Made by a program: the position numbers and the translations under genes
Notes under the pieces: generated by a model
Told to the model about the DNA's origin: nothing
The model's database searches: none
What the model saw: only the letters and a program-made list of their open reading frames with translations
Origin: an uncultured candidatus Brocadiaceae bacterium
GTDB lineage: Bacteria; Planctomycetota; UBA1135; UBA2386
Direction: 5' to 3'
Assembly: GCA_964483245.1 (NCBI GenBank)
Contig: CAZABP010000016.1
Location: 5,344 to 69,343, forward strand
DNA: 64,000 nt
In this document: piece by piece, positions 1 through 64,000 of the stretch
Layout: every line of letters starts with the position of its first letter
How positions within the stretch are numbered: position 1 is the first letter of the stretch

Positions 1-1505
1 TCCTCCGCGCACAGCGGCCGCCCGACCACGGCGAGGAACGTCCGCATGCACGCATCCCACCGCGTGCTGCCCTGCCATTGCACGTTGGCGACCGGCTGCG
101 CCAGTGCGGCAGCGACCGCAGGATTCGGCGCCGGGGCACCGAGCTGCGCGAGGATCCCGCGCGCCGCATGTTCCGAGGTCGCGAGCACGAGGTGCCGCGA
201 CGTGACCGTGAACCAGATCGGCAGCGAGGTGACCAGATCCGGGATCAACAACTGGTGCAACTCGAGTTCGCCGAGCCGCTGCGTCGCGACCGGCAGCGTC
301 CGGTCGGCGACGAGCCGCTGCAGGGCGTTGCGCAGCTTCCAGGAATCGTGCACGTCGAGCAGCAGCGCCGCCTGTGTCGGTTGGCTTTCGCGCGGCGGGA
401 ATTCCACGAACACGAACTGATCGCCGAGCGTGCCGAGCAGATCCTCCCGCGCGCTGACGCCGCGCGAGGAGCGCAGACCGTCGAACCACGCCGAGGTGGC
501 TTCGGCATGCTGCGGCGCATAGATCCGCAGCAGACCGATCCCATGCTCGAACAACAGCGATGGGGTCGCGCGACCGACCATCCATCCGATCGCAGCCTGC
601 GGCACGAAGGCCGCGACGCCCGGCACGACCGCCGCCCGCGGCTCACTGATCCCGCGCAGCAGGTCGCCGCGCGTTCCTGGCAGCCCCCAGACCCACAACT
701 GCTCGAGCCGCTCGCCGTGCTCGGTCATCGCGAAGCCGAGCGAGCTGCTGCGATGCAGCATCTGGCTCTCGTACAACGCCTGCAGGCGCGCGTGGTGCGT
801 CGCCGGATGCAGGGTGCTCAGCGCGCGCAACAGTGCGCGCCCGTGCAACCAGCCGCCGAACACCGGCCGCGCCTGCGTGCCGACGCGCTGCGCGAACGCC
901 GTCCAGGCCGGTGTCGCCGCGAGGGATTCCTGCGGCTTGCGCGCCAGCGCGGCCTCGATCGCCTCCGGCCGCGACGCGGCGAGCAGCCGCCGCCCGCGCA
1001 CCGCGAACGAGAACGTCCCGGCGTTGCCGAGCAGGACGGCGTGCACCTCGGTCCCCTGCGCCAACACCGTGCGCACGGCGTGCCCGGCCTCCTGCAACCG
1101 CCGTGGCAACGCGGTCCACGTCACCGAGCCCTTCTGCTCCGGCAGCTCGGCGACGAGCAGCCACTCCTCCGTGGCATCCGGCCGGTCCGCCAGCCATGCC
1201 AACGTGATCCCGCGCTCGGCCAGGTCGGCCACCGTCTCCGCCGGCAGCTGCAGCATCTGCTCCAGGTGCGCAGTCAGCTTCGGCAGCGGGTTCGCGCCAT
1301 GCCGCGCGAGCGCAGCGAACGTCTCGGTGACCCCGGCCAGCGTCTGCGGCGCCGCCGCGCCGGTGCGCAGCCAGACGACCCCGTGCGTCTGCGCAGGAAC
1401 CAGCTCCAGGCCCGGCGCCATCGGCTCGTTCGGTGCCGGTGCGGCCGGGCCTTGCGGGACGCCGGCACAGGCGAGGACGGTGGCAATCGTCAGCAGTGCG
1501 GACAT
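1..1505 (-). CDS. hypothetical secreted lipoprotein; 3' end runs off the left edge
   Basis: Absent from the ORF track because no stop lies in the window. The reverse-complement frame from ATG 1505-1503 appeared open to position 1 when read by eye, with G/C-rich third positions. N-terminus MSALLTIATVLAC is a signal peptide with a lipobox-like VLAC. Overlapping + strand ORFs 78..1763 and 814..2232 are Arg-rich shadows. Confidence 0.6.
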   Translation of the reverse strand, partial: MSALLTIATVLACAGVPQGPAAPAPNEPMAPGLELVPAQTHGVVWLRTGAAAPQTLAGVTETFAALARHGANPLPKLTAHLEQMLQLPAETVADLAERGITLAWLADRPDATEEWLLVAELPEQKGSVTWTALPRRLQEAGHAVRTVLAQGTEVHAVLLGNAGTFSFAVRGRRLLAASRPEAIEAALARKPQESLAATPAWTAFAQRVGTQARPVFGGWLHGRALLRALSTLHPATHHARLQALYESQMLHRSSSLGFAMTEHGERLEQLWVWGLPGTRGDLLRGISEPRAAVVPGVAAFVPQAAIGWMVGRATPSLLFEHGIGLLRIYAPQHAEATSAWFDGLRSSRGVSAREDLLGTLGDQFVFVEFPPRESQPTQAALLLDVHDSWKLRNALQRLVADRTLPVATQRLGELELHQLLIPDLVTSLPIWFTVTSRHLVLATSEHAARGILAQLGAPAPNPAVAAALAQPVANVQWQGSTRWDACMRTFLAVVGRPLCAE

Positions 1506-1621
1506 CGGTCCGTGTATCGGGCGAGGAGGCGCGCGGAATTCAGCGTTGCAGGCACTGCCCGTGCACTGCGCCACGCCGGTCAAGTCGCCGTCCGCGGGGC
1601 GTCGATGGACGAAGCGAACCG

Positions 1622-3145
1622 ATGGCCCACGAACCGACCACGGCAGCGCCCGAGCCGGTGCTCGGAGCGGTGCACGCCGCGGCACCACGCGTGCGCGTGC
1701 AGGGGCTGTTCGTCGCACTGGCGCTCGCCGCGTTCATGCCGGCGGTCTGGTGCACCTGGTTGATGACCGATTCATGGCGCGCCGGCATCGGCTCCGGCCT
1801 GACGACGAGCCTGTTGACGTTCCTGGTCGCGAACTGGGTCTGGGCGCTGCTGCGCCGCGGCTATCTGGTCCCGATGCAGGAGGCGATCGCGCTGCTGCGC
1901 GAGCTGCGCCAGACGCAGCGCGTGCGCCGGCTCGTCGAGCGCGGTTCGCCGCTCGGCCGGGCGTTGCTGCGCACGGTCAACGACGCCGCGTTCGCGCTGC
2001 AGGAGCGCCATCGGCTGAGTCAGGCGAATCTGCTCGCGATGGAGGTCGCGTTCGACCGGATCCACTCGGTGTTGCATTCGCTCGGCGAGGGGGTCGTCGT
2101 CATCGACGTCGAAGGGGAGCTCGTGCTCGCCAACCGCTCCGCGCGCAAGCTGCTGAAGGACGACGGCCGTCCGCTCGAGGGACGCCCGCTGCGTTCGCTG
2201 CTCGAGCCGGCGCTGGCGGAGCCGATCGCTGAAGGGCTCGCGTATCTCTCGCGCGAGCGGACGCGTGACCGCGTGCGGCTGGTCAGCGTCCCCTACGAGC
2301 AGGCCTACTACGACCTGTCGGTCGTGCGTGTTGCGTCGGAGCGCCGCCAGGAGGAGTTCGGCTGGGTCATCGCGATCGCCGACGTGACGCAGAACCATGC
2401 GATCACGCGGATGAAGGACGAGTTCCTCTCCAGCATCTCGCACGAGATGCGCACGCCGCTGACCAGCATCTGTGCGTTCGCCGAGATCCTGGCGCAGTGC
2501 GAGCCGGATGCCGCGACGGAGTGGTCGGAGTTCGTCGGGATCATCAGCGCCGAGAGCAAGCGGCTGGCGCGGCTCGTCGACGACGTGCTCGAAGTCGCCG
2601 AGATCGAAGGTGGGCGGATCCACTGGAAGTTCGAGGTGTTCGACCTCGCCGAGCTGGTGCAGGCGACGCGTGCGCTGTTCCACAAGATCGCCGATGCGCG
2701 TGGGATCCGGATCGAGCTGGCCGGCTCGCCGCGCAATCTGCTGGTCGCGGCGGACCACCAGCGCGTGCGGGAGATGCTGACGCGGCTGCTCGACAACGCG
2801 CTCAAGTTCAACCCGCCCGGCAGCACCATCGCGCTCGCGCTCCGGCCGCTGTCGGACCGGATCGAAGTCGGGATCGCCGACTCGGGACCGGGGATCCCGA
2901 CCGAGCAGCGCGAGCAGGTGTTCGAGCGGTTCCGCCAGCTGGGGGACGCGATGACCGGCAAGCCTGCCGGCAGCGGCCTCGGCCTGTCGATCTGCCGCCA
3001 GCTCGTCGAGCAGATGGGCGGGCGGATCTGGTGCCAGGGCTCACCGCTCGGTGGCGTCGAGTTCTGCTTCACGCTGCCGACGCCGGAGGGGGCCGAGGCA
3101 CGCCGGCGCATGGAGTCGAGCTACCGGCTGCTGCGCGTGCAGTGA
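1622..3145 (+). CDS. membrane sensor histidine kinase (TM region, PAS-like, HisKA, HATPase_c)
   Basis: H-box FLSSISHEMRTPLTS and an ATPase region with DSGPGIP and GSGLGLSI. Start moved to ATG 1622 (MAHEPTT), upstream of two hydrophobic segments. No adjacent response regulator. Confidence 0.85.
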   Translation: MAHEPTTAAPEPVLGAVHAAAPRVRVQGLFVALALAAFMPAVWCTWLMTDSWRAGIGSGLTTSLLTFLVANWVWALLRRGYLVPMQEAIALLRELRQTQRVRRLVERGSPLGRALLRTVNDAAFALQERHRLSQANLLAMEVAFDRIHSVLHSLGEGVVVIDVEGELVLANRSARKLLKDDGRPLEGRPLRSLLEPALAEPIAEGLAYLSRERTRDRVRLVSVPYEQAYYDLSVVRVASERRQEEFGWVIAIADVTQNHAITRMKDEFLSSISHEMRTPLTSICAFAEILAQCEPDAATEWSEFVGIISAESKRLARLVDDVLEVAEIEGGRIHWKFEVFDLAELVQATRALFHKIADARGIRIELAGSPRNLLVAADHQRVREMLTRLLDNALKFNPPGSTIALALRPLSDRIEVGIADSGPGIPTEQREQVFERFRQLGDAMTGKPAGSGLGLSICRQLVEQMGGRIWCQGSPLGGVEFCFTLPTPEGAEARRRMESSYRLLRVQ

Positions 3146-3220
3146 TGGCCCCGTCGCAGCAGCAGCCGGTGCCGGAATCGCGGCAGGACTTCGCGCAGCA
3201 CCCGGGCTAGAAGCTCGCGC

Positions 3221-5053
3221 ATGTCCGTCCGCAGCGAGCTGCTGGCCGCGCCGATCCTGGCGGTGCTCGCGTTGTGGTGCTTCGGGTCCGGCATGCAGGG
3301 GTTCTTCGTCTCCGACGACTACCTGATGCTGAACTTCGCGCAGGCGCTGCGGCAGGTCCCGCCGCTCGAAGCGCTCGGCGAGCTGCTCGCGTCGGACCAC
3401 TACCGCTCGCTCGACATCAAGGTCTACCGCCCGCTCTGGGTGTTGTCGTTCGTGGTCCAGAGCGCGGTCTCCGGCCCGAACTACGCCAGCTACATCGCGG
3501 CCGACATCCTGCTGCACGTCATGAACGGGCTGCTGCTGGTCAGCGTGCTGCAGGTCGTGACCGGGCGTCGGTTCACCGCCGTGCTCGGAGGGGCATTGTT
3601 CGTCGTCGGGGGGATCCAGGCCGACGCCGTGCTGTGGCTGGTCAGCCGCTACGCGCTGATGGCGGCGTTCTTCGTGCTGCTGGCGTTCCGGCTCGCGCTG
3701 GCCGGGCGGCGCGTCGCAGCGTTCGTCGCGACCGTGTTGGCGTTGCTGAGCGGCGAACAGGGCGTCGTCGCCGTGCCGCTGGTGGCGCTTGCGGCCGCGT
3801 GGCGCGCCGGTCCCGGCGCCGACTGGCGCACGTGGCTGCGTGCCGGCCTGCGCGCGCTCTGGCCGCTGCTGGTGTTGTTCGCGGTCTATCTGCTGTGGCG
3901 CAAGCAGGTGCTCGGCGTGTTCCTCGGCGGCTACCGCGGCGGAGAGCGGGCGTCGATCTTCTCGGCATGGTGGGTCGAGAGCCGGCTCACGCTGCTCGAC
4001 GCGATGGTCGCGCCGGCGCACCCGCTCTACATCGCCGCGGGCACGCGTACGGCGCTGCGGCTGCTCGCGGGGCTGCTGCTGGCCGCCGTGCTGGTCACCG
4101 CCTGGCGGCGCACCACGCGGCGCGGGCGCGACGGCGATGCGCTGCTGTGGATCTGGCTGCTGTTGGTGTTCGTACCGATCTTCAAGGTCGGCATCGATCC
4201 GGCGACGCTGCGGGATTCGCGGCTGCTGTACCAACCGGTCATGGTCTGGTCGGCGCTGGTGGCGCTCGGGAGCGAACGGATCTGCACCTGGCTCGGCACG
4301 CCGGCGCGCGCGCACGTCGCGCGCAGCGTCCTCGGCGTCGGGCTCGTCGCCGTGCAGGTGGCGCTGCTGCTGGCGAACCGCCAGCCCTGGATCGAAGCGC
4401 CGCGGATCAGCGCGCGGATCCACCGCGAGCTGGAACCGCGGTTGCGCGCCGAGACGGAACGTCCGCTCGCGATCACCGACATCCCTGGCATCCACGACGG
4501 TGCGTATCTCGGTCTCGCCGGCAACGAGATGATGTTCACGCCGTGGTTCCTTGGGTTCACGCCGACCCGGCCGCTGCGCGCCTACGTCGACAACGAGCTG
4601 GACCGCGAAGCGAAGCTGGAGACCCGCCGGCTGGTCGAGGACCTCGACGAGTACCGCAGCGCCACGCCGCCGCTGCCGCCGATCGAGCTGGTCAGCGTCG
4701 CGCCGGACGGTGCCGTGCAGGAGATCCCGGTGCGGCCCCCGACGCCGGTCGATGCCGGCGGCGGCATCGAACTGCGCGCCGGACACGCTTCACCGCGCCG
4801 GCTCGAGGTCGGCGGTCGGCTCAACGTCGCGCTGCGGCTGCGCAACCGGAGCGGACAGGAGCAGCAGCGCGTGCTCGAGTTCCGCCGCGACGGCCGCGTC
4901 TACGGCATGCTGCCGATCACGATTCCGGCCGGCGATCCGGTCTCGGTCGGGCGCTCGTTCGCCGCGACTCCGCCGCTCGTGCCGGGGCGCTACGAAGTCG
5001 TGTTCGGCGGTGCGGCGATCGCCGAGGTGGAGCTCGTCCCGTCGCGGCGCTGA
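3221..5053 (+). CDS. polytopic membrane protein, GT-C-like (PMT/ArnT/TMTC-type) putative glycosyltransferase with a soluble C-terminal domain
   Basis: About 11 hydrophobic helices. An FFVSDDY acidic motif in the first loop resembles the DD/DE motif of GT-C enzymes. High GC3 in this frame. Confidence 0.65.
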   Translation: MSVRSELLAAPILAVLALWCFGSGMQGFFVSDDYLMLNFAQALRQVPPLEALGELLASDHYRSLDIKVYRPLWVLSFVVQSAVSGPNYASYIAADILLHVMNGLLLVSVLQVVTGRRFTAVLGGALFVVGGIQADAVLWLVSRYALMAAFFVLLAFRLALAGRRVAAFVATVLALLSGEQGVVAVPLVALAAAWRAGPGADWRTWLRAGLRALWPLLVLFAVYLLWRKQVLGVFLGGYRGGERASIFSAWWVESRLTLLDAMVAPAHPLYIAAGTRTALRLLAGLLLAAVLVTAWRRTTRRGRDGDALLWIWLLLVFVPIFKVGIDPATLRDSRLLYQPVMVWSALVALGSERICTWLGTPARAHVARSVLGVGLVAVQVALLLANRQPWIEAPRISARIHRELEPRLRAETERPLAITDIPGIHDGAYLGLAGNEMMFTPWFLGFTPTRPLRAYVDNELDREAKLETRRLVEDLDEYRSATPPLPPIELVSVAPDGAVQEIPVRPPTPVDAGGGIELRAGHASPRRLEVGGRLNVALRLRNRSGQEQQRVLEFRRDGRVYGMLPITIPAGDPVSVGRSFAATPPLVPGRYEVVFGGAAIAEVELVPSRR

Positions 5054-6060
5054 CGCCGCCGGCCGATCCAGCCGCGCCGGCGGAACCACAGCAGCATGCC
5101 GACCGAGATCGACACCATGACCAGCCAGACCGCTGGATAGGCCCATGGGTGCGCCAGCTCCGGCATGTGTTCGAAGTTCATCCCGTAGATCCCGACCACG
5201 AACGTCAGCGGAATGAAGATCGACGCCATCACGGTCAGCGTCTTCATGACCTCGTTCAGCCGGTTGCTGACGCCGGTCTGGTAGAGCTCGAACAGCGAAA
5301 CGACGAACTCGCGCAGGCCTTCGGTCATGTCGAGTGCCTGCATCACGTGATCCACGACGTCGCGCAGGTAGACCCGCACCGACGGCCCAAACATCGCCGA
5401 CTCCTCGCGCACGCTGCTGCTGAGCGCGTCGCGCGTCTGCCACAGGTGGCGGTGCAGCGTCAGCAGGTTGCGACGCAGCGTGTGGATCTCGAGCGGCGGG
5501 GCGCCGGCCGGGTCCGCGATGACGGTCGCCTCGAGCGCGTCGATGCGCGCGCCGAGCTGTTCGACCAGTGGGAAGTAGCTGTCGACCAGCGCGTCGACCA
5601 GCGTGTACGCGAGGTAGTCGGCGCCGCTGCGCCGGATCGGCGCGAGGCCGGCGCGCAGCCGCACGCGCACCGGCTCGAACGGATCGCCTGGGCGCTCCTG
5701 GAACGTCAGCACCCATCCCGGTCCGAGCACGATCGAGACCTGCTCGATCCAGATCTCGCCGGTGTCCTGCGGGTGCGGCTGCCCGAGCACGATCAGGTAG
5801 CGGTCGTCGAACGCCTCGATCTTCGGACGCTGGCCGGTGTTGACGATGTCGGCGAGCAGCAGCGGATGCAGGCCGAACATCTCCCCGATCCGGCGCAGCT
5901 TCGCCTCGTCGCCGAAGCCGGTGACGTCGATCCACGCGATCCCGGGGACCGGCGGCACGGCCAGCCGGTCGATCGCGTCGATGCGCTCCTCGACCAGCCG
6001 CGTCTGGTCGTAGGCGATCCGGTGGACGACCGGCGCAAGCGCATCGGCCGGGATCGCCAT
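4990..6060 (-). CDS. corA: magnesium/cobalt transporter CorA
   Basis: YGMNF (GMN) signature followed by two C-terminal TM helices. Start set to ATG 6060 (MAIPADAL). The 3' end overlaps the convergent gene by 64 bp. Confidence 0.85.
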   Translation of the reverse strand: MAIPADALAPVVHRIAYDQTRLVEERIDAIDRLAVPPVPGIAWIDVTGFGDEAKLRRIGEMFGLHPLLLADIVNTGQRPKIEAFDDRYLIVLGQPHPQDTGEIWIEQVSIVLGPGWVLTFQERPGDPFEPVRVRLRAGLAPIRRSGADYLAYTLVDALVDSYFPLVEQLGARIDALEATVIADPAGAPPLEIHTLRRNLLTLHRHLWQTRDALSSSVREESAMFGPSVRVYLRDVVDHVMQALDMTEGLREFVVSLFELYQTGVSNRLNEVMKTLTVMASIFIPLTFVVGIYGMNFEHMPELAHPWAYPAVWLVMVSISVGMLLWFRRRGWIGRRRQRRDGTSSTSAIAAPPNTTS

Positions 6061-6204
6061 CGCGCCCGGCCGTGAGCCGGGAGGCGGGGCACGCCGGCGA
6101 CCGGACCGGCGGCCGCGGCGGCTGGGTCGGTCGTCCGGCGCGCGCATCGCGGGGCGGCAGCGTAGCTGCGGTCCGCGCGCGTTGCGAAGTTCGTCGCGTC
6201 GCCG

Positions 6205-8625
6205 CTACCGGCGCAGGCCGCTCGACAGACGGAGACCGGACAGCGTTTCGCCGTCCCGCGCGATGACCGCGGATGCCGTGTTCGGCGCGAACTCGTGGTG
6301 GAGCACCGCCGGCACCAGGTCCAGGCCGGGGGGCACGTGCTCGAGTCGGAAGCGACCCTGCGCATCCGTCTCCGTCGTGTGGTGGTAGCCGATCCGCTGG
6401 CGGCCCTGCGTGTTCCGCAGCTCCTGATCCACCTCGGCGACCTTGATCCGTCCACGTTCGCCGCGGCCGACGAGCATCACGAGGGCGCCGGCGAGGGGCG
6501 CGCCGTCGGCCGCGACGACGACGCCCTCGAGCGTGCCACCCGCGCGCAGTTCGAGCCGCACGTCGCTGCGCACTTCGCGCGGGCCGAGCCGGATCGGACC
6601 GGACCACGTGAACGCCCGATCCCGTTCGTGCGCGGAGACCATGTAGCGCCCCGGCGCGAGCCCGTCGAAGTGGAACATCCGGTCCGGCTCCGGTTCGTCC
6701 ATGCCGGCCGCGAGCTGGCCGCGGAAACCGAGCGCGCGCTCCGCCACCTGGTCGAAGTCGAGCTCCTGCTGGTCGTCCGGCAGCTTCGTCAACCAGACGT
6801 CGAACGGGCCGCAGACGAGATCCTCGCCGGTGACCGTGTCGTGCAGCACACCGTGGATCTCCCCGTCGTGCGCGCCGACGTCCCGCGGGTCCTGCGAGGA
6901 CTTGAGCTCGATCTGCAGTCCTTCGGTGCCGGCCGCGACGCCAGGCAACGTGAACCGCGACCAACGCCCGCCGCCACCACTCAGCGTCCAGTCGCCCGAT
7001 CCGAGTCCGCGCAGCACGAAGCCACCTTCGGCGTCGAACGTCGCCCAGATCCGCGCGCGCCCTTCGGCCGGCGTCGCCTGCAACTGGAAATGCGTCTTGC
7101 TGCCGGGCGTCCAGCCGAGCACGCGGCCGGTGATCGTGCGTCCGGCCGCGAGCTCGATCCGCCGCTGATGCGGCCCGCGGTCGTTCAGCTCGAGCCGGAG
7201 ATCGACGATCGGATGCCCCTGCCGCGTCGCGTCGACGCGCAGCAGCTTCGGGCCGATCGTTGCGACGGTGAGCTTCGCGCTGCCGGCTGCGTCCGTGACG
7301 CCGGCGGCGTCTGGCGACTGGTACTCCGGATCGCCGCTGCGCGCCGCGGGGCCATAGAGCCGCACGAACGCCTTCGGCACGGCACGCCCCTGCGCGTCGA
7401 CGACTTCGACCAGCAGCGGATACGGCGTCACCGCCGTGTTCAGCGAGCGGGCGAGGCGCGCGACGACCGGATCGGGTGCGCGCTGGCGGGTGATCCGGAC
7501 GATGCCGGAGTTCCACGTGATGTAGTCCTGACGGCGCACGACGAACGTGTAGCCCTGGGTCGGTCCGTCGACAGGCAGCGCGCAGGTGAACCGACCGCCG
7601 GGATCCGAGGTCGTCTCGACGGCGAACCGCGCGGCCTTCGACCCGCCCTGCCGCTCGACCGAGGTCACGACGATCTCGGCGCCGGAGAGCGGGCGGCCGT
7701 CCTCATCGGTGACCAGGCCGGTGACCTCCACCGGTGTGGGTGCGGCTGCCTCGGGCGGAGCTTCGACTGGTGCCGGCGCTGGCGTGACCGGCTGCCGGCC
7801 GCTGGTCGGCGTCGGATCCTGCGGCGTCGGGTCCTGCGCGACTGGCATCGCATCGCTGCGCGCGATCGAGCGTGCGGCCACCGCCGGCGCCTCCGCAGTC
7901 GAGCCGTCGAGCACCAGCCACGTGATCGAGCTCGTCAGCGCAAGCAGGATCGCGGCGGCGGCGAGTTTCGCCGACAGCGCGCTGGTCGTGGCGGCGGACG
8001 TCAGCCCGAGCAGGTGCGTTTCGAGCTGGGCCGGGATCGGTGCCGGTGGGATCGCAGCGATTGCGTCGGTCAGCGAGGCAGCGACCGCGGCGAAGCCGAG
8101 CCGCGCGAGCGTGCTGCGCAGCCGCGCGAGTCCACGCTCCACGCGCCCGTGCGCGGTCGCCTCGGCGCAGCCGACCAGATCGCCGACCGCGGCGAACGTG
8201 AGACCCTGCTGGTAGCGCAGGATGACCGGGACGCGCAGCTCTTCCGGCAGGGCGTCCAGCTCACGCTGCAGAACACGCTGCAGCTCGTGCTGCTCGTGTG
8301 CGGATTCGTCACGGCTGATCGGTTCGTCTCGTTCCATCGCTCCTGGCTCCTCGTGCGCGCGGCGCCGGCGGGCGCTGCGCTGGTGGTTGAGCGCGAGACG
8401 GATCGCGAGCCAGCACAGCAGCTCGCGGGTCGCAGGCCCGCTGGCGGCATCCGGCCGTTCGCGTTTGCGCAAGATCTCCAGGAACACCTGCTGCGCCACG
8501 TCCTCCGCATCCGCCGGCTGGCGGACGATGCGAAGGGCCGCCCGGTAGACCGCCGCATGGTGGTCACGGACCAGGGCCGGGTAGCTCGGGTGTTGGGTCT
8601 GGGTCATCCGCAGTTCACGCTCCAC
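6205..8625 (-). CDS. ECF sigma factor fused to a TM helix and a large periplasmic region of CarboxypepD_reg-like repeats
   Basis: The N-terminal 170 aa carry sigma-70 region 2 (DAEDVAQQVFLEI) and region 4 (LTFAAVGDLVGCAEATAHGRVERGL). A hydrophobic helix AAAILLALTSSITWLVL follows, then about 560 aa of beta-sandwich-like repeats. The listed start at 8625 is GTG; ATG 8607 (MTQTQ) is an alternative. Confidence 0.75.
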   Translation of the reverse strand: MERELRMTQTQHPSYPALVRDHHAAVYRAALRIVRQPADAEDVAQQVFLEILRKRERPDAASGPATRELLCWLAIRLALNHQRSARRRRAHEEPGAMERDEPISRDESAHEQHELQRVLQRELDALPEELRVPVILRYQQGLTFAAVGDLVGCAEATAHGRVERGLARLRSTLARLGFAAVAASLTDAIAAIPPAPIPAQLETHLLGLTSAATTSALSAKLAAAAILLALTSSITWLVLDGSTAEAPAVAARSIARSDAMPVAQDPTPQDPTPTSGRQPVTPAPAPVEAPPEAAAPTPVEVTGLVTDEDGRPLSGAEIVVTSVERQGGSKAARFAVETTSDPGGRFTCALPVDGPTQGYTFVVRRQDYITWNSGIVRITRQRAPDPVVARLARSLNTAVTPYPLLVEVVDAQGRAVPKAFVRLYGPAARSGDPEYQSPDAAGVTDAAGSAKLTVATIGPKLLRVDATRQGHPIVDLRLELNDRGPHQRRIELAAGRTITGRVLGWTPGSKTHFQLQATPAEGRARIWATFDAEGGFVLRGLGSGDWTLSGGGGRWSRFTLPGVAAGTEGLQIELKSSQDPRDVGAHDGEIHGVLHDTVTGEDLVCGPFDVWLTKLPDDQQELDFDQVAERALGFRGQLAAGMDEPEPDRMFHFDGLAPGRYMVSAHERDRAFTWSGPIRLGPREVRSDVRLELRAGGTLEGVVVAADGAPLAGALVMLVGRGERGRIKVAEVDQELRNTQGRQRIGYHHTTETDAQGRFRLEHVPPGLDLVPAVLHHEFAPNTASAVIARDGETLSGLRLSSGLRR

Positions 8626-8698
8626 AGAGAAGCAACCGGAGCGCGCCGGATCTTCGGGAGCCGGGTGATTCTCCAGAGGAGCGGCCCGGAGCGGCAGG

Positions 8699-9244
8699 TC
8701 AGGTCCCGCTGATCACGCAACCGACCGGTTCCGTGACCGGCACCGAGACCGGCCGGCCGGCCAGCAGCTCGTCGAGCGCGGCACGCAGATCGCGCGTCCG
8801 GACCACGCGCCGCCGGCGCCCGAGATCCTCCCACGCGTCGTCGATGCGGCCGCGGTAGACGGCCCCGTCGTGCGTCACGACGAACGCCTCCGGCGTCGTC
8901 CGGGCACCGAGGGCACGCACCAGCCGATGGTCGGGGTCGAGCAGGATCGTGCCGGGCAGCTCGTAGGCCGTGGCGTGCTCGCGCGCGCGCGCCGGCGCCA
9001 GCGCCCGGTCGGCGTGCACGACGTAGAGCCGGATGCCGCGTGGTTCGTACTCGGCGGCGAGTGCGCGCAGCTCCGGGGCGTACGAGTTCGCGATCGGACA
9101 GTCGGTCGACACGAACAGGATCAGGTGGGCGCGCGCCGTCGCGACCTGCAGCGGCGCATGCCCGCGGCCGTCGGTATCCGTGACGTGCACCGCCTCGCTG
9201 CACGCAGCGAGCAGCGACAGCGCAGCGAGCCACGGCCTTCGCAT
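8699..9244 (-). CDS. thioredoxin-fold (AhpC/TSA-redoxin-like) lipoprotein
   Basis: Signal peptide with lipobox LLAAC. Redoxin-like LILFVSTDCPIANSY with a single Cys. Its ATG overlaps the stop of the upstream gene (TGATG). Confidence 0.7.
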   Translation of the reverse strand: MRRPWLAALSLLAACSEAVHVTDTDGRGHAPLQVATARAHLILFVSTDCPIANSYAPELRALAAEYEPRGIRLYVVHADRALAPARAREHATAYELPGTILLDPDHRLVRALGARTTPEAFVVTHDGAVYRGRIDDAWEDLGRRRRVVRTRDLRAALDELLAGRPVSVPVTEPVGCVISGT

Positions 9245-10743
9245 CAGCGCCCGCCGACCTCGGCGCGGAGCTTCGCGAGCTCCTGCTGGTCGAGCTTGCC
9301 GTCGGCGTTCGCATCGAACCGGCGCAGCAGACTGGCGTACCGCGGCGGCACCTCATCGGCGGTCAGCTCTCCGTCCGCGTTGCGGTCGAGCCGTGCGATC
9401 TGCGCCTGTGCGGCGCGCGCGATGCCGCGCGCGCCGCCGGCGCGCAGCTGCGCACGCAAGGCTTCGTGCAGCTGCGGCAGCTCCGTCTCGTCGGCGGCGA
9501 CGAGCTGCAGCGTGATGCTGCCCATCTCGTCCTCCGACTCGCGCCCCCAGCGCACGCGCTGCGGCGGCACGTGTGGGTTCGCCGGGTTGTCGGCCGAGTT
9601 GTCGTAGTGCAGCTCGGCGTCGAGGCGGGTCCCGGCCGGCAGCGCGACCGGCTGCTCGTAGTGGTAGCGATCCTGCCACGCGAAGTCCCAGCGCGGGATC
9701 TCGAGCAACACCGTTGACGTGCCGTCCGGCAGGACCGCGGTCAGCTGCATGCTCGTGCACAGGTAGTGCGCGTGCCCGCCGACCGACAGGGCTTCGATCG
9801 CGATCGGCAGCGTGAACGAGTCGCGCACGACGTAGTCCCGTTCGCCGGCCGGGATGTCGATCCCGTGCAGCGCGCCGAACACCGGCGGGATCTGCACGGC
9901 GGCGAGCGTGCGCGCCGGCTTCTTCCTGGCGAGATGGATCCCGACCGTCGTCTGCTCCCGTTCGGCCTTGCCGGATGGATGGAAATGCGTCTGCAACACG
10001 AGGTCGGCCCCCTTGGGCAGCGGCAGCGCGAGCTCCTGCGGCCAGAACTGCGGCGTCATGCCGACCGCCCAGCCGCCGAGCTGCCCCCAGCCGGGGCCGG
10101 ACGTGTCGCCGCGGCGGCCGCCGAAACCCATGCCGCGGAAGCCCGGTCTGCCGTCGCGCCCGTCGAGCTCGCGCGCACGTCCGGTCGTGTCGGCGAAATA
10201 AAGCACGTGGTGCACGACGCTGCGCGCGCTCGGCCGCAGCTCGATCGCGCGGATCCACAGCTCCTCGTCGCGCCCGATCGGCAACACGAAGTTGCGGTAG
10301 ATGTCCGGACCGGCGGCCGGGACTTCGAACGCTTCGCGCATCGTCAGGACGAGGTCCGGTTCACCGAGCTGCCAGCCGCTGCCGGACTCCGGCAGCGGCG
10401 GCAGCGCCTCGGCCGGTCCCTCCGGCGTCCCGTTGTCGACCCACGCACGCAGCGTCGCGATCTGCTCGGCACTCAGCCGCCGCTCGTCGACGAAGCGGTG
10501 TTCACCCGCTGCGGCGTGCCACGGTGGCATCAGCCCGCGTTCGGTCACGCGCGCGATCATCCGCGCCTTGCGACGGGCGTCTTCGTAGGTCAGCAGCGGG
10601 AATGGTGCTGCTTCGCCCGGGCGATGGCAGGTCGCACAGTGCTCGAACAGGATCGGGGCGACCTGCTCAGTGAACGTCTGCGCCGGGAGCCATCCACAGA
10701 GCAACGGAGCAGCGAGGAGCCAGCCGGCGGACGGATGCTTCAT
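9244..10743 (-). CDS. secreted c-type heme domain / PHM-DBH-like copper monooxygenase domains / two EF-hand loops
   Basis: Signal peptide, then CATCH heme-c motif. Copper-ligand pattern VVHHVLYF ... LQTHFH ... GGHAHYL ... DEMG. C-terminal DRNADGELTADE and DANADGKLDQQE loops. Confidence 0.75.
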   Translation of the reverse strand: MKHPSAGWLLAAPLLCGWLPAQTFTEQVAPILFEHCATCHRPGEAAPFPLLTYEDARRKARMIARVTERGLMPPWHAAAGEHRFVDERRLSAEQIATLRAWVDNGTPEGPAEALPPLPESGSGWQLGEPDLVLTMREAFEVPAAGPDIYRNFVLPIGRDEELWIRAIELRPSARSVVHHVLYFADTTGRARELDGRDGRPGFRGMGFGGRRGDTSGPGWGQLGGWAVGMTPQFWPQELALPLPKGADLVLQTHFHPSGKAEREQTTVGIHLARKKPARTLAAVQIPPVFGALHGIDIPAGERDYVVRDSFTLPIAIEALSVGGHAHYLCTSMQLTAVLPDGTSTVLLEIPRWDFAWQDRYHYEQPVALPAGTRLDAELHYDNSADNPANPHVPPQRVRWGRESEDEMGSITLQLVAADETELPQLHEALRAQLRAGGARGIARAAQAQIARLDRNADGELTADEVPPRYASLLRRFDANADGKLDQQELAKLRAEVGGR

Positions 10744-10822
10744 GGCTGCGCGATCGTGGCCAGCGGGCGTCCGGGTCCGCCGCAGGCTCCGCGTCGCAAG
10801 TTCGTCACGCCTAGATGCTCGG

Positions 10823-11263
10823 TCAGCGCACCGTCAGCACCGGACAGGACGCCTCCCGCACGACCCGCTCGGCTGTGCTGCCGAGCAGGAAGTGCTTGAT
10901 CCCGGTGTGCCCGTGCGTCGCCATGACGATCAGGTCCGGCTTGCGTTGCTTCGCCAGTTCGAGCAGCTCGTGGAACGGCACGCCCTCGCGCAGGATCGTC
11001 TCGACGGCGACGCCGGCCGGGATCTTCTCGCGCGCGACCTGGGCGAGCTTCTCCTGCGCCCAGTTGCGCGTGCGCTCCTGGATCTCGAGCACGGCGACCG
11101 TGGCGACCTCAGCCGCCATCGTCGACAAGTACGGCGGCGGATCGACGATGTGCGCGAGCAGGATCTTGCCGCCGCCGGCCTTTGCGAGCTCGACCGCCTT
11201 GGCCAGCGCGGCCTCCGACGGAGGCGAGAAATCGGTCGGGACCAGGATCGTGGCGAAGTTCAT
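10823..11263 (-). CDS. universal stress protein (UspA family)
   Basis: MNFATILVPTDFS ... DLIVMATHGHTGIKHFLLGSTAERVVREASCPVLTV. Start moved to ATG 11263. Confidence 0.85.
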   Translation of the reverse strand: MNFATILVPTDFSPPSEAALAKAVELAKAGGGKILLAHIVDPPPYLSTMAAEVATVAVLEIQERTRNWAQEKLAQVAREKIPAGVAVETILREGVPFHELLELAKQRKPDLIVMATHGHTGIKHFLLGSTAERVVREASCPVLTVR

Positions 11264-11367
11264 GGACGGCCTCGAAACATAGGGCGGCGCGCACAGCCGC
11301 GACAGGCGCCCGCCCAGCCACGGCAATTCCAGCCGCCAGCGACAATTGCAGCAGCCTGGAGGTGCTC

Positions 11368-12465
11368 GTGCTCCGTCTCTGCTGGAACCGGATCCGCCGC
11401 TGGTCGGCGGCGCTCGCCGGGATCGCGGCGATCCTGCTGCTGCTGGCCTGGCTGATGGGCATGTTCCACACGCCGCCGCCGGGTGGACCCGGGTTCGTCA
11501 CACGCAAGGCGCCGGCCGGCGCGGCGGTGCACACGGTGCGCATGACCGAGCAGCCGCAGTTCGAGGCTGCGGTCGGCACCGTGCGGCCGGTCCTGGAGAC
11601 CCAGGTCTCGTCGCGAGTGCTCGCGCGAATCGAAACGATGCATGCGACGCGCGCCGGACAACCGGTCCGGGCCGGCGATCTGCTGGTCGAGCTCGAAGAC
11701 GAGGATCTGCAAGCGGCACTGGCGCAGGCCAAGGCGGCGCTGCAGGCAGCCGAGAGCACGGCAGCGCGCGCCGACGCGGACCTGCGGCGCACGCGCGAGC
11801 TGTTCCAGAGCGGAGTCGCCGCGCAGGACCGGCTCGATCGGGACGTCGCCGCGCTGCGCGGTGCCGAAGCGGAAGTGCGCCGTGCGCAGCAGATCGTCGC
11901 GGCGGCCGAAACCGCCCTCTCGTTCGCGACGATCCGCGCGCCGATCGACGGCATCGTCATCGACAAGCACGCCAACACCGGGGACCTCGCGCAGCCGGGG
12001 CAGGTCCTGGTGACGCTGTACGACCCGACGCGGCTGCAGTTGATCGCGGTCGTCCGCGAAGAGCTCGCGCTCCGCCTGCGGGTCGGGAGCGAAGTCGACG
12101 TCGAGATCGCAGCGATCGACAAGAGCTGCGTCGGGACTGTCGACCAGATCGTGCCGCAGGCCGAGACGCGCACCCGGTCGTTCGAAGTCAAGGTCGTCGG
12201 GCCATGTGCTCCGGGTGTCATGTCCGGCATGTTCGGGCGCCTGCGGGTCCCGGTCGGCACACGCCGCGAGATCTGGATTCCGGCGCCGGCGGTGCGCAGC
12301 GTCGGGCAGCTCGACTTCGTCACCGCCGTGCTGCCAGATGGTGCCCTGCAACGCAGGCTGATCCGTACCGGACGGCGCGGTGTGGATCAGCAGATCGAGG
12401 TGCTCGCGGGCTTGGCGCCGGGCGAATCGATCCTCGCCGACGCCGGCGCCGGTGAGCCGCGATGA
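11368..12465 (+). CDS. efflux RND periplasmic adaptor (membrane fusion protein, HlyD-like)
   Basis: TM anchor, coiled-coil region, and lipoyl/beta-barrel motifs (IRAPIDGIVIDKHANTGD). Proposed GTG start at 11368 lies 5 nt after GGAGG. The long N-terminal extension in the ORF track is Arg-rich. Confidence 0.8.
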   Translation: MLRLCWNRIRRWSAALAGIAAILLLLAWLMGMFHTPPPGGPGFVTRKAPAGAAVHTVRMTEQPQFEAAVGTVRPVLETQVSSRVLARIETMHATRAGQPVRAGDLLVELEDEDLQAALAQAKAALQAAESTAARADADLRRTRELFQSGVAAQDRLDRDVAALRGAEAEVRRAQQIVAAAETALSFATIRAPIDGIVIDKHANTGDLAQPGQVLVTLYDPTRLQLIAVVREELALRLRVGSEVDVEIAAIDKSCVGTVDQIVPQAETRTRSFEVKVVGPCAPGVMSGMFGRLRVPVGTRREIWIPAPAVRSVGQLDFVTAVLPDGALQRRLIRTGRRGVDQQIEVLAGLAPGESILADAGAGEPR

Positions 12466-15400
12466 AGCTGGACGGCGGCGGGCTGATCGGCCGGATCGTC
12501 GCGGCGTTCCTGACCGGGAACCTCGCGCCGCTGCTGCTGCTGCTCTCCGTCGCGTGCGGGTTCGCAGCCCTGGCCGGCACGCCGCGCGAGGAGGAGCCGC
12601 AGATCGTCGTGCCGGCGGCCGACGTCGTCGTGCGAGTTCCCGGGGCGTCTGCGCTGGAGGTCGAACGTCAGGTTGCCACGAAACTCGAGAAGCTGCTGCT
12701 GCAGATCGACGGCGTCGAGCACGTGTATTCGGCGAGCCGGGCGGGGGGAGCCGTCGTCACGGTCCGCTTCTTCGTCGGCGAGGACCGCGAGGACAGCCTG
12801 GTCAAGCTGCAGACCAAGCTGGCGATGCACGCCGACGAGATCCCGCCACAGGTCGTGGACTGGGTCGTCGAGCCGATCTCGATCGACGACGTCCCCATCG
12901 TCGCCGTGACGCTGCACTCGGAGCGGCTGGACGACCATGCGCTGCGCCGCGTTGCCGAAGAGATCGAAGCTCATCTGCAGCAGGTGCCGGACAGCGGGCG
13001 CACGACGATCCTCGGCGGCCGGCCGCGCCGCATCGAGGTGAGGTTCGAACCCGCGTCGCTCGCCGCTCGCGGCATCGGCGTCGCGCAGCTCGCCGCGGCG
13101 CTGCGCGCGGCGACGACGACGGCGATCGCCGGCACCGGCGAATGGCTCGACCGCAGCTGGCTCGTCGAACCGGGTGCGGTCGGTACCGATCTCGCGACGC
13201 TGGGTGCGTTGGTGGTCGGCGGCGAGCAGGGCCGCCCGGTGCACCTGCGCGACGTCGCGACGCTGCACGACGGGGCGGCCGATCGGACCGCGTGGGTGAC
13301 GTTTGCCAGCGGCGATGCGCCGCCGCGCCCGGCCGTGACCCTGGCGATCGCGAAACGCAAGGGTGCGGATGCGGTCGCCGTGGCACGGTCGGTGCGCGCA
13401 CGGCTCGCCGAGCTGCGCGAGCAGATCCTGCCGGATGGCGTCGAGTGGTCGATCACGCGCGATCAGGGCCGCACGGCGGACGCGAAGGTCGATGAGCTGC
13501 TCGAGGGGCTGTGGGTGGCGGTCGCGATCGTCGTGTTGTTGATCGCGATGATGCTCGGCTGGCGCGAAGGTCTCGTGGTCGCTTCGGCGGTCCCGATCAC
13601 GTTTGCGTTGACGCTGTTCGTGAACTGGCTCGCCGGCTACACGATCAACCGGGTCACGTTGTTTGCGTTGATCCTGGCGCTGGGCCTCGTCGTCGATGAC
13701 CCGATCGTCGACGTCGAGAACATCCACCGTCATCTGCGCCGCGGGACGCGGGATCCGCTGCGCGCCGTATTCGACGCGGTCAACGAGGTGCGGCCACCGG
13801 TGATCCTGGCGACGCTGGCAGTCATCGTCAGCTTCGTCCCGCTGTTCTTCATCACCGGGATGATGGGTCCGTACATGCGCCCGATGGCGTTGAACGTGCC
13901 GCTGGCGATGCTGATGAGCATGCTGGTCGCGTTCACGCTGACGCCGTGGATGTCGTACCGGCTGTTCGCGCGGCGTGCCGTCATCGCCCACGGCGCCGAT
14001 CCGGAAGCGGCGGCGCCGCTCGTGCGCCGGATCTACGGTGCCGTATTGATGCCGCTGCTGCGCTCGCGGCGGTGGCGGTGGTCGACCTATGCCGTGACCG
14101 GAGCCTTGTTCGCGGGTGCCCTGGGGCTCGGAGTCGCACGCGACGTGCCGTTCAAGATGCTCCCGTACGACGACAAGGACGAGCTGCAGGTGCTGATCGA
14201 CCTGCCGGAGGGCGCGAGTCTGGAGCGAACCGCTGCCGTCGCCGGAGCACTCGCGCAGCGGGCGCGCGGGCTTCCGGACGTGGTCGACGTCACGTCGTAT
14301 GCCGGCGTCCCGTCGCCACTCGACTTCAACGGCATCGTGCGGAAGTACGACCTGCGGCACGGCCCGCACCTGGCCGATCTGCGCATCAACCTGCGTTCGA
14401 AGCACGACCGGACGCTGCAGAGCCACGAGATCGCGCTGCAACTGCGGGCCGAGCTGGCGCCGCTCGCGGCGGACTCCGGCGCGGTGCTGCAGATCGTGGA
14501 AACGCCTCCAGGGCCGCCGGTGCTCGCGACGATCGTTGCCGAGCTGCGCGGACCGCCGCAGGCGACACCGGGCGAGCTCGCGGCGGCGGCGCAGCTCGTG
14601 GCCCAGCGGCTCGCCCGCGAGCCGGGGGTCGCCGACGTCGATACGACCGTGGAGCTGGCGCGTCCCGAGCTGCGCTTCGAGCTCGACCACGAGAAGGGTG
14701 CGCTGCACGGCATCACGGCTGCTGCCGTGAGTGAGCTGTTGCGTGCAGCGGTCGGAGGCGATCGTGTCGCCGTCCTGCACGAGCCTCGCGACGTCGAGCC
14801 CTTGCAGGTCGAACTCCGGCTCGCGCCATGGCAGCGCGCGGCGCCAGCCGAGCTGGCGCGCCTGCCGTTGCCGGCGATCGACGGTGGTGTCGTGGCACTG
14901 GGAGAGATCGGGCGCTTCGTCGAGGCCGAGCAGCCGGGCGTGATCCTGCGCAAGGATCTCGAGCGCGTGCAGTTCATCACTGCCGAGGCGAACGGGCGCG
15001 CGCCGGCCGAGATCATCCTCGACCTGCAGCAAGATGAGCTGCCCGCCGGGAGCGAGGTTCCGGCGCCGCGGCCGCGGCCGGTCGGCGAACGCAGCTATCT
15101 GCGGCGCGGCGGCGGCGTGCCATGGTCGCTCCCGGCCGGATTCCGCGTCGACTGGCGCGGCGAAGGGGAGTGGAAGATCACGCTGGACGCATTCCGGGAT
15201 CTCGGGCTCGCCTTCCTCGCTGCCTGTTTCGGGATCTACGTGCTGCTGGTGCACGAGACGCGCAGCTACCGCATCCCGCTCGTACTGATGCTGTCGATCC
15301 CGTTCACGATGCTCGGCATCCTGCCGGGATTCTGGCTGCTCGGACGGATGTTCGATCGACCCGTGGCGGGGATCGGGACGCCGGTGTTCTTCACGGCGAC

Positions 15401-15713
15401 CGCGATGATCGGCATGATCGCGCTGGCTGGGATCGCCGTGCGCAACGCCATCCTGCTGATCGATTTCATCGCCGCCGCGCGCCGTCGTGGGGCGGCGCTC
15501 GAGGATGCGATCCTCGACAGCGGGGCCGTCCGGCTGCGGCCGATCGTGTTGACCGCAGGTACGGCGATGCTGGCTGCGATCCCGATCACGCTGGATCCGA
15601 TCTTCTCGGGGCTCGCCTGGGCGCTGATCTTCGGACTCCTCGTGTCGAGTCTGTTCACGCTCGTGCTCGTGCCGGTCGTCTACCGCGGACTCGCGCAACG
15701 GCTGGCTGCGTGA
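12462..15713 (+). CDS. efflux RND transporter permease (AcrB/CzcA superfamily)
   Basis: 1083 aa with a 12-TM plus two large periplasmic loops layout. ATGA overlap with the adaptor gene. Confidence 0.9.
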   Translation: MKLDGGGLIGRIVAAFLTGNLAPLLLLLSVACGFAALAGTPREEEPQIVVPAADVVVRVPGASALEVERQVATKLEKLLLQIDGVEHVYSASRAGGAVVTVRFFVGEDREDSLVKLQTKLAMHADEIPPQVVDWVVEPISIDDVPIVAVTLHSERLDDHALRRVAEEIEAHLQQVPDSGRTTILGGRPRRIEVRFEPASLAARGIGVAQLAAALRAATTTAIAGTGEWLDRSWLVEPGAVGTDLATLGALVVGGEQGRPVHLRDVATLHDGAADRTAWVTFASGDAPPRPAVTLAIAKRKGADAVAVARSVRARLAELREQILPDGVEWSITRDQGRTADAKVDELLEGLWVAVAIVVLLIAMMLGWREGLVVASAVPITFALTLFVNWLAGYTINRVTLFALILALGLVVDDPIVDVENIHRHLRRGTRDPLRAVFDAVNEVRPPVILATLAVIVSFVPLFFITGMMGPYMRPMALNVPLAMLMSMLVAFTLTPWMSYRLFARRAVIAHGADPEAAAPLVRRIYGAVLMPLLRSRRWRWSTYAVTGALFAGALGLGVARDVPFKMLPYDDKDELQVLIDLPEGASLERTAAVAGALAQRARGLPDVVDVTSYAGVPSPLDFNGIVRKYDLRHGPHLADLRINLRSKHDRTLQSHEIALQLRAELAPLAADSGAVLQIVETPPGPPVLATIVAELRGPPQATPGELAAAAQLVAQRLAREPGVADVDTTVELARPELRFELDHEKGALHGITAAAVSELLRAAVGGDRVAVLHEPRDVEPLQVELRLAPWQRAAPAELARLPLPAIDGGVVALGEIGRFVEAEQPGVILRKDLERVQFITAEANGRAPAEIILDLQQDELPAGSEVPAPRPRPVGERSYLRRGGGVPWSLPAGFRVDWRGEGEWKITLDAFRDLGLAFLAACFGIYVLLVHETRSYRIPLVLMLSIPFTMLGILPGFWLLGRMFDRPVAGIGTPVFFTATAMIGMIALAGIAVRNAILLIDFIAAARRRGAALEDAILDSGAVRLRPIVLTAGTAMLAAIPITLDPIFSGLAWALIFGLLVSSLFTLVLVPVVYRGLAQRLAA

Positions 15714-17113
15714 CGCGGCTCGCGCTGGCGCTGCTGATCCTGCTGCCGCTGGCCGTCCGGGTGTGGAACCTCGATGCGCCGCTGACCGAGCGGCACCAGT
15801 TCCGCCAGAGCCAGACCGCGTTGACGGTGTGGACGTTCCAGCAGCAGGGGATCGACCTGCTCGCTTACGAGACCCCGCTGTTCGGACCGCCGTGGCAGGT
15901 GCCGATGGAGTTTCCGCTGTTCCAGGCGGGCGCGGCCCTGCTCGGTGCGCTCGGGCTGTCGCTGGAGATGGCGTGCCGTGTGGCCGGGCTGCTCGCGTTC
16001 CTGCTCGCGCTGGCAGGTCTCGGTCTCGTGCTGCGCGCATGGAGCGCGACGACGGCGCAGCGGAATGCCGCGCTGCTCGCGCTGTGGGCGATGCCGCTCG
16101 CGATCGTCTGGAGCCGCGCCTGCACGATCGAGTACCTCGCCGCGGCGGCGGCGCTCGGCCAGCTCGCGGTCCTGCTCGCACTCGCGCGTGGGGAGCGGCG
16201 CACCTGGGTGTTGGCCGCCGGCGTGCTCAGCGGCGCGGTCGCCGGGCTCGTCAAGGTCACGACGTTGGTGCCGTATCTCGCCGTCGCTGCGGTCGACCTC
16301 GGGCTGCGCGCGCGCAGCGGAACGCGCATGCCGTGGCTGCGCATCGCGACCGTCGTCGTCGTGCCGGTCGCGGTGGCGCTGCTGTGGACCGCACATGCCG
16401 ACGCGATCAAGGCCGCATCGCCGCAGACCTCCTGGCTCACGTCGACAGCGTTGACGGAGTGGAACCTCGGCACGCTCGCGCAGCGGTTCGACCCGGAGGT
16501 CTGGTGGACGTTGCTGCGGCGGTTCGGCGCGCAGGTGCTGCCGTTCGTGTGGATCCTTCCGGTGTTGGCGTGCGCGCCGCGCGTCGTCGCGCCGCTCGCC
16601 GGGATCCTCGCGGCGTGGCTCGTGCTGACGAACCTGTACGCGACGCACGACTACTACGCCGCCGCGATCACGCCGCTCGCAGCCCTCGCGCTCGGACTCT
16701 CGTGGCCCGGCTGGTGGAGCCGCCTCGCGCCGCGCACGCGCCCATGGATCGTGCTGCTGCTGGTGCTGTCGACGCTCGGCGGCTGGCGCTACGTGCGCAG
16801 CTCGTTGCGCGCAGATCCGGGCGCCGCCTGGCGGCTCGGCCGGATCGCGGCGGAGCACGCACAGCTCGACGACTGGATCCTGGTGCGCGGCTTCGACTGG
16901 GATCCGACGGTGCTGTACGCGGCGCGACGGCGCGGCGTGCTGCTGCGCGAGAACGTCGCCGCGGTGCTGGCTGCCGAGGGCTGGCAGCTCGCGCGCGATC
17001 CGCGTGCACGCGTGCTGGTCACGACGGATCCGGAGGACCCACTGCTCGCGCTGCACGAGGGCGCCCGCCGCGTCGCGACCGACGGCACCGCCACGGTCTG
17101 GGTGCTGCGGTAG
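15710..17113 (+). CDS. polytopic membrane protein, GT-C/ArnT-PMT_2-like putative glycosyltransferase
   Basis: GTG start at 15710 overlaps the RND stop (GTGA). N-terminus LLILLPLAVRVWNLDAP is typical of ArnT-like proteins. More than 10 hydrophobic helices. Confidence 0.6.
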   Translation: MTRLALALLILLPLAVRVWNLDAPLTERHQFRQSQTALTVWTFQQQGIDLLAYETPLFGPPWQVPMEFPLFQAGAALLGALGLSLEMACRVAGLLAFLLALAGLGLVLRAWSATTAQRNAALLALWAMPLAIVWSRACTIEYLAAAAALGQLAVLLALARGERRTWVLAAGVLSGAVAGLVKVTTLVPYLAVAAVDLGLRARSGTRMPWLRIATVVVVPVAVALLWTAHADAIKAASPQTSWLTSTALTEWNLGTLAQRFDPEVWWTLLRRFGAQVLPFVWILPVLACAPRVVAPLAGILAAWLVLTNLYATHDYYAAAITPLAALALGLSWPGWWSRLAPRTRPWIVLLLVLSTLGGWRYVRSSLRADPGAAWRLGRIAAEHAQLDDWILVRGFDWDPTVLYAARRRGVLLRENVAAVLAAEGWQLARDPRARVLVTTDPEDPLLALHEGARRVATDGTATVWVLR

Positions 17114-17144
17114 AAACCGCGCGGCCCGTCCCGATACTCGGCGC

Positions 17145-18500
17145 ATGCTCGGCTCCGGTGGCAGCCCGCTCGCGATGGCGGTGCTCGGCGCGGTCATGGT
17201 CGTGACCTACGTCGCGATCGGGACCGGCAGGCTGCACAAGCTGACCGCGGCGCTGGCCGGTGCGCTCTCGTGCGTCGCGCTCGGGCTCGCGCTCGGTGTG
17301 CTGCCGAGCTACGGGATCGTGCACGAGCTGCTGCAGCGCGACCTCGGCGTGCTCGGTGTACTGGTGGGAACCTCGGTGCTGGTCGACATCGCCGGCAAGT
17401 CCGGTCTGTTCCAGTTCCTCGCGATCCGGATCGCGAAGCTGGCGGGCGGCGACCCACGCGCGCTGTTCGCCGCGATCGTCGGCCTGACCCTGGTGTTCGT
17501 CGCGTTCCTGACGATCGCGCCCGGGACGCTGATCGTCGTCTCGCTGGCGCTGGTGCTGTGCCGCACGCTCGAGCTGGACCCGAAGCCGTATCTGTTCGGG
17601 ATCGCGCTGGCTGCCAACTCCGGCGCGCTGTTCACGTTCGCATCCGGGATCTGCACGCTGATGATCGGCACGGCGGCCGGGATCCCGTACCTGCAGTTCC
17701 TGATGGTGTCCGCGCCGCTCGCGCTGGCGACCGGCGCGATTGCGTTCTTCGTCGTGCGGCGCGTGATGCGCCAGGAGCTCGCCGGCGGCGCGTTGAACGC
17801 GGAGCAGCGGCGCGCGCGGCTCGCGGAGTTCGACGAGTGGGCCGTCGTCAGCGACCGCGCCGTGTTCCGCCGCTGTGCCTGGATCCTCGGCGGGACGATC
17901 GTCGGGTTCGCGGTCGCGCGGCTGGTCGGCGTCGGGCTCGACTACGTCGCGCTCGCAGGGGGCACTGCGGCGCTGCTGTTCTCCGGCTTCGACGCCGAGG
18001 AGGCGGTCAAGAAGGTCAACTGGACCGTGATCCTGTTCTTCGTCGCGCTGTTCGTGATGATCGGCGTCGTCGAGGAGAGCGGTCTGCTCGGCGCATTTGC
18101 GTCCCGCCTGTCGGATTGGTCGGGTGGCAGCACACACCTTGCTCTGGTGTTGCTCGTGCCGTTCGTCGCTGTGACCAGCGGTGTCATGGACAACATCCCG
18201 GTCGCGGCAACGATGATCCCGGTCGTCAAGGGACTCATCGCCAGCGGGCTGCCGGCGGAGCCGCTGTGGTGGGGGCTCGTGTTCAGCGCGAACCTCGGCG
18301 GCAACGGCACGCCGATCGGCAGCATCGCCGGCGTGTTGGCGCTGCACGCGCTCGCAGAGACCACCGGAAAGAAGGTCGGCTGGGGTGAGTTCCTGAAGCT
18401 CGGCGGGCTCGTGCTGCTTCTGCAGCTCGTGCTCACGATGGGCTATCTGCACGTGATGACCACGATCGGCGGGTTCCCCGACCTGCCGCGCACGCCATGA
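17145..18500 (+). CDS. anion/citrate-type permease (ArsB/NhaD/CitMHS superfamily)
   Basis: About 12 TM helices. Start moved to ATG 17145 (MLGSGGSPLAMAVLG). Confidence 0.7.
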   Translation: MLGSGGSPLAMAVLGAVMVVTYVAIGTGRLHKLTAALAGALSCVALGLALGVLPSYGIVHELLQRDLGVLGVLVGTSVLVDIAGKSGLFQFLAIRIAKLAGGDPRALFAAIVGLTLVFVAFLTIAPGTLIVVSLALVLCRTLELDPKPYLFGIALAANSGALFTFASGICTLMIGTAAGIPYLQFLMVSAPLALATGAIAFFVVRRVMRQELAGGALNAEQRRARLAEFDEWAVVSDRAVFRRCAWILGGTIVGFAVARLVGVGLDYVALAGGTAALLFSGFDAEEAVKKVNWTVILFFVALFVMIGVVEESGLLGAFASRLSDWSGGSTHLALVLLVPFVAVTSGVMDNIPVAATMIPVVKGLIASGLPAEPLWWGLVFSANLGGNGTPIGSIAGVLALHALAETTGKKVGWGEFLKLGGLVLLLQLVLTMGYLHVMTTIGGFPDLPRTP

Positions 18501-19318
18501 CCGATCCGGAGCTGGAACGCCAGATGGCGCAGTTCGAAGCGGCGCGCGTCGCGCACGCGGTGGAGCTCAGCGTCGCGCCGCTGCGGCGGATCCTCGTCGT
18601 GCGCGACGGGTCCGACCAGGATGCGACGGCGCAAGCGCTGGCGGCGGCCGCGGCACGTGGCGAGGCAGAGGTCGTGACGCGTGAGTTCGCGGCTGCAGAG
18701 CCGCATGCCGAGATCCTGACCGCGGCGCAGGGGTTCGACCTGCTGGTCGTGCCGTGCCCGTTCCGCGCGGACTACACGCAAGTGGGGCAGGACACTCTGT
18801 CGACAACGCTCGATCTCGTGCTGGCGCGCGGCGCGCAACCGGTCCTGCTCGCGCGCGGGCCGGTTGTTGATGCGATCTCCTGCCTGCGCGCCCCGCTCGT
18901 GCTGCTCGACGTCGAACGGCGGCGCAAGGTGGAGGCGGTCTCGTTGGCGCTGGCGCTCGCGCGCGGCGGCGGCGAGGTGGCGCTGCTGTCGGTCGTGGAT
19001 CCGCACGTGGCGGTCCGCGAGGAGGAGCTGCTCGGGCGGTTCCTGGACCCGGGGGATCTGTCGCCGGAGCGGCTCGAAGGTCTCGCGACGGCGCGCGCGG
19101 CGGCGGTGACCGCCTCGCTCCAGCGGCACGCCGACGAACTGCAGGTGACTCCGCGCGTCAAGTTCCGGATCGGCGACCCGATCGAGCTGGCGCTGGAGGT
19201 CGGGAACCCCCGCGGCGGCGTGTTGGTGGCCGGGCTGTGCCGGGCGCATGGGGATCCGGGGTTCGCCCAGGCCCGGGAGCTCGTGCTGCGCAGCGCGCTC
19301 CCGGTCGCGCTGGTCTGA
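18497..19318 (+). CDS. tandem universal-stress-protein-like domain protein
   Basis: Two USP-like halves (RILVVRDGSDQD..., PLVLLDVERRRK...). ATGA overlap with the permease gene. Confidence 0.6.
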   Translation: MTDPELERQMAQFEAARVAHAVELSVAPLRRILVVRDGSDQDATAQALAAAAARGEAEVVTREFAAAEPHAEILTAAQGFDLLVVPCPFRADYTQVGQDTLSTTLDLVLARGAQPVLLARGPVVDAISCLRAPLVLLDVERRRKVEAVSLALALARGGGEVALLSVVDPHVAVREEELLGRFLDPGDLSPERLEGLATARAAAVTASLQRHADELQVTPRVKFRIGDPIELALEVGNPRGGVLVAGLCRAHGDPGFAQARELVLRSALPVALV

Positions 19319-19415
19319 TTTCCGGCCGGGGCGCGACAGATCCGGGGGGCGGTGCCGTCTGTAGGGCAGCCCGGCGGGAGCCGGGTGACGACCAACCCGA
19401 GAGAGAGCGAGAGAG

Positions 19416-20198
19416 ATGAGAGCTTCGATTCTTCCGATGTTCGCGCTGCTGTGCCTGGCGGCGTCCGCCCAGGAACCTGTTCAACAGGACCAGCGCGTAT
19501 CCGCGCGCATTCAGCAGGCGGAACCGCTGGTGACGCTGCGATTCGAGGGTGGCACGCTCGCACAGTTCGTCGACTCGCTGCGGCAGCAGCGGGAAGGACT
19601 CAACATCCTGGTTCCCGACGGGGCGGAGCGTGTGCAGGTGCCGGCGATGACAGTCAAGGATGCCAGCGTGCCGTCGGTGTTGCAGGCGGTTTGCGATCTC
19701 ACCGAGTCTCGCGATGTGTCGCTCGGCATGAAGTCCTACGGCGGCATCGGGCAGCCGATTTACGCACTGCGGGTGGACTTCCGCGAGCGCCGTGAGGTCA
19801 CGCAACACATCGGGCGCGTGACGGAGCGGCGCGTGCACGTACTGTCGCTGGCGAACCTCGACACGTCGTCCGCATCCGTGTTGTCCGCGATCGAGGGAGC
19901 CTTGCAGGGCGTAGAGAGCGAGCCGCGCCCGACCGTCCGCTATCACGCGAGCACGCAACTCGCGTTCATCGAAGGTACTACGGAGGCGATCTCGGTGGCC
20001 GCGGAAGTCGTCAGCGCGATCCGCGCGACCGACAAGAAATGGATGCAGACGCAGGCGATGAAGTACCCGGCCGGGTACCCGAACCAGCCGATCCAGGTGC
20101 CTGGTCCGCAGGGCGAGGCCCCCGCACGCGAACCGGACGAGGGGAAGGAGCCGGCCGAGCCGCGCAAGCAGGACTCGAAGAAGCAGGGCGCCAAGTAG
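19416..20198 (+). CDS. hypothetical secreted protein with a Lys/Glu/Pro-rich tail
   Basis: Signal peptide MRASILPMFALLCLAASAQE. A purine (GA) tract lies immediately upstream. First gene of a probable operon with the ECF sigma and anti-sigma genes. Confidence 0.6.
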   Translation: MRASILPMFALLCLAASAQEPVQQDQRVSARIQQAEPLVTLRFEGGTLAQFVDSLRQQREGLNILVPDGAERVQVPAMTVKDASVPSVLQAVCDLTESRDVSLGMKSYGGIGQPIYALRVDFRERREVTQHIGRVTERRVHVLSLANLDTSSASVLSAIEGALQGVESEPRPTVRYHASTQLAFIEGTTEAISVAAEVVSAIRATDKKWMQTQAMKYPAGYPNQPIQVPGPQGEAPAREPDEGKEPAEPRKQDSKKQGAK

Positions 20199-20201
20199 CG
20201 A

Positions 20202-20771
20202 TTGCCCGCGACCGTGGCGGATGCGCCCCCTTCCTCGGTCGACCTCGTGCGTCGGATCGCTCGCAGCGATCCGGACGCGTTCGCGCGTTTCTACGACCTC
20301 TGGTTCGACCGCAGCTTCGCGCTGGCTCGCAGCCTCACGCGCGGCGACGAGTCGTTCTGCCTCGACATCGTGCAGGACACGATGCTGCAGGTGATCCGCA
20401 AGCCGCCGTCCCCACAGAGCGAAGCCGCGCTCGCGCAGTGGCTCGGCCGCGCCATCCTGAGCCGCGCGATCGACCGATTGCGCGCCGAACGCCGCCGCCG
20501 CCGGCGCGAGGAACGCGCCGCGCGGGAGGAGCGCTGCGACGCCGCCGATGACGGCGCGTTCGAACAGAACGGCTGGCTCCGCACAGCACTCGCCGAGCTT
20601 CCTGCCGCCGACCGCGCGCTGCTGCACGCACGCTTCCACGACGATCTGACGTTTGCCGAGGCCGGCGCGCGCGCCGGCATGACCGCCAACGCCGCGCACG
20701 GCCGGATCCGCCGCGCGCTGCAACGCCTGCGCCTCGCTGCTCCCGGGAGACCCGACGATGACGACCTCTGA
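20202..20771 (+). CDS. ECF RNA polymerase sigma factor
   Basis: Region 2 (CLDIVQDTMLQVI) and region 4 (LTFAEAGARAGMTANAAHGRIRRAL). The start is ambiguous: TTG 20202 or GTG 20214. Confidence 0.8.
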   Translation: MPATVADAPPSSVDLVRRIARSDPDAFARFYDLWFDRSFALARSLTRGDESFCLDIVQDTMLQVIRKPPSPQSEAALAQWLGRAILSRAIDRLRAERRRRRREERAAREERCDAADDGAFEQNGWLRTALAELPAADRALLHARFHDDLTFAEAGARAGMTANAAHGRIRRALQRLRLAAPGRPDDDDL

Positions 20772-21177
20772 TCCGTTCGCATCCGCACCCGCTGCAATGC
20801 TCTCGCCGGCCGGCACCGCACGCCGCGACCTGCTGCGCGCCGAGCTGACCGGCCTGGTCCGGCGCCGGCGCACGGTGCGCCGCGTGACGCGCACCGCCGC
20901 CGTGTTGCTGTTCTCGGCCGGGATCGGCTGGCTCGCGCTGCGCGAGAAGCCCGCCGTGCTCCCCGCCGTCCCCGGCTACGAGGTCGTCGCCAACGATCCT
21001 TCGGTGTTGCAGCGCCTGTCGATCCCCGAGCGTCCGCTCGCAGCCGAGACGTTCCTCGACGACGACGGTCTGCAGGACTGGCTGCGGCGCGCCGGTCTGC
21101 CGCCCGGCTACGTGCGCACGCCGGAACGGATCGTGTTGATGCCGGAGGTCGCCGAAGCGCTCGCCGAAGCACCGTGA
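20758..21177 (+). CDS. single-pass anti-sigma factor
   Basis: Overlaps the sigma gene by 14 nt. One TM helix, AAVLLFSAGIGWLAL. Its last roughly 115 nt lie inside direct repeat A. Confidence 0.65.
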   Translation: MTTSDPFASAPAAMLSPAGTARRDLLRAELTGLVRRRRTVRRVTRTAAVLLFSAGIGWLALREKPAVLPAVPGYEVVANDPSVLQRLSIPERPLAAETFLDDDGLQDWLRRAGLPPGYVRTPERIVLMPEVAEALAEAP

Positions 21178-21183
21178 AGCGCG
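21063..21183. repeat. direct repeat A (121 bp), 119/121 identical to 25110..25230
   Basis: Aligned by eye. The only mismatches are caggaCtgg/caggaTtgg and gccgaAgcg/gccgaGgcg. Contains the 3' end and stop of the anti-sigma gene. Confidence 0.9.
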
Positions 21184-21230
21184 TGATTGGCAGGCCGCAT
21201 GGCATCAGGTGCGCGGAGAGGGGTCACTCG

Positions 21231-21260
21231 CCGCCACCGCTCGAGCGGTGCTCGTGGCGG
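21231..21260. terminator. nested GC-rich hairpin between convergent genes (possible bidirectional terminator)
   Basis: CCGCCAC ... GTGGCGG outer stem encloses the palindrome CGCTCGAGCG. There is no U-tract. Confidence 0.3.
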
Positions 21261-21262
21261 TA

Positions 21263-22924
21263 CTACTGGATCGTGACCGCGAGTGCGCGCGTGGTGACGC
21301 CGTACGGGCCGACCGCGTCCTGCCCGAAGACCAGCCATTGCGCGTAGAACGTCGCGCCGCGCAGGCGCGGGTCGTTGGGGATCGTTGTTTCGAACCGCGA
21401 CCAGCCCTTGTGGCTGATGCCCTGCGCCTGCCGGACGAACTGTGCGTCGATCGAGGTGCGCAGCGTGCAGCCCGGCATGCCGAAGGCGGTGAGGTCGAGC
21501 GGGAGCGGGGTGCCGTTCCAGATGGTCGAGGAGGAGCCGAGTACGAGTTGTGCGGAGGTGCCCGGGACGACGCGGGACAAGTTGATCGCGAACGGCTTGC
21601 CGAGTTCCGGCGTGAAGCTGGTGCCGATGCGCGGGATCACGCCTGCGCGCGTCGCGCATCCGGTGCCGAGCGTGGTGACGCCGACCGGCGCGCCTGAGTA
21701 GGCGCGGACGCGGTTGACCTTGCGCACAGGATCCCAGAAGCCGGGGATCACGAAGTCGGGGAACTCGTCGCCGTCGAGATCGCCGGCAGCGTAACCGAAA
21801 TAGGATTGAAGATTCGAATCGACGACAGACCACAGGAGCGACTGGTCGCGACCGGAATGGATGAAGGACTCCACGCCGAACCCACCGACGAACAGGTCAT
21901 CGTGAGCGTCGCCGTCGATGTCGCCAACCCGCGCCAGCCAGTCGCCGAAGCGGCGCTCCGGCGGCAACCTTTGAAACCGGAACAACTCGCGGCCGTCCGG
22001 TCCACCGAAGCCGTAGACCCGGTACCGGGTAGGGACGACGACACTGCCGTGATCGCTGGCTGCAAAGTCGTCGAATCCATCGGCGTTGAGGTCGCCTGCG
22101 GCGCACCAGCCCAAAGCGAATGCTCCAGTCGGTTCCGGGGGATAGACGCGAAAATGCTCCTGGTGAGTCCGTCCGGAGTAGAAGCGCGGGACGTCTGGGC
22201 CTCGCAACGGGTGAAGACCGAACGGTCGGATCAGGTAGTCAGGGGTTCCGTCGCCGTTCACATCTCCTGCCGGCGCTGCCCAGCCGAAGCCATGGTACGG
22301 GACCTCCCCATAGTGGTCTGCGATCCTCAGGCCCGCTCGCAGCGACACGATGCTCACTCTCCCGAGATAGAGATTGGGAGGAGTCGAGCCGTAGGAGTGG
22401 TCTCCGAACGAGAGCTCGGTGATGCCGTCACGATCCAGATCCCCGACTGCGTCGACGCGACCTGTCCAGGATGTGTTCGCCCAACGCAGGATCGGCGCTC
22501 GCTTGGCGCCGGACCAGATCGTGTGGATCGCGTAGTTGGGTCCGTGCGTGATCGTGAACCAGTCGGGCACGGCGTCCAGATCGACGTCGCCCAGCGCAAG
22601 CGTCCAACCGAGGTTCTCGTTGGCGTAGGTTCCACGAAGCTCGAACAGCTGCTGTCCCGTCCGACCCGAGTAGACGTGGATGCGCCCCGAATCCACCGGC
22701 GCGCCGACCGGCTCACGCTCCGAGACTGCCAGCTCGGTCGCGCCGTCGCGATCGAGGTCCCCGATCATGGTGATCGATTCGCCGAACCGATCGTCCCCGC
22801 CTGGCCGCGGCGTCCCGCTCCACTCGTGGATCAAGCGTTGCGCCGGAAGCACGGAGGCGAGCAGAAGCGCGACCGCTGCTCCGTGGCGCATCAGGCGAAG
22901 CCCAGCGCTGACCGACTCGACCAT
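21263..22924 (-). CDS. secreted FG-GAP (integrin-alpha-like) beta-propeller protein with an unnamed C-terminal domain
   Basis: Signal peptide. Repeated GDLDRDG / GDVNGDG / GDLNADG / GDIDGDAHDD / GDLDGDEFPD Ca-binding loops. C-terminal 130 aa is homologous to the C-terminus of the Kelch protein at 27346..29529. Confidence 0.8.
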   Translation of the reverse strand: MVESVSAGLRLMRHGAAVALLLASVLPAQRLIHEWSGTPRPGGDDRFGESITMIGDLDRDGATELAVSEREPVGAPVDSGRIHVYSGRTGQQLFELRGTYANENLGWTLALGDVDLDAVPDWFTITHGPNYAIHTIWSGAKRAPILRWANTSWTGRVDAVGDLDRDGITELSFGDHSYGSTPPNLYLGRVSIVSLRAGLRIADHYGEVPYHGFGWAAPAGDVNGDGTPDYLIRPFGLHPLRGPDVPRFYSGRTHQEHFRVYPPEPTGAFALGWCAAGDLNADGFDDFAASDHGSVVVPTRYRVYGFGGPDGRELFRFQRLPPERRFGDWLARVGDIDGDAHDDLFVGGFGVESFIHSGRDQSLLWSVVDSNLQSYFGYAAGDLDGDEFPDFVIPGFWDPVRKVNRVRAYSGAPVGVTTLGTGCATRAGVIPRIGTSFTPELGKPFAINLSRVVPGTSAQLVLGSSSTIWNGTPLPLDLTAFGMPGCTLRTSIDAQFVRQAQGISHKGWSRFETTIPNDPRLRGATFYAQWLVFGQDAVGPYGVTTRALAVTIQ

Positions 22925-22925
22925 G

Positions 22926-24746
22926 TCACATCACCTGCACGAACGCTGCCACGCTCGGGAATCTCGTATTCACGCCGCCCCACGTGTTCTTCGTCACGAC
23001 GAACAGCATGTAGTAGCCCGGTGGCGCGATATTCCTTCCACCCTGCGCGATCGCGGGGAGCGGCTGCAGCGTGAGCTGGTTGCCGGAAGCTGCTTGTACC
23101 GGGAGGCGGACCACCTTCTGATCCCAGTCGAAGTGGTGGGTCACCGACGCGCACCGGATCAATGTCGCGAATTCGATCTCCGTCGCCGGATTCTGGGCGC
23201 CTGCGAGCGCGATCGTCAACGTCGGGATCGCAGCGCCGTAGTTGAGCACGGCTGGCGGATTCACGAGCTGGGGGCGGGCAACGGCCCAGCGCAGGTAGTC
23301 CGGGAGGAAGATCTCGGCGTCCGTGTGGATCAGCGCGTTAGGGGGCAGAGTGGTCTTGTAGCCGCCGGCCAGCAGCACGCGGCCATCGGGCAGCAACACG
23401 GCTACGGTGTGGTAAAGCCGTGGCGAATCGTGCGGCTCCAGCAGCTGCCATCCGGCCTGAGCATTCAGGAGATCCAGTCGTTCAGGCTCGTAGACCGGCT
23501 GCGGAGCCACTTCTGGCGGATTGCCTGTCGCTTTGGCAAAGGGAGCGAATTGGTTCTCGCTTCCCCCGAAGACCACCACGCTCATGTCCGGCAGGATCGT
23601 GGCATTGGCGAAGAGCCGGCGCTTGCTCAGCGTCGACCACCCGGCCGGTCGCGTCCAAGTTGACTGCGTGTTGCTCGGATCTGTCATCTCCCAGGCGGTG
23701 TTCTCCGCTACACGACTCGGCGGAGCTTTCCTGTACCAGAGATTCGAGTCCCAGCCGCCGATCACGACGACGCGGTCGGTGCTGGGTGACTGGCCCACGG
23801 TCCATGGCCAGAGGAACGCCGTTGGATACACCAGATTCACGAGCTGGCTGCTGCTGTCCTGCAGCGTCGATGGGTGAGCTTGCCAAGTCCATGTACTCGG
23901 TGCTCCCGCGGAGACGTTGACGAACGCCGAAGGGCAGTAGTCGCGGTTGACCGTGCCGTTGTAGGCGCCCCAAGTTGCGACTGAGCAGAACACGTAGCCA
24001 TTCGAGAGCAGGTGCAGCAGCGGGTAGAAGTGGAACCCGAGGAGCGGCGGGGTCTTGCCCAGCCCGAGCACGGCGTCGCCACTCGGCATCCCGATCCACG
24101 TCCAGCTCGCCTTGTCGAAGACCTGGTGTTCGTCGGCTCGGTAGAAGACTGGCTCCAGCTGCCCGGTCCGGTACGGCCCGCAGGCCGCTGAGTTCCACGG
24201 TGCAGTACCTCCTCCCGCCAGGAACGCACGGCCGTCGGGCAGCGCAATCACGGAGGGGTAGTAGTGCCCCACGTCCTGTCCGGGGTTCGGCAGGTGCAGT
24301 AGCTCTGGAGTCTGCTGCCAAAGCAGCGAGTCAGGGAAGAACACGTACGACCAGTTCGGCTCCGTCTGGTCGCACTGTGAGTTCCGATCACCGCCGGCGA
24401 GGATGAGGTCGCCATCCTTGTCCCAGGTGTGGCCGGCGCAGAACTGGTTGTCGAGATGGTGGCCCGCGTTGGCGAGCTCAAGCGTGTGCGGTGCCGCCGG
24501 GTCCCAGAGCCACACGGTCTCGGTGGTTGCGTGGGTACGGAAGACGAGAACCTTCCCTTGGTGCGGCCCCGGCTTGCCGATCAGGGCGGCGTGCGCGATC
24601 TCCCAACCGTTCGGCAGGTTGGGCGACCAGTTGTAGGGCCCCTCCCAGCCGTCAGGGTTCCAGCCGATCTGCGCGGTGAGCGGTGCGAAACCAACGAGTA
24701 CGAACGACGCGAGCGCGACGAGCGACGAGCGACGAGCGACGAGCAA
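22926..24746 (-). CDS. galactose-oxidase/glyoxal-oxidase-like radical copper oxidase (Glyoxal_oxid_N plus DUF1929-like); start uncertain, possibly phase-variable
   Basis: Matches to galactose oxidase active-site contexts: NQFCAGH (Cys), HYYPSVIALPDGRAFLAGG (Tyr), RLYHTVAVLLPDGRVLLAGG (Tyr-His), SVTHHFDWDQ (His). C-terminal GYYMLFVV. The in-frame TTG at 24746 has no SD. The SD+ATG at 24771 is out of frame (see findings). Confidence 0.7.
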   Translation of the reverse strand: MLVARRSSLVALASFVLVGFAPLTAQIGWNPDGWEGPYNWSPNLPNGWEIAHAALIGKPGPHQGKVLVFRTHATTETVWLWDPAAPHTLELANAGHHLDNQFCAGHTWDKDGDLILAGGDRNSQCDQTEPNWSYVFFPDSLLWQQTPELLHLPNPGQDVGHYYPSVIALPDGRAFLAGGGTAPWNSAACGPYRTGQLEPVFYRADEHQVFDKASWTWIGMPSGDAVLGLGKTPPLLGFHFYPLLHLLSNGYVFCSVATWGAYNGTVNRDYCPSAFVNVSAGAPSTWTWQAHPSTLQDSSSQLVNLVYPTAFLWPWTVGQSPSTDRVVVIGGWDSNLWYRKAPPSRVAENTAWEMTDPSNTQSTWTRPAGWSTLSKRRLFANATILPDMSVVVFGGSENQFAPFAKATGNPPEVAPQPVYEPERLDLLNAQAGWQLLEPHDSPRLYHTVAVLLPDGRVLLAGGYKTTLPPNALIHTDAEIFLPDYLRWAVARPQLVNPPAVLNYGAAIPTLTIALAGAQNPATEIEFATLIRCASVTHHFDWDQKVVRLPVQAASGNQLTLQPLPAIAQGGRNIAPPGYYMLFVVTKNTWGGVNTRFPSVAAFVQVM

Positions 24747-24756
24747 CGAGCAACGA
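24715..24756. repeat. tandem heptanucleotide repeat, 6 units (plus strand 4x GCGACGA then 2x GCAACGA)
   Basis: Read directly from the sequence. Lies inside the signal-peptide coding region of the oxidase gene. Confidence 0.95.
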
Positions 24757-24779
24757 GATGAACGAACCCATGCGGTTGT

Positions 24780-24785
24780 CTCCTC
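24780..24785 (-). promoter_or_regulatory. Shine-Dalgarno GAGGAG, 8 nt upstream of ATG 24771-24769
   Basis: Minus-strand sequence is GAGGAGACAACCGCATG. Confidence 0.5.
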
Positions 24786-24868
24786 GGTATGGGCCACCGC
24801 GCAACTTAGCGTGCGTGGAGCGAGTCGGTCAACGGGGACAGGGATGCGCGCGAGCGCCTGGTCCATCC

Positions 24869-25034
24869 CTAGAAGTCGTTTCACCAAGCCTCCGCGGCTG
24901 CGGCCAGCCCCCGCACCCGATAGCGGCGTCGCGAGATCTGTGGCGAATCCATCGATTCGCCTGCGATCTCGCTCCTTGCACTCGGCCGCGCTGGCTCGGC
25001 CTCGCCTGCGAAGCATTCGTGAAACGACTTCTAG
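24869..25034. mobile_element. MITE-like non-autonomous element with perfect 16-bp terminal inverted repeats
   Basis: CTAGAAGTCGTTTCAC (24869-24884) is the exact reverse complement of GTGAAACGACTTCTAG (25019-25034). The interior carries nested hairpins, GCGAGATC..GGCGAATC CATC GATTCGCC..GATCTCGC. No ORF inside. Confidence 0.55.
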
Positions 25035-25224
25035 CGGTTGCCATTGTGCGCTGGCATCGGCTGGCTCGCGTTGCGCGCAGAGCCCGCAGCCCTGCCGGTT
25101 GTGCCGGGCCGACGGTCTGCAGGATTGGCTGCGGCGCGCCGGTCTGCCGCCCGGCTACGTGCGCACGCCGGAACGGATCGTGTTGATGCCGGAGGTCGCC
25201 GAGGCGCTCGCCGAAGCACCGTGA
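25035..25224 (+). pseudogene. decayed partial copy of the anti-sigma factor gene (TM end plus C-terminus, internal deletion)
   Basis: 25050-25109 resembles 20915-20975 (shared block ATCGGCTGGCTCGCG, roughly 70% overall). About 90 nt are then missing. 25110-25224 is near-identical to the anti-sigma 3' end. Confidence 0.6.
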
Positions 25225-25230
25225 AGCGCG
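25110..25230. repeat. direct repeat B (121 bp), partner of 21063..21183
   Basis: See repeat A. On the minus strand it contains the last 25 codons and stop of the 7-TM gene. Confidence 0.9.
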
Positions 25231-25928
25231 AGCATCCGCGCCACGAGCAGATGTCCGAACAGCGCCGCCTGCACCAACAGCGCCGGTAGCCAGACGAACG
25301 GCGCCTGCGCGACCCAGGTGTTCGGCGGCTCGGTGTGGAACACGCGCAGCGGCGTCGGCATCGACAACACCGCGATCGACACGATGACCACCAGCAGCGT
25401 CAGCCCGAGCAGGTTCCAGGCGCGCACGAGCCAGAGCGGTAACCGCCCGCCGCGCGCCAGCGCGACGACGTACAGCGCGAGCGCCGTGATCCCGGTCAGC
25501 ACGTCGTAGTTGCCGGCGACCCAAGTCATCTGCGGCGGCACGAACCCTTCGCGCCAGCCTTCGAACAGCAGCACCTCGACCAGGATCCGGAACGACTGGT
25601 AGCCGATCGCCCAGGTCCACGGCAGCCCCTGCGCCAGCCGCGTCCCGAACCGCGAGCGCGCCAGGTGGATCGTGCCGCCGACCGACATCACGAGCAGCAG
25701 CAGCATCGGCGGCGGCATCGTGCCGAATGCGAGATGGCCGCGTGCGGCCGCGAAGTACGTCACTGCCATCCACAGCGCCGCGACGAGCAACGTCCCGGCG
25801 ACCCAGCGGCGTGTCGTCGCCGGAGCTTCGCCGATCCCGCGGCCGGCGCGCGCGACCGCCATGCCGAGCGCGAGCACGAGCCCGACGCACAACGCCGTGA
25901 ACGTCGTCGTGAACAGGGGCGATGGCAT
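25155..25928 (-). CDS. hypothetical 7-TM integral membrane protein
   Basis: Start moved to ATG 25928 (MPSPLFTTTFTAL), which overlaps the stop of the upstream OMP gene (TGATG). About seven hydrophobic helices. Confidence 0.7.
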   Translation of the reverse strand: MPSPLFTTTFTALCVGLVLALGMAVARAGRGIGEAPATTRRWVAGTLLVAALWMAVTYFAAARGHLAFGTMPPPMLLLLVMSVGGTIHLARSRFGTRLAQGLPWTWAIGYQSFRILVEVLLFEGWREGFVPPQMTWVAGNYDVLTGITALALYVVALARGGRLPLWLVRAWNLLGLTLLVVIVSIAVLSMPTPLRVFHTEPPNTWVAQAPFVWLPALLVQAALFGHLLVARMLALHGASASASATSGINTIRSGVRT

Positions 25929-26563
25929 CAGAACGTGACCTTCCCGCCGAGCGTCAGCTGACCGATGTGAGCCAGCGTGCCGTCGGCATCGCCGGCGAAG
26001 ATCGCACTGCCGCCGAGCTCGAGCATGAAGCCGTCGGCGACCTGCAGCTCGAGCCCGACCCGCACCATGCCGGCGACGCCGGTGTCGTCTGGGAACGCGA
26101 CCGGCATGTCGAGCCACGCTGCGCCGATGCCGGCACCGATCACGCCGAACAGCGGGAGCGCGGGATCATCGAAGCCGCCGCGGAACTGCACGTCGGCCAG
26201 CAGCAGATCCAGCTCGGCGGTGCCCCCGGTCAGCTGCTCGCCGAACCGCGCGCCTTCGTACAACAGGCCGACGTTGATCACCCCGTTGCCGATGCCGGCG
26301 CGGACACCGGCGCCGTAACCGCTTTCGAAGCGTGCGCTGCTGATCCGGCTCGACTGCTCAGCGATGCTCGCGTACGGGACCCCGAACAGATCGAACTGGA
26401 AGCGATCGAAGCGATCACTGCGCAAGCTGCGCTCCGCGGCGGCCGGCTCGACCGGGGACTCCGGTCGCGGTGGCGCGGCTGCGGAGAACGCTGCGCAGCA
26501 GCACAGCGGCACCACTGCCAGCAGGGTCCACGCGGCGAGCAGCGGTTGCCGGACGTGGCGCAT
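25928..26563 (-). CDS. small outer-membrane beta-barrel protein (OmpW/OprF-N-like), paralog 2
   Basis: Signal peptide, alternating beta-strand pattern, and C-terminal GGKVTF ending in Phe. Start at ATG 26563 overlaps the stop of paralog 1. Confidence 0.7.
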   Translation of the reverse strand: MRHVRQPLLAAWTLLAVVPLCCCAAFSAAAPPRPESPVEPAAAERSLRSDRFDRFQFDLFGVPYASIAEQSSRISSARFESGYGAGVRAGIGNGVINVGLLYEGARFGEQLTGGTAELDLLLADVQFRGGFDDPALPLFGVIGAGIGAAWLDMPVAFPDDTGVAGMVRVGLELQVADGFMLELGGSAIFAGDADGTLAHIGQLTLGGKVTF

Positions 26564-27225
26564 CAGAACATCAGCTTGCCGCCGAGCGTGATCTGCGTGC
26601 CGTAGCCGAGCGTGTTGCCGACCTCGCCGGCACCGAACGCACCGACCGTCAGGTCGAGCAGCAGCGTCTCGCTGAGCTCGTATTCGACGCCGGCGCGCAT
26701 CAGGACGGCGCCTCCCTTGTCGTTGTCGAAGTCGCCCGGCAGCTCGATCCACGCACCGCCGACGCCGAGATCCCCGATGAAGTGCACCCGCTGCTCACGC
26801 TCGATCAGCGGCACGCGCCAGGCGAAGTCGAGCAGCAGGAACTCGAGCTGCGCCTCGCCGCCGGTGCGCTGCTCGTCGTGCCAGGTCGCCTGATACAGCA
26901 GGCCGACGTTGAACTTCCGGTCGCCCATGCCGAAGCGGACGCCATAGCCGGCGCCGGTCTCGACTTCCGCCTTGCCGCCGAACTGCCCCGAGCCGCGTGA
27001 CTCCGAGTCGACCCACAGCGCCGGGACGGCGTACAGATCGAGCTGCACGCGATCGAACGTGTCGGCCGGGATCGGGCGCTGCAGTGCGTGTGGGAGTTCC
27101 GGCGTCTCGGCCGGCTCGGGCCATGGTGCAGCATCGGTCACGACCGCTGCAGGCCTCGGGTGCGGCGCCGGCGCGGCCGCGCATGCCGCGAGCAGCGGGA
27201 GCAGCAGATACGGCGCGCGACGCAT
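26563..27225 (-). CDS. small outer-membrane beta-barrel lipoprotein, paralog 1
   Basis: Lipobox LLAAC and C-terminal GGKLMF. Clear similarity to the downstream paralog (FDRVQLDLYAVP vs FDRFQFDLFGVP). Confidence 0.7.
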   Translation of the reverse strand: MRRAPYLLLPLLAACAAAPAPHPRPAAVVTDAAPWPEPAETPELPHALQRPIPADTFDRVQLDLYAVPALWVDSESRGSGQFGGKAEVETGAGYGVRFGMGDRKFNVGLLYQATWHDEQRTGGEAQLEFLLLDFAWRVPLIEREQRVHFIGDLGVGGAWIELPGDFDNDKGGAVLMRAGVEYELSETLLLDLTVGAFGAGEVGNTLGYGTQITLGGKLMF

Positions 27226-27345
27226 GGCGGGCCGGGCACGCTAGCGCGGGCCGGACCTCCGTGTCCATCTGCAGGTCCGCGGGATACGACCGCTGCCCCA
27301 TTTCCCGGCTAGCATGCCGCCGGTTCGTTCGAGGAAGGCCCGGAC

Positions 27346-29529
27346 ATGCTGCAGTCGGTTCGTGTCTCGTCAGCGGCAGGTGTTGTGCTCGCGATCTGGA
27401 TCACAGACGGCAGCGCGGTAGCGCAGGCCGTCTTGCCGGATCCGTGGACCCTGACGCGAGAACTTCAAGCGCCCGCGAATGCGGCAGCGGCTTGCGACAC
27501 CGTGCGAGGAAAGGTGGTGCTGTTCGGCGGACGACCCTGGGTCGCGTACTCCTCGGACACCTGGCAGTGGGATGGGATGCGTTGGACGTTGCACTCGACC
27601 AGCGGTGGTCCGAGTGCGCGGATGCAGCACGCGATGGCCTACGACGCCGCGCGTCGTGTCGTCGTGTTGTTCGGTGGCATGGACAGCAATGGGTACGCGC
27701 TCGGCACCTGGCTGTTCGACGGGGTGGCCTGGCAACGCGCACCGGTGGCAAAGGAACCAGGTCCTCGCCTGAACGCGGCCATGGCGTTCGACGCAGCACG
27801 CGGCGTGACGATCCTGTTCGGCGGCGACCGCGGAACACTGTTGGCGGACACCTGGCAGTGGGATGGAGCGCGATGGACGGAGCTTCCAGTGAATGGACCG
27901 CGCTCCCGTCACAGCCATGGCTTGGCCTACGACCCGCGGCGCCAACGGATCGTCTTGCATGGCGGATACCGCGAGGGGACGCATCCGCTGCAGGACACCT
28001 GGGAGTGGGATGGCCGGCAATGGTTGGCGACGCAGCCGGCGAATCTGCCACCGGGAATGCACGGTGCTGCGTCGACGTACGATCCGGGTCTTGGTCGCTT
28101 CGTGCTGTTCGGCGCCGAGGACGAGACGACCAGCTTCTGGCAGTGGGATGGTCGCGACTGGAGTCGAGTTCCCTATGTGCCGGTGCATCCGCGCGCCAGG
28201 CGAGGGGGTCTGTTGATCGCGGATACAGCCCACGACAAGTTGATGCTGGTCGGTGGCGCCGGTGTCGGCGAGGAAGCGAACATCAACTATCGCGGGACAT
28301 GGCTCTGGGACGGGGTCCGTTGGGTCGAGCAGCAGCCTGACCGAGGGCTGCGCGGTGGCATCGTGGTCTACGATTCGTCGCGGCAGCGGCTCGTCGCCCT
28401 CGACATCCGAGGTGCGCATTGGGAGTGGGACGGGTTCGCCTGGCAGCGAGATCAACGCTGGTTGCAAGGTCCCCAGCGAATGCTCGCCGCCATGGCGTTC
28501 GATGGGTCACGGAACGAGATCGTCCTGTTCGGGGGTGCCGATGGAACGCAGCGAACTGCCGACACGTTCACCTGGTCGAGCTCGAGCGGGTGGAGACTGC
28601 GGCAGCCGGCCAGCTCCCCACCCGCGCTGCAGGCGCATTCGATGACGTATGACCGGGCTCGGCAGCGCGTGCTGCTGTTCGGCGAGGCGGGCCTGTGGGA
28701 ATGGGACGGTCAGACGTGGCATCCGCGGCGGGCTCCGGGCGCCGAACCGGAGCCGCGCTGGGGCGCGGGGTTTGCGTACGACGATGCTCGGAGAGTCTCG
28801 GTCCTGTTCGGCGGCGATGGGTGGAGCGGCGAGCTCAACGACACCTGGTGTTGGGATGGGTCGGTTTGGCGTCGTCAGCCGTCGCAGGTCGAACCGATCG
28901 GGCGGCGCAATCCTGTGTTCGCGTACGACGCTGCGCGCCGGCGCATCGTGATGTTCGGCGGGTCTCGCGGTTGGTGGACGAGCTGGTCGATGGCGGACAC
29001 ATGGGAATGGAACGGTGCGAGTTGGGGGTTCGTGAGCCGTATGTCCGAGGGTGCGGCCGGATCCGGGGTCTATGTCGAGCACCTGGGCGCCATGGTGCAC
29101 CTGGATTTCCGCGGGCTCACGTGGGCCTACGCGCGCGACGCCAGGATCGAGTCCTCACCGCTGGGGTCAGGCTGCGCGGGCGGAGGCACGGTACCGCGCC
29201 TGGGCAGCAACCTGCCGTACGTCGGCAACCCACGATTCGCGCTGGAACTCGTCGAAGCGCGGCCGCGCGCTGCTGGGCTTTTCATCCTGTCGCTGGGCAT
29301 CGACCCACGCCCGGTCGGCGGCGAGTGTGTCCTCTACCTGCGTGATCCGTTGCTCCCGTTCGGCGTGACGACGACTGCTGCTGGTTACTCGGAGCTCGTG
29401 ATGCCGATCCCACTCGAGCTGCAGCTGCGTGGCATGCGGGTCCATGCGCAGGCGTTCATCGACGATCCGGGGCCGATGGCGCCGGGCTTCGCAGCGAGTG
29501 CCGCGCGCAAACTCGTGATCGGCGACTGA
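27346..29529 (+). CDS. secreted Kelch-type beta-propeller protein (about 12 or more blades) with an unnamed C-terminal domain
   Basis: GAGGAAGG SD and a signal peptide. Many repeats of the form VLFGG...DTWEWDG..W. Confidence 0.8.
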   Translation: MLQSVRVSSAAGVVLAIWITDGSAVAQAVLPDPWTLTRELQAPANAAAACDTVRGKVVLFGGRPWVAYSSDTWQWDGMRWTLHSTSGGPSARMQHAMAYDAARRVVVLFGGMDSNGYALGTWLFDGVAWQRAPVAKEPGPRLNAAMAFDAARGVTILFGGDRGTLLADTWQWDGARWTELPVNGPRSRHSHGLAYDPRRQRIVLHGGYREGTHPLQDTWEWDGRQWLATQPANLPPGMHGAASTYDPGLGRFVLFGAEDETTSFWQWDGRDWSRVPYVPVHPRARRGGLLIADTAHDKLMLVGGAGVGEEANINYRGTWLWDGVRWVEQQPDRGLRGGIVVYDSSRQRLVALDIRGAHWEWDGFAWQRDQRWLQGPQRMLAAMAFDGSRNEIVLFGGADGTQRTADTFTWSSSSGWRLRQPASSPPALQAHSMTYDRARQRVLLFGEAGLWEWDGQTWHPRRAPGAEPEPRWGAGFAYDDARRVSVLFGGDGWSGELNDTWCWDGSVWRRQPSQVEPIGRRNPVFAYDAARRRIVMFGGSRGWWTSWSMADTWEWNGASWGFVSRMSEGAAGSGVYVEHLGAMVHLDFRGLTWAYARDARIESSPLGSGCAGGGTVPRLGSNLPYVGNPRFALELVEARPRAAGLFILSLGIDPRPVGGECVLYLRDPLLPFGVTTTAAGYSELVMPIPLELQLRGMRVHAQAFIDDPGPMAPGFAASAARKLVIGD

Positions 29530-29555
29530 GGCGCTGCCGACGCCGCCACCAGACC

Positions 29556-32330
29556 TCAGCGCCCGCCCGCAGCTCCCGGCAACGTCGCCCCCGCTTCGCG
29601 CGCCGCGTCCTCGATGCGCTGTGCGTCCTCGGTCCGGCCGGCGCGCAGCAGCTCCTGCCGCACGAACCCGGCGTGCTCGATCGGGCTGCGGTTCAGCCCG
29701 TCCTTCTGCGTCGCGGAGCCCGGACGCGCGAGCAGGCCGGCGATCGCGGCGTCGCGGGCCTGGTCGAAGTCGCCGCGTTCGGCGAGCAGCCGCGCGCGTG
29801 CGGCCTGCCCGAGCGCGATGTAGTGGCGCGACGAATCGCCGAAGTCCGGCCGCGCGTCGATCGCGGCACCGAACTCCTGGATCGCGCGCGCGTAGGCGGC
29901 CAGCGCACGCTCGGCATCGCGGTTGGCGACCTCCTGCTCGGCGGCGACGAATGCGGCGAGCGCGCCGTACCAGCTCCAGGTGGTGGCATCGACGCCGGGC
30001 ACCTGCAGCGCTGCAAACCCGGTGAGCAGTCCTTCGGCGCCACCTGCTTCGAGCAGCGCGGCGCGACCGTGCGCCTGGATCGCGACCGACAGTGGAAACC
30101 GGCGGATCGCCGCGCCGGCGAACTCGGCGTACGCGGCGCGCGCCTGCACGGTCGCGGCCCATTCGAGCGCCGTCGTGGCCAGTTGCTCGGTGCAGCCCGG
30201 CAGCGCGAGCAGCAGAGTGTACGCCGCACGCAGATCGGCGATCCAGGTCGCCGGCCAGTCGTCGCCGCCGGTCATCGCGGAGTACTGCTTGCGCAGCCGG
30301 CAGGACGCGAACGTGTCGAGCACCGCGGCGGCGAGCGGAGTGTCCGCTTCGGCGGCGAGGCCGGGCAGCGCCTGCTCGGCGTGCTCGAGCGCGGCATCGA
30401 GGTCGTTGCTCAGGTAGCTGCTCCAGGCGAGGTAGCCGTGCGCGCGGTGCGCCGGCGCGCCGTCCGCCAGCGCGCGTTTCGCCGCCGCCTGCGCGTCCTG
30501 GAACAGGAAGCCCGGGTCCTTCCCTTCCGCCTGCCGGGCGAACGCGTACTGCAGCGTCGTCTCGGCGAGTGCGAGCCGCGCCGCTGCATCGTCCGGCGTC
30601 GCCTTCAGCTTGCCGTCCAGCTCGGACAGCTTCGCGTCGAGCGCGTCGGCATCGAGGGCAGGCATCGGCCGCGCCGCAGCGAGCGCGCGCGACCAGCGCG
30701 CGGTGTCCAGCAGCTCGGAGGGCGCGCGCAGCCCGCGCGCGAGCTGCGCCAGCGTCTTCGCCTGCGCGTCGTCGCCGCGCGGCTTCGCCCAGACCTCCAC
30801 GGCGTCGCATAGCTTCGCGAGCAGCGCGGTGTCCCGATCTGCCTGGCGCAGCGCTTCGGTCAGCAGCTCCGGCGTGGCCGGCGCCGGGTGTGCGGCGATC
30901 GCGAGGAGGCCGGCGTGGCGGACCTTCGCATCCGGATCGCGCAACGCCAGGCGCACGAGCTCGGGATGTGCCGTGGCGCGCGCCGGCTCCAGCGCGGCCG
31001 TCGCCAGCCGCGCGCGCGTCGCGGCATCGGCGGCGAGGAACCTCCGCTCCAGCTCGTCGCGGTGCGATGCGTCCGGGCTGCTGAGCAGCTGCGCCTCGGT
31101 CAGCGATGCGGCGGGCGCCGTCTTCGGCTCCGGCCTGCCGTGCTCGCGCAGCGCCTGGTCGATCGGCTCCAGCCCCGCCGTCAGGAAGATGTCGAACAGG
31201 ATCGTGCCATCCGGCGCGACGCCGACGTGCCGCGGTGCGACGCGGTTGTTGCGGAAGTACCGCTCGAACACCAGCGGCTCGATCGCGATGTGCTCCTGGT
31301 TGACGATGCGGCCGAAGCGCCGATCCGGCAGCCGCCGCCCGCGGTCGTCGTGGTCGGCCGGATTGCGCCGGTCCGGCGACGCCACGACGCAGATGAACCC
31401 GTCGGCGAGGGCGCCGAACTCCGGGTCGCGGTAGCGGCCCCAGGCGAGCTGCTCGCAGGCACTCTCCCCATCCATGTTGACGCAGATCAACAACGGCTTG
31501 CCGGTCGCCTGCGACAGCGCGAGGGCATCGTCGAGGTTGCGCTGCCACGGCATCTGCGGCGGCAATGCACGGCGCGCCTCGAGGTCGAGTGCGTCACCGC
31601 GCGGACCGGCCCGCGATGCACGTGCCGGTCGGAGCTCCGCGGCTGCGAGGTCGCCGTCCTTGTTCGCATCGAGCGTGCGGTGGATGCGCGCGAGATCCGC
31701 GGCTGTGATCTGACCGTCGCCACTGGCGTCGAGATCGCTGGCGATCGTCAGCAGGAAGACGCCGGGAGTCACGGCGCCCGGCCGGTCGTCCGGGTCCGGT
31801 CCAGCGCGCTCGGCTGCTGCCAGTGCCGGTGCGAACGCCGCTGCAGGCAGTGCACCTTCGGCCGGGAACTGCGCCGTCCACGCGTCCCATTCGGCGCGCG
31901 TGACGTTGCGATCGCCGTCGGCATCGCTGGCGCGGAACAGGATCGTGCGCACGAAACCGGCCAGCGCATCCCCGCGCTGCCCGCGCCCCCCGGACTCGCT
32001 GCGTTGCACGATCGTGTCGCCGTCGCGGTCGGCGGCTGCGTGCAGGCCTGCGAGCTCCGCCCTCGTCGCGGCGCCATCACCGTCGGCATCCAGCACCGTG
32101 ACGACCAGGCGCTGCTTCAACCCCTCGACGTCGAACGTGTCGTCCGCGCGGCGCAGCGCCAACACCAGGGCATCCCACTCGGTGCGCGCGACGGCGCCAT
32201 TGCGGTCCTGGTCGGCGCAACGCGCGAGCACGGCGCTGCCGAACATCCCGCCACGGCCGGCATCCTGCGCAGCGAGCGGAGCGAAGAACGCCGCTGCCAG
32301 CGCAGCGGACGGGAGGAGGAGTCGGTGCAT
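29556..32330 (-). CDS. secreted multidomain protein: six EF-hand-like loops, thioredoxin-like (DUF255-type) domain, HEAT and TPR-like repeats
   Basis: Start moved to ATG 32330 (MHRLLLPSAALAAAFFAPLAAQ). Loops DQDRNGAV, DADGDGAA, DRDGDTIV, DADGDRNV, DASGDGQI, DANKDGDL. Then PLLICVNMDGESACEQL and LRDPDAKVRHAGLLAIAAH. Confidence 0.7.
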   Translation of the reverse strand: MHRLLLPSAALAAAFFAPLAAQDAGRGGMFGSAVLARCADQDRNGAVARTEWDALVLALRRADDTFDVEGLKQRLVVTVLDADGDGAATRAELAGLHAAADRDGDTIVQRSESGGRGQRGDALAGFVRTILFRASDADGDRNVTRAEWDAWTAQFPAEGALPAAAFAPALAAAERAGPDPDDRPGAVTPGVFLLTIASDLDASGDGQITAADLARIHRTLDANKDGDLAAAELRPARASRAGPRGDALDLEARRALPPQMPWQRNLDDALALSQATGKPLLICVNMDGESACEQLAWGRYRDPEFGALADGFICVVASPDRRNPADHDDRGRRLPDRRFGRIVNQEHIAIEPLVFERYFRNNRVAPRHVGVAPDGTILFDIFLTAGLEPIDQALREHGRPEPKTAPAASLTEAQLLSSPDASHRDELERRFLAADAATRARLATAALEPARATAHPELVRLALRDPDAKVRHAGLLAIAAHPAPATPELLTEALRQADRDTALLAKLCDAVEVWAKPRGDDAQAKTLAQLARGLRAPSELLDTARWSRALAAARPMPALDADALDAKLSELDGKLKATPDDAAARLALAETTLQYAFARQAEGKDPGFLFQDAQAAAKRALADGAPAHRAHGYLAWSSYLSNDLDAALEHAEQALPGLAAEADTPLAAAVLDTFASCRLRKQYSAMTGGDDWPATWIADLRAAYTLLLALPGCTEQLATTALEWAATVQARAAYAEFAGAAIRRFPLSVAIQAHGRAALLEAGGAEGLLTGFAALQVPGVDATTWSWYGALAAFVAAEQEVANRDAERALAAYARAIQEFGAAIDARPDFGDSSRHYIALGQAARARLLAERGDFDQARDAAIAGLLARPGSATQKDGLNRSPIEHAGFVRQELLRAGRTEDAQRIEDAAREAGATLPGAAGGR

Positions 32331-32482
32331 CGGGAGGGTCGTGGATCGGGCAGGGCGGCCGGAGGGGGTAGTCAAGCCCGCGGCGGGCGTGGCGCCAGCG
32401 GGGGAAGCGCTCGGTTGCGTCCTTTCGACCGGTCCGACGTCTTGGCAGGCAGCCACCTACGATCCAGAACGAGCGACGACCG

Positions 32483-33301
32483 ATGACGAACGAAACCCCG
32501 ATGCATCCGACCTCCGATGACGTGCGCGCGACGGTGCGGGAGCGCTACGGCGCGATCGCCGATGGGGGCCCGGGCTGTTGCGGGCCGGCGCCGAGCGGCT
32601 GCTGCGCCCCGGACGCCTCCGGCGATCCGCAGCTCGCGACGACGCTCGGCTACACGCCCGACGACCTGCGGGCGGCGCCGGAGGGCGCCAACCTCGGGCT
32701 CGGCTGCGGCAATCCGACCGCGATCGCCGCGCTGCGGCCGGGCCAGACCGTGCTCGACCTCGGCGCCGGTGCCGGCTTCGACGCGTTCCTGTCCGCGCGT
32801 GCCGTCGGGCCGAGCGGTCGCGTGATCGGCGTCGACATGACGCCGCAGATGATCGCGCGGGCGCGCGCCAATCAGCACCGCGCGGGGCTCCGCAACGTCG
32901 AGTTCCGACTCGGCGAGATCGAGCACCTGCCGGTCGCCGATGCCAGCGTCGACGTCGTGATCTCGAACTGCGTGATCAACCTGTCGCCCGACAAGCCCAG
33001 CGTGTTCGCCGAAGCGTTCCGCGTGCTGCGGCCAGGCGGGCGACTCGCAATCGCCGACATCGTGGCGCTGCGGCCGATCCCGGCGGAGGTCCGCGCCGAC
33101 TTCGAACTCTGGACCGGCTGCGTCGCCGGCGCGGCGCCGGTCGACGAGCTGCGGGGGATGTTGCAGGCCGCCGGGTTCGTCGACGTCCGGATCCTGACCA
33201 AGGATGGGAGCCGCGAGCTCGTCGAGTCCTGGTTCCCGGGGCGTGGCGTCGAGGCATTCGTGGCCTCCGCGTCGATCGAAGCGATCAAGCCGGCACCGTG
33301 A
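32483..33301 (+). CDS. arsM: arsenite S-adenosylmethionine methyltransferase
   Basis: SAM motif VLDLGAGAGFD. Conserved Cys contexts GLGCGNP, SNCVINL, WTGCVAG. N-terminal CCGP..GCC. Confidence 0.85.
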   Translation: MTNETPMHPTSDDVRATVRERYGAIADGGPGCCGPAPSGCCAPDASGDPQLATTLGYTPDDLRAAPEGANLGLGCGNPTAIAALRPGQTVLDLGAGAGFDAFLSARAVGPSGRVIGVDMTPQMIARARANQHRAGLRNVEFRLGEIEHLPVADASVDVVISNCVINLSPDKPSVFAEAFRVLRPGGRLAIADIVALRPIPAEVRADFELWTGCVAGAAPVDELRGMLQAAGFVDVRILTKDGSRELVESWFPGRGVEAFVASASIEAIKPAP

Positions 33302-33855
33302 TGGAAGCGATCCTGCAGCAGGCCTGGGAGCAGTTCGCCGGCGAGCTGCGGAGCTATCTGCGCCGGCGCGTCCGCGACGAGCACACGGCCGAAGACCTGC
33401 TGCAGGACGTGTTCGTGCGGGCTGCGCGCCAGCTGCGATCCGGCGACGAGCCGGCGCAGCTGTCGGCCTGGCTGTTCCGCGTCGCGCACAACGCCGTTGT
33501 CGATCACTACCGCGCGCGGCAGCGGGAACGCGTCGTCGATGCAGCGGCGGAAGGGGAACCCACCGCCGCCGAGCCGGCGGAGCTGGGCTGCCTGCAGCAG
33601 TCGTTCCGGCAGTTCGTGCACGCACTGCCGCCCGAGTATCGCGAGGCGTTCCTGTTGACCGAGCTCGAGGGAGTCTCGCAGGTCGAGCTCGCGCGGCAGC
33701 TGGGGATCCCGGTCTCGACCGCGAAGTCGCGCGTGCAGCGCGCGCGCAAGCTGCTGCGCAAGGCGTTCCTGGACTGCTGCGACTTCGAGTTCGACCGGCG
33801 CGGCCGGGCGTTCGACTGGCGGCGCCGTCCCGGCGGCGGGTGTTCGAATTGCTGA
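33301..33855 (+). CDS. ECF sigma factor with a Cys-rich C-terminal extension (SigZ/CorE-like)
   Basis: The ATG overlaps the arsM stop (TGATG). Regions 2 and 4 are present. Tail is LDCCDFEFDRRGRAFDWRRRPGGGCSNC. Confidence 0.8.
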   Translation: MEAILQQAWEQFAGELRSYLRRRVRDEHTAEDLLQDVFVRAARQLRSGDEPAQLSAWLFRVAHNAVVDHYRARQRERVVDAAAEGEPTAAEPAELGCLQQSFRQFVHALPPEYREAFLLTELEGVSQVELARQLGIPVSTAKSRVQRARKLLRKAFLDCCDFEFDRRGRAFDWRRRPGGGCSNC

Positions 33856-33859
33856 TCGG

Positions 33860-34159
33860 TCAGCGCTCGTACTCGGCGATCACCGTCGTGCCGGCGACTG
33901 CGCTGGTGAACCAGCGCGCCTTGATCGCCAGGTAATCCGGGTGCGCGAAGAACGCATCGCGCTGTGCGCGGCTGCCGAACCAGATCGTGAACAGGCGGTT
34001 GATCGGATGCGGCGCCTCGGAGCGCAGCACGCGCGCGATCGTGAAGTCGTAGCGGAACCCGCCGTCATGTGCGGCCAGGAGGGGAGACATCGCGTCGCGG
34101 TAGCGCTGGTAGAGCGCGTCGTCCGTGACATGCAGGCCGACCAACATCTCGAGCGTCAT
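33860..34159 (-). CDS. DUF1330-like small protein
   Basis: Start moved to ATG 34159 (MTLEMLVGLHVTDDALYQRY). 99 aa. Confidence 0.6.
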   Translation of the reverse strand: MTLEMLVGLHVTDDALYQRYRDAMSPLLAAHDGGFRYDFTIARVLRSEAPHPINRLFTIWFGSRAQRDAFFAHPDYLAIKARWFTSAVAGTTVIAEYER

Positions 34160-34263
34160 GGGGGGAATCCGTAGCGAGCCAGGTCGAAACGCGCGAGCGC
34201 CGCGCGCGCAACCTTGCTCCACCCGGAGCGGACGGCTAGGAGAGTGCGGCGTCCGCTTTCCCG

Positions 34264-35034
34264 ATGCGATCCTTCCGCGCGAGCCGGCTCCCGATCCTCG
34301 CGGCTCTGCTGCTGCCGCTCTCGCTGTTGCTCTGCGCCTGCCGCGATGCGGGCACCGCCGGGCGCCCGGCGATCCTGTTCGCCGCAGCATCGTTGACCAA
34401 GCCGTTCCAGGAGCTCGCCGCTGCGTTCGAGCGCAGCCATCCGGGACAGCGCGTCGAGCTGCACTTCGCCGGCACGCCGCAGCTCGTCGTGCAGCTGCAG
34501 GCCGGTGCGCCGGCCGACCTGCTGGCGTCGGCCGACCTGACCAACATGCAACGTGTCGTCGAGCTGGGGCGCACGGTGTCGCCGCCGGTCCCGTTCGCGC
34601 GCAACCGGTTGACGATCGTGACGGCGGCTGCGAATCCGCACGCGATCCGCAGCCTCGCCGATCTCGCGCGCGCGGAGCTGCGCGTGCTGCTGTGCGGGCC
34701 GGAGGTGCCGGCCGGGCGCTATGCGCGCGAGGCGGTGGCCAAGGCCGGGATCACGGTGCAGTCCCGCTCGGATGAGCCGAGCGTCAAGGCCGTCGTCAGC
34801 AAGATCCGTCTCGGCGAAGCGGACGCCGGGATCGTCTACGTGACCGACGCGACCGCCGCGGGCCCGGACGTCGCCGCCGTGCCGATCCCGGACGAGCACA
34901 ACGTCGTCGCGAGCTATCCGGTTGCGTTGCTGCATGGCGGCCATGCCCCGCAGGTCGCGGCTGCGTTCCTCGCGTTCCTGCGCGCGGACGAGGGGCAGCG
35001 GATCCTGCAGGCCAGCGGATTCCTGCGCCCGTGA
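34264..35034 (+). CDS. modA: molybdate ABC transporter substrate-binding lipoprotein
   Basis: Lipobox LLLCAC. ModA-like motifs AAASLT, VLASADL, GEADAGIVYVTD. Confidence 0.85.
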   Translation: MRSFRASRLPILAALLLPLSLLLCACRDAGTAGRPAILFAAASLTKPFQELAAAFERSHPGQRVELHFAGTPQLVVQLQAGAPADLLASADLTNMQRVVELGRTVSPPVPFARNRLTIVTAAANPHAIRSLADLARAELRVLLCGPEVPAGRYAREAVAKAGITVQSRSDEPSVKAVVSKIRLGEADAGIVYVTDATAAGPDVAAVPIPDEHNVVASYPVALLHGGHAPQVAAAFLAFLRADEGQRILQASGFLRP

Positions 35035-35822
35035 GCGGCGGCCGGAACATCGCGTCGTGCGTGCTGCCGCTGGTCGCGACGCTGGTCGCGCTGTTCTTCC
35101 TGCTGCCGCTGCTCGGGCTCGTGCTGCAGACGCCATGGGGCCGCGCGGCGGAACTGCTCGGTTCCACACCGGTGTTGGGCGCCCTCTGGCTCTCGTTGCA
35201 ATGCTCGCTCGCGGCGGCGGCGATCTGCTGCCTGCTCGGCCTCCCGCTCGCCGCGTGGCTCGCCGCCGGTGACGACCGGCGGCGCCGCGGCGTGCGGGTG
35301 CTGGTGACGCTGCCGATGGTGCTGCCCCCGGTGGTCGGCGGCGTCGCGCTGCTGCTCGCCTATGGACGCAACGGGATCGCCGGCACGCTGCTCGAAGACT
35401 GGCTCGGGGTCCTGATGCCGTTCACGACGGCCGGCGTCGTGATCGCCGAGACCTACGTCGCGATGCCGTTCTTCGTGTTGACGGCCGAAGCGGGACTGCG
35501 CTCGTGCGACCGTCGCTACGCGCAGGCCGCGGCGACGCTCGGCGCCGGGCCGCTGCGTGCGTTCCTGACCGTGACGCTGCCGATGGTCGCGCCGTCGCTG
35601 CGTGCCGGGCTCGTCGTCGCCTGGGCCCGCGCGCTCGGCGAGTTCGGCGCGACGATCACATTCGCCGGAAACCTCGCCGGGCATACGCGCACGATGCCGC
35701 TCGCGGTCTACGTCGCGCTCGAAACGGACCCGGATGCCGCGATCCTGCTGAGCCTGCTGCTGGTGGCGGTGTCGGTCGTGTTGTTGTTCGCGTTGCGGCG
35801 CCATTGGTGGCCGGCGAGGTGA
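35031..35822 (+). CDS. modB: molybdate ABC transporter permease
   Basis: GTGA overlap with modA. EAA-loop region ALGEFGATITFAGN. Confidence 0.85.
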   Translation: MSGGRNIASCVLPLVATLVALFFLLPLLGLVLQTPWGRAAELLGSTPVLGALWLSLQCSLAAAAICCLLGLPLAAWLAAGDDRRRRGVRVLVTLPMVLPPVVGGVALLLAYGRNGIAGTLLEDWLGVLMPFTTAGVVIAETYVAMPFFVLTAEAGLRSCDRRYAQAAATLGAGPLRAFLTVTLPMVAPSLRAGLVVAWARALGEFGATITFAGNLAGHTRTMPLAVYVALETDPDAAILLSLLLVAVSVVLLFALRRHWWPAR

Positions 35823-36871
35823 TGCTGCACGCTGCGTTCTCGCTGCAGCGCGGTGGCCTGGCGCTCGCGGTCGACCTGCAGGTGGCCGCGGGTGAGACGC
35901 TGGCGCTGGTCGGGCCGAACGGGGCCGGCAAGAGCACCTGTCTGCAGGCGATCGCCGGGCTGCTGCCGATCCAACACGGAACGATCCGGATCGGGAACGA
36001 GCTGCTGGATGGAGGGCCGGGTCTGCCGCGCGTGCCGCCGGAGCGGCGCGGCGTCGGGTTCCTGTTCCAGGATCCGCTGTTGTTCGCCGGCATGAACGTG
36101 CTGGACAACGTCGCCTACGGCTTGCGCAGCCGCGGTGTGCCGCGGCAGGAGGCGCGCGAGCGTGCCCGGCAGTGGCTCGAGCGTGTCGGCGCCGCCGCGC
36201 TCGCAGCAGCGAGTCCACGCGAGTTGTCCGGTGGACAGGCGCAGCGCGTCGCGCTGGCCCGCGCGCTGGCGCCATCGCCGCGGATCCTGCTGCTCGACGA
36301 GCCGCTCGCAGCCGTCGATGCCTCGGCTGCGCCAGAGCTGCGCCGCGAGATCCGGGCGCAGCTGGCGGAGTTCACCGGCGTGCGGCTGGTCGTCGCACAC
36401 TCCGCCGTGGATGCCTTCGCGTTGGCGGACCGGATCGCCGTGCTCGAAGCCGGGCGGATCGTGCAGCTCGGCACGGTCGCCGAGATCTGCGCGCAACCGC
36501 GGTCGCGCTACGTCGCCGATCTGATCGGGCTCAACTTCTGCCGCGGCGTCGCGCACGACGGCGTGGTCGAGCTGCCCGACGGTGCGCGGCTGATCACGGC
36601 CAGCACGCTGACTGGGCCCGTGCTGACGACGATCCACCCGCGCGCCGTGTCGTTGTTCCCTGCCCGGCCGGCGGGGTCGCCGCGCAACGTCTGGGAGACT
36701 CCGGTGTTGGCGATCGAGCCGACGCTGGAGCGGGTCCGGGTCCGCGTCGGAGCACCGATGCCATTGGTCGCTGAGATCACACCCGGCGCAGCCGCCGAGC
36801 TGCGGCTCGCAGTCGGCGGACGGATCTGGATCGCCGTGAAGGCGACCGAAGTCGGCGTCTTCACCGGCTGA
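35822..36871 (+). CDS. modC: molybdate ABC transporter ATP-binding protein with a C-terminal TOBE-like domain
   Basis: Walker A GPNGAGKST, signature LSGGQAQRVALARAL, Walker B ILLLDEP. The ATG overlaps the modB stop. Confidence 0.85.
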   Translation: MLHAAFSLQRGGLALAVDLQVAAGETLALVGPNGAGKSTCLQAIAGLLPIQHGTIRIGNELLDGGPGLPRVPPERRGVGFLFQDPLLFAGMNVLDNVAYGLRSRGVPRQEARERARQWLERVGAAALAAASPRELSGGQAQRVALARALAPSPRILLLDEPLAAVDASAAPELRREIRAQLAEFTGVRLVVAHSAVDAFALADRIAVLEAGRIVQLGTVAEICAQPRSRYVADLIGLNFCRGVAHDGVVELPDGARLITASTLTGPVLTTIHPRAVSLFPARPAGSPRNVWETPVLAIEPTLERVRVRVGAPMPLVAEITPGAAAELRLAVGGRIWIAVKATEVGVFTG

Positions 36872-37004
36872 TGGCCGGATTCTTCGACGCGTGCAATCTT
36901 TGCAGAGTTTGCGCTGAACAGTCCCCGCCGCGGAGTCGTCGGGTAATGACCTCAGCCGGGCGCAACGGAGCCTGCCACCCCGCGCGCCAAGTCTGCGGAA
37001 GCCG

Positions 37005-38516
37005 ATGCCGCTGCACGACCGCATCTTCGAACTGCTGGTGGATCAGGTCCGCGACTACGCGGTCTTCGTCCTCGATCCCCGCGGCTACATCCGCAGCTGG
37101 AACGCCGGCGCGCAGGTGATCAAGGGCTATCCAGCAGAGGAGATCATCGGCCGCCACTTCTCGGTCTTCTATCCGCCGGATGCCGTCACCTCCGGCTGGC
37201 CGGCATCGGAGTTGCGCGCCGCCGCCCGGGACGGGCGCTTCGAAGACGAGGGCTGGCGCATCCGCCGCGATGGCTCGCAGTTCTGGGCCAATGTCGTCAT
37301 CACGGCACTGCGCGACGAACAGGGCAAGCTGCTCGGCTTCTCGAAGTTCACGCGCGATCTGACGTCACGCCAGCGGGAGCAGGACGCGCTGCGCCAGAGC
37401 GAGGAGCGGTTCCGGCTGCTCGTCGAAGGCGTCACCGACTATGCGATCTTCATGCTCGACCCGGTCGGGCGGATCTCGAGCTGGAACTCCGGCGCGCAAC
37501 AGATCACCGGCTATGAACGCGAGGAGGTGCTGGGCCAGCACTTCTCGATGTTCCACACGGCGGAGGACGTCGAAGCGGGTCGCCCGCTCGAGGAATTGAT
37601 GCAGGCGCGGCGCAACGGCCGGTTCGAAGACGAGAGCTGGCGCCTGCGCAAGAACGGGCACCGGTTCCGCGCGCGCGTGATCGTCACCGCGCTGTACGAC
37701 CAGACCGGTCAGCTGCGTGGCTTCGCCAAGGTGACGCAGGACCTGAGCCAGCGCGAATACACGCGCGGCCTCGAGCAGGCGGCGAAGCAGGTGCAGGAGT
37801 TCGTCTCGCTGCTCGCGCACGAGCTGCGCAATCCGCTGGCACCGATCCGCAACGCCGTGCAGCTGATCCAACGCCTGCCGCACGACCATCCGGCGCACAC
37901 GAAGATGGTGCAGACGATCGACCGCCAGAGTGCGCACATGGCGCGGATCCTGGACGACATGCTCGACATCGCCCGCGTCACCCGCGGCGAGCTCGACGTC
38001 GAGCTGGCTCCGCTCGACCTCAGGCAGATCGTGATGCGCGCCGCCGATCTCGCGCGTCCGGCGATCGAGGATGCGAAGCAGCACCTCGATCTCGACCTGC
38101 CGTCCGAGAGCGTGCTGGTCGACGGTGACATGCACCGGCTGACGCAGGTGCTCGGCAACGTGCTGGCGAACGCGACGCGCTTCACGCAGGAGGGTGGTGC
38201 GATCCAGGTGCGGCTGCGCCGCGTCGATCACACCGCCGAGATCCGGGTCCGCGACAACGGGCGTGGGATCGCGCCGGGGCGGCTCGAGTCGATCTTCGGG
38301 ATGTTCGTGCAGGGGACCGATCCGATCCATCGGATCGGCGGTGGGCTCGGCGTGGGTCTCGGGATGGCGCGGCGTCTGCTCGCACAGCACAACGGCACGA
38401 TCGTGGCCCACAGCGCCGGCGAGGGCCAAGGCAGCGAGTTCACGATCACGCTGCCGCTGCGCACGGAGGCGACCCAGCGCGGTGAGTGCAAGCAGGATGC
38501 CGACTGCCGTGACTGA
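37005..38516 (+). CDS. cytoplasmic PAS-PAS sensor histidine kinase
   Basis: Two PAS modules (DYAVFVLDPRGYIRSWN, DYAIFMLDPVGRISSWN). H-box FVSLLAHELRNPLAPI. G-boxes DNGRGI and GGGLGVGL. No TM helix. Confidence 0.85.
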   Translation: MPLHDRIFELLVDQVRDYAVFVLDPRGYIRSWNAGAQVIKGYPAEEIIGRHFSVFYPPDAVTSGWPASELRAAARDGRFEDEGWRIRRDGSQFWANVVITALRDEQGKLLGFSKFTRDLTSRQREQDALRQSEERFRLLVEGVTDYAIFMLDPVGRISSWNSGAQQITGYEREEVLGQHFSMFHTAEDVEAGRPLEELMQARRNGRFEDESWRLRKNGHRFRARVIVTALYDQTGQLRGFAKVTQDLSQREYTRGLEQAAKQVQEFVSLLAHELRNPLAPIRNAVQLIQRLPHDHPAHTKMVQTIDRQSAHMARILDDMLDIARVTRGELDVELAPLDLRQIVMRAADLARPAIEDAKQHLDLDLPSESVLVDGDMHRLTQVLGNVLANATRFTQEGGAIQVRLRRVDHTAEIRVRDNGRGIAPGRLESIFGMFVQGTDPIHRIGGGLGVGLGMARRLLAQHNGTIVAHSAGEGQGSEFTITLPLRTEATQRGECKQDADCRD

Positions 38517-38624
38517 GCCACGGCGGATCGCGAACTGCCGCGCCCCTGGTCGAAGCGGACGCCAGCGGTGCAATGAGCCTCCCACGTGGTGCTCCGGCCG
38601 GGCGCCACTGCAGCGCGACGCAAC

Positions 38625-39818
38625 ATGATCCGTTCTCTCCTCGGCTTTGCTCCGTTGTTCCTCAGCGCAGTGCTCTCGGCGCAGATCCAGCCGGCACCCG
38701 ACTTCGCCTTCGAGCCCTACCGCAGGCTTCAGCTCGCGAGCTCGTTCTACGCCGAAGGCATCGTCGCGGCCGACCTCGATCGCGATGGCCAGCTCGATCT
38801 CGCGTCCCCACCCTTCTGGTGGAAGGGACCTGCGTTCGTGCAGCGGCACGAGATCCATCCGCCGCGGTCGTTCCCGATCTACAGCTACTCCGATTGCTTC
38901 CACGCGTTCGCCGACGACGTCGATGCGGACGGTTGGCAGGACATCCTCGTCGTCGGGTTCCCCGGCCAGGCCGCGTCCTGGTATCGCAATCCCGGCCGCA
39001 CCGGCGTGCACTGGCAGCCGCACCGGATCTGGTCGGAGATCGGCGCAGAATCACCCGCTTACGTCGACCTCGATCGGGACGGCCGCCGCGAGCTCGTGTG
39101 TGCCTCGTCGAACGTGTTGATCTGGCTGACGCCGGATCGCCAGGATCCCACCCGGCTGTGGATCCCACACGTGATCTCGCCGATCGCGCTGTTTCCGACG
39201 TTCACCCACGGCCTCGGCCTGGGAGACATCGAGGGAGATGGCCGGCTCGACGTGCTGACGGCGCTCGGCTGGTTCAGCCAGCCGCCTTCGTTGCAGGGTG
39301 ACCCGCCTTGGCCGGCCCACGCGTTCACGTTCGGCGGCGGTCAGGGCGGCGCGCAGATGTTCGCTTACGACGTCGACGGCGATGGCGACAACGACGTCGT
39401 GACGACCATCAACGCGCACGGGTATGGCATCTCGTGGTTCGAGCAGATCCTCGTCGGTGGTCAGATCACGTTCCGTGAACACGTCGTCCAGCGCCCGGTG
39501 CGCGATCCGACGGATCCGCACCAGTTCTCACAGGCGCATGCGCTCACGCTCGCCGACGTCGATGGCGATGGCCTGCGCGATCTCATCACCGGCAAGCGCT
39601 TCTGGGCCCACAACGGCAACGACCCCGGCGCGCGCGATCCTGCGGTGCTGTACTGGTTCCGCCTGGAACGTCAGCCGAACGTCACGTTCGTGCCGCACCG
39701 GGTCGACGGCAATGGCGGGGTCGGGCTGCAGGTGCTGGGCACGGACCTGAACGGCGACGGTCTGGTCGACTTCGCGACTGCGAACAAGAAGGGGACGGCG
39801 GTTTTCTTGCGGCAATGA
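38625..39818 (+). CDS. secreted FG-GAP/VCBS repeat protein
   Basis: Start at ATG 38625 (MIRSLLGFAPLFLSAVLSAQ). Loops DLDRDGQLD, DVDADGWQD, DLDRDGRRE, DIEGDGRLD, DVDGDGDND, DVDGDGLRD, DLNGDGLVD. Confidence 0.8.
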   Translation: MIRSLLGFAPLFLSAVLSAQIQPAPDFAFEPYRRLQLASSFYAEGIVAADLDRDGQLDLASPPFWWKGPAFVQRHEIHPPRSFPIYSYSDCFHAFADDVDADGWQDILVVGFPGQAASWYRNPGRTGVHWQPHRIWSEIGAESPAYVDLDRDGRRELVCASSNVLIWLTPDRQDPTRLWIPHVISPIALFPTFTHGLGLGDIEGDGRLDVLTALGWFSQPPSLQGDPPWPAHAFTFGGGQGGAQMFAYDVDGDGDNDVVTTINAHGYGISWFEQILVGGQITFREHVVQRPVRDPTDPHQFSQAHALTLADVDGDGLRDLITGKRFWAHNGNDPGARDPAVLYWFRLERQPNVTFVPHRVDGNGGVGLQVLGTDLNGDGLVDFATANKKGTAVFLRQ

Positions 39819-39999
39819 CGGCCGCACGGTCGCTGCCCGATGCGGGGAGGGACGCGCACAGCGCCGACGCCGGATCCGGACTGCAGGGATCGAGTGGAAC
39901 GTCGCCGAACCGAGAGTCGAACCCCTTGTGCCGCTCGGCTGAGGATCCGACATGGGTGCTTTGCGCGCAGCGCGCATCCCCACGGTCCGGAGGCTTTCG

Positions 40000-40641
40000 A
40001 TGAGCGTCGTCGTCCAGGTGATCTTCCACAGCATTCATGGGCACGTGTTCCGCCTCGCCGAAGCCGTCGCGGCGGGCGCGCGCGAGGTGGCTGGAGCCGA
40101 CGTGCAGCTGCTGCAGGTTGCGGAGACGCTGAGCCGCGACGTGCTGGCGAAGATGGGTGCGCTCGAAGCGAAGCAGCAGTTCGCGCACGTGCCGGTCGCT
40201 GATCCGCAGCGTCTCGCAGATGCCGATGCGATCATCCTCGGCAGCGGCACGCGCTACGGCAGCGCAACGGCGCAGATGCGGGCGTTCCTGGATGCGACCG
40301 GGTCGCTGTGGACCAGCGGTGCGCTGGTCGGCAAGGTCGGCGGCGCATTCACCAGCACGGCGAGCCAGCATGGTGGACAGGAGACGACGCTGACCAACCT
40401 GCACTACTTCATGTTCCACATGGGCATGGCGATCGTCGGCGTGCCATACGCCGCGCAGGAGCTGCTGTACATGAAGGAGCTGACTGGCGGCACGCCCTAT
40501 GGCGCGTCGACCGTGACCGGCCCGAAGGGGGAACGCATGCCGAGTGAGAACGAGCTCGCGATCGCGCGCTTCCAGGGGCGCCACACGGCGAGCATCGCGG
40601 CGCGGCTCGCGGCACAGCCGGCGGGCAAGGGCGGCCGCTGA
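40000..40641 (+). CDS. wrbA: NAD(P)H:quinone oxidoreductase, WrbA-type flavodoxin-like
   Basis: GGAGG lies 6 nt upstream of ATG 40000. SIHGHV, GSGTRYG, FTSTASQHGGQETT motifs. Confidence 0.8.
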   Translation: MSVVVQVIFHSIHGHVFRLAEAVAAGAREVAGADVQLLQVAETLSRDVLAKMGALEAKQQFAHVPVADPQRLADADAIILGSGTRYGSATAQMRAFLDATGSLWTSGALVGKVGGAFTSTASQHGGQETTLTNLHYFMFHMGMAIVGVPYAAQELLYMKELTGGTPYGASTVTGPKGERMPSENELAIARFQGRHTASIAARLAAQPAGKGGR

Positions 40642-40663
40642 CCTTCCGGGGCCGCCCGGCCGC

Positions 40664-43333
40664 TCAGCGACTCGTGACGCGCGCCGCTTCGTCGACGGCG
40701 GTCTGCGGCACGTCGATTGCGAACGTCTGGACGACCGCAGTGTCCACGACCGTGATCCGCGGTCTCGGCTGGAACGTGACCGGACCGCCGCGGCCGACGT
40801 GATCGGCACCTTCGACGTAGACGAACAGGTCGCATTCGTAGACGCCGGCGTGCGGCAGCTCGACCGCCAGCGTGCCATCGCTCTCGAAGTAGCGCCGCTG
40901 CCACGGGTAGCTGCGGTCGTAGACCATGCCACGGCGGATGCCCGCGTCGTCGACTTCGAACAGCATGACGCCGAGGCGGTACTTCGGATCGGCTCCCTGC
41001 GCCCGCGCGCCTGCCTGCAGCCGGACCGGGATGCCGCGCTCGAGCACGACCCGTTGATCCGTCGTGACCCCGGGCAGCCGCCGTGTGCGATGGCCGAACG
41101 CCGTGACCTCGAGGTCCACCGGCAAGCGTTCCACGCGCAGGCGGCAGACTCCGGCAGCGTCGGTCAATGCCGGCTGCGACCCGCGCACGCCGGCGATCGT
41201 GACCGTGGCGCGCTGCAGCGGCGTCGAGCTGCGGTCGACGACTTCGATGCGGAGCGCCGGGTGGCGGCTCTCGAGCCGGATCTGTTGGATCCGCGGATCG
41301 CGGTTGACGACGCGAGGGAGCAGCACGAGGCCGTGCAGCTCAAAGGCCGGCCGCGGCTCCGGTTGGTCCGCTGGCCCGCGCAGCAGGACACGCAGCGAAT
41401 ACGTGTCGGCGCGGATGCCGTTGCTGCTGAACGTGCCATCGGGGCGGACCGGGAGATCGCGGCTCGCACCGGTGGCTGCTGCCGCGAGCCGCACGATGAC
41501 GTCGCTCGATTCGATGCCGTCACCGATCTGGATCGAGCCGGCGAGGCCGGACTCCGGCTCGAGCAGGATCACGACCTTGTCGTCGCCGCGCGTGCAATCG
41601 TGATCGAGGATCGGAACGTAGCCTTCGCACCGGATCAGCAGCCGGAGTTGGGCGCCCGGATCGAGCTCCCCCGGCGGGAGATACAGCGCAAAGCTTCCGT
41701 CCGCGCGCGTCCGCGCGATTCCGGACGTGTAGACGTGACGGTGCATCACCCGCGACAGCACGGTCGTCGATGCCTGGAGCTGCATCTGCGCACCCTGGAC
41801 CGGCTGGTGCGCGTGGTCGACGACGCGGCCGGCGACCAACAGCGGACCGTGATCGAGACGGATGTCGCCGAGGTCGAGGCCTGGCGGCGGGATGTCCTGG
41901 TTCAGCGGTACGAATGCCGACGCGCTGCCGGTGCCGTCGGGGTGTGGTGCGTGGAACCGGTAGGTGCGCGAGCCATCCGGCGGCCGCGCGTCGCGGACTT
42001 CGAGCGTGAAGCGTCCGTCGGCGTCGACGGCGAGCGGCTGGTTCTGCGCCGGGGGGGCACCGAGCGGAGTCGGCTGCAGCATCGCGAATGCTGACGCGGT
42101 GCAGGCGGGCCAGGCGCGCCCGTCGTTGCGCACGAAGCGCCCGCGCGCGAGCGGGATCGTCAGATCGCCGGCGCCGAACTCGCACTCGGCGACTTCGCCT
42201 GGGTGGCGTGGACCCGGGATCTGGCGCGTCGCGAGGACCGTCCCGGCGCGCAGCAGCTCGACCCGCAGTTCCAGGCCGAGGCCGAGCCAGGGTGCGATGG
42301 CTGTTCGCGCTTCGTCGTCGAACGGTGGCTCGGACCACGGACCCTGCTCCCACAGCTCGCGCCCGTCCGCGAACGCGGCCAGGCGGATCCCCAGACCCTC
42401 GAGCAGCGCCGGCTCGACGTCCGGCGCTCGCACGCGGATGCGCAAGGATCCGGTCGGCGGGAGGATCAACTGCAGCGGTGGGTCGTGCGGAGTCGTCTCG
42501 TCGACCGGCGCGACCGGCTGCTCGCGACACGGGAACGTGAACGTCGCGTGCCATCCGGAGCCCTGGCGCAGCCGCCGCTGCAGGTGCTGGAAGCGCGCGA
42601 GACCGTCGGGAGCCTCGCTGAGCGTGTGTTGTCCGGCCCAGCGGCGACGCGGCTCCGATTGGATCTGGTGGCGCAGACTGACCGGCACGTCTGCCCGCGG
42701 TCGGCCGCCTTCGTCGAGGACCTGGACCTGCAGGTCGCGGTCTGGGCCGATCGTGACCACGACGCGGTGCGAATCAGGGAGCTCGTTGAGCGTCGCCATG
42801 CCCCAACGTGGGCCGAGGCGGGCTTCGATCAGCAGTGGAACCGGCGGCGCTCGCAGCGAAGTCTCGCCGGCTGCATCGGTGGTCGTGACGATCGCGAGCT
42901 GCGCACGGAGATCGCGCCCGGCGGGTTCGTGCAGTGCCGTGCCCGCCTCGGCGAGGGCGCGCAGCAGCGCGCGCAGGTCACTGACTTCGAGCCGCGCATG
43001 CGGGACCGGTTGCTTGCTGTCGGAATCGACGACGACGACGGTCAGGTTTCCTGCGAGCGCAGCGCTCGTGTCGCCGTGGACCTCCAGACGCGCGGACGGG
43101 TCCGGGTCGGTGGCTGGCGTGTCCGGTGTCGGCGGTGTCGGCGGTGTCGGCGGCGCTGGTGGCGCGGCGGTCGCGGACGCGGGCTGCGCCGGCTCGGTGG
43201 CAGCTGCTTCGGCCGCAAGCGCAGGTGCCTGATCCGCCGGTTGCAGCGGGTCTGTCCGCGCGAGCCAGAAGACAGCCAGCGCCGCCAACGCGAGGCCGGC
43301 GAGTGCAACGGCGTTCCTGGTACGCGTGCCCAT
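40664..43333 (-). CDS. membrane-anchored large periplasmic protein with CarboxypepD_reg-like repeats and a Pro/Thr linker
   Basis: N-terminal TM helix VALAGLALAALAVFWLA, then a PPAPPTPPTPPTPDTP linker and repeated beta-sandwich-like modules. Resembles the periplasmic part of 6205..8625. Confidence 0.7.
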   Translation of the reverse strand: MGTRTRNAVALAGLALAALAVFWLARTDPLQPADQAPALAAEAAATEPAQPASATAAPPAPPTPPTPPTPDTPATDPDPSARLEVHGDTSAALAGNLTVVVVDSDSKQPVPHARLEVSDLRALLRALAEAGTALHEPAGRDLRAQLAIVTTTDAAGETSLRAPPVPLLIEARLGPRWGMATLNELPDSHRVVVTIGPDRDLQVQVLDEGGRPRADVPVSLRHQIQSEPRRRWAGQHTLSEAPDGLARFQHLQRRLRQGSGWHATFTFPCREQPVAPVDETTPHDPPLQLILPPTGSLRIRVRAPDVEPALLEGLGIRLAAFADGRELWEQGPWSEPPFDDEARTAIAPWLGLGLELRVELLRAGTVLATRQIPGPRHPGEVAECEFGAGDLTIPLARGRFVRNDGRAWPACTASAFAMLQPTPLGAPPAQNQPLAVDADGRFTLEVRDARPPDGSRTYRFHAPHPDGTGSASAFVPLNQDIPPPGLDLGDIRLDHGPLLVAGRVVDHAHQPVQGAQMQLQASTTVLSRVMHRHVYTSGIARTRADGSFALYLPPGELDPGAQLRLLIRCEGYVPILDHDCTRGDDKVVILLEPESGLAGSIQIGDGIESSDVIVRLAAAATGASRDLPVRPDGTFSSNGIRADTYSLRVLLRGPADQPEPRPAFELHGLVLLPRVVNRDPRIQQIRLESRHPALRIEVVDRSSTPLQRATVTIAGVRGSQPALTDAAGVCRLRVERLPVDLEVTAFGHRTRRLPGVTTDQRVVLERGIPVRLQAGARAQGADPKYRLGVMLFEVDDAGIRRGMVYDRSYPWQRRYFESDGTLAVELPHAGVYECDLFVYVEGADHVGRGGPVTFQPRPRITVVDTAVVQTFAIDVPQTAVDEAARVTSR

Positions 43334-43508
43334 CGGCTGGAGGGGCGATGCAAGGGGGTTGCGCCGCCACCGCGCGAGCCTAGCCGTGAGTGGGGTCAGG
43401 GCAACCGCTGCGGTCGATGGGTGTGCGGGACGGGCGGCGAGGCTGCGGAAGCATCCGCGCGGCGGCGTCCTGTGCCGGCGCTACGCCCGTTCCGCGACCA
43501 GCCGCGCG

Positions 43509-43949
43509 TCAGCCGCGCAGGCGCTGGATGAAGAACCAGTGATGCCCCTCCGGATCGATCGCCTCGTAGCACCGATCGGACCAGTAATCCGGACCGTAGT
43601 CCTGCGTCTTCGGTTCCGCTGCGATCGTGGCGCCGGCCTCGCGCGCGCGCCTGCAGTGGGCATCCGCATCGTCGATGAACACGCAGATGCGCTGCGTGTT
43701 CGAACCGCCGACGGCCCGCGGTGAAACACAGCCGGCGCGCTCCGGCCGGGGCGGCGCGCCGCCGGCGCTCCCGACCATCAACATGCCATCGCCGAACACG
43801 AGCTGCGAGTGCGCCACGCGGCCGTCGTGCTCGATCTCGAGTCGCACCTCGAAGCCGAACGCGTTGCTCAACCAGTCGATCGCCGCTGCGGCATCGTCGT
43901 AGAAGACGCTGCTGACGAACCGGTTCCATCCCTTCGGTGGGTCCTGCAT
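43509..43949 (-). CDS. VOC/glyoxalase-fold protein (PhnB-like)
   Basis: Start moved to ATG 43949 (MQDPPKGW). Fold-typical FGFEV...HSQLVFGDGMLMV...DPEGHHWFF. Confidence 0.65.
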   Translation of the reverse strand: MQDPPKGWNRFVSSVFYDDAAAAIDWLSNAFGFEVRLEIEHDGRVAHSQLVFGDGMLMVGSAGGAPPRPERAGCVSPRAVGGSNTQRICVFIDDADAHCRRAREAGATIAAEPKTQDYGPDYWSDRCYEAIDPEGHHWFFIQRLRG

Positions 43950-44265
43950 CGTGGCCACAATCCTGCACATCCGATCCAGCATGTCGACGACTGGAAGGTC
44001 GTTGGCTCGGTGCCCGCTGTCAGGACTGACGCGGTGACGGATCCACAGCACCGCGCACTCGTCCAGCGCGGCCACTCCAGCGGCCCTTGGGTTGCGTCGG
44101 CGCAGCGCGCAGTTCGCGATTCCTGCGCCCTCGAACTCCGGCGCGCGCTGGACGCCGTTACGGTTTCGGACGCTCGGCGCGATCGTTCCGCATTGGGCGC
44201 GAACGCGTCGACGCCGACCGCACGTGCTCGCGCCAACTCCCGAGCACTTGGACTACGAGGGGCAC

Positions 44266-44583
44266 ATGGCCTGGATCTGTCTACTCATCGCTGGCGGGCT
44301 CGAAATCGTCTGGGCCTACACGATGAAACTGTCGAATGGCTTCAGTCGGCCGGTTCCGACCGTCATCACGCTGGTCACGATGGTCGGCAGCTTCTGGTTG
44401 CTGGCCGTCGCCATGCGGACCATCCCGCTCGGCACCGCCTACACGATCTGGACCGGAATCGGCGCGGTCGGGGCGTTTGTCCTCGGCATCACTCTGCTCG
44501 CGGAGCCGGCCAACGCGCTGCGGATTGCCGCGGCCGTGCTGATCGTCGCGGGACTCGTCTTGCTGAAGGTGTCGAGTTCCTGA
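44266..44583 (+). CDS. sugE: SMR-family small multidrug/guanidinium exporter (SugE/Gdx-like)
   Basis: 105 aa with 4 TM helices. MAWICLLIAGGLEIVWAYTMK carries the conserved Glu. YTIWTGIGAVG motif. Confidence 0.85.
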   Translation: MAWICLLIAGGLEIVWAYTMKLSNGFSRPVPTVITLVTMVGSFWLLAVAMRTIPLGTAYTIWTGIGAVGAFVLGITLLAEPANALRIAAAVLIVAGLVLLKVSSS

Positions 44584-44678
44584 ACCGGAGCGAAGATCGC
44601 CTGCGCGTGCTGACGTCGGCGGGTGCCGCACGACCGCCCGCGCACGCGGTTGGTCGGTCCGCGCAACTACGCGGTGCG

Positions 44679-44754
44679 TTGGTGGGCCGTGCTGGACTCG
44701 AACCAGCGACTTCGACCTTGTGACGATCGCACTCTACCAACTGAGTTAACGGCC
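44679..44754 (-). tRNA. tRNA-Val (anticodon CAC), CCA encoded
   Basis: Folded by hand from GGGCCGT TA ACTC AGTTGGTA GAGT G CGATC GTCACAA GGTCG AAGTC GCTGG TTCGAGT CCAGC ACGGCCC A CCA. All four stems pair. Contains G18G19 and TTCGA. Confidence 0.85.
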
Positions 44755-44807
44755 CCAGTCGTGGGCGGGCACGGTAGCGAGCCGCAGCCCGACAGGCAAC
44801 TGCTCGG

Positions 44808-46070
44808 TCACGCCGCGGCGGGCACCGGACGCGCGGTTCGGCGGTCCAGTGCGAACTCGCCCAGCATGATCGGCGTGGCGATCTTGACCATGACCGTGAA
44901 CAGCAGGAAGCCGACCGAGAAGATCCCCGCGGCGATCCAGATCTCGACCGACGACGGGAAATACTCGTAGATCTCGCCGAGCGTGTCGGGTGTGAGACCC
45001 GGGATCACCAGCCCCATCCCCTTCTCGAGATACACGCCGATCCAGATCAACACGCAGCCGATGTTCAACGTGACCACGTTGCGCCGCGTGGCGGGCACGA
45101 GGAACAGCACGAACGCAACGACCGAGCTGGCGACCGACAGCCACATGTACGGGACGATCGCCTGGTGTTCGCCGATGCCGACGAACATGTAGCGCATGTG
45201 GATCAGGTGTTCGGTGTCGGAGTAGACGTCCTTGAACACCTCGGCGCCGAGCAGGAACAGGTTGACGAACATGGCGTACGCCATCAGCTCGGCGACCTTC
45301 CAGATCGCGCGGTCGTCGATCTCGAACCGCGTGAACCGCCGCAGCAGCTGCATCAGGATCAGCAGCACGGCGGGTCCGGAGCAGAACGCGGAGGCGAGAA
45401 ACCGTGGCGCCAGGATCGACGCATTCCAGAACGGCCGCGCCGGCATGCCGTTGTAGAGGAACGCGGTGACGGTGTGGATCCCGATCGCCGCCGGGATCGA
45501 GCACAGCACGAGCGGCAGGAAGATCGCCTTGGCCGGCGTGCGGCCGCGGTACAGCGAGAACAGCAGATACGTGACGATGACGAGGTTCAGCACCAGGTAG
45601 CTGTTCAGCACGATGACGTCCCAGGCCAGCAGCGAGTTCGGGACGTTCAGCAGTCCGAGCCCCGGGAGCAGGTGCCACAGGCGCTCGGGATGGCCGACGT
45701 CGACCAGCACGAACAGCCCGCACATGACGATCGCGGCGATCGCGAGCAGCTCGCCGAGGATCACGACCTCCTTGATCGGCTTCCAGTGATAGACGTAGGC
45801 AGGGATCACCAGCAGCACGGCGGCGGCGGCGACGCCGACCAGGAACGTGAAGTTGCCGATGTAGAACGCCCACGACACCTGATCGCGCATGTTGGTGACG
45901 ATCAGGCCGGCGCGCAGCTGATGTGCATATGCGATCGCGCCGCCGGCGATCAGCGCCAGCAACAGGCCGACCCACAGCCAATACAGCACGTTGCCGCGGG
46001 TCGCGATGCGCAGGCTGCCGAGCGCGAACTGCCAGAAGTGCCGGATCGTTGCCACGGTCTGCACCTTCAC
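44808..46070 (-). CDS. NrfD/PsrC-family polytopic membrane quinol-interacting subunit
   Basis: GTG 46070 overlaps the stop of the upstream FeS gene (GTGA). 420 aa with about 10 TM helices, typical of NrfD-like proteins. Confidence 0.75.
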   Translation of the reverse strand: MKVQTVATIRHFWQFALGSLRIATRGNVLYWLWVGLLLALIAGGAIAYAHQLRAGLIVTNMRDQVSWAFYIGNFTFLVGVAAAAVLLVIPAYVYHWKPIKEVVILGELLAIAAIVMCGLFVLVDVGHPERLWHLLPGLGLLNVPNSLLAWDVIVLNSYLVLNLVIVTYLLFSLYRGRTPAKAIFLPLVLCSIPAAIGIHTVTAFLYNGMPARPFWNASILAPRFLASAFCSGPAVLLILMQLLRRFTRFEIDDRAIWKVAELMAYAMFVNLFLLGAEVFKDVYSDTEHLIHMRYMFVGIGEHQAIVPYMWLSVASSVVAFVLFLVPATRRNVVTLNIGCVLIWIGVYLEKGMGLVIPGLTPDTLGEIYEYFPSSVEIWIAAGIFSVGFLLFTVMVKIATPIMLGEFALDRRTARPVPAAA

Positions 46071-47062
46071 ACGCCGTAGAAGTAGAAGAACCGCGGCCGC
46101 GTGTTCAGCTCGGCCTTCAGCACGAACACGCGCTTGTGCTCGAGGATGTAGCGGACCTCGGAGTTCGGATCGCGCAGGTTGCCGAACTTGCGCGCGCCGA
46201 CCGGGCAGACTTCGACGCAGGCCGGATAGCGGCCATTGCGCACGCGCTGGATGCAGAACGTGCACTTCTCGACGACGCCCTTCATACGCGGGCGGTTGCC
46301 GAGGTAATGCGTCTTCGGATTCAACTCCTCGGCCGGCACCTGCGGCTCGGCGAAGTTGAAGCTGCGCGCGCCGTACGGACATGCCGACATGCAGCAGCGG
46401 CAGCCGATGCACCAGTCGTAGTCGATGACGACGATGCCGTCCTGCTCCTGCCAGGTGGCGCCGACCGGGCAGGACTTCACGCACGGCGCGTTCTGGCACT
46501 GCTGGCAGGCGACCGGCAGATAGAAGTGCCCCGGGCGCGGCACCTGCTCGGCGTCGTAGTAGAGATCGGCGTGGGCGAAATCGATGCCCTTGTCCTTCTC
46601 CATCTCCAGCACGCGGATCCAGTGGGTCTGCGGATCACGGCTCTGGTTGTTCTCTTCGACGCACGCATACACGCAACGCCGGCAGCCGACGCAGCGCGAG
46701 ATGTCGAGCGCGTAGCCGAACTCGACGCCCGGCAGCGGCGGCTCCGCGCCGACCGTTACCGGTTGGCCGAAGCGTTCGGTGTGTGCGCGGTCGAGGTCGG
46801 CCAGGATCTCCGCCTTCTCCGCATCACCGAGATCGCGGAAGCGCTTGCGGAACCAGCTCGTGTGCGTGAGATCGCCGCACCCGGCGGTCGTGGCGGCGGC
46901 GAGGCAGCCGGCGAGGACGCACAGGAACTCACGACGCGACGGAACCGGCTCGTCGAGTCCGCCGGCACCAGCCGGCGCGCCCGGTTTCGTCGCGCTCGAT
47001 GGATCACCGGATCCGCGGCACGCCGCCGGTTCCGCGCAAGGATCTCCACCGTGGCAGCTCAT
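46067..47062 (-). CDS. 4Fe-4S ferredoxin-type subunit (PsrB/NrfC-like) with a twin-arginine signal
   Basis: SRREFL Tat motif. Cluster motifs CVGCRRCVYAC, CQQCQNAPC, CIGCRCCMSAC, CTFC...CVEVCP. ATGA overlap with the cytochrome gene. Confidence 0.8.
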   Translation of the reverse strand: MSCHGGDPCAEPAACRGSGDPSSATKPGAPAGAGGLDEPVPSRREFLCVLAGCLAAATTAGCGDLTHTSWFRKRFRDLGDAEKAEILADLDRAHTERFGQPVTVGAEPPLPGVEFGYALDISRCVGCRRCVYACVEENNQSRDPQTHWIRVLEMEKDKGIDFAHADLYYDAEQVPRPGHFYLPVACQQCQNAPCVKSCPVGATWQEQDGIVVIDYDWCIGCRCCMSACPYGARSFNFAEPQVPAEELNPKTHYLGNRPRMKGVVEKCTFCIQRVRNGRYPACVEVCPVGARKFGNLRDPNSEVRYILEHKRVFVLKAELNTRPRFFYFYGV

Positions 47063-47604
47063 GGTCGTTTCTCCGCGGGCCGGATCGGCGGTGGCTTCGG
47101 CGGCAGCGGCTGGAACGCCGGCGCGTGCGAGTTGTGGCAGTGCACGCACAGCAGATACGTCTTGTGGCCGTTCCACATCCCGCTGCGCCGCCCGTGCACG
47201 CCGGCGCGCCAATCGCGGTACTTGTCGCCGTGGCACTGACCGCAGAGCCGGTACGACTCGGTGAACTCGATCAGCTCGCCGCTCGCCAGGTGCAGCTTGT
47301 CGCGGTCCGCTGTGTCGTGGCAGTCCAGGCACCAGCGGTTCTGCTCGTCGTGCGCCAGCGTGATCTCCTTGTGCGCCTTGCGCATCGGGCGCCGCTTGGT
47401 GTTGGTCGGAATGTCCGGCTCGTGGCAGTCCGAGCACGGGAATGCGCCCTGCGAGAACGGAGGAGGCGGCACTTCGATCGCCCCGAGCTCACCCGGCTCC
47501 TGCGCCGCGGGCGCGAACGGGATCTGACGCCAATGCAGTTCACCCGGCGCCGCGTCGCACGCTGCGCCGGCGAGAACCAGCAATGGCAGCAGGATGATCC
47601 TCAC
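47059..47604 (-). CDS. tetraheme c-type cytochrome lipoprotein
   Basis: Four CxxCH motifs (CSDCH, CLDCH, CGQCH, CVHCH). GTG 47604 preceded by GAGG gives MRIILLPLLVLAGAAC. The ORF-track start at 47631 is a TTG alternative. Confidence 0.75.
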   Translation of the reverse strand: MRIILLPLLVLAGAACDAAPGELHWRQIPFAPAAQEPGELGAIEVPPPPFSQGAFPCSDCHEPDIPTNTKRRPMRKAHKEITLAHDEQNRWCLDCHDTADRDKLHLASGELIEFTESYRLCGQCHGDKYRDWRAGVHGRRSGMWNGHKTYLLCVHCHNSHAPAFQPLPPKPPPIRPAEKRP

Positions 47605-47759
47605 GTGACCTCGTGGCCGGCGCGTGAGCAAATGCAGGGCCCGAGGGCTTCCTGCACTCTTGCGGGTGAGCCGCGCACGTCACGGCGCGGTCCCCAGGGT
47701 CACCGCCGTGGTCCGGCGGTGCGGAGAATTCCTCGGTGCGCGGACTTTTTCGCTCTCCG

Positions 47760-48686
47760 CTACCGCGACAGCCCACCCGCCGCGGCCGACTGCAGCACCA
47801 GCGACTCCACCTCGAATCCGCGGCTGCGCAGCTCCTCCTGCATCGCGGCCTCGATCCCGGCGACCGCCGCGGAATGCGTCGTCAGCGCGACCAGACCTGG
47901 CCCGTGGCCGGCGATCGTGGCGCCGGCGGCGCCGGCGGCGAGCGCAGCGTCGAGCGCCTGTTCGAGGCCGGGCACGAGCGTGCGCCGGTAGGGGACGTGC
48001 ACCTCGTCGTAGATCGCAATCTTCAGCAGCTCCTCGTCAGCGCTCGCGAGCGCGCGCAGCAGCGCGACGAGCCGCCCGGACGTGCGCCAGACGGCGGCGT
48101 GCGGCAGCGTCGGCGGAATGATCCGGCGGTTGTCGGCGGTGCCGATGTGGACGCGCGGCACGGCGACGGCGAAGCGCCAGCGCGGGTCGATCGGATGGTG
48201 CAGGGCCCGGAACGAGACCGGCTCGTTCGGCCGCGACACGAGCGTCGCGGACGCGAGGCCGCCGAGCAGTGCGGCCGGCGCATGCGCCTGATCCGCCCCC
48301 AGCTGCACGAGATGGCCGAGCAGCGCATCCGGTTCCGGCCGCTGCCGCGCGAAGTGCACGGCGGCGGCGGCGCCCGCGGCATACGCGGCGGTGTTGCTGC
48401 CGAGTCCGGCGGCAATCGGGATCTGCGACTCGACGGCGAAGCGCAGGCAGGGCGGGGTCTTCAGCTCGAACGAGGCGACCACGCGCTGGAACGCCCGCAG
48501 CAGCGGCTCGTGGCGCTGATCCATCAGCGGTTCGGCGGCGCCGCGCCGTTCGAGGCGGTGGCCGTGTCCCTTCTCCTGGTGCACGGTGACACTCAGGAAC
48601 CGGTCGACGGCGATGCCGAGCACGCCGAACCCGGGACCGAGGTGCGCGATCGTGGCCGGGATCTGGAAGCGGAACAGCTCGGTCAC
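47760..48686 (-). CDS. thrB: homoserine kinase (GHMP family)
   Basis: IPATIAHLGPGFGVLGIAV and IPIAAGLGSNTAA motifs. GTG start at 48686. Confidence 0.7.
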   Translation of the reverse strand: MTELFRFQIPATIAHLGPGFGVLGIAVDRFLSVTVHQEKGHGHRLERRGAAEPLMDQRHEPLLRAFQRVVASFELKTPPCLRFAVESQIPIAAGLGSNTAAYAAGAAAAVHFARQRPEPDALLGHLVQLGADQAHAPAALLGGLASATLVSRPNEPVSFRALHHPIDPRWRFAVAVPRVHIGTADNRRIIPPTLPHAAVWRTSGRLVALLRALASADEELLKIAIYDEVHVPYRRTLVPGLEQALDAALAAGAAGATIAGHGPGLVALTTHSAAVAGIEAAMQEELRSRGFEVESLVLQSAAAGGLSR

Positions 48687-48798
48687 AGCGGGATCTTCGG
48701 CGCGCGCGGACCTCGCACAAGAACGCGGATGCGACCGGCCGGCGTGGCGGGACGGTCGCGTTTCAGCCGGCGCGCGTGCCGAGCCGATCCTCCGCCTG

Positions 48799-49407
48799 AT
48801 GATCGTGATCCCGGCGATCCTGCTGCAGGACGGCAAGGCGACGGCGGCTCCGGCCGCGGCCGCTGGCATCTCCGATCCGCTGGCGGCGGTCCGTGCCGTC
48901 GAGCGGGGCGGCGCACCGTTCGTGCACCTCGAAGACCTCGACCTGCGTGCCGGGCGCGAGCCGCAGCGCGCGGTCTACGAGCAGCTCGCGGGTGACCTGC
49001 GGCCGTTCCAGGTCGGCGGCGCCAACGACCTCGAGGCGGCGAAGGCGCTGCTCGAGCTCGGCGCCGAGCGTGTCGTGCTCGGTGCCGTCGCGTTCGCGGA
49101 CCCGGCCGCGACGAAGAAGCTGATCGCAAAGACCCCGGCGCGCTTCGCCGTGGCGCTCGAGCTGGCGGACGGCGCGGTCGCCGGCCAGCCGCTCGCCGAT
49201 GCGCTGCGCGCGCTCGGCAAGCTGGATGCGCGCACGCTGCTGCTGCTCGGACCGGAGTGGACTGCGACCCAGATCGAACAGGTCGCCAAGGCGGCCGAGG
49301 CAGCGATCCTGCTCGGCCGCGAAGGGGAGGCCGAGGCGCTGCTGGCAGCGGCGGCGGAACTCGGCGAGCGGGTGACGGGTCTGCTCGCGTTCCCGCCCGC
49401 CGGCTGA
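48799..49407 (+). CDS. HisA/HisF-like (beta/alpha)8 barrel protein, apparently degenerate
   Basis: MIVIPAILLQDGKA resembles HisA IIPAIDLKDGK but has Leu where Asp is expected. VGGANDLEAAKALLELGAERVVLG resembles GGGIRS...G..RVIIG. About 200 aa only. Confidence 0.5.
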   Translation: MIVIPAILLQDGKATAAPAAAAGISDPLAAVRAVERGGAPFVHLEDLDLRAGREPQRAVYEQLAGDLRPFQVGGANDLEAAKALLELGAERVVLGAVAFADPAATKKLIAKTPARFAVALELADGAVAGQPLADALRALGKLDARTLLLLGPEWTATQIEQVAKAAEAAILLGREGEAEALLAAAAELGERVTGLLAFPPAG

Positions 49408-49453
49408 CGCTCGCGCGGACCGCTTCCGTTCGCCGGATCCGCGATCTGCCGGA

Positions 49454-50014
49454 TCAGCGCTTCTCCGGCTTCGGCAGGTACTCCGGTGGAAGCGTCAGTT
49501 CGCCAGCCTCGTTGGCCCAGGCCAGGCTCGCGATCCACCAGCGCTCGCCTTCCTGCACGAGCTGGAACGAATTGATCCCACGCATGACCGGTGGTGCGTC
49601 CGGTTTGCGGCGGATCTCGTAGCTGCTGAACACCTGCGCGAGCGGGCCAAAGCGATCGACGCGCCGCGCGATCTCCTGCTCGAACATCCCGTCCCGCTCG
49701 AGCTGCGGACCGACTCGCTGCGCGTAGTCGTCGAGCGTGAGCTCGACGCGCCGCGTGCCACCACCTCGCGCGGGCACGAGGGCGTGCAGGCGCGCCTGCG
49801 GCAGGAACAGGCGGCGCATGCGCGCGAAGTCACGTGGCTGTCCGGCCGGGCCGGACACACACGCGTAGACCGCGGCGAGCAGCGCGTCGACGCTCGCGCC
49901 GTCGGGAGTCCCGTCGGTGGCCGCAGCCGGCGCCGGCGCCGGTGCAGGCACCGGGTCCTGCGAGGTCGGGGTGGAGATCAGGACGAACAGCAGCGGAAGG
50001 AGCGGGCGCAGCAT
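49454..50014 (-). CDS. hypothetical secreted protein (NTF2/SnoaL-like fold suspected)
   Basis: Signal peptide MLRPLLPLLFVLISTP followed by a PAPAPAPA linker. Confidence 0.55.
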   Translation of the reverse strand: MLRPLLPLLFVLISTPTSQDPVPAPAPAPAAATDGTPDGASVDALLAAVYACVSGPAGQPRDFARMRRLFLPQARLHALVPARGGGTRRVELTLDDYAQRVGPQLERDGMFEQEIARRVDRFGPLAQVFSSYEIRRKPDAPPVMRGINSFQLVQEGERWWIASLAWANEAGELTLPPEYLPKPEKR

Positions 50015-50027
50015 CGTGCGCGCGAGC

Positions 50028-51557
50028 CTACACGTCGAACCGGATCCCCTGCGCGAGCGGGAGCTCGTCCCCCCAGTTCACGGTGCTGGTCTGGCGGCGC
50101 ATGTAGGCCTTCCAGGAATCCGAGCCGGACTCGCGCCCGCCGCCGGTCTCCTTCTCACCGCCGAACGCGCCGCCGATCTCGGCGCCGGACGTGCCGAGGT
50201 TGACGTTCGCGATCCCGCAGTCGGAGCCGACTTCGCTGAGGAAGCGTTCGGCGTGCCGGACGTTCTGCGTGAAGATCGCCGAGCTGAGCCCTTGCGGGAC
50301 ATCGTTCTGCACCGCGATTGCGTGCTCGACGTCGTCGACCGGGATCAGCCACAGCACCGGGGCGAACGTCTCCTCGTGCGTGATCGCGATCGGTCCGGGG
50401 CAGCGCACGATCGCCGGCGTCACGTAGTGGCCGCCGCGCAACGCTTCGCTCGGCGTGATCGGTTCCCCGCCGCACAGCAGCTCGCCCCCCTGCTCGCGCG
50501 CGATCGCGATCGCACGCTGGAGCGCCTCGACTGCGCCACGATCGACGACCGGGCCCATCAGCGTGCCGGCGTCGAACGGATCCCCGATCCGCACCTGCGC
50601 GTACGCCGCCAGCAGCCGGCGCTCCAGCTCCGGCGCGATCCCGCGCTGCACGAGCACGCGCCGCGTCGACGTGCAGCGCTGTCCAGCCGTGCCGACCGCG
50701 CCGAACAGGATCGAGCGCATCGCCATCGCCAGCTCGGCGTCGTCGAGCACGACGACGGCGTTGTTGCCGCCGAGCTCGAGCAGGGTCCGGCCGAGCCTCC
50801 GGCCGACGCGCTCGGCTACGATCCGGCCCATGCGGACCGAGCCGGTCGCGCTGACGAGCTGCACCTGCGGATCGTCGAGCAGGGCGCTGCCGACGACGTC
50901 ATCGGCCCCGATCACGAGCCCGACGAGGCCGCCGAATCCGGCCGGCTCCAACACGGACGCGGCGACGCGCGTCAGTGCGATGGCGCTGAGCGGGGTCTTC
51001 GGCGACGGCTTCCAGATGCAGGCGTCGCCGCAGACCAGCGCGAGCATCGAGTTCCAGGCCCAGACCGCGGCCGGGAAGTTGAACGCCGTGATGATCCCGA
51101 CCGTCCCGAGCGGGTGCCAGGTCTCGCGCATGCTGTGCTGCGGGCGCTCCGACTTGATCGTCAGGCCCCAGAGCTGCCGCGAGAGTCCCTGCGCGTAGTC
51201 GGCGACGTCGATGCACTCCTGGATCTCGCCGCGTCCCTCTTCGAGCAGCTTGCCGGTCTCGAGCGTGACGAGACGGCCGAGTGCCTCCTTCTGCTCGCGC
51301 AGTGCCAAGCCGATCCGGCGCACGTGCTCGCCGCGCACCGGGGCCGGGACCGAACGCCAGCGCAGGAACGCTTCTCGCGCGGCGGCGCTGACGGTGCGGT
51401 AGTCGGCCGCAGTCGCCATCGCCACGCGCGCACTCTCGCTGCCGTCGATCGGCGTGTGCAGCACCAGTGGGTGCTCGCTCGCCGGCAACCAGCGACCGCC
51501 ATAGGCAGCCGGATTCCGCGGCGTGATCCCGATCGCCTGCAGGAACGCGCGGTCCAT
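50028..51557 (-). CDS. aldehyde dehydrogenase, ALDH7/aminoadipate-semialdehyde (piperideine-6-carboxylate) dehydrogenase-like
   Basis: LELGGNNA and GTAGQRCTS (catalytic Cys) motifs. C-terminal ESGSDSWKAYMRRQT is typical of the ALDH7 clade. Start at ATG 51557 overlaps the upstream stop. Confidence 0.8.
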   Translation of the reverse strand: MDRAFLQAIGITPRNPAAYGGRWLPASEHPLVLHTPIDGSESARVAMATAADYRTVSAAAREAFLRWRSVPAPVRGEHVRRIGLALREQKEALGRLVTLETGKLLEEGRGEIQECIDVADYAQGLSRQLWGLTIKSERPQHSMRETWHPLGTVGIITAFNFPAAVWAWNSMLALVCGDACIWKPSPKTPLSAIALTRVAASVLEPAGFGGLVGLVIGADDVVGSALLDDPQVQLVSATGSVRMGRIVAERVGRRLGRTLLELGGNNAVVVLDDAELAMAMRSILFGAVGTAGQRCTSTRRVLVQRGIAPELERRLLAAYAQVRIGDPFDAGTLMGPVVDRGAVEALQRAIAIAREQGGELLCGGEPITPSEALRGGHYVTPAIVRCPGPIAITHEETFAPVLWLIPVDDVEHAIAVQNDVPQGLSSAIFTQNVRHAERFLSEVGSDCGIANVNLGTSGAEIGGAFGGEKETGGGRESGSDSWKAYMRRQTSTVNWGDELPLAQGIRFDV

Positions 51558-52072
51558 CACAGGTCGTAGTGGCGCAGGTCGATCCCGCGCAGCTGCTTGG
51601 TCCACGCGTAGATCTGGCCGGCATGGCCGGAGAAGTGTTCGAGCACGTGCAACACGCCGCCGGCGCCGTCGGTCTCGAAGCGCCCTTGGAACCGCCGCGG
51701 CGCCAGCAGCTCCTCGGGCGTCAGCCGATCCACGACCGCGACCGCGCGCCGCACGGTCTCTTCGAGCCGCCGCATCAGCTCGGCGCCGCTGGTCGGCACG
51801 CGTGCCGGCGTTGCCGCGAACTCGGCGCCGCGGTCGCGTCGGTCCGGCTCGCCGCCGAGACCGCACAGGATCCACTGCCGGGTGTTCCCCTCCAGGTGCA
51901 GCAGCAGGTTCGCGACCGCGTTGTTGTGCGCCGACGGCTTGCGCCACAGCTCTGCCTCGCTGAGCAGGCGGACGCAACGGCGGATGCGCGGGATGTACTC
52001 CCCGAGCACCCGCAGGCGGAATTCGCGCGCGATCGCGCGCGCCAGGCCGGTGGCCCGATCCTCGCCGGTCAT
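51557..52072 (-). CDS. DinB/DUF1572-like four-helix-bundle protein
   Basis: NLLLHLEGN ... LEHFSGHAGQI His motifs. ATGA overlap with the upstream gene. Confidence 0.6.
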   Translation of the reverse strand: MTGEDRATGLARAIAREFRLRVLGEYIPRIRRCVRLLSEAELWRKPSAHNNAVANLLLHLEGNTRQWILCGLGGEPDRRDRGAEFAATPARVPTSGAELMRRLEETVRRAVAVVDRLTPEELLAPRRFQGRFETDGAGGVLHVLEHFSGHAGQIYAWTKQLRGIDLRHYDL

Positions 52073-52518
52073 GCGACGACGTCCTCGTCGCGCGCGCGCG
52101 CATCGCGCAGCCGTTGCTCGGTGAGCGGTTCGCGCGCGCGTTCGGCTTGCAGGCGCTTCAGCTCGTCTTCGAGCAACGCGAGCCGCTGCGTCAGGTCCTT
52201 GTTGCGCCAGGTCAGCTTCGACAGGCGTACCGAGAATTGCAGCGCCACCGCCAGCAGGAACAGGCAGGCGCCGAAGAACAGCACCGACACCGGCGCTTCG
52301 GCGTGCGCGAGCTCGGTCAGCCAGTACAGCACGCGCAGTTCGAACGCGAGCAGCAGCAGGCCGCTCGCCGTGACGATCCACAGGATCGCGTACTCCTCAC
52401 GCAGCTTGCGCTTGCGGACGAGCTCGACGACGACGAGCAGGATGGCGATCGCGAACACGATCGCGATCGCGCGCTGCCGTTCGGGCAGGTCCGAGCCAGC
52501 ATTGCTCAACTGCAGCAT
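52069..52518 (-). CDS. DUF2304-like small membrane protein with a C-terminal coiled coil
   Basis: Three TM helices followed by LEDELKRLQAERA. Lies immediately downstream of a GT2 gene, a pairing typical of DUF2304 proteins. Confidence 0.6.
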   Translation of the reverse strand: MLQLSNAGSDLPERQRAIAIVFAIAILLVVVELVRKRKLREEYAILWIVTASGLLLLAFELRVLYWLTELAHAEAPVSVLFFGACLFLLAVALQFSVRLSKLTWRNKDLTQRLALLEDELKRLQAERAREPLTEQRLRDARARDEDVVA

Positions 52519-52519
52519 G

Positions 52520-53296
52520 TCAGGTCGTGGCGGGCCTCCGCCCCGCGCGGGAGATCGAGCGCCGGCGCACCGGCAGCAGCGTCAGCGTCAGCAGCATCTT
52601 GTAGACGTAGTACGCGATCTTGCTGCCGCGGTGCATGCTGACGCCGCCCAGGCGCGGGTGCATGACGACCGGGATCTCGCGCAACCGCAGTCCGGCGCGC
52701 GCCAGCTCGATCAGCACATCGGCGTCCGGATAGTCCTCGGGGAACGTGTCGCCGACCAGCTCGCGCAGCGCGTCACGCGACAGCGCCTGGAACCCGGAGG
52801 TCGGATCGGTGCAGCGCGTGCCGGCCCACAGCGTCACGATCTGTGCGAACAGCCAGGAGCCGAGCCGGCGGCTCCAGCTCGTGCGCGGCGGGTTGCCGTT
52901 CAGATAGCGGGAGCCGACCACCACGTCGGCGGCGTCGCCGTCGCTGCCGGACAGCGCGCGCAGCAGCGGCAGCAGGGAGCCGGCATCGTGCTGGCCGTCG
53001 GCGTCCATCTGCACGACCTGCTGGTAGCCGCGCCGCCAGGCCCAGCGATACCCGGTGTGCAGCGCCGCGCCGTAGCCGAGGTTGTGCACGTGCCGCAACA
53101 CGTGCGCGCCGTGCCGCGCCGCGACCGCGCCGGTGTCGTCGCGGCTGCCGTCGTCGACGACGAGCAGGTCGGCGTGCCATGGCGCGCTGCAGACGCCGCT
53201 GGCGCGTACGCCGTCGAGCACGATGCCGATCCGCTCCGCTTCGTTGTGGGCGGGGATCAGGACGAGCGTGGTGCGCGGTTCGATCGGGGCGGCCAA
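52520..53296 (-). CDS. family 2 glycosyltransferase (polyprenol-phosphate sugar transferase-like)
   Basis: LVLIPAHNEAERI, VVDDGSRDDT and QMDADGQHD motifs. Proposed TTG start at 53296 (uncertain). The longer ORF to 53464 adds an Arg-rich extension abutting queA. Confidence 0.7.
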   Translation of the reverse strand: MAAPIEPRTTLVLIPAHNEAERIGIVLDGVRASGVCSAPWHADLLVVDDGSRDDTGAVAARHGAHVLRHVHNLGYGAALHTGYRWAWRRGYQQVVQMDADGQHDAGSLLPLLRALSGSDGDAADVVVGSRYLNGNPPRTSWSRRLGSWLFAQIVTLWAGTRCTDPTSGFQALSRDALRELVGDTFPEDYPDADVLIELARAGLRLREIPVVMHPRLGGVSMHRGSKIAYYVYKMLLTLTLLPVRRRSISRAGRRPATT

Positions 53297-53484
53297 GAGC
53301 GTGCGCAGGATAGGCCCGCGAGGTCGGCGCGTCAGCGCAGCTCCGGCATTGCCCGCGCGCGGTCGCTCCGGCCGTGCGGCCGCAGACGGATGGCGCGAAC
53401 CCCCGGCGCCAGCGGCGTGATCGGTCCGGAGCGCGCCTCGCCGGCCGTTCGAGCGGCGGGGCACGTGCGTATAAGGACGCCGCC

Positions 53485-54522
53485 GTGCGCGTCGACGAGT
53501 TCCACTACGACCTGCCGCCGGAGGCGATCGCGCGGTCGCCGGCGGAGCCGCGAGACGCGGCGAGGCTGCTCGTGTTCGACCGTGGCAGCGACCGCGTCGA
53601 GCACGCGCAGGTGCGCGACCTGCCGGAGTTCCTCCGCCGTGGCGACCTGCTGGTCGTGAACGACACGCGGGTCCTCCCGCACCGGCTGATCGGGCGGCGC
53701 AGCAGCGGCGGCCGCGTCGAACTGCTGCTGCTCGCGCGCCAGGGGGAGGAGGCCGAAGGGCTCGCGAAGCCGGCGCGCAAGCTGCGGCTCGGAGAGCCGG
53801 TCTGGCTCGAACAGGGCGCGCTGCAGGCGGTGCCGCTGGAGAACCTCGGTGCGGGCCGCTTCCGGTTCCGGCTCGCAGCCCGCGATGGCGACATCGACGG
53901 CACGATCGAGCGCATCGGCCGGGCGCCGCTGCCGCCGTACATCCCGCGCGCCGACAGCGACGATCCGGCGGTCGACCGCGAGCGCTACCAGACCCTGTTC
54001 GCGCGCCATCCGGGCGCCGTGGCGGCGCCGACGGCGGGGCTGCACTTCACGCCGGAGATCCTCGCCCGGCTCGACGCGGCCGGTGTGTCCCGCGCGAGTG
54101 TGACGCTGCACGTCGGCGAGGGGACTTTCGCGCCGGTCCGGGTCGACGACGTCGAGCGGCACGAGATGCATGCCGAGTCCTACGTGCTGCCGCCGGAGAC
54201 CGCGACCGCGGTTGCGCAGACGCGCGCTGCCGGGGGGCGCGTCGTCGCGGTCGGCACGACCAGCGCGCGGGTGCTCGAACACTGTGCGACGGCCGCGCGG
54301 ACGGTCACGGCCGGCGCCGGTGAGACGGCGCTGTTCCTGTATCCGGGGCGGCCGGTCCGCGTCGTGGACGCGTTGCTGACGAACTTCCACCTGCCCGGCT
54401 CGACGCTGCTGATGTTGGTCGCGACGCTGACCGGCACGGAGAAGTTGATGGCGCTGTACCGCGAGGCGGTCGCGCGCGAATACCGGTTCTATTCGTACGG
54501 CGACGCGATGCTGGTGCTGTAG
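53485..54522 (+). CDS. queA: S-adenosylmethionine:tRNA ribosyltransferase-isomerase
   Basis: FHYDLPPEAIA, VVNDTRVLP, GRAPLPPYI, AAPTAGLHFT, VGTTSARVLE and LLTNFHLPGSTLLMLV motifs. GTG start at 53485. Confidence 0.9.
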   Translation: MRVDEFHYDLPPEAIARSPAEPRDAARLLVFDRGSDRVEHAQVRDLPEFLRRGDLLVVNDTRVLPHRLIGRRSSGGRVELLLLARQGEEAEGLAKPARKLRLGEPVWLEQGALQAVPLENLGAGRFRFRLAARDGDIDGTIERIGRAPLPPYIPRADSDDPAVDRERYQTLFARHPGAVAAPTAGLHFTPEILARLDAAGVSRASVTLHVGEGTFAPVRVDDVERHEMHAESYVLPPETATAVAQTRAAGGRVVAVGTTSARVLEHCATAARTVTAGAGETALFLYPGRPVRVVDALLTNFHLPGSTLLMLVATLTGTEKLMALYREAVAREYRFYSYGDAMLVL

Positions 54523-54531
54523 TCGCGCGCG

Positions 54532-55782
54532 CTATCGCCGCTTGGTGCGCGCTGACCGGTCCAGTTTGCGCACGACGGCGAGCCGGCGGCGCAGCTCGTC
54601 GTCGGTGTCGAGCGAGTAGCTGCGCCCGTGGCCGATGCCGTCGCGCAGCAGCTTGGTCAAGCTGTCGGCGAGGTCGGTCAGCTGCGTGCGCGCCGGTTTC
54701 GCGACGTCGTCGAACAGACCGAGCACGACGCAACGCTCGTCCGGGTCGTACTCCCAGAAGCCGCGGATCCCGCCGCCGGCGAGCACCGGCCGCAGCGCGG
54801 CGTTGGCGGAGTCGGACAACGGGACCTCCTTCTTGCTGCCCCAACCGGGCAACCGCAACGTGTGGAACTCCGGCTCGACGAACCGCGCGAGCCCGTCCTG
54901 CAGCGCCGTCAGGTTGTCGGCGAACGGCAGCAGCGCGCAGGCCTCGGTGGCTGCGGCCCGGTCGGCGGCTCCGCGCGTCGCTGCAGCGAGCTGCAGGCCT
55001 TGCTCTCCTTCGACCTGGACCTCGCTCAGCCCGAGGCTCGCGGCGGCCGCGGCTGCGTCGCGCTTGCCGATCCCCGCCCACGCGGCGAACGCGTCGACCG
55101 AGGCGACGCCGGCTGCGCGGAAGAACCGCGCCGCGAGCTCGCGCCGGACGTCGGCCGGATCGCGCGACGCGCAGTCGCGCGCGGCCGGCTGCCAGCGATA
55201 GCGCTCGCTGTCCAGGCGTCCATCGATCGGCGTGCGCTCGATGCGGCCGGCGAACTCGAGCTGGCGCAGCGCCGGCGGCAGCGGCGACGACACACCGACC
55301 TTCTTGCCCGCGTCGCCGAGGCTGCGGATGGCGTTCGCCGGCAGTGCGCGGCGCAGCCCGTCCGTCGACTGCGGGCCGTGCTGCTGCAGCGCCGCCAACA
55401 CCTGTTGGCCCAGCTTGGCCAGCTCGCCCGGCCGGATCCCGGCCTTCTTCGCGTCCCGCTCATCGCGCGTCGCCGACAGCTCGCGGGCGATCTGCAGCGC
55501 GAGGTCGCGGTCCTCGTCCGGGACGACGTAGATGCAGCCGCGGACCGACGGACTGACGCGGACGGCGCCGCTGCGCACGGCGGCGTCGAGCTTCGCCCGT
55601 GTCATTCCGGGGCAGCGCGCCCACAGGGCGATGTATGCCTCGGTTCCGCCGAGCGTGCGGACCCAGCCGTGATCGGTGAGGGCACGCGGAACCGGCCGGC
55701 TGCGCGGTGGGGGGAAGCCCTGTGCGCGGATGCGCAGCGCGTTCGCGTCGGCACGCGAGAGCGAGGTCGTCGGCGGCATCAC
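54532..55782 (-). CDS. winged-helix DNA-binding protein, AlkZ/YcaQ-like (possible crosslink-repair glycosylase family)
   Basis: Length and N-terminal pattern (RIRAQGF...HGWVRTLGGTEAYIALWAR) resemble the DUF1006/HTH_42 family. Assigned by eye only. Confidence 0.5.
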   Translation of the reverse strand: MMPPTTSLSRADANALRIRAQGFPPPRSRPVPRALTDHGWVRTLGGTEAYIALWARCPGMTRAKLDAAVRSGAVRVSPSVRGCIYVVPDEDRDLALQIARELSATRDERDAKKAGIRPGELAKLGQQVLAALQQHGPQSTDGLRRALPANAIRSLGDAGKKVGVSSPLPPALRQLEFAGRIERTPIDGRLDSERYRWQPAARDCASRDPADVRRELAARFFRAAGVASVDAFAAWAGIGKRDAAAAAASLGLSEVQVEGEQGLQLAAATRGAADRAAATEACALLPFADNLTALQDGLARFVEPEFHTLRLPGWGSKKEVPLSDSANAALRPVLAGGGIRGFWEYDPDERCVVLGLFDDVAKPARTQLTDLADSLTKLLRDGIGHGRSYSLDTDDELRRRLAVVRKLDRSARTKRR

Positions 55783-55813
55783 GGCCGAGCCTACCCGGGC
55801 GCAGGCCGGAGGT

Positions 55814-56419
55814 TCAGCCTTCGATCGCAGCCCGCAGCTCGGCCGCCGCGGCGCGCGGATCGGGCGCGGCGAGGATCGCGCTGGTCACCGCGATCCGGCG
55901 CGCACCCTCGGCGTGCAGCAGGCGCGCCCGTTCCGACGTGATCCCGCCGATCGCGTAGACCGGGAGCCGCGCGGCGGCGAACCCGCGCGCACGCAGCTCC
56001 GGCGTGAGTCCCTGCGTGTACCCCTTCGTCGCCGTTGCGAAGCAGGGGCCGAAGCCGGCGTAGTCGGCCCCGGCCGCAACGGCCGCCGCGAGCTGCGCCG
56101 GGTCGTGCGTGCTGACGCCGAGCAGCCGGTCCGGTCCGAGCAGTGCGCGTGCCTGCGCGGCCGGCAGGTCCGTCTGGCCGACGTGTGCGCCGGCGGCGCC
56201 GCTGCGGAGCGCGAGTTCGACGTCGTCGTTGACGACGACCGGCACGTGCTGCGCGGTGCAGATCGACAGGCAGCGCTGTAGACCCGGTTCGTCCCGCTGC
56301 GGCACGCGCCACTGCACGAGGCCGACTCCGCCGGCGATAGCCTGCTGCAGCACGTGCCAGGGATCCCCCGTGCACAGCTCCGGCGTGAACAGCAGGTACA
56401 GCGCGGGCCAACGTTCCAT
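55814..56419 (-). CDS. thiE: thiamine-phosphate synthase
   Basis: LYLLFTPE, VVVNDDVELA, GAHVGQTDL, LGVSTHD, YAIGGI motifs. Confidence 0.8.
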   Translation of the reverse strand: MERWPALYLLFTPELCTGDPWHVLQQAIAGGVGLVQWRVPQRDEPGLQRCLSICTAQHVPVVVNDDVELALRSGAAGAHVGQTDLPAAQARALLGPDRLLGVSTHDPAQLAAAVAAGADYAGFGPCFATATKGYTQGLTPELRARGFAAARLPVYAIGGITSERARLLHAEGARRIAVTSAILAAPDPRAAAAELRAAIEG

Positions 56420-56435
56420 CGCCGAAGGGGCTATC

Positions 56436-56441
56436 TATAGT
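56436..56441 (+). promoter_or_regulatory. candidate -10 box TATAGT, 8 nt upstream of ATG 56450 (possible leaderless mRNA)
   Basis: AT-rich CTATCTATAGTTT island in otherwise GC-rich DNA, within a 30-bp divergent intergenic region. Confidence 0.25.
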
Positions 56442-56449
56442 TTGCGCGC

Positions 56450-57013
56450 ATGTTCGAGGACTCGTTCCTCGCCAACTTGTCGATCTTCCTGGCCGGCCAG
56501 GCGGTCGCCTGGGCCTACCTGCACACCGGCCGGATCCGGCGCGGCGTCACGCTGATGCTGGCCGGGTGGATCCTCGCCGACGTCGCCCTCGTGGCGCGGT
56601 TCGCCTACGACGGCGGTGAGCCGCTGTATCTGCTCGCGCTGACCGCGCTGCAGATCTGGTCGCTCGGCGAAGTCGCGCTGTTCTCGTTCGCGCGGTTGCG
56701 GCGGCGGCTCGGTCCGATCCGTCGCCAGCGCGAGCAGCTGTATCGCGCGGCGTTCGTGCACTACCTGCGCAACGAACTGCCGGCGGCGCAGGGGATCTGG
56801 CGCCGGTTGGTGCGGCGCGATCCGTGGGACGTGCAGTCGACGCTGATGCTGGCGACGGTGCAGGCGCGGCTGGGCCGGCGGCGGCGCGCGCGGAGTCTGT
56901 TCCGCGCGGCGCGCGGGCTCGACCGCGAGCTGCGGATGCGGGATGTGATCCGCGACGAGCTGAAGCGGTTCGCCGCCAAGGGGCGGCGGCCGGCGGCGCC
57001 GCGGCCGGCGTAG
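56450..57013 (+). CDS. hypothetical membrane protein (3 TM helices) with a TPR-like, Arg-rich C-terminal half
   Basis: Hydrophobic N-terminal half and good GC3 frame. Confidence 0.55.
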   Translation: MFEDSFLANLSIFLAGQAVAWAYLHTGRIRRGVTLMLAGWILADVALVARFAYDGGEPLYLLALTALQIWSLGEVALFSFARLRRRLGPIRRQREQLYRAAFVHYLRNELPAAQGIWRRLVRRDPWDVQSTLMLATVQARLGRRRRARSLFRAARGLDRELRMRDVIRDELKRFAAKGRRPAAPRPA

Positions 57014-57095
57014 GCCGGAAAAGTCGCCGCCTCCGGTCCCCACGCGCGGTGACCGGAGGCGGCAGGAGCAGTCAGGAACGGAAACGGGAATTCGA

Positions 57096-57281
57096 TCAGG
57101 ACGCGCGGTGCTTCTTCTTCTCGAGCGCCGCGAAGAACCGCTGGCGATCGCGGTCGTCGAACAGCTTGACCTCGTGGCCACACTGCACGCAGAACGACTG
57201 CTGCACGCTCATCAGGTAGCGCACGTAGTCGCGGCAGTGCGCGCAGTACTTCATCTCGTTGTAGTAGTTGGCCTGGTCCAT
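57096..57281 (-). CDS. small zinc-ribbon protein (61 aa)
   Basis: MDQANYYNEMKYCAHCRDYV...FCVQCGHEV contains CxxC...CxxC. Start moved to ATG 57281. Lies downstream of queG on the same strand. Confidence 0.5.
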   Translation of the reverse strand: MDQANYYNEMKYCAHCRDYVRYLMSVQQSFCVQCGHEVKLFDDRDRQRFFAALEKKKHRAS

Positions 57282-57465
57282 GTGCTTCTTCCTCGCGGGT
57301 GCGCTCGGTGTGTCCGCAACAGACGAAGCAACGGAACTGCCAACCGGCATGAGCACATGCGGGTCCGATGCGAGCGGCGGTTGCGCATCGGCGGCGGGAT
57401 CCTGCGCTGTTGCGCAGCTGCATCACCGGGATGCGCAGACGCAACGACGTCGCAGCCGCGCAACG

Positions 57466-58584
57466 TCAGGCGCGGCCGGTGGCGTCGGCGAGCTGCGCGC
57501 GCACGGCAGGATCCTGCTCCCGGTCCAGGGCGGCCGGCAGCGCCGGATGCCGCGGGTCGATCTGCGCGATTGCCCAGGCCGCATGCTCGCGGAGCACCGG
57601 ATCCGGATCGGCGAGCGCCGCGCCGAGCGCAGGCAGCGCGGTGCCGTCGCGCAGGTTGCCGAGCACGATCGCCGCGTTGCGCCGTAGCCCCTGCCGCGTC
57701 GCGCGGCGCATCGCTGTCCCGGTCCACTCGGTCTGCCAGGCCTGTTCGTCCAGCCCGAGCACGCCGACCAAGGTCCAGGTCTCGACGACGCGGTGCGGGC
57801 GGAGGTCGTCTGACCGTGGCTCGAGCGGACGCGCCGCGCGCCCGAACCGCGTGAACGGGCAGACCTCGAGGCAGACGTCGCAGCCGAACAGCCAATCCCC
57901 CTGGGCCGCTCGCAGCTCGCGCGGGATCGGCCCGCGCAACTCGATCGTCGTGTAGCTGAGGCAGCGGCGTGCATCGACCTGGAACGGCGCCGTGATCGCG
58001 CCGGTCGGGCAGGCATCCAGACAGCGCGTGCAGGTGCCGCAGCTGCCAGTCGACGCTGCGTCGAACGGCAGCTCGAGCGGCGTCACCACCTCGCTGAGCA
58101 GCAGGTAGGGACCCAGGTGCGGCGAGATCACGCCGGCGGACTTGGCGAGGAATCCGATCCCGGCGCGCGCCGCGAGCGCGCGTTCGAGGACCGGCACGGC
58201 GTCCGGGCCGATCTTCATCTGCGCCGGCGGGACGCCGAGCCGGGCCAGTCCCGCGCGCACGCGCGCGGAAGCCTTGCCGAGCGAGCGGTGGTAGTCGCGG
58301 CCGAGCGCGTAGCGGGCGATCCGGCCGCCCCCGCGCAGGCCGCCGGCGGGGCCGCCATAGTCGCGCGCCAGCGCGACCGTGGAGCGGGCACCGGGTGACC
58401 AGCGGGTCGGGTCCTGGATCCGTTCCCGGTTGCGGTGCAGGTAGTGCATCTCCCCGGCGCGCCCGGCGTCCAGCCACGCGGCGAAGTGCTCCGCGTCCTC
58501 GCCCGGGTCTGCGGGGCCGATCCGGACGAGGTCGAAGCCGGCCTCGTGCGCCAGCTCGCGGATCCGATCGCCGAGATGCGCCAT
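57466..58584 (-). CDS. queG: epoxyqueuosine reductase
   Basis: MHYLHRN, RYALGRDYH, CGTCTRCLDACPTGA, GCDVCLEVCP, plus C-terminal HEAT-like ALADPDPVLREHAAWA. Start at ATG 58584. Confidence 0.85.
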   Translation of the reverse strand: MAHLGDRIRELAHEAGFDLVRIGPADPGEDAEHFAAWLDAGRAGEMHYLHRNRERIQDPTRWSPGARSTVALARDYGGPAGGLRGGGRIARYALGRDYHRSLGKASARVRAGLARLGVPPAQMKIGPDAVPVLERALAARAGIGFLAKSAGVISPHLGPYLLLSEVVTPLELPFDAASTGSCGTCTRCLDACPTGAITAPFQVDARRCLSYTTIELRGPIPRELRAAQGDWLFGCDVCLEVCPFTRFGRAARPLEPRSDDLRPHRVVETWTLVGVLGLDEQAWQTEWTGTAMRRATRQGLRRNAAIVLGNLRDGTALPALGAALADPDPVLREHAAWAIAQIDPRHPALPAALDREQDPAVRAQLADATGRA

Positions 58585-58943
58585 CGCAGCCGGCGGAGGA
58601 TAGCCGCCCCTAGCCACATGATCCGCGAACCCCTGCTGCGAACGGCGCAGCATCGCGCATCGCCCGCCTCCTGGCGGCGGCTTGCGCCGCCGCCGAGGCG
58701 AGCTTTGCGTCGTCAGCGCGTCAGCCGCTTCCCTGCGGCGGGGCTGAGGCCCCGCCTCGGTCGCGGCCGCCGCGCTTCCTCGCCCTGTGCGCGCTGCGAC
58801 CGTTCTCGCGACGGGCTTCACGAATCATGCGGGCTAGCAGTGTCGCGGGACCGCCCGGCGGTTCCGGGCCGCTGTATCGATTCAAGCCGAGGGCCCGGCG
58901 ATGCCGAAGGGCGCGACAGCTCCGGTCGGAGGAGCAGGCAGGC

Positions 58944-59828
58944 ATGGCAGACGCGATCCACGAGACGGCATCCCCAGCCAAGGCGCCCGCAGTCCTCGCG
59001 CCCGGTCAGTTGGTGATCCTGCGCGAGCAGGAGCTCGACTGTGACCTCGCGACTGCGATCCAACGCGTTCGCAGCAGCAGCGATACGTCGCAGAGCCGGA
59101 TCCTGATCATCGCGCCGGAGCCGGAGGCTGCGGTCGCGGAAGGCCCGCGCCTGCTGCCGCCGTTCCCGACCACGGTCGGGCAGGCGGTCCGACTCGGGGA
59201 ACGGGCGACGCTGGCCGCAATCGGCAGCCGCATGCTGCCGTTGCTCGGCTGCCTGGAGCGCTTCCTCGGCGAGCTGCACGAAGTCGCCGCCGAACTGCAC
59301 GGCAAACCGGACCTGCCGCGGGTCCGGCTGGCGGCGCGACACCGCAATCTCTGCGAGATCCTCGAGTGGGCGGATGCCGTGGCGAAGGATCTGCGCGCGG
59401 AGGCGGAGGGGGCCGCGTCCGGGTTCCGGACGCTGGACCTGCGGGAGCTGCTGGCCGAAGCAGCGCTGCGCGTCGAGGGGCTCTACCCACGGCTGCGGGT
59501 GCAGGTCCAGCCAGGCGGTGCGGGGTGCAGCCTGCCGGGCCGGGCCGGTGAGCTGGCCGAAGGGCTATATCTCGCGCTCGGGCTGACCGCGCTGCGGATT
59601 GGCGGCCGAGGCAGCATCACGGTCGAGCTGACCAGCGGCCGGGACGAGCTGGCCGTCCGCGTCCGCGGCCTGGGGACCGGGGTCGAGGTGGAGGACCCGG
59701 ACTCGGTCGAACGGCTGCGGCAGATCGCCTCGTCCCACCGCGCGCGGATCGTGCCGGACCTCGGCGGTGTCGACGGGACCGGGATGACGTTGGTCTTTCC
59801 GCTCGGTCCTGCCGCTGCGGCGAAGTAA
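58944..59828 (+). CDS. GHKL/HATPase_c-like protein with no recognisable phospho-acceptor His box
   Basis: GGAGGAG SD. C-terminal RGLGTGVEVED and GTGMTLVFPL resemble the G1/G2 boxes of histidine kinases. The N-terminal half is not recognisable. Confidence 0.5.
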   Translation: MADAIHETASPAKAPAVLAPGQLVILREQELDCDLATAIQRVRSSSDTSQSRILIIAPEPEAAVAEGPRLLPPFPTTVGQAVRLGERATLAAIGSRMLPLLGCLERFLGELHEVAAELHGKPDLPRVRLAARHRNLCEILEWADAVAKDLRAEAEGAASGFRTLDLRELLAEAALRVEGLYPRLRVQVQPGGAGCSLPGRAGELAEGLYLALGLTALRIGGRGSITVELTSGRDELAVRVRGLGTGVEVEDPDSVERLRQIASSHRARIVPDLGGVDGTGMTLVFPLGPAAAAK

Positions 59829-59983
59829 CCGGCTCTCCGCGTAACGAATCGGTCCCGATCGCGCCGGCGGACCGCGAAGGCCCGAAGGCACTTGCGGTCA
59901 GGGGTTACTACCAGTCGGACCTCGGCTATGGGATCATCGGCGCACCCGGCGGGAACCCCCCGCAGGGCTCGTGCCGAGCCCCC

Positions 59984-61000
59984 ATGGAATCCTTCCCAGC
60001 AGAGTTCCGATCGCAGGCCGCGCTGAGCGGACGCCTGTTGGAGCTCTGGGAGCTGACGGGGGACCAGCGCCTGCAGCGGTTGGCCGGGCGGCTGCGGCCG
60101 ACGGCGGAACTGGACGACGGGCCGCTGGGGGAACAGGAATACGCCGACTGGATCAGCACGACACTGATGGACTGCTTCCATCGCGGCGGCGACCCAAAGG
60201 TGTTCGCGCTGCTGTTCGAGCTGAACCAGCCGTCGTTCCTGGCGACGATCCAGGCGAAGTTGCGGCGCTCGACGAACTGCGTGGATGCGCACGACGTGCT
60301 GCAGGAAGTCTTCCTGAACATCTACCGCTACCCGAACCGGTTCCTGGTCGAGCGGCCGGACTCGTTCCGCAGCTGGGGCCACCGGATCGTGCGCAACGCG
60401 CTGCTCAAGCAGCTCAAGGCTTCTTCGCGCGACGCGCGCGTCGCCTCGATCGATCTCGAGGACAGCGGCTCGCAGTGGGAGGATCCGCGTGCGCGCACGC
60501 CGGCGCACGTCGCCGAGGACGCGGAGAGCGCCGTGCGCGTCAACCATGCGTTCCTGCTGTACCTGAACCTGTATCTGGCGCAGTTCGAGCGTCTCACGGC
60601 GAAGGAGAAGCACGCGCTGACGTTGGTCGAGATCGATGGCGCCACCTACAAGCAGGCGGCGGCCGCGCTCGGTCTCCGGCTCGAGAACCTGAAGATGGTG
60701 ATCTTCCGCGGACGGCGGAAGATCTTCCGCGGACTCGCCACGGTGCTCGCCGATCTCGGTGCACCGGCTGAGCTCGCCGACGTTCCCGCGACGATCGTGG
60801 CCGAGCAGCGGCCACGGACCGCGCGGACCGGTGCATCGCGTCCGCTCCCGATCTCCCTTCCCGCCGCGGCGCGTTCACTGCCGCAGCGGACTGCCTCCTC
60901 CCCGAAGTCCTCCCCCCACGTGGCGCGGCGATCCGCCGTGCCTCCTGCCCAAACCCCTCTGCCTGCTCACTCTGCCAGCGACGTAGCTACGGAAGTATGA
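59984..61000 (+). CDS. sigma-70 family (ECF-like) factor with about 95-aa N-terminal and 90-aa C-terminal extensions
   Basis: Region 2 DAHDVLQEVFLNIYRY...WGHRIVRNA. Region 4 LTLVEIDGATYKQAAAALGLRLENLKMVIFRGRRK. Low-complexity Pro/Ser/Ala tail. Confidence 0.75.
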   Translation: MESFPAEFRSQAALSGRLLELWELTGDQRLQRLAGRLRPTAELDDGPLGEQEYADWISTTLMDCFHRGGDPKVFALLFELNQPSFLATIQAKLRRSTNCVDAHDVLQEVFLNIYRYPNRFLVERPDSFRSWGHRIVRNALLKQLKASSRDARVASIDLEDSGSQWEDPRARTPAHVAEDAESAVRVNHAFLLYLNLYLAQFERLTAKEKHALTLVEIDGATYKQAAAALGLRLENLKMVIFRGRRKIFRGLATVLADLGAPAELADVPATIVAEQRPRTARTGASRPLPISLPAAARSLPQRTASSPKSSPHVARRSAVPPAQTPLPAHSASDVATEV

Positions 61001-62091
61001 AGACGATCGATCAAATCCGAGTCGGCTCGGATCCGTGTTTGCAGATCCAGATCGACCTCTCGGCGATGTTGGACGGCGAGCTGGACGCGGCGTCGGTGCG
61101 CCGCGTCATGGTTCACTCGGATGCCTGCCCTGCCTGCAGTGGCTTCCTGCGCGGTATCCGCAGCCAGTCACGGGCGCTCCGCAATGCCGTCGATCAGTTC
61201 GGTGCCGACATGCTGCGGCGCGGCCGGTTGCCGAGCACGGAGGCAGAGCTCGACCGGTTCGCCTTCGCGTCGGAGCGGGCGCGGGAGCTGTGCCGGCAGC
61301 TGATCGAGAACCGCCGCCAGCTGGCGCGGATCCTGTACGAGCTCGGGCGGGGATTCGTGTTGATGGGGATGTCGCCGAACTTCTCGCGGCAGGTCGAGCG
61401 TGAGCCGGTTCCGATTCCGGATGTCTGCATGCGGGGCCGCAATCTGCTGGATGAGGTGTCGCGGATCGCGCAGGGGCTCGATGGGGAGCCGCGGCTCGGC
61501 ATGGAGTGGGTGCGCGCGCGCGATCTGTTCGAATCGAACGCGATCCGCACGCCGGCGGAGAACATGGCCAAGGGGCGCCGCCTGCTCGGCGAAGCGCTCC
61601 AGCTGCAGCCGGAGATGAACGACGCGAGGATCTACCTGGGTCACGCGCACCACATCGTCGGTGAGCGGGACCTGGCGCGGCGGGAGTTCGGCTACGTGCT
61701 CGAGCAGGCGCGGGATGCGGCAACCAGGTCGCTGGCGTTGCTGCACCTGGGCAACGTGTTCCTCGAGGAGGGGGAGTACGCGCATGCGGTGCCGTACTTC
61801 CTGGAGATCGTCGAACTCGCGCGCGGCGTCGAGGCTGCCAAGCTGCCGCGCCTGATGCGCTCTGCGGCGTACTTCAATCTCGTGCTCGCCAATGGGCTGC
61901 AGCAGCAGTTCCTCGAGATGAAGGGCTGGTTGACGGCTCTACATTCTGAGTTCCCGCATCGCCGGCGCATCATTGCCGGGGAGCTTGCGAAGCGGACCCA
62001 GCTCGCCGCGGTCCTCGCGCGACATCGCGAGGTGATCCGTGAGCTCGCGTTGGCGTTCCCGGAGTGGTTCAGTCAGGTCAAGGAGTCCTGA
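60997..62091 (+). CDS. soluble zf-HC2 anti-sigma factor with TPR repeats
   Basis: ATGA overlap with the sigma gene. HSDACPAC (H-x3-C-x2-C). TPR-like helices. No TM segment seen. Confidence 0.7.
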   Translation: MKTIDQIRVGSDPCLQIQIDLSAMLDGELDAASVRRVMVHSDACPACSGFLRGIRSQSRALRNAVDQFGADMLRRGRLPSTEAELDRFAFASERARELCRQLIENRRQLARILYELGRGFVLMGMSPNFSRQVEREPVPIPDVCMRGRNLLDEVSRIAQGLDGEPRLGMEWVRARDLFESNAIRTPAENMAKGRRLLGEALQLQPEMNDARIYLGHAHHIVGERDLARREFGYVLEQARDAATRSLALLHLGNVFLEEGEYAHAVPYFLEIVELARGVEAAKLPRLMRSAAYFNLVLANGLQQQFLEMKGWLTALHSEFPHRRRIIAGELAKRTQLAAVLARHREVIRELALAFPEWFSQVKES

Positions 62092-62092
62092 G

Positions 62093-62563
62093 ATGGCTCA
62101 TACGAATCGTCCAGAAGTGTCGTTCGGCATGCAGCTCAGCCGGTTCCTGTTCGCGCTGATCGCCGCGCTGCTGTTGATCGGGCTCCCGCTGCCCGGTGAC
62201 GAGAGTGGTGGTGGCGAAGGCGGCATCGTGATCCTGCCTGGCGGCCGCAACCAGAACAACATCAGCAACCAGGGCGGGCCGCGCCTGCAGCTCCGACGCG
62301 AGCTCACGGCGCAGGACCTCGTCATGAGGCTGCCGGACAACATGGAACATGCGGTCGGAATGCTGTCGGTCGACGGTGCCGGCGCTGAGCTGCTCTGCAT
62401 CGACGAAGGTCTCTGCGTCGTGCCGGCGGGTGCGCTCGAGCAGATGCACGGCCTGAATGCGAAGGTCCTGCAGATCCAGTTCGTTGCCCCGAACCTATCC
62501 ACGTTGACGGTCGAGCTGCTGTTCGACGGCGACGGCGACGGCTACACGCTACGCGTCATGTGA
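62093..62563 (+). CDS. hypothetical small secreted or membrane-anchored protein
   Basis: AAGGAG SD, ATG at 62093, hydrophobic FLFALIAALLLIGL. Starts 1 nt after the anti-sigma stop. Confidence 0.55.
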   Translation: MAHTNRPEVSFGMQLSRFLFALIAALLLIGLPLPGDESGGGEGGIVILPGGRNQNNISNQGGPRLQLRRELTAQDLVMRLPDNMEHAVGMLSVDGAGAELLCIDEGLCVVPAGALEQMHGLNAKVLQIQFVAPNLSTLTVELLFDGDGDGYTLRVM

Positions 62564-62578
62564 GATTGCGCCGCACGG

Positions 62579-63400
62579 TCATGCGCGGCGCCCGCGCCGC
62601 GCATGACCCTGATCCACGAGCGCGCGCAGCCGAGCCGGCAGGTTCGTCGTGATCATGTCGGCGCCGGCGGCCGCCGCGCCGACCAGCGCGAGGTCCGGAT
62701 CGGCGGTGTAGACGCAGAGCAGGTAGCCGGCCTGCTGCAGCAGCGCGATCTCTTCGAGGGGCACGCGATCCCAGGCCTGGTGCACGAACGATGCGCCGGT
62801 CTCTGGCAGCCGGCGCAGCCGCGCGGCGCCGAGCGGACGGCTCGCCAGCGCGCCGAGCGTCAGCCGCGGCTCGATCGCCTGCACGGCCGCGACCCAGTCC
62901 CAGTCGAACGACTGCAGCAAGACCTGCTCGAGCAGGTCGAGTTCGCGCAGCAGGGCGACGACGGTTTCCGGGCGGCCGCCTTTGTGCTCGATCATCGCGA
63001 CGGCGCGCGGCGTGATCAGCGCGAGCGCATCTGCCAGCGACGGCACGGTGGCACCAGCATCCGCCGCGGACCGCCAGCTGCCGGCATCGAGCCGCGCGAT
63101 CTGCGCCAGCGTGTGCTGCGCGACGGCGAGATCGCACCCGCCGAACTGCGCGCGCGCATCCGTCGTCCGGTCGAGCGTCGCGTCGTGGATGCAGACCAGC
63201 GCGCCCTCCTTCGTCTCATGGATGTCGAACTCGATCGAGTCGGCCCCAGCGTCGAGTGCTGCGGTGAACGAAGGGAGCGTGTTCTCGGCGTGCGTGCCGG
63301 CGGCACCGCGATGTCCGACGACGAGCGGCCGCTCGCGGCATCGCTCGCGCAGTCGTTCGGCCAACGGCGTCTGGCGGGCGGGGCGGATCGGGGGGCTCAT
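62579..63400 (-). CDS. glycerophosphodiester phosphodiesterase (GDPD family)
   Basis: VVGHRGAAGTHAENTLPSF, SIEFDIHETKEG, VCIHDATLDRTT motifs. Start at ATG 63400. Confidence 0.8.
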   Translation of the reverse strand: MSPPIRPARQTPLAERLRERCRERPLVVGHRGAAGTHAENTLPSFTAALDAGADSIEFDIHETKEGALVCIHDATLDRTTDARAQFGGCDLAVAQHTLAQIARLDAGSWRSAADAGATVPSLADALALITPRAVAMIEHKGGRPETVVALLRELDLLEQVLLQSFDWDWVAAVQAIEPRLTLGALASRPLGAARLRRLPETGASFVHQAWDRVPLEEIALLQQAGYLLCVYTADPDLALVGAAAAGADMITTNLPARLRALVDQGHARRGRRA

Positions 63401-63457
63401 CGGACCAGCCGGCCCGCGTGAAGCCGCGGCCGGCGGGTGGCCGAAGATAGCGACGGC

Positions 63458-64000
63458 ATGGCGGCACAGGATGGGATCCCGATCCAGGCCGGCAGCGCGA
63501 CCCCGCTGCCGGGCGCAGGAGCATCCCGGGCTCCAGTGCTGCAGGTCGGGCAGGTCCTGCAGGCGACCGTCACCGCCGTGTCCGGCGATGGCCGCGTGCG
63601 ACTCGGACTGCTCGGCGTGATGCTCGACGCGCGCAGCATGGTGCCGCTGGAAGCGGGGCGCAGCTACGAGTTCACGGTCCTCGCGCTCGAGCCGGAGGTC
63701 CTGCTGCGACCTGCTGCCGCGGCTGGCACCAAGGCGCCGTTCCACGCGGGAACCCTGGCGCAGCTAGGGCCCGGGGCTGCCGAGCTCGCGCAGGCGCTGC
63801 ATGAGCTCGTCGCCGTGGCTGCACGCGGACCGGTGCGCACCACCGGCTCGCCGCCGGCTGCTGCGCCCGACCTGCCGGCGCTCGCGACCCGCCCGGACCT
63901 GCCGCCGCGCGCGGAAGAGCTCGTGCAGTTCGCGCGCCAGCTCGGGCACGACCAGGAGGCGCGCGTGCTGCGCCTGCCGCTCGATGCGCCGCGCGCCGAG
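63458..64000 (+). CDS. hypothetical protein with a FliK-like (hook-length-control-like) N-terminal motif; 3' end runs off the right edge
   Basis: Absent from the ORF track because it has no stop. ATG 63458 is open to 64000 (181 codons). GQVLQATVTAVSGDGRVRLGLLGVMLDARSMVPLEAGRSYEFTV resembles a motif common in FliK-like proteins. Confidence 0.5.
   Translation, partial: MAAQDGIPIQAGSATPLPGAGASRAPVLQVGQVLQATVTAVSGDGRVRLGLLGVMLDARSMVPLEAGRSYEFTVLALEPEVLLRPAAAAGTKAPFHAGTLAQLGPGAAELAQALHELVAVAARGPVRTTGSPPAAAPDLPALATRPDLPPRAEELVQFARQLGHDQEARVLRLPLDAPRAE

Follow-up and report, generated by a model that had tools for sequence, protein, structure and literature searches.

A 3.9-kb gene cassette between duplicated, overlapping gene ends in a candidatus Brocadiaceae bacterium: a probable recent insertion anchored by anti-sigma gene similarity

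The DNA analyzed here, called the window throughout, is a stretch of 64,000 nt from an uncultured candidatus Brocadiaceae bacterium. Within it, two convergent resident genes, one for an anti-sigma-like protein and the other for a 7-TM membrane protein, lie on either side of a segment that carries two genes of its own and is bounded by direct repeats of 121 nt. Three metagenome contigs of relatives (L001, L004 and L005) lack this segment, which is referred to below as the insert. The features of the locus are the following.

20202..20771, plus strand: resident gene for an ECF-type sigma-70 factor of 189 aa (Pfam Sigma70_r2/r4, NCBIfam sigma70-ECF), syntenic in L004 and L005
20758..21177, plus strand: resident, intact gene for an anti-sigma-like single-pass membrane protein of 139 aa, its first 14 nt shared with the sigma gene
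21063..21183, no strand: direct repeat copy A, comprising the 3'-terminal part of the anti-sigma-like gene and the next 6 nt, equivalent to the single copy in L001, L004 and L005
21184..25109, no strand: insert of 3,926 nt, missing from L001, L004 and L005, with the lowest G+C in the window
21184..21262, minus strand: spacer of 79 nt beyond the FG-GAP stop codon, containing a G+C-rich stem but no U tract
21263..22924, minus strand: second operon gene, for an FG-GAP repeat protein of 553 aa with an N-terminal signal-like segment (Pfam FG-GAP and FG-GAP_3)
22926..~24771, minus strand: first operon gene, copper-radical-oxidase-like (galactose oxidase / GlxA / DUF1929 type), start ambiguous
24715..24757, no strand: tandem array of the seven-base unit GCGACGA (6.1 copies) in the part of the oxidase gene that encodes the signal peptide
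24869..25034, no strand: imperfect palindrome of 166 nt with 37-nt arms and perfect 16-nt CTAG-ended termini, with the oxidase promoter region on one side and the anti-sigma relic on the other
25037..25109, plus strand: relic of a foreign anti-sigma homologue, codons 50-73 (membrane-helix region), lacking the 5' part and joining copy B out of frame
25110..25230, no strand: direct repeat copy B, in which the 7-TM gene (minus strand) has its final 24 codons and stop
25155..25928, minus strand: resident, intact gene for a 7-TM membrane protein of 257 aa, with 195 homologues and no Pfam family

The 139-aa protein has no match in Pfam or NCBIfam, and its position and topology suggest the anti-sigma role. 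Its family comprises 146 representative small proteins that share a conserved C-terminal motif, encoded by the 121 nt of the repeat; the gene has no paralogue in the window. The C-terminal tail of the 7-TM protein that the repeat encodes is not conserved among its family, and 7-TM homologues linked to such a sigma/anti-sigma pair were not seen in distant genomes.

The first gene of the insert encodes a protein that scores above the cut-off for Pfam GO-like_E_set and resembles galactose oxidases in the PDB (E 3e-19). Its match to the NCBIfam GlxA equivalog is partial, and the score of 75 is so far below the cut-off of 800 that the protein is not GlxA itself. In an alignment to galactose oxidase 9g8h it retains FC.G, Y, YH and TH, which we take to be the copper-site ligand positions (Cys, Tyr, Tyr-His, His). 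With a Kelch-type propeller, a C-terminal E-set (DUF1929) and a copper site of the Cys-Tyr, Tyr-His and His kind, the predicted product has the makeup of a copper radical oxidase. A ribosome-binding site and ATG at 24771 are one base out of frame with the long oxidase ORF, for which an in-frame TTG is present at 24746; removal of one unit of the GCGACGA repeat would bring the ATG into frame.

In L002 the oxidase gene is likewise succeeded by a full-length FG-GAP homologue (33% identity, E 7e-61), as it is in L006-L007. The pair, in the order oxidase then FG-GAP, occurs in three other bacterial lineages, each time in a different genomic context, and no sigma/anti-sigma genes adjoin these distant pairs. 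The insert thus carries a conserved operon of two genes, for a putative secreted copper-radical-oxidase-like enzyme and its FG-GAP partner. The nearest homologue of the oxidase, P0122, encoded on a 31-kb NCBI contig, is 75% identical overall, with 97 of 99 residues identical at the C-terminus and 61-85% identity elsewhere, a pattern that points to a mosaic relationship between the two proteins. A scan of genome contigs with the oxidase alignment returned relatives of 32-40% only.

The G+C content of the insert is 65.8%, compared with a window mean of 70.8%, and is below that of all 522 non-overlapping stretches of the same size (minimum 66.9%). Third codon positions behave similarly, with a GC3 of 81% in the insert against 84-93% in the neighbouring genes. 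An earlier reading of the sequence, made by inspection, had noted lower G+C inside the cassette and proposed a comparison of composition with the flanks, and the difference is found by both measures. The low G+C, the occurrence of the gene pair in unrelated contexts elsewhere and the mosaic oxidase together argue for a foreign origin of the insert.

The ends of the insert bear no terminal inverted repeats: a local alignment between the left end and the reverse-complemented right end reaches a score of 11, where shuffled sequences average 10. The same reading had found no integrase, and this holds, since the insert carries only the FG-GAP and oxidase-like genes and neither contains an integrase, transposase or recombinase domain in Pfam or NCBIfam; the syntenic flanks are likewise free of recombinase genes. 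The spacer at the left end has no similarity to anything in the window or the fetched loci. Its stem, at about 21227-21255, had been taken for a hairpin terminator, an assignment that is not supported: besides the missing U tract, the fold has a z-score of only -0.56 and a terminator scan does not flag it. The palindrome near the right end does fold strongly (z -5.9), but its description as a MITE was not borne out. No second copy was found in the window (16-nt terminus, up to 3 mismatches) or in the fetched loci (14-nt core), nor one with exact ends (both termini plus gap) in JGI metagenomes, and Rfam gave no match over 19000-27500 at E up to 0.1. Apart from the 73-nt piece at 25037-25109, no relics of the sigma, anti-sigma or 7-TM genes are present at the insert ends.

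The two direct repeats are identical at 119 of 121 positions, as originally described, and a 60-nt repeat probe detects only these two copies in the 64-kb window (0 in 100 shuffles). Copy A consists of the last 37 codons and stop of the anti-sigma-like gene and extends just beyond it, and with the 24 codons and stop of the 7-TM gene in copy B the repeat does correspond to the overlapping 3' ends of two convergent genes. The mismatches (C at 21078 against T at 25125, and A at 21156 against G at 25203) are synonymous in both reading frames. The sequence-only reading regarded the near-identity as selective and offered three causes. Coding constraint from the 7-TM gene can be discarded, because 45 of the 121 nt in copy B lie outside that gene and contain one of the differences; moreover, the third codon positions of the two overlapping strands coincide, so the overlap adds little constraint. 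The remaining two, a recent event or gene conversion, are supported by derived states common to both copies. At 21069, 21087 and 21096, copies A and B have T/G/T where L001 and L005 have C/C/A and L004 has C/C/C. All three changes are synonymous and none occurs in any of the three relatives, arguing that both copies look like resident sequence. The copies are separated from each other by 2 sites, against 4 between either copy and L001.

The uninterrupted sites in L001, L005 and L004 have flanks about 89-96% identical to those of the window. In all three contigs the anti-sigma-like and 7-TM genes are convergent and overlap by 70 nt, just as had been predicted (about 70 bp) for a cassette-free relative. 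The search for an empty site by synteny, proposed at the same time, gives junctions exactly at the repeat boundaries, and the two matches of each contig to the window overlap by exactly 121 nt. Positions 1-1319 of L001 correspond to window 26428-25110 and positions 1199-1724 to window 21183-20658; for L004, positions 1-8605 correspond to window 12581-21183 and positions 8485-10616 to window 25110-27244; L005 shows the same pattern. Interpretation of the cassette as an insertion is thus supported.

The comparison at the locus covers three lineages. Divergence there is about 10% between L004 and either L001 or the window, and 4-5% between the window and L001. Because the outgroup-like L004 and the nearest relatives, L001 and L005, are all empty, a gain requires one event and a loss requires two. 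This argument is weakened by the fact that the lineages recombine freely: divergence between the window and L004 is 0-1% over 12581-14830, compared with about 10% in other parts, and recombination could likewise have spread an empty allele. Among 5.8 billion proteins, no other occupied site was found except for one 75%-identical oxidase.

The 73-nt stretch beside copy B provides a further clue to the history of the insert. It matches 20904-20976 of the anti-sigma-like gene at 53 of 73 positions (73%; best of 2000 shuffles, 43), and the next 86 nt of that gene (20977-21062) are absent between the stretch and copy B. The differences fall 2/5/13 by codon position (13 of 20 third, P=0.004), and 16 of 24 residues are kept. 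Where all four full-length genes agree, third positions still account for 8 of the 12 differences (P=0.019). This bias implies divergence under coding constraint and rules out decay in place as the origin of the stretch, which also falls outside the clade formed by the anti-sigma genes of the window, L001, L005 and L004. The stretch is a relic of a functional, foreign anti-sigma homologue. A diverged anti-sigma stretch with a deletion had been noticed at this position; its existence is confirmed, but it does not belong to the duplication that gave the repeats and comes from a different gene.

The locus is probably best explained by a recent horizontal insertion that was anchored by anti-sigma gene similarity and involved no dedicated recombinase. 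A foreign segment of 3.9 kb with a two-gene operon would have entered the 70-nt overlap of the resident anti-sigma-like and 7-TM genes, with duplication of 121 nt of resident sequence, so that the anti-sigma-like gene now ends in the left copy and the 7-TM gene in the right, and both are whole. A stretch from a diverged relative of this anti-sigma gene would have come in with the foreign DNA, and because that stretch lies in the insert, pairing between the foreign and resident genes is the presumed anchor. The 121 nt, with the conserved C-terminal motif of the family encoded in them, would have served as the patch of homology. Integration could have occurred by a single crossover with a circularized fragment (Campbell-type insertion-duplication) or by recombination that was homologous at one end only. 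Either route would involve at least one illegitimate junction, at the boundary between 25109 and 25110, where 86 nt are missing and the frame is broken; no microhomology is present there. A simple Campbell crossover is expected to leave hybrid repeats of donor and resident sequence, whereas both copies carry the three derived states of the window lineage. Since they look resident rather than hybrid, either gene conversion or an inter-sister event must be added to the model, or the donor copy was already resident-like.

Insertion anchored in this way predicts a donor in which the cassette adjoins a full-length anti-sigma homologue containing LPLCAGIGWLALRAEPAALPVVPG. Scans of genome contigs and metagenomes did not find a donor molecule with this arrangement. 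With the two 121-nt repeats in place, ordinary homologous recombination could remove the insert and would leave exactly the empty site.

An unlikely possibility is that the cassette is a recombinase-less mobile module spreading as a non-replicating circle. Host recombination between the 121-nt repeats would excise it, and the same patch would allow re-entry into the empty sites of other cells; the foreign anti-sigma relic would then be the footprint of an earlier host. If so, RecA-dependent exchange of the cassette between species would use a conserved gene overlap as its landing pad.

Recombination between the repeats is also central to a quite improbable alternative, in which the cassette is old, already carried by the common ancestor, and has disappeared on two or more occasions, with gene conversion keeping the 121-nt copies alike. 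Such losses would yield exactly the empty sites seen, the population recombines heavily, and the diverged 73-nt stretch could suggest age. However, that stretch diverged under coding constraint rather than by decay in place, and both the outgroup-like L004 and the nearest relatives are empty. The exceptionally low G+C of the insert and the near absence of other occupied sites, one oxidase aside, also weigh against an ancestral cassette.

Equally doubtful is the view that the insert is the remnant of a site-specific integrative element, or one mobilized in trans, with the 121-nt repeats as attachment sites and the recombinase lost or located elsewhere, by analogy with cis-mobilizable elements and the microcin H47 island. 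The direct repeats restoring the end of the target gene, the empty site in relatives and the foreign composition would all fit, and the H47 island, whose imperfect repeats measure 144-148 bp and which lacks an integrase of its own, is capable of excision and integration (PMC3191183). Against this, neither the insert nor its syntenic flanks include a recombinase gene, the relic is target-gene sequence from upstream of the repeat that an attachment site does not need, and synonymous variants of the resident lineage occur in both repeat copies.

An assembly artefact, in which the assembly joined a separate molecule or strain with the same 121 nt to the chromosome at the repeat, is very unlikely. 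The window seems to come from a metagenome-derived contig and the repeats are longer than common k-mer sizes, but the two differences between copies A and B each sit in their own flank context, and a 4-kb circle with no replication gene is an implausible replicon. In addition, the independent Logan contig L009 (reads SRR18162977), which is 100% identical to the window, breaks at 25126, one base before the first A/B difference it reaches, at 25125. This is the graph branch expected if the reads hold both copies, and so is compatible with a true duplication, although it does not prove the linkage. Transposition can be given almost no credence: target duplications by transposases are usually 2-14 nt, far short of 121 nt, and the palindrome, despite its perfect termini and its location at the boundary between cassette and relic, is internal to the insert and single-copy in the searches above, while the insert ends lack inverted repeats.

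Most documented bacterial gene gains come with an integrase, a transposase or homology flanking both sides. The gain proposed here would have involved none of these, and the states before and after it are both at hand. Although the insertion falls where both strands are coding, the 121-nt duplication has kept both genes whole. The piece of foreign target gene kept in the incoming DNA points to capture of foreign DNA guided by similarity, and the locus would thus offer a case from nature, and one that can be dated, of homology-anchored illegitimate integration, for which most of the knowledge comes from transformation in the laboratory. The presence/absence polymorphism of the oxidase/FG-GAP cassette in close relatives also offers a handle on its function.

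Among known systems, integrase-borne islands and prophages at gene 3' ends resemble this locus in that repeats keep the target gene intact, relatives are empty and composition is deviant. The present insert differs in having no integrase, in preserving two opposite-strand genes at once and in carrying a target-gene piece from upstream of the repeat. The microcin H47 island of E. coli is also small, with unusually long direct repeats and no integrase of its own. Its repeats of 148 and 144 bp are 76% identical and its mobility has been shown, including in recA-deficient cells (PMC3191183), whereas the repeats described here are 98% identical and duplicate overlapping coding ends.

Homology-facilitated illegitimate recombination, as outlined in PMC5361080 with reference to de Vries & Wackernagel 2002, Prudhomme et al. 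2002 and Meier & Wackernagel 2003, is a further comparable process. In such events, one similar stretch anchors the foreign DNA and the other end is joined illegitimately, with no mobility enzyme needed, and similar models explain orphan gene fragments beside new modules in T6SS and Rhs loci. Classically, the recipient loses the DNA that lies between anchor and illegitimate joint. At this locus there is a duplication of 121 nt in place of such a loss, so that two target copies or repair synthesis would be needed; transformation-triggered inter-chromatid integration is a process that gives duplications (PMC3784515).

A structural parallel is Campbell-type insertion-duplication, as with suicide vectors carrying a 3'-terminal gene fragment. 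In both cases direct repeats of a target gene segment flank the insert, and the gene is whole on the left but missing its 5' end on the right (here the fragment starts at codon 50), where resident downstream DNA follows. The repeat at this locus ends 6 nt past the stop codon, where homology between donor and recipient would be expected to end, and the incoming DNA has its own homologue of the target segment (25037-25109). The differences are that this appears to be a natural event with a foreign fragment only partly similar to its target, that an out-of-frame gap of 86 nt lies between the foreign part and the repeat, and that both 121-nt copies look resident rather than hybrid.

The arrangement at 21063-25230 is well supported as a recent, recombinase-free gain of genes in which an unusually long stretch of the target was duplicated, leaving two overlapping genes intact. 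The duplicated segments, 21063-21183 (copy A) and 25110-25230 (copy B), align without gaps and are identical at 119 of 121 positions; a 60-nt probe from the repeat matches only these two copies in the 64-kb window and nothing in shuffled sequences. The sequence-only reading, which proposed a two-gene cassette between near-identical 121-bp direct repeats, was correct on this point. The features of the locus are as follows.

Features of the locus (window coordinates)
20202-20771: ECF sigma factor gene (Pfam Sigma70_r2/r4, NCBIfam sigma70-ECF)
20758-21177, plus strand: anti-sigma-like gene, a 139-aa ORF with its 3' end in copy A
21184-25109: insert, holding the next five features in order
First part of the insert: spacer, 79 nt
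21263-22924, minus strand: FG-GAP repeat gene
22926 to about 24771, minus strand: galactose-oxidase/GlxA-like gene, E-set domain above the Pfam cut-off
24869-25034: imperfect palindrome, 166 nt, CTAG at both tips, predicted hairpin z -5.9
25037-25109: anti-sigma-like fragment (the relic), 73 nt, right end of the insert
25155-25928, minus strand: seven-helix membrane protein (7-TM) gene, 257 aa, last 24 codons and stop from copy B

The 139-aa ORF starts 14 nt inside the 3' end of the sigma factor gene. Its product matches no model in Pfam or NCBIfam, and is a putative anti-sigma factor judging only from position, topology and family size. The family, which counts 146 representatives when clustered at 50%, is marked by a single membrane helix and by two conserved motifs, LS.aG.aRR at the N-terminal end and DD..L...L..aG.p.G..R at the C-terminal end. 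The repeat takes in the 3' portion of the gene, stops 6 nt past its stop codon, and encodes this C-terminal motif. Copy B also supplies the stop and final codons of the 7-TM gene, as had been noted, the count being 24 codons rather than 25. No Pfam family covers the 7-TM product. Its homologues number at least 195, from Nannocystaceae, Planctomycetota and many metagenomes, and an alignment of 25 members shows 26 invariant positions. The C-terminal tail varies across the family, and so the 24 repeat-encoded residues are probably dispensable. Upstream of the 7-TM gene, two tandem paralogous genes of 211 and 220 aa (25928-27225, minus strand; 39% identical) adjoin each other and the 7-TM gene via shared start/stop bases; their products have signal-like N-termini and a C-terminal F, and are possibly small outer-membrane barrels.

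A cassette-free arrangement, anticipated earlier as an ancestor with a gene overlap of about 70 bp, is found in relatives. The queries were the 7-TM protein, which led to contig L001, and the anti-sigma-like protein, which led to contigs L004 and L005. The one close 7-TM relative found (P0001, 98% identity) is encoded on L001, a 1,724-nt Logan contig in which the 7-TM gene and a 139-aa gene converge and share 70 nt; the contig also includes the end of a gene matching the window's sigma gene. L001 1-1319 corresponds to window 26428-25110 (96.4%) and L001 1199-1724 to window 21183-20658 (94.9%), the two matches having exactly the 121 nt in common. L005, from another sequencing run, is 98.5% identical to L001. 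L004 (10.7 kb) is fully syntenic (CitMHS, two hypothetical genes, sigma, anti-sigma-like, 7-TM and two further genes) and diverges by 6-11% from the window and by about 10% from L001; in L004 and L005 too, the matches to the window's two flanks overlap by exactly 121 nt. Three independent assemblies from at least two lineages thus have the cassette-free arrangement. Within the antisense overlap of 70 nt (21108-21177 / 25155-25224), the third codon positions of both genes coincide, and a substitution at these sites can be silent for both genes; both differences between copies A and B, and most of those between the window and L004, are of this kind.

The insert genes carry no recombinase or transposase domain in Pfam or NCBIfam, in keeping with the reported lack of an integrase. 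Lower G+C inside had also been claimed correctly: the insert has 65.8%, and none of the 522 stretches of equal size elsewhere in the window goes as low (minimum 66.9%, mean 70.8%). Codon usage, proposed as a further check, agrees in part, with a GC3 of 81% for the two insert genes against 84-93% for neighbours. A Kelch gene close by has only 78%, and so composition is suggestive of foreign origin rather than decisive alone. Two other labels did not survive. The "hairpin terminator" is a G+C-rich stem with no U tract and unremarkable fold energy, and the palindrome called a MITE, which may be one, is single-copy in the window, the fetched loci and JGI metagenomes. The palindrome adjoins the relic's first base at one end and, at its other end, the promoter region of the oxidase gene.

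Aligned to galactose oxidase structures, the oxidase-like protein retains Cys, Tyr, Tyr-His and His at the positions of the radical-copper site. At the 5' end of its gene (24715-24771, minus strand), a good ribosome-binding site (GAGGAG) accompanies an ATG at 24771 that is one base off the long ORF's frame; a 7-nt repeat of six units lies between this ATG and the mature oxidase, and five or eight units would restore the frame. The offset could reflect slipped-strand on/off switching, recent inactivation, use of an in-frame TTG at 24746, or an assembly error. The annotated start (652-aa product) lies inside the left arm of the palindrome and implies a 46-residue extension absent from homologues, which have short plain signal peptides; the nearest homologue, P0122, was called without an N-terminus. 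P0122 (NCBI, 31-kb contig) is identical at 97 of the last 99 residues (22926-23225) and 61-85% identical elsewhere, which indicates a recombination mosaic with a breakpoint inside this cassette gene. The pairing of the oxidase-like and FG-GAP genes is conserved: at least four lineages have it, among unrelated neighbours. An oxidase-like gene directly followed by its FG-GAP partner (525-570 aa) occurs at three further places: a Planctomycetota MAG (L002 1778-5763; FG-GAP 33% identical over full length, E 7e-61), a JGI contig, where the partner is uncharacterised, and Logan contigs L006-L008 (L006 2312-5907). The neighbours differ at each, and none of the three loci has a sigma/anti-sigma gene nearby.

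The diverged stretch noted earlier to the left of copy B is real, and its character can be specified. The relic matches 20904-20976 at 53 of 73 positions (best by chance 43/73 in 2000 dinucleotide shuffles), and the next 86 nt of the gene (20977-21062) have no counterpart before copy B, to which the relic is joined out of frame. In the anti-sigma frame (25038-25109 against 20905-20976), the 20 differences fall 2/5/13 on the three codon positions (P=0.004 against an even spread), and 16 of 24 residues are the same. Where four full-length genes agree, the relic differs 1/3/8 (P=0.019); it matches them at 51-54 of 72 sites, and they match one another at 60-72. Because it lies outside this tight group and shows third-position bias, the relic must have diverged as a working gene elsewhere; the third-position excess rules out a copy decayed in place. 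The right-hand "repeat" is then a mosaic of a foreign membrane-helix segment and resident 3' sequence, which also rules out 7-TM coding needs, one earlier explanation for the near-identity, as what preserved the 121 nt. Of copy B, 45 of the 121 nt lie outside the 7-TM gene and carry one difference, where about 12 are expected at 27% divergence. The other suggested causes, a recent event or gene conversion, still stand.

Divergence at the locus is 4-5% between the window and L001/L005 and about 10% between L004 and both; with L004 as the outlier, gain costs one event and loss two. The repeats point the same way. At 21069, 21087 and 21096, all synonymous third positions, copies A and B have T, G and T, L001 and L005 have C, C and A, and L004 has C, C and C; A and B differ at two sites, and each differs from L001 at four. 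These shared states suggest either that the duplication copied sequence already bearing window-lineage substitutions or that conversion homogenised the copies. An old cassette lost twice is disfavoured by the extra event, by these shared variants, by the history of the relic and by the deviant composition of the insert. Some caution is in order, because window 12581-14830 is 0-1% divergent from L004 1-2250 (the next 8 kb differ by about 10%), apparently through recent homologous exchange or a sweep between otherwise distinct lineages, and alleles can thus move between backgrounds.

In insertion-duplication, a molecule that bears the 3'-terminal portion of a gene undergoes recombination with that gene in the chromosome, which yields one complete and one 5'-truncated copy, and the repeat ends where donor-recipient likeness ends. 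The present locus has that signature, since the repeat is the gene's 3' part and, ahead of copy B, there is a foreign homologue of this gene that lacks its 5' end and agrees in orientation and order. Because they encode the family's conserved C-terminal motif, the 121 nt are plausible as a patch of similarity between diverged homologues. A foreign molecule carrying a 3'-terminal anti-sigma-like piece could therefore have recombined with the resident gene with no dedicated recombinase. Both copies look resident, and this, together with the out-of-frame 86-nt gap, would require an added step: either gene conversion from one copy to the other, with the gap as its boundary, or an event that drew on two sister copies of the target and made an illegitimate joint at 25109|25110. 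The reading we adopt is homology-anchored integration with no dedicated recombinase; we do not rank these sub-paths. Ordinary recombination can act on the repeats, which lie 4 kb apart, and is predicted to release a circle of 4,047 nt and so re-create the empty site.

A site-specific element whose recombinase was lost or acts in trans has a precedent in the microcin H47 island, with 144-148-bp repeats and no integrase (PMC3191183), but is improbable here: no observation requires it, and it sits badly with the relic and with the resident variants that both repeats carry. Two observations make an assembly artefact unlikely: the differences specific to each copy, and an independent Logan contig (L009, SRR18162977) that is 100% identical to window 30727-25126 and ends one base short of the A/B difference at 25125, where the assembly graph would branch if the reads contain both copies. 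Both the length of the duplication and the insert ends, which do not match each other as inverted repeats, contradict transposition.

On the reading of homology-anchored integration, the event is a variation on processes already known, and not an element of a new kind. Its sister-copy path resembles one-sided-homology integration, so far as that is represented by the references cited in PMC5361080, and likewise transformation-driven inter-chromatid integration (PMC3784515).

Follow-up and report, generated by a model that had tools for sequence, protein, structure and literature searches.

A heptanucleotide array in the leader of a planctomycete copper radical oxidase gene suggests control by slipped-strand phase variation

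The 64,000-nucleotide stretch of DNA analysed here (the window), from an uncultured member of the Planctomycetota, carries on its minus strand an oxidase gene whose start signals point out of frame. A Shine-Dalgarno-like hexamer is followed at a suitable distance by an ATG codon, but the oxidase ORF, which is 606 codons long and ends with the stop codon at 22926-22928, lies in a different frame, and six 7-nt tandem repeats separate the two. How, then, would this oxidase be translated? A preliminary description of the locus had read the geometry as that of a slipped-strand contingency gene assembled in its OFF state. On the evidence below we consider it likely that the heptamer array is a slipped-strand switch between ATG 24771 and the signal-peptide core of the oxidase. 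Slipped-strand translational phase variation is itself a known mechanism; it is new to the Planctomycetota and to this gene family.

We assigned the gene product from Pfam matches and profile searches. In the window oxidase, Pfam recognized the GO-like E-set domain PF09118 (DUF1929) at 1.7e-14, with weaker matches to glyoxal oxidase N (PF07250) and to kelch repeats that fell below or near the cut-off, and a profile of the oxidase family compared with solved structures reached galactose oxidase and GlxA at E values of 1e-35 to 1e-31. The order of domains, a kelch-type beta-propeller followed by the GO-like E-set (DUF1929), is present in the window oxidase. In the alignment with galactose oxidase PDB 9g8h, the family's FCaGhs, ghYYps, RlYHs and SvTHhf correspond to its FCPG, GYQS, YHS and SVTH. 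Residues C103, Y163, Y445, H446 and H537 are invariant in an alignment of 10 sequences. We take the aligned motifs to be those of Cys228, Tyr272, Tyr495-His496 and His581 in the classical Fusarium galactose oxidase. Judged from these alignments, the copper ligands and the residues of the Cys-Tyr cofactor are conserved, and the window gene is, by its predicted domains, a galactose-oxidase-like copper radical oxidase. Like galactose oxidase, glyoxal oxidase and Streptomyces GlxA (PDB 1GOF, 4UNM), the oxidase has a kelch beta-propeller and a C-terminal E-set, and it has in common with galactose oxidase and GlxA the axial Tyr-His, the second His and the two residues, Cys and Tyr, that are cross-linked to form the cofactor. 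It aligns well with these enzymes only over the C-terminal 250 residues, at 25-35% identity. Its closest homologue is P0002 (75% identity), and a scan of the genome collection for the window oxidase returned just paralogues at 40-44%.

The start region was read on the minus strand, and its features are collected in Table 1 with those of the surrounding cassette. The reading bore out the elements from which the preliminary description had argued: GAGGAG with its 8-nt spacer and ATG 24771; the six heptamers at 24715-24756 (on the plus strand four GCGACGA and two GCAACGA), which TRF also recovered; the 39-codon ATG frame closed by TGA 24654-24652, with the ORF in another frame, confirmed by translation; and an in-frame TTG at 24746 that lacks a Shine-Dalgarno sequence.

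Table 1. Features of the oxidase locus and of the flanking cassette, in window coordinates
Feature	Position	Strand	Basis and remarks
Shine-Dalgarno-like GAGGAG	24785-24780	minus	Read from sequence; spacer to ATG of 8 nt, ACAACCGC
ATG start codon	24771-24769	minus	Oxidase ORF in the +1 frame relative to this ATG in the assembled 6-unit state
Proposed slippage tract, six in-register heptamers	24756-24715	minus	First unit 15 nt on from ATG
TCGTTGC, two units	24756-24743	minus	Plus-strand reading 2x GCAACGA
TCGTCGC, four units	24742-24715	minus	Plus-strand reading 4x GCGACGA
In-frame TTG within the second repeat unit	24746-24744	minus	Candidate weak alternative start giving MLVARRSSLVALASFVLVGFAPLTAQ
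Signal-peptide hydrophobic core and cleavage region, ALASFVLVGFAPLTAQ	24669-24716	minus	Aligned N-termini of relatives
TGA closing the 39-codon ATG-frame product (OFF state)	24654-24652	minus	Frame translation
Mature copper radical oxidase, kelch beta-propeller and GO-like E-set, stop codon included	22926-24668	minus	Pfam, profile search, GC3 about 0.9
FG-GAP repeat protein gene, own signal peptide	21263-22924	minus	Pfam; start 1 nt past oxidase stop
121-bp direct repeat, upstream copy	25110-25230		98.3% identical pair bracketing the oxidase and FG-GAP segment
121-bp direct repeat, downstream copy	21063-21183		98.3% identical to the upstream copy

The unit length of 7 nt is not a multiple of three, and the tract falls within the 5' part of the coding sequence. 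As assembled, with 6 units, the ATG frame is translated into MGSFISLLVARRSSLVARRARVVRTRWFRTAHRADRLEP (39 codons). In silico, whole-unit changes shift the ATG in and out of frame with an intact ORF: one unit fewer fuses it to the ORF as MGSFISLLVARRSSLVALASFVLVGFAPLTAQ followed by IGW, and two units more give the 8-unit equivalent, both with a normal signal peptide, as had been proposed. Counts of 2, 5 or 8 units yield a precursor of 605-619 residues (ON), and counts of 4, 6 or 7 units lead to termination after 39-65 codons. The predicted cleavage site, placed by alignment of N-termini, follows AQ and agrees with the pattern of the relatives (A-x-AQ, then G/S-W).

The array stands out within the window. 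TRF delimited it at 24715-24757 (period 7, 6.1 copies, 97% matches), and its score of 72 was the highest among the 84 arrays of the 64 kb. The oxidase-leader heptamer was also the sole 4-9-mer with at least four perfect copies in the window, and none of 300 windows simulated with a third-order Markov model contained a heptamer with at least four perfect copies. Other repeats of the window include a (GCT)5 at 12530 and a 9-mer array at 43124. GC3 in the frame of the ORF is only 0.55-0.65 on the upstream side of about 24755, against 0.8-0.95 downstream of it, a step indicating that coding starts in the region of ATG 24771 and not at the GTG at about 24884 chosen by the gene caller. A simple scan of 24400-25400 gave no promoter or terminator match. 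A (GA)-rich tract at 19398-19422 was considered as a second switch and dropped, as it lies upstream of its ATG and breaks no frame.

The preliminary description had called for a comparison with related genomes, and this revealed repeats of other motifs at the same spot. We inspected at the DNA level nine further distinct relatives, from uncultured Planctomycetota, with 37-47% identity. In eight of the nine, a strong Shine-Dalgarno sequence and an ATG are followed by a simple repeat of non-triplet unit ahead of the signal-peptide core. The relatives display five different motifs, one of them an unrelated second heptamer: runs of C (C8 in L001, C7 in L002), (TC)11 in L003-6, (GA)4 in L007 and (GA)11 in L093, (AG)9 in both L008 and L010-12, (AG)10 in L098-100, and (CCAAGCT)6-7 in L094-96. 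Public data sets that contain these alleles are DRR438495/498/501/507 for (TC)11, SRR11245131/132/134 for (AG)9, and SRR11638334 and ERZ27272065 for (AG)10. In most of the relatives the ATG is preceded, at a distance of 2-9 nt, by GAGGAG, AGGAG, AAGGAG or GAGGAGGA; L094 offers just a weak GAAGG at 11 nt. In silico, shifting the count by a single unit rescues every OFF allele: the precursor then regains its hydrophobic core and A-x-A/Q cleavage site, and nearly always a charged n-region as well.

These repeats are enriched near the oxidase start. Of 13 simple repeats other than CG found in 121 kb of these loci, eight fall within the ~100 nt past the oxidase start, where 0.1 would be expected (binomial P about 1e-14). 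As a negative control, we used 80 distant DUF1929 homologues (387 kb) with 25-31% identity, obtained from a family-profile scan of metagenomes that returned proteins of this distant kind only; they contained no heptamer array, and their dinucleotide repeats were limited to CG/GC runs and a single (TG)5. Among family members whose signal peptide is intact, most show no peptide encoded by a repeat. P0005 is a family member with an intact signal peptide.

A rival account is constitutive expression from the in-frame TTG 24746, whereby the Shine-Dalgarno sequence and the ATG would drive only a short overlapping uORF and the repeat would merely encode part of the signal peptide. The TTG product, MLVARRSSLVALASFVLVGFAPLTAQ, begins with what could plausibly be a signal peptide of 26 residues with RR in its n-region, and in L002 (ATGA) and L008 (TGATG) the stop that closes the ATG frame overlaps an in-frame ATG in a coupling-like arrangement. 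Inspection of the sequence nevertheless found no purine-rich Shine-Dalgarno ahead of the TTG, and in other OFF relatives the first in-frame start past the repeat either gives a leader of 9-18 residues whose n-region is uncharged (MLMARADAQ in L007, MAVAVLAPMGLAQ in L008) or does not exist (L003), so internal initiation cannot serve as a general solution. Nor would it explain why natural alleles differing by whole units fuse the ATG to the ORF. We consider constitutive TTG expression unlikely; since the TTG would supply a respectable signal peptide, a leaky OFF state is possible. Coupling of oxidase translation to the short ORF in the ATG frame was also considered as a general account and was rejected, the stop/start overlap being found in only two of the eight OFF relatives.

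The slipped-strand reading draws further on natural length variants that toggle the frame. L007 (OFF) and L093 (ON), whose (GA)4 and (GA)11 alleles come from one sample (JGI 3300037422), have a common leader; its length differs by exactly 14 nt, or 7 GA units. The dN/dS between their ORFs is 0.19, and the oxidase ORFs are under purifying selection. P0406 (ON) corresponds to L098 (OFF) with (AG)8 instead of (AG)10, with one substitution over 717 residues, and it matches the OFF protein P0259 at 697 of 698 positions (99.9%). P0396/P0252 and P0411/P0251 are further pairs of ON/OFF appearance inside 90% clusters. Polymorphism in repeat number, (GA)4 versus (GA)11 and (AG)10 versus (AG)8, is therefore a property of family members; the exact 5-unit and 8-unit window proteins were absent from a collection of 15 billion proteins. 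These alleles, together with the layout common to the relatives, strongly support the contingency-gene interpretation and the OFF assignment of the assembled state that had been put forward, and we infer switching at the window's own heptamer tract.

Might the count of six units be an artefact of sequencing or assembly, in a gene that in truth has 5 or 8 units and an ordinary, if repetitive, leader? The sequence comes from an 87.5-kb contig assembled from a metagenome, and a search for a second assembly of the locus found none. Against an error, the 42-nt tract is far below read length, and the OFF tract lengths of the relatives are exactly reproduced in 3-4 independent assemblies each, made with different pipelines, so they are not random assembly noise. 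Even if the error were real, a slippage-prone repeat would stay at the same position. We regard this explanation as very unlikely.

The frame could also be corrected during expression, by programmed ribosomal frameshifting or transcriptional slippage, with the oxidase always expressed at a set level. The C8 and C7 tracts of L001 and L002 do form a slippery heptamer in the ATG frame (C CCC CCC / C CCC CCA), and both genes need a -1 shift. Across the family, by contrast, the features of a recoding site are absent: the motifs differ (C-run, TC, AG, GA and two heptamers), and the shift needed is +1 in the window and in L007 and -1 in six other loci. Rfam gave no match at the leader or tract, and the predicted RNA fold of the tract region was worse than that of shuffled sequence (z = +1.97), with no stable structure; a riboswitch or a frameshift-stimulating structure in the leader was dropped accordingly. 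The variable direction of the offset and the lack of an RNA element argue for switching at the DNA level rather than programmed recoding, and ON alleles are indeed found in DNA. We know of no recoding signal made of dinucleotide or heptanucleotide arrays, which also counts against recoding, an explanation that we hold to be extremely unlikely.

Downstream of the oxidase lies a gene for an FG-GAP repeat protein, and the same order of oxidase then FG-GAP recurs in L003/L004, L010-12, L093, L094-96 and L098; the FG-GAP gene is the conserved downstream partner of the oxidase. In the window, the pair is bracketed by the 121-bp direct repeats. L097, a close relative found via the upstream membrane-protein gene, has one 121-bp copy and no oxidase/FG-GAP cassette. 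The absence of this bracketed segment from a close relative could indicate that the gene is dead or dying, the 6-unit state being a fixed frameshift in an accessory cassette on its way to loss and the repeat having no regulatory role. In the same direction, L002 (OFF) carries a second, unrelated frameshifting deletion, given which some OFF alleles may be decaying, and the majority of repeat-bearing alleles are OFF. Among the repeat-bearing genes read at the DNA level, eight of nine are OFF, where one-third ON would be expected at random; with P = 0.14 the excess is not significant, yet it leans OFF. The state of the coding sequences speaks against decay: the window ORF is open over 606 codons with a GC3 of about 0.9, every active-site residue is kept, and the dN/dS of 0.19 was obtained for a pair that includes an OFF allele. 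Decay also does not predict that five motifs would be acquired independently at one position. A dying gene is, in our judgement, improbable.

In the slipped-strand model that we favour, the heptamer array would be a hypermutable tract between the true start (GAGGAG, 8 nt, ATG 24771) and the signal-peptide core. Slipped-strand mispairing during replication would add or remove 7-nt units. With 2, 5 or 8 units, ribosomes starting at the ATG would read into the oxidase ORF and make a precursor whose signal peptide is normal (ON); with 4, 6 or 7 units they would terminate early, after 39 codons in the 6-unit state, leaving little or no exportable oxidase (OFF). The FG-GAP gene would probably be co-regulated with the oxidase, through translational coupling or polarity, because it starts 1 nt past the oxidase stop. 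The outcome would be a population that always contains both ON and OFF cells for the secreted oxidase/FG-GAP pair. Note that the slippage rate at the window tract may be modest, given that the tract is short and interrupted, with four perfect and two variant units. Our inference extends to the rate of switching, to the selective agent and to control of the FG-GAP gene along with the oxidase.

Known phase-variable systems offer close parallels. In Neisseria opa genes, the sequence coding for the leader peptide contains repeats of the pentamer CTCTT, and their ON alleles differ just in the cleaved leader, leaving the mature protein unchanged. As in the window oxidase, the opa repeat lies within the sequence coding for the signal peptide; opa differs in being a multigene adhesin family within one genome, as opposed to one cassette per locus with a motif that varies by lineage. 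In H. pylori, oipA (hopH) and the related outer-membrane genes sabA and hopZ carry CT repeats where the signal peptide is encoded (PMC10564699). Here too, a simple repeat near the start codon precedes the body of an exported protein, the number of units sets the frame, and slipped-strand mispairing turns the gene ON or OFF; the relative L003-6 even has (TC)11 at the same place. The differences are that oipA encodes an adhesin/porin of a host-restricted pathogen, whereas ours would be a secreted enzyme of uncultured, very GC-rich Planctomycetota, with a heptamer as the repeat of the window and switching deduced from sequence. The E. coli K1 gene neuO, which encodes the O-acetyltransferase of prophage CUS-3, has AAGACTC heptanucleotide repeats in its 5' coding region and is OFF in 65.6% of genomes (PMC13001214). 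Like the window gene, neuO resides on an accessory element and has heptanucleotide units in the 5' coding region with one count in three ON, and its OFF share of about two thirds is similar to that of the oxidase family. It differs in ranging over 3-53 units and being ON when the number is divisible by three, versus 6 units (4 perfect) and ON at 2, 5 and 8 in the window, and in that its repeat is translated into the mature enzyme, whereas here the units would supply the n-region of a signal peptide that is cleaved off.

Among host-adapted pathogens and commensals, phase variation through simple repeats is a textbook strategy; for free-living environmental phyla it is, to our knowledge, hardly documented. 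We found no published description of it in Planctomycetota, and the remark in the preliminary description that such switches are rarely described in very high-GC environmental bacteria holds. Nor are we aware that a fixed pairing with an FG-GAP partner or a 5' repeat switch is a feature of characterized copper radical oxidases. We regard as evenly balanced the broader proposition that this is a true contingency locus in a free-living clade of Planctomycetota, with the cassette under stochastic ON/OFF control and at least five motifs independently evolved at one position.

One practical consequence concerns annotation. Gene callers mis-start these genes, adding a 70-residue false leader in the window and truncating the signal peptide in most relatives, so secretome predictions of such genomes will miss these oxidases. 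The target of the proposed switch is a conserved two-gene secreted module, copper radical oxidase plus FG-GAP protein, with the repeat present in most lineages examined, and it would offer a concrete, testable case of bet-hedging in bacteria of groundwater or soil type. If the broader proposition is true, a contingency locus would exist outside the host-associated bacteria in which such loci are known, and the oxidase would be under strong fluctuating selection, for example from recognition by phages or predators or from the cost of self-produced peroxide. The switch would point to an extracellular oxidase whose expression is a burden under some conditions and pays off under others.

We re-read the window around the oxidase start and compared it with relatives at both the DNA and protein levels. 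The preliminary description had proposed a slipped-strand, phase-variable oxidase gene assembled in the OFF state, i.e. with the ATG out of frame with the oxidase ORF; its sequence statements (Shine-Dalgarno motif, ATG, heptamers, frames, TGA and TTG) all proved correct. Tandem Repeats Finder places the heptamer array at 24715-24757 (period 7, 6.1 copies, 97% matches, score 72) and ranks it first among the window's 84 arrays; under a strict definition (unit of 4-9 nt, at least four perfect copies) it is the sole array in the 64 kb. No heptamer with four or more perfect copies arose in 300 third-order Markov simulations of the window.

Features of the window, with the oxidase start region first
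Feature	Position	Strand	Remark
GTG start of P0001, the public gene call	24882-24884	minus	652 aa; the real ATG lies about 110 nt further downstream
Shine-Dalgarno-like GAGGAG	24785-24780	minus	read from sequence; ACAACCGC between GAGGAG and ATG
ATG start	24771-24769	minus	GGTTCGTTCATC between ATG and heptamers
Heptamers, TCGTTGC x2 then TCGTCGC x4	24756-24715	minus	then GCGCTCGCG...
TTG in the ORF frame	24746-24744	minus	
TGA of the ATG frame	24654-24652	minus	terminates the product MGSFISLLVARRSSLVARRARVVRTRWFRTAHRADRLEP
End of oxidase ORF	22926-22928	minus	+1 frame relative to ATG
Oxidase and FG-GAP segment	21184-25109		3.9 kb
121-bp direct repeat	21063-21183 and 25110-25230		98.3% identical; brackets the segment
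Weaker similarity beyond the repeat	25037-25087 and 20904-20954		78%
Imperfect GA tract	19398-19422		GAGAGAGAGCGAGAGAGATGAGAG; leads into ATG (19416)
835-codon open frame	6208-8712	minus	ECF-type sigma-70 regions 2 and 4, carboxypeptidase-regulatory-like and Ig-like domains
Two large ORFs	9247-10833 and 29559-32456	minus	Pfam: EF-hand calcium-binding matches only

In Pfam, the product of the ORF hits the galactose oxidase-like E-set domain (PF09118, 1.7e-14), with weaker matches to glyoxal oxidase N and kelch repeats. The subfamily profile detects solved galactose oxidases and the GlxA of Streptomyces at E 1e-35 to 1e-31. It lines up with the solved structures at the motifs of the cross-linked-cofactor Cys and Tyr, the axial Tyr-His and the second His, and the active-site residues are invariant across a 10-sequence alignment; radical copper oxidase is thus a fair name for the predicted product. 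Measured in the ORF frame, GC3 reaches 0.8-0.95 downstream of about 24755 against 0.55-0.65 upstream, indicating that the P0001 leader of about 70 residues is false and non-coding-looking. Relatives are mostly called with truncated signal peptides, and the mis-called starts are in both cases gene-caller artefacts caused by the repeat.

The oxidase subfamily is small, with about fourteen full-length clusters (50% identity) scoring over 480 bits before a steep fall. At the DNA level we obtained nine distinct genes besides that of the window, and eight of them share its layout: strong SD, ATG, few codons, simple repeat, signal-peptide core and A-x-AQ cleavage site. In these eight and the window, the repeat unit length is never a multiple of three. 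Changing any OFF allele by one unit links the ATG in frame to a precursor that has a hydrophobic core and cleavage site, nearly always with a charged n-region. An FG-GAP gene lies 3' of the oxidase in every locus long enough to show it; in the window this gene, with its own signal peptide, begins 1 nt past the oxidase stop.

Repeat and frame state at the oxidase start
Locus	Source	Repeat	ATG
Window	this contig	heptamer x6	OFF
L001	Planctomycetota groundwater MAG	C8	OFF
L002	same MAG as L001	C7	OFF
L003-6	four Logan runs	(TC)11	OFF
L007	JGI 3300037422	(GA)4	OFF
L093	JGI 3300037422, same sample as L007	(GA)11	ON
L008	ENA	(AG)9	OFF
L010-12	three runs	(AG)9	OFF
L094-96	three JGI samples	(CCAAGCT)6-7, heptamer unrelated to the window's	OFF
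L098-100	ENA, JGI, Logan	(AG)10	OFF
L009	Logan	without long repeat	in frame

Tract length varies among the relatives' sequences. The leaders of L007 and L093 are nearly the same except for a length difference of exactly 14 nt, i.e. seven GA units; as a result the ATG is in frame in L093 and out of frame in L007. Calculated over 596 codons, this pair gives dS = 0.35, dN = 0.065 and dN/dS = 0.19, implying purifying selection on the gene along lineages that include an OFF allele. Similarly, the OFF protein P0259 (698 aa, called from an internal ATG) falls in a 90% cluster with P0406 (717 aa), identical at 697 of 698 shared positions, and L098 shortened in silico by two AG units yields full-length P0406 save one substitution. 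Further pairs, known at the protein level only, are P0396 (MGRERERERESLRLLL...) versus truncated P0252, P0411 (MPPPSKFW...) versus P0251/L002, and P0398 versus P0257. The latter two are 99.7% identical, the longer allele beginning MDTLRLRGEERRGEERRARS..., and the repeated GEERR in P0398 suggests another leader repeat type, of 15 nt or with a purine-rich unit. Separately, L002 (NCBI MAG; 5675-5696 and 4743-4750) has lost about 22 nt and is frameshifted relative to P0251, a Logan protein 99% identical to the L002 paralogue, and has an in-frame G8 run in the ORF; the NCBI annotation splits it into two fragments, P0409 and P0408.

Each OFF length recurs exactly in three or four independent assemblies, and OFF lengths are therefore real majority alleles rather than assembly noise; note that OFF contigs were retrieved via the OFF protein itself, a search to which other frames are invisible. 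One of nine repeat-bearing genes is ON at the DNA level, not significantly different from the expected one-third (P = 0.14). Adding protein-level N-termini gives roughly five intact versus thirteen disrupted, which is near the two-thirds OFF share published for E. coli neuO (PMC13001214).

The best reading of the repeat-bearing starts is slippage at the DNA level, in which changes in unit number would couple or uncouple the true start and the oxidase ORF. Programmed recoding could in principle correct the frame, but the repeat motifs vary from locus to locus, the window and L007 would need a +1 shift and the six others a -1 shift, and the leader RNA folds less well than shuffled sequence (z = +1.97) with no match in Rfam. 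Internal starts are also argued against as a general route to expression, since initiation at the first in-frame start of several OFF relatives would give a leader of just 9-18 residues lacking a charged n-region, or no leader at all. In the window, the ORF-frame TTG gives MLVARRSSLVALASFVLVGFAPLTAQ, a reasonable signal peptide but without SD, and may allow leaky expression. The comparative evidence thus backs phase variation by slippage, and we infer switching at the window's own tract.

Repeats are also concentrated at this position. In 121 kb covering the window and subfamily loci, 8 of 13 simple repeats (short CG runs excluded) lie within roughly 100 nt after the oxidase start, versus 0.1 expected (binomial P about 1e-14). 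By comparison, the 387 kb covered by eighty distant DUF1929 homologues, drawn from metagenomes of soil and other sources, contains just ordinary 7-9-nt homopolymers and one hexamer, with no heptamer array and no dinucleotide repeat except CG/GC runs and one (TG)5.

On either side of the segment, the sister-strain contig L097 matches the window at 89-92% identity, but it lacks the oxidase and FG-GAP genes and carries a single copy of the 121-bp repeat (2145-2265). The cassette, missing there and bracketed by direct repeats in the window, is thus accessory, either gained with duplication or lost when the repeats recombined. Its accessory nature accounts for the lack of a second copy of the window's tract in the genome and protein collections searched.

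Elsewhere in the window, the imperfect GA tract occupies the SD position of a gene whose 260-residue product has a signal peptide, leaving the frame unbroken; if its length varies, it might tune initiation. The 835-codon frame is either one sigma factor gene whose product has a very long C-terminal extension, or two genes that share a stop-to-stop frame. The host DNA has a G+C of 70.8%, and the best named relatives of the window's queuosine gene queA (61-69% identity) are in Planctomycetota MAGs only, which marks the host as an uncultured planctomycete.

The geometry of the window tract is like that of the CTCTT repeats of Neisseria opa. It is also like that of H. pylori oipA, with CT repeats in the signal-peptide region (PMC10564699), and of neuO, with AAGACTC heptamers in the 5' coding region (PMC13001214), so the mechanism is already known. 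Full-text literature searches turned up no account of phase variation by simple repeats in Planctomycetota, and the phylum therefore appears new for it. A secreted copper radical oxidase paired with an FG-GAP protein likewise appears new as a target, as does the family-wide, evidently independent gain of different repeat motifs at one position.
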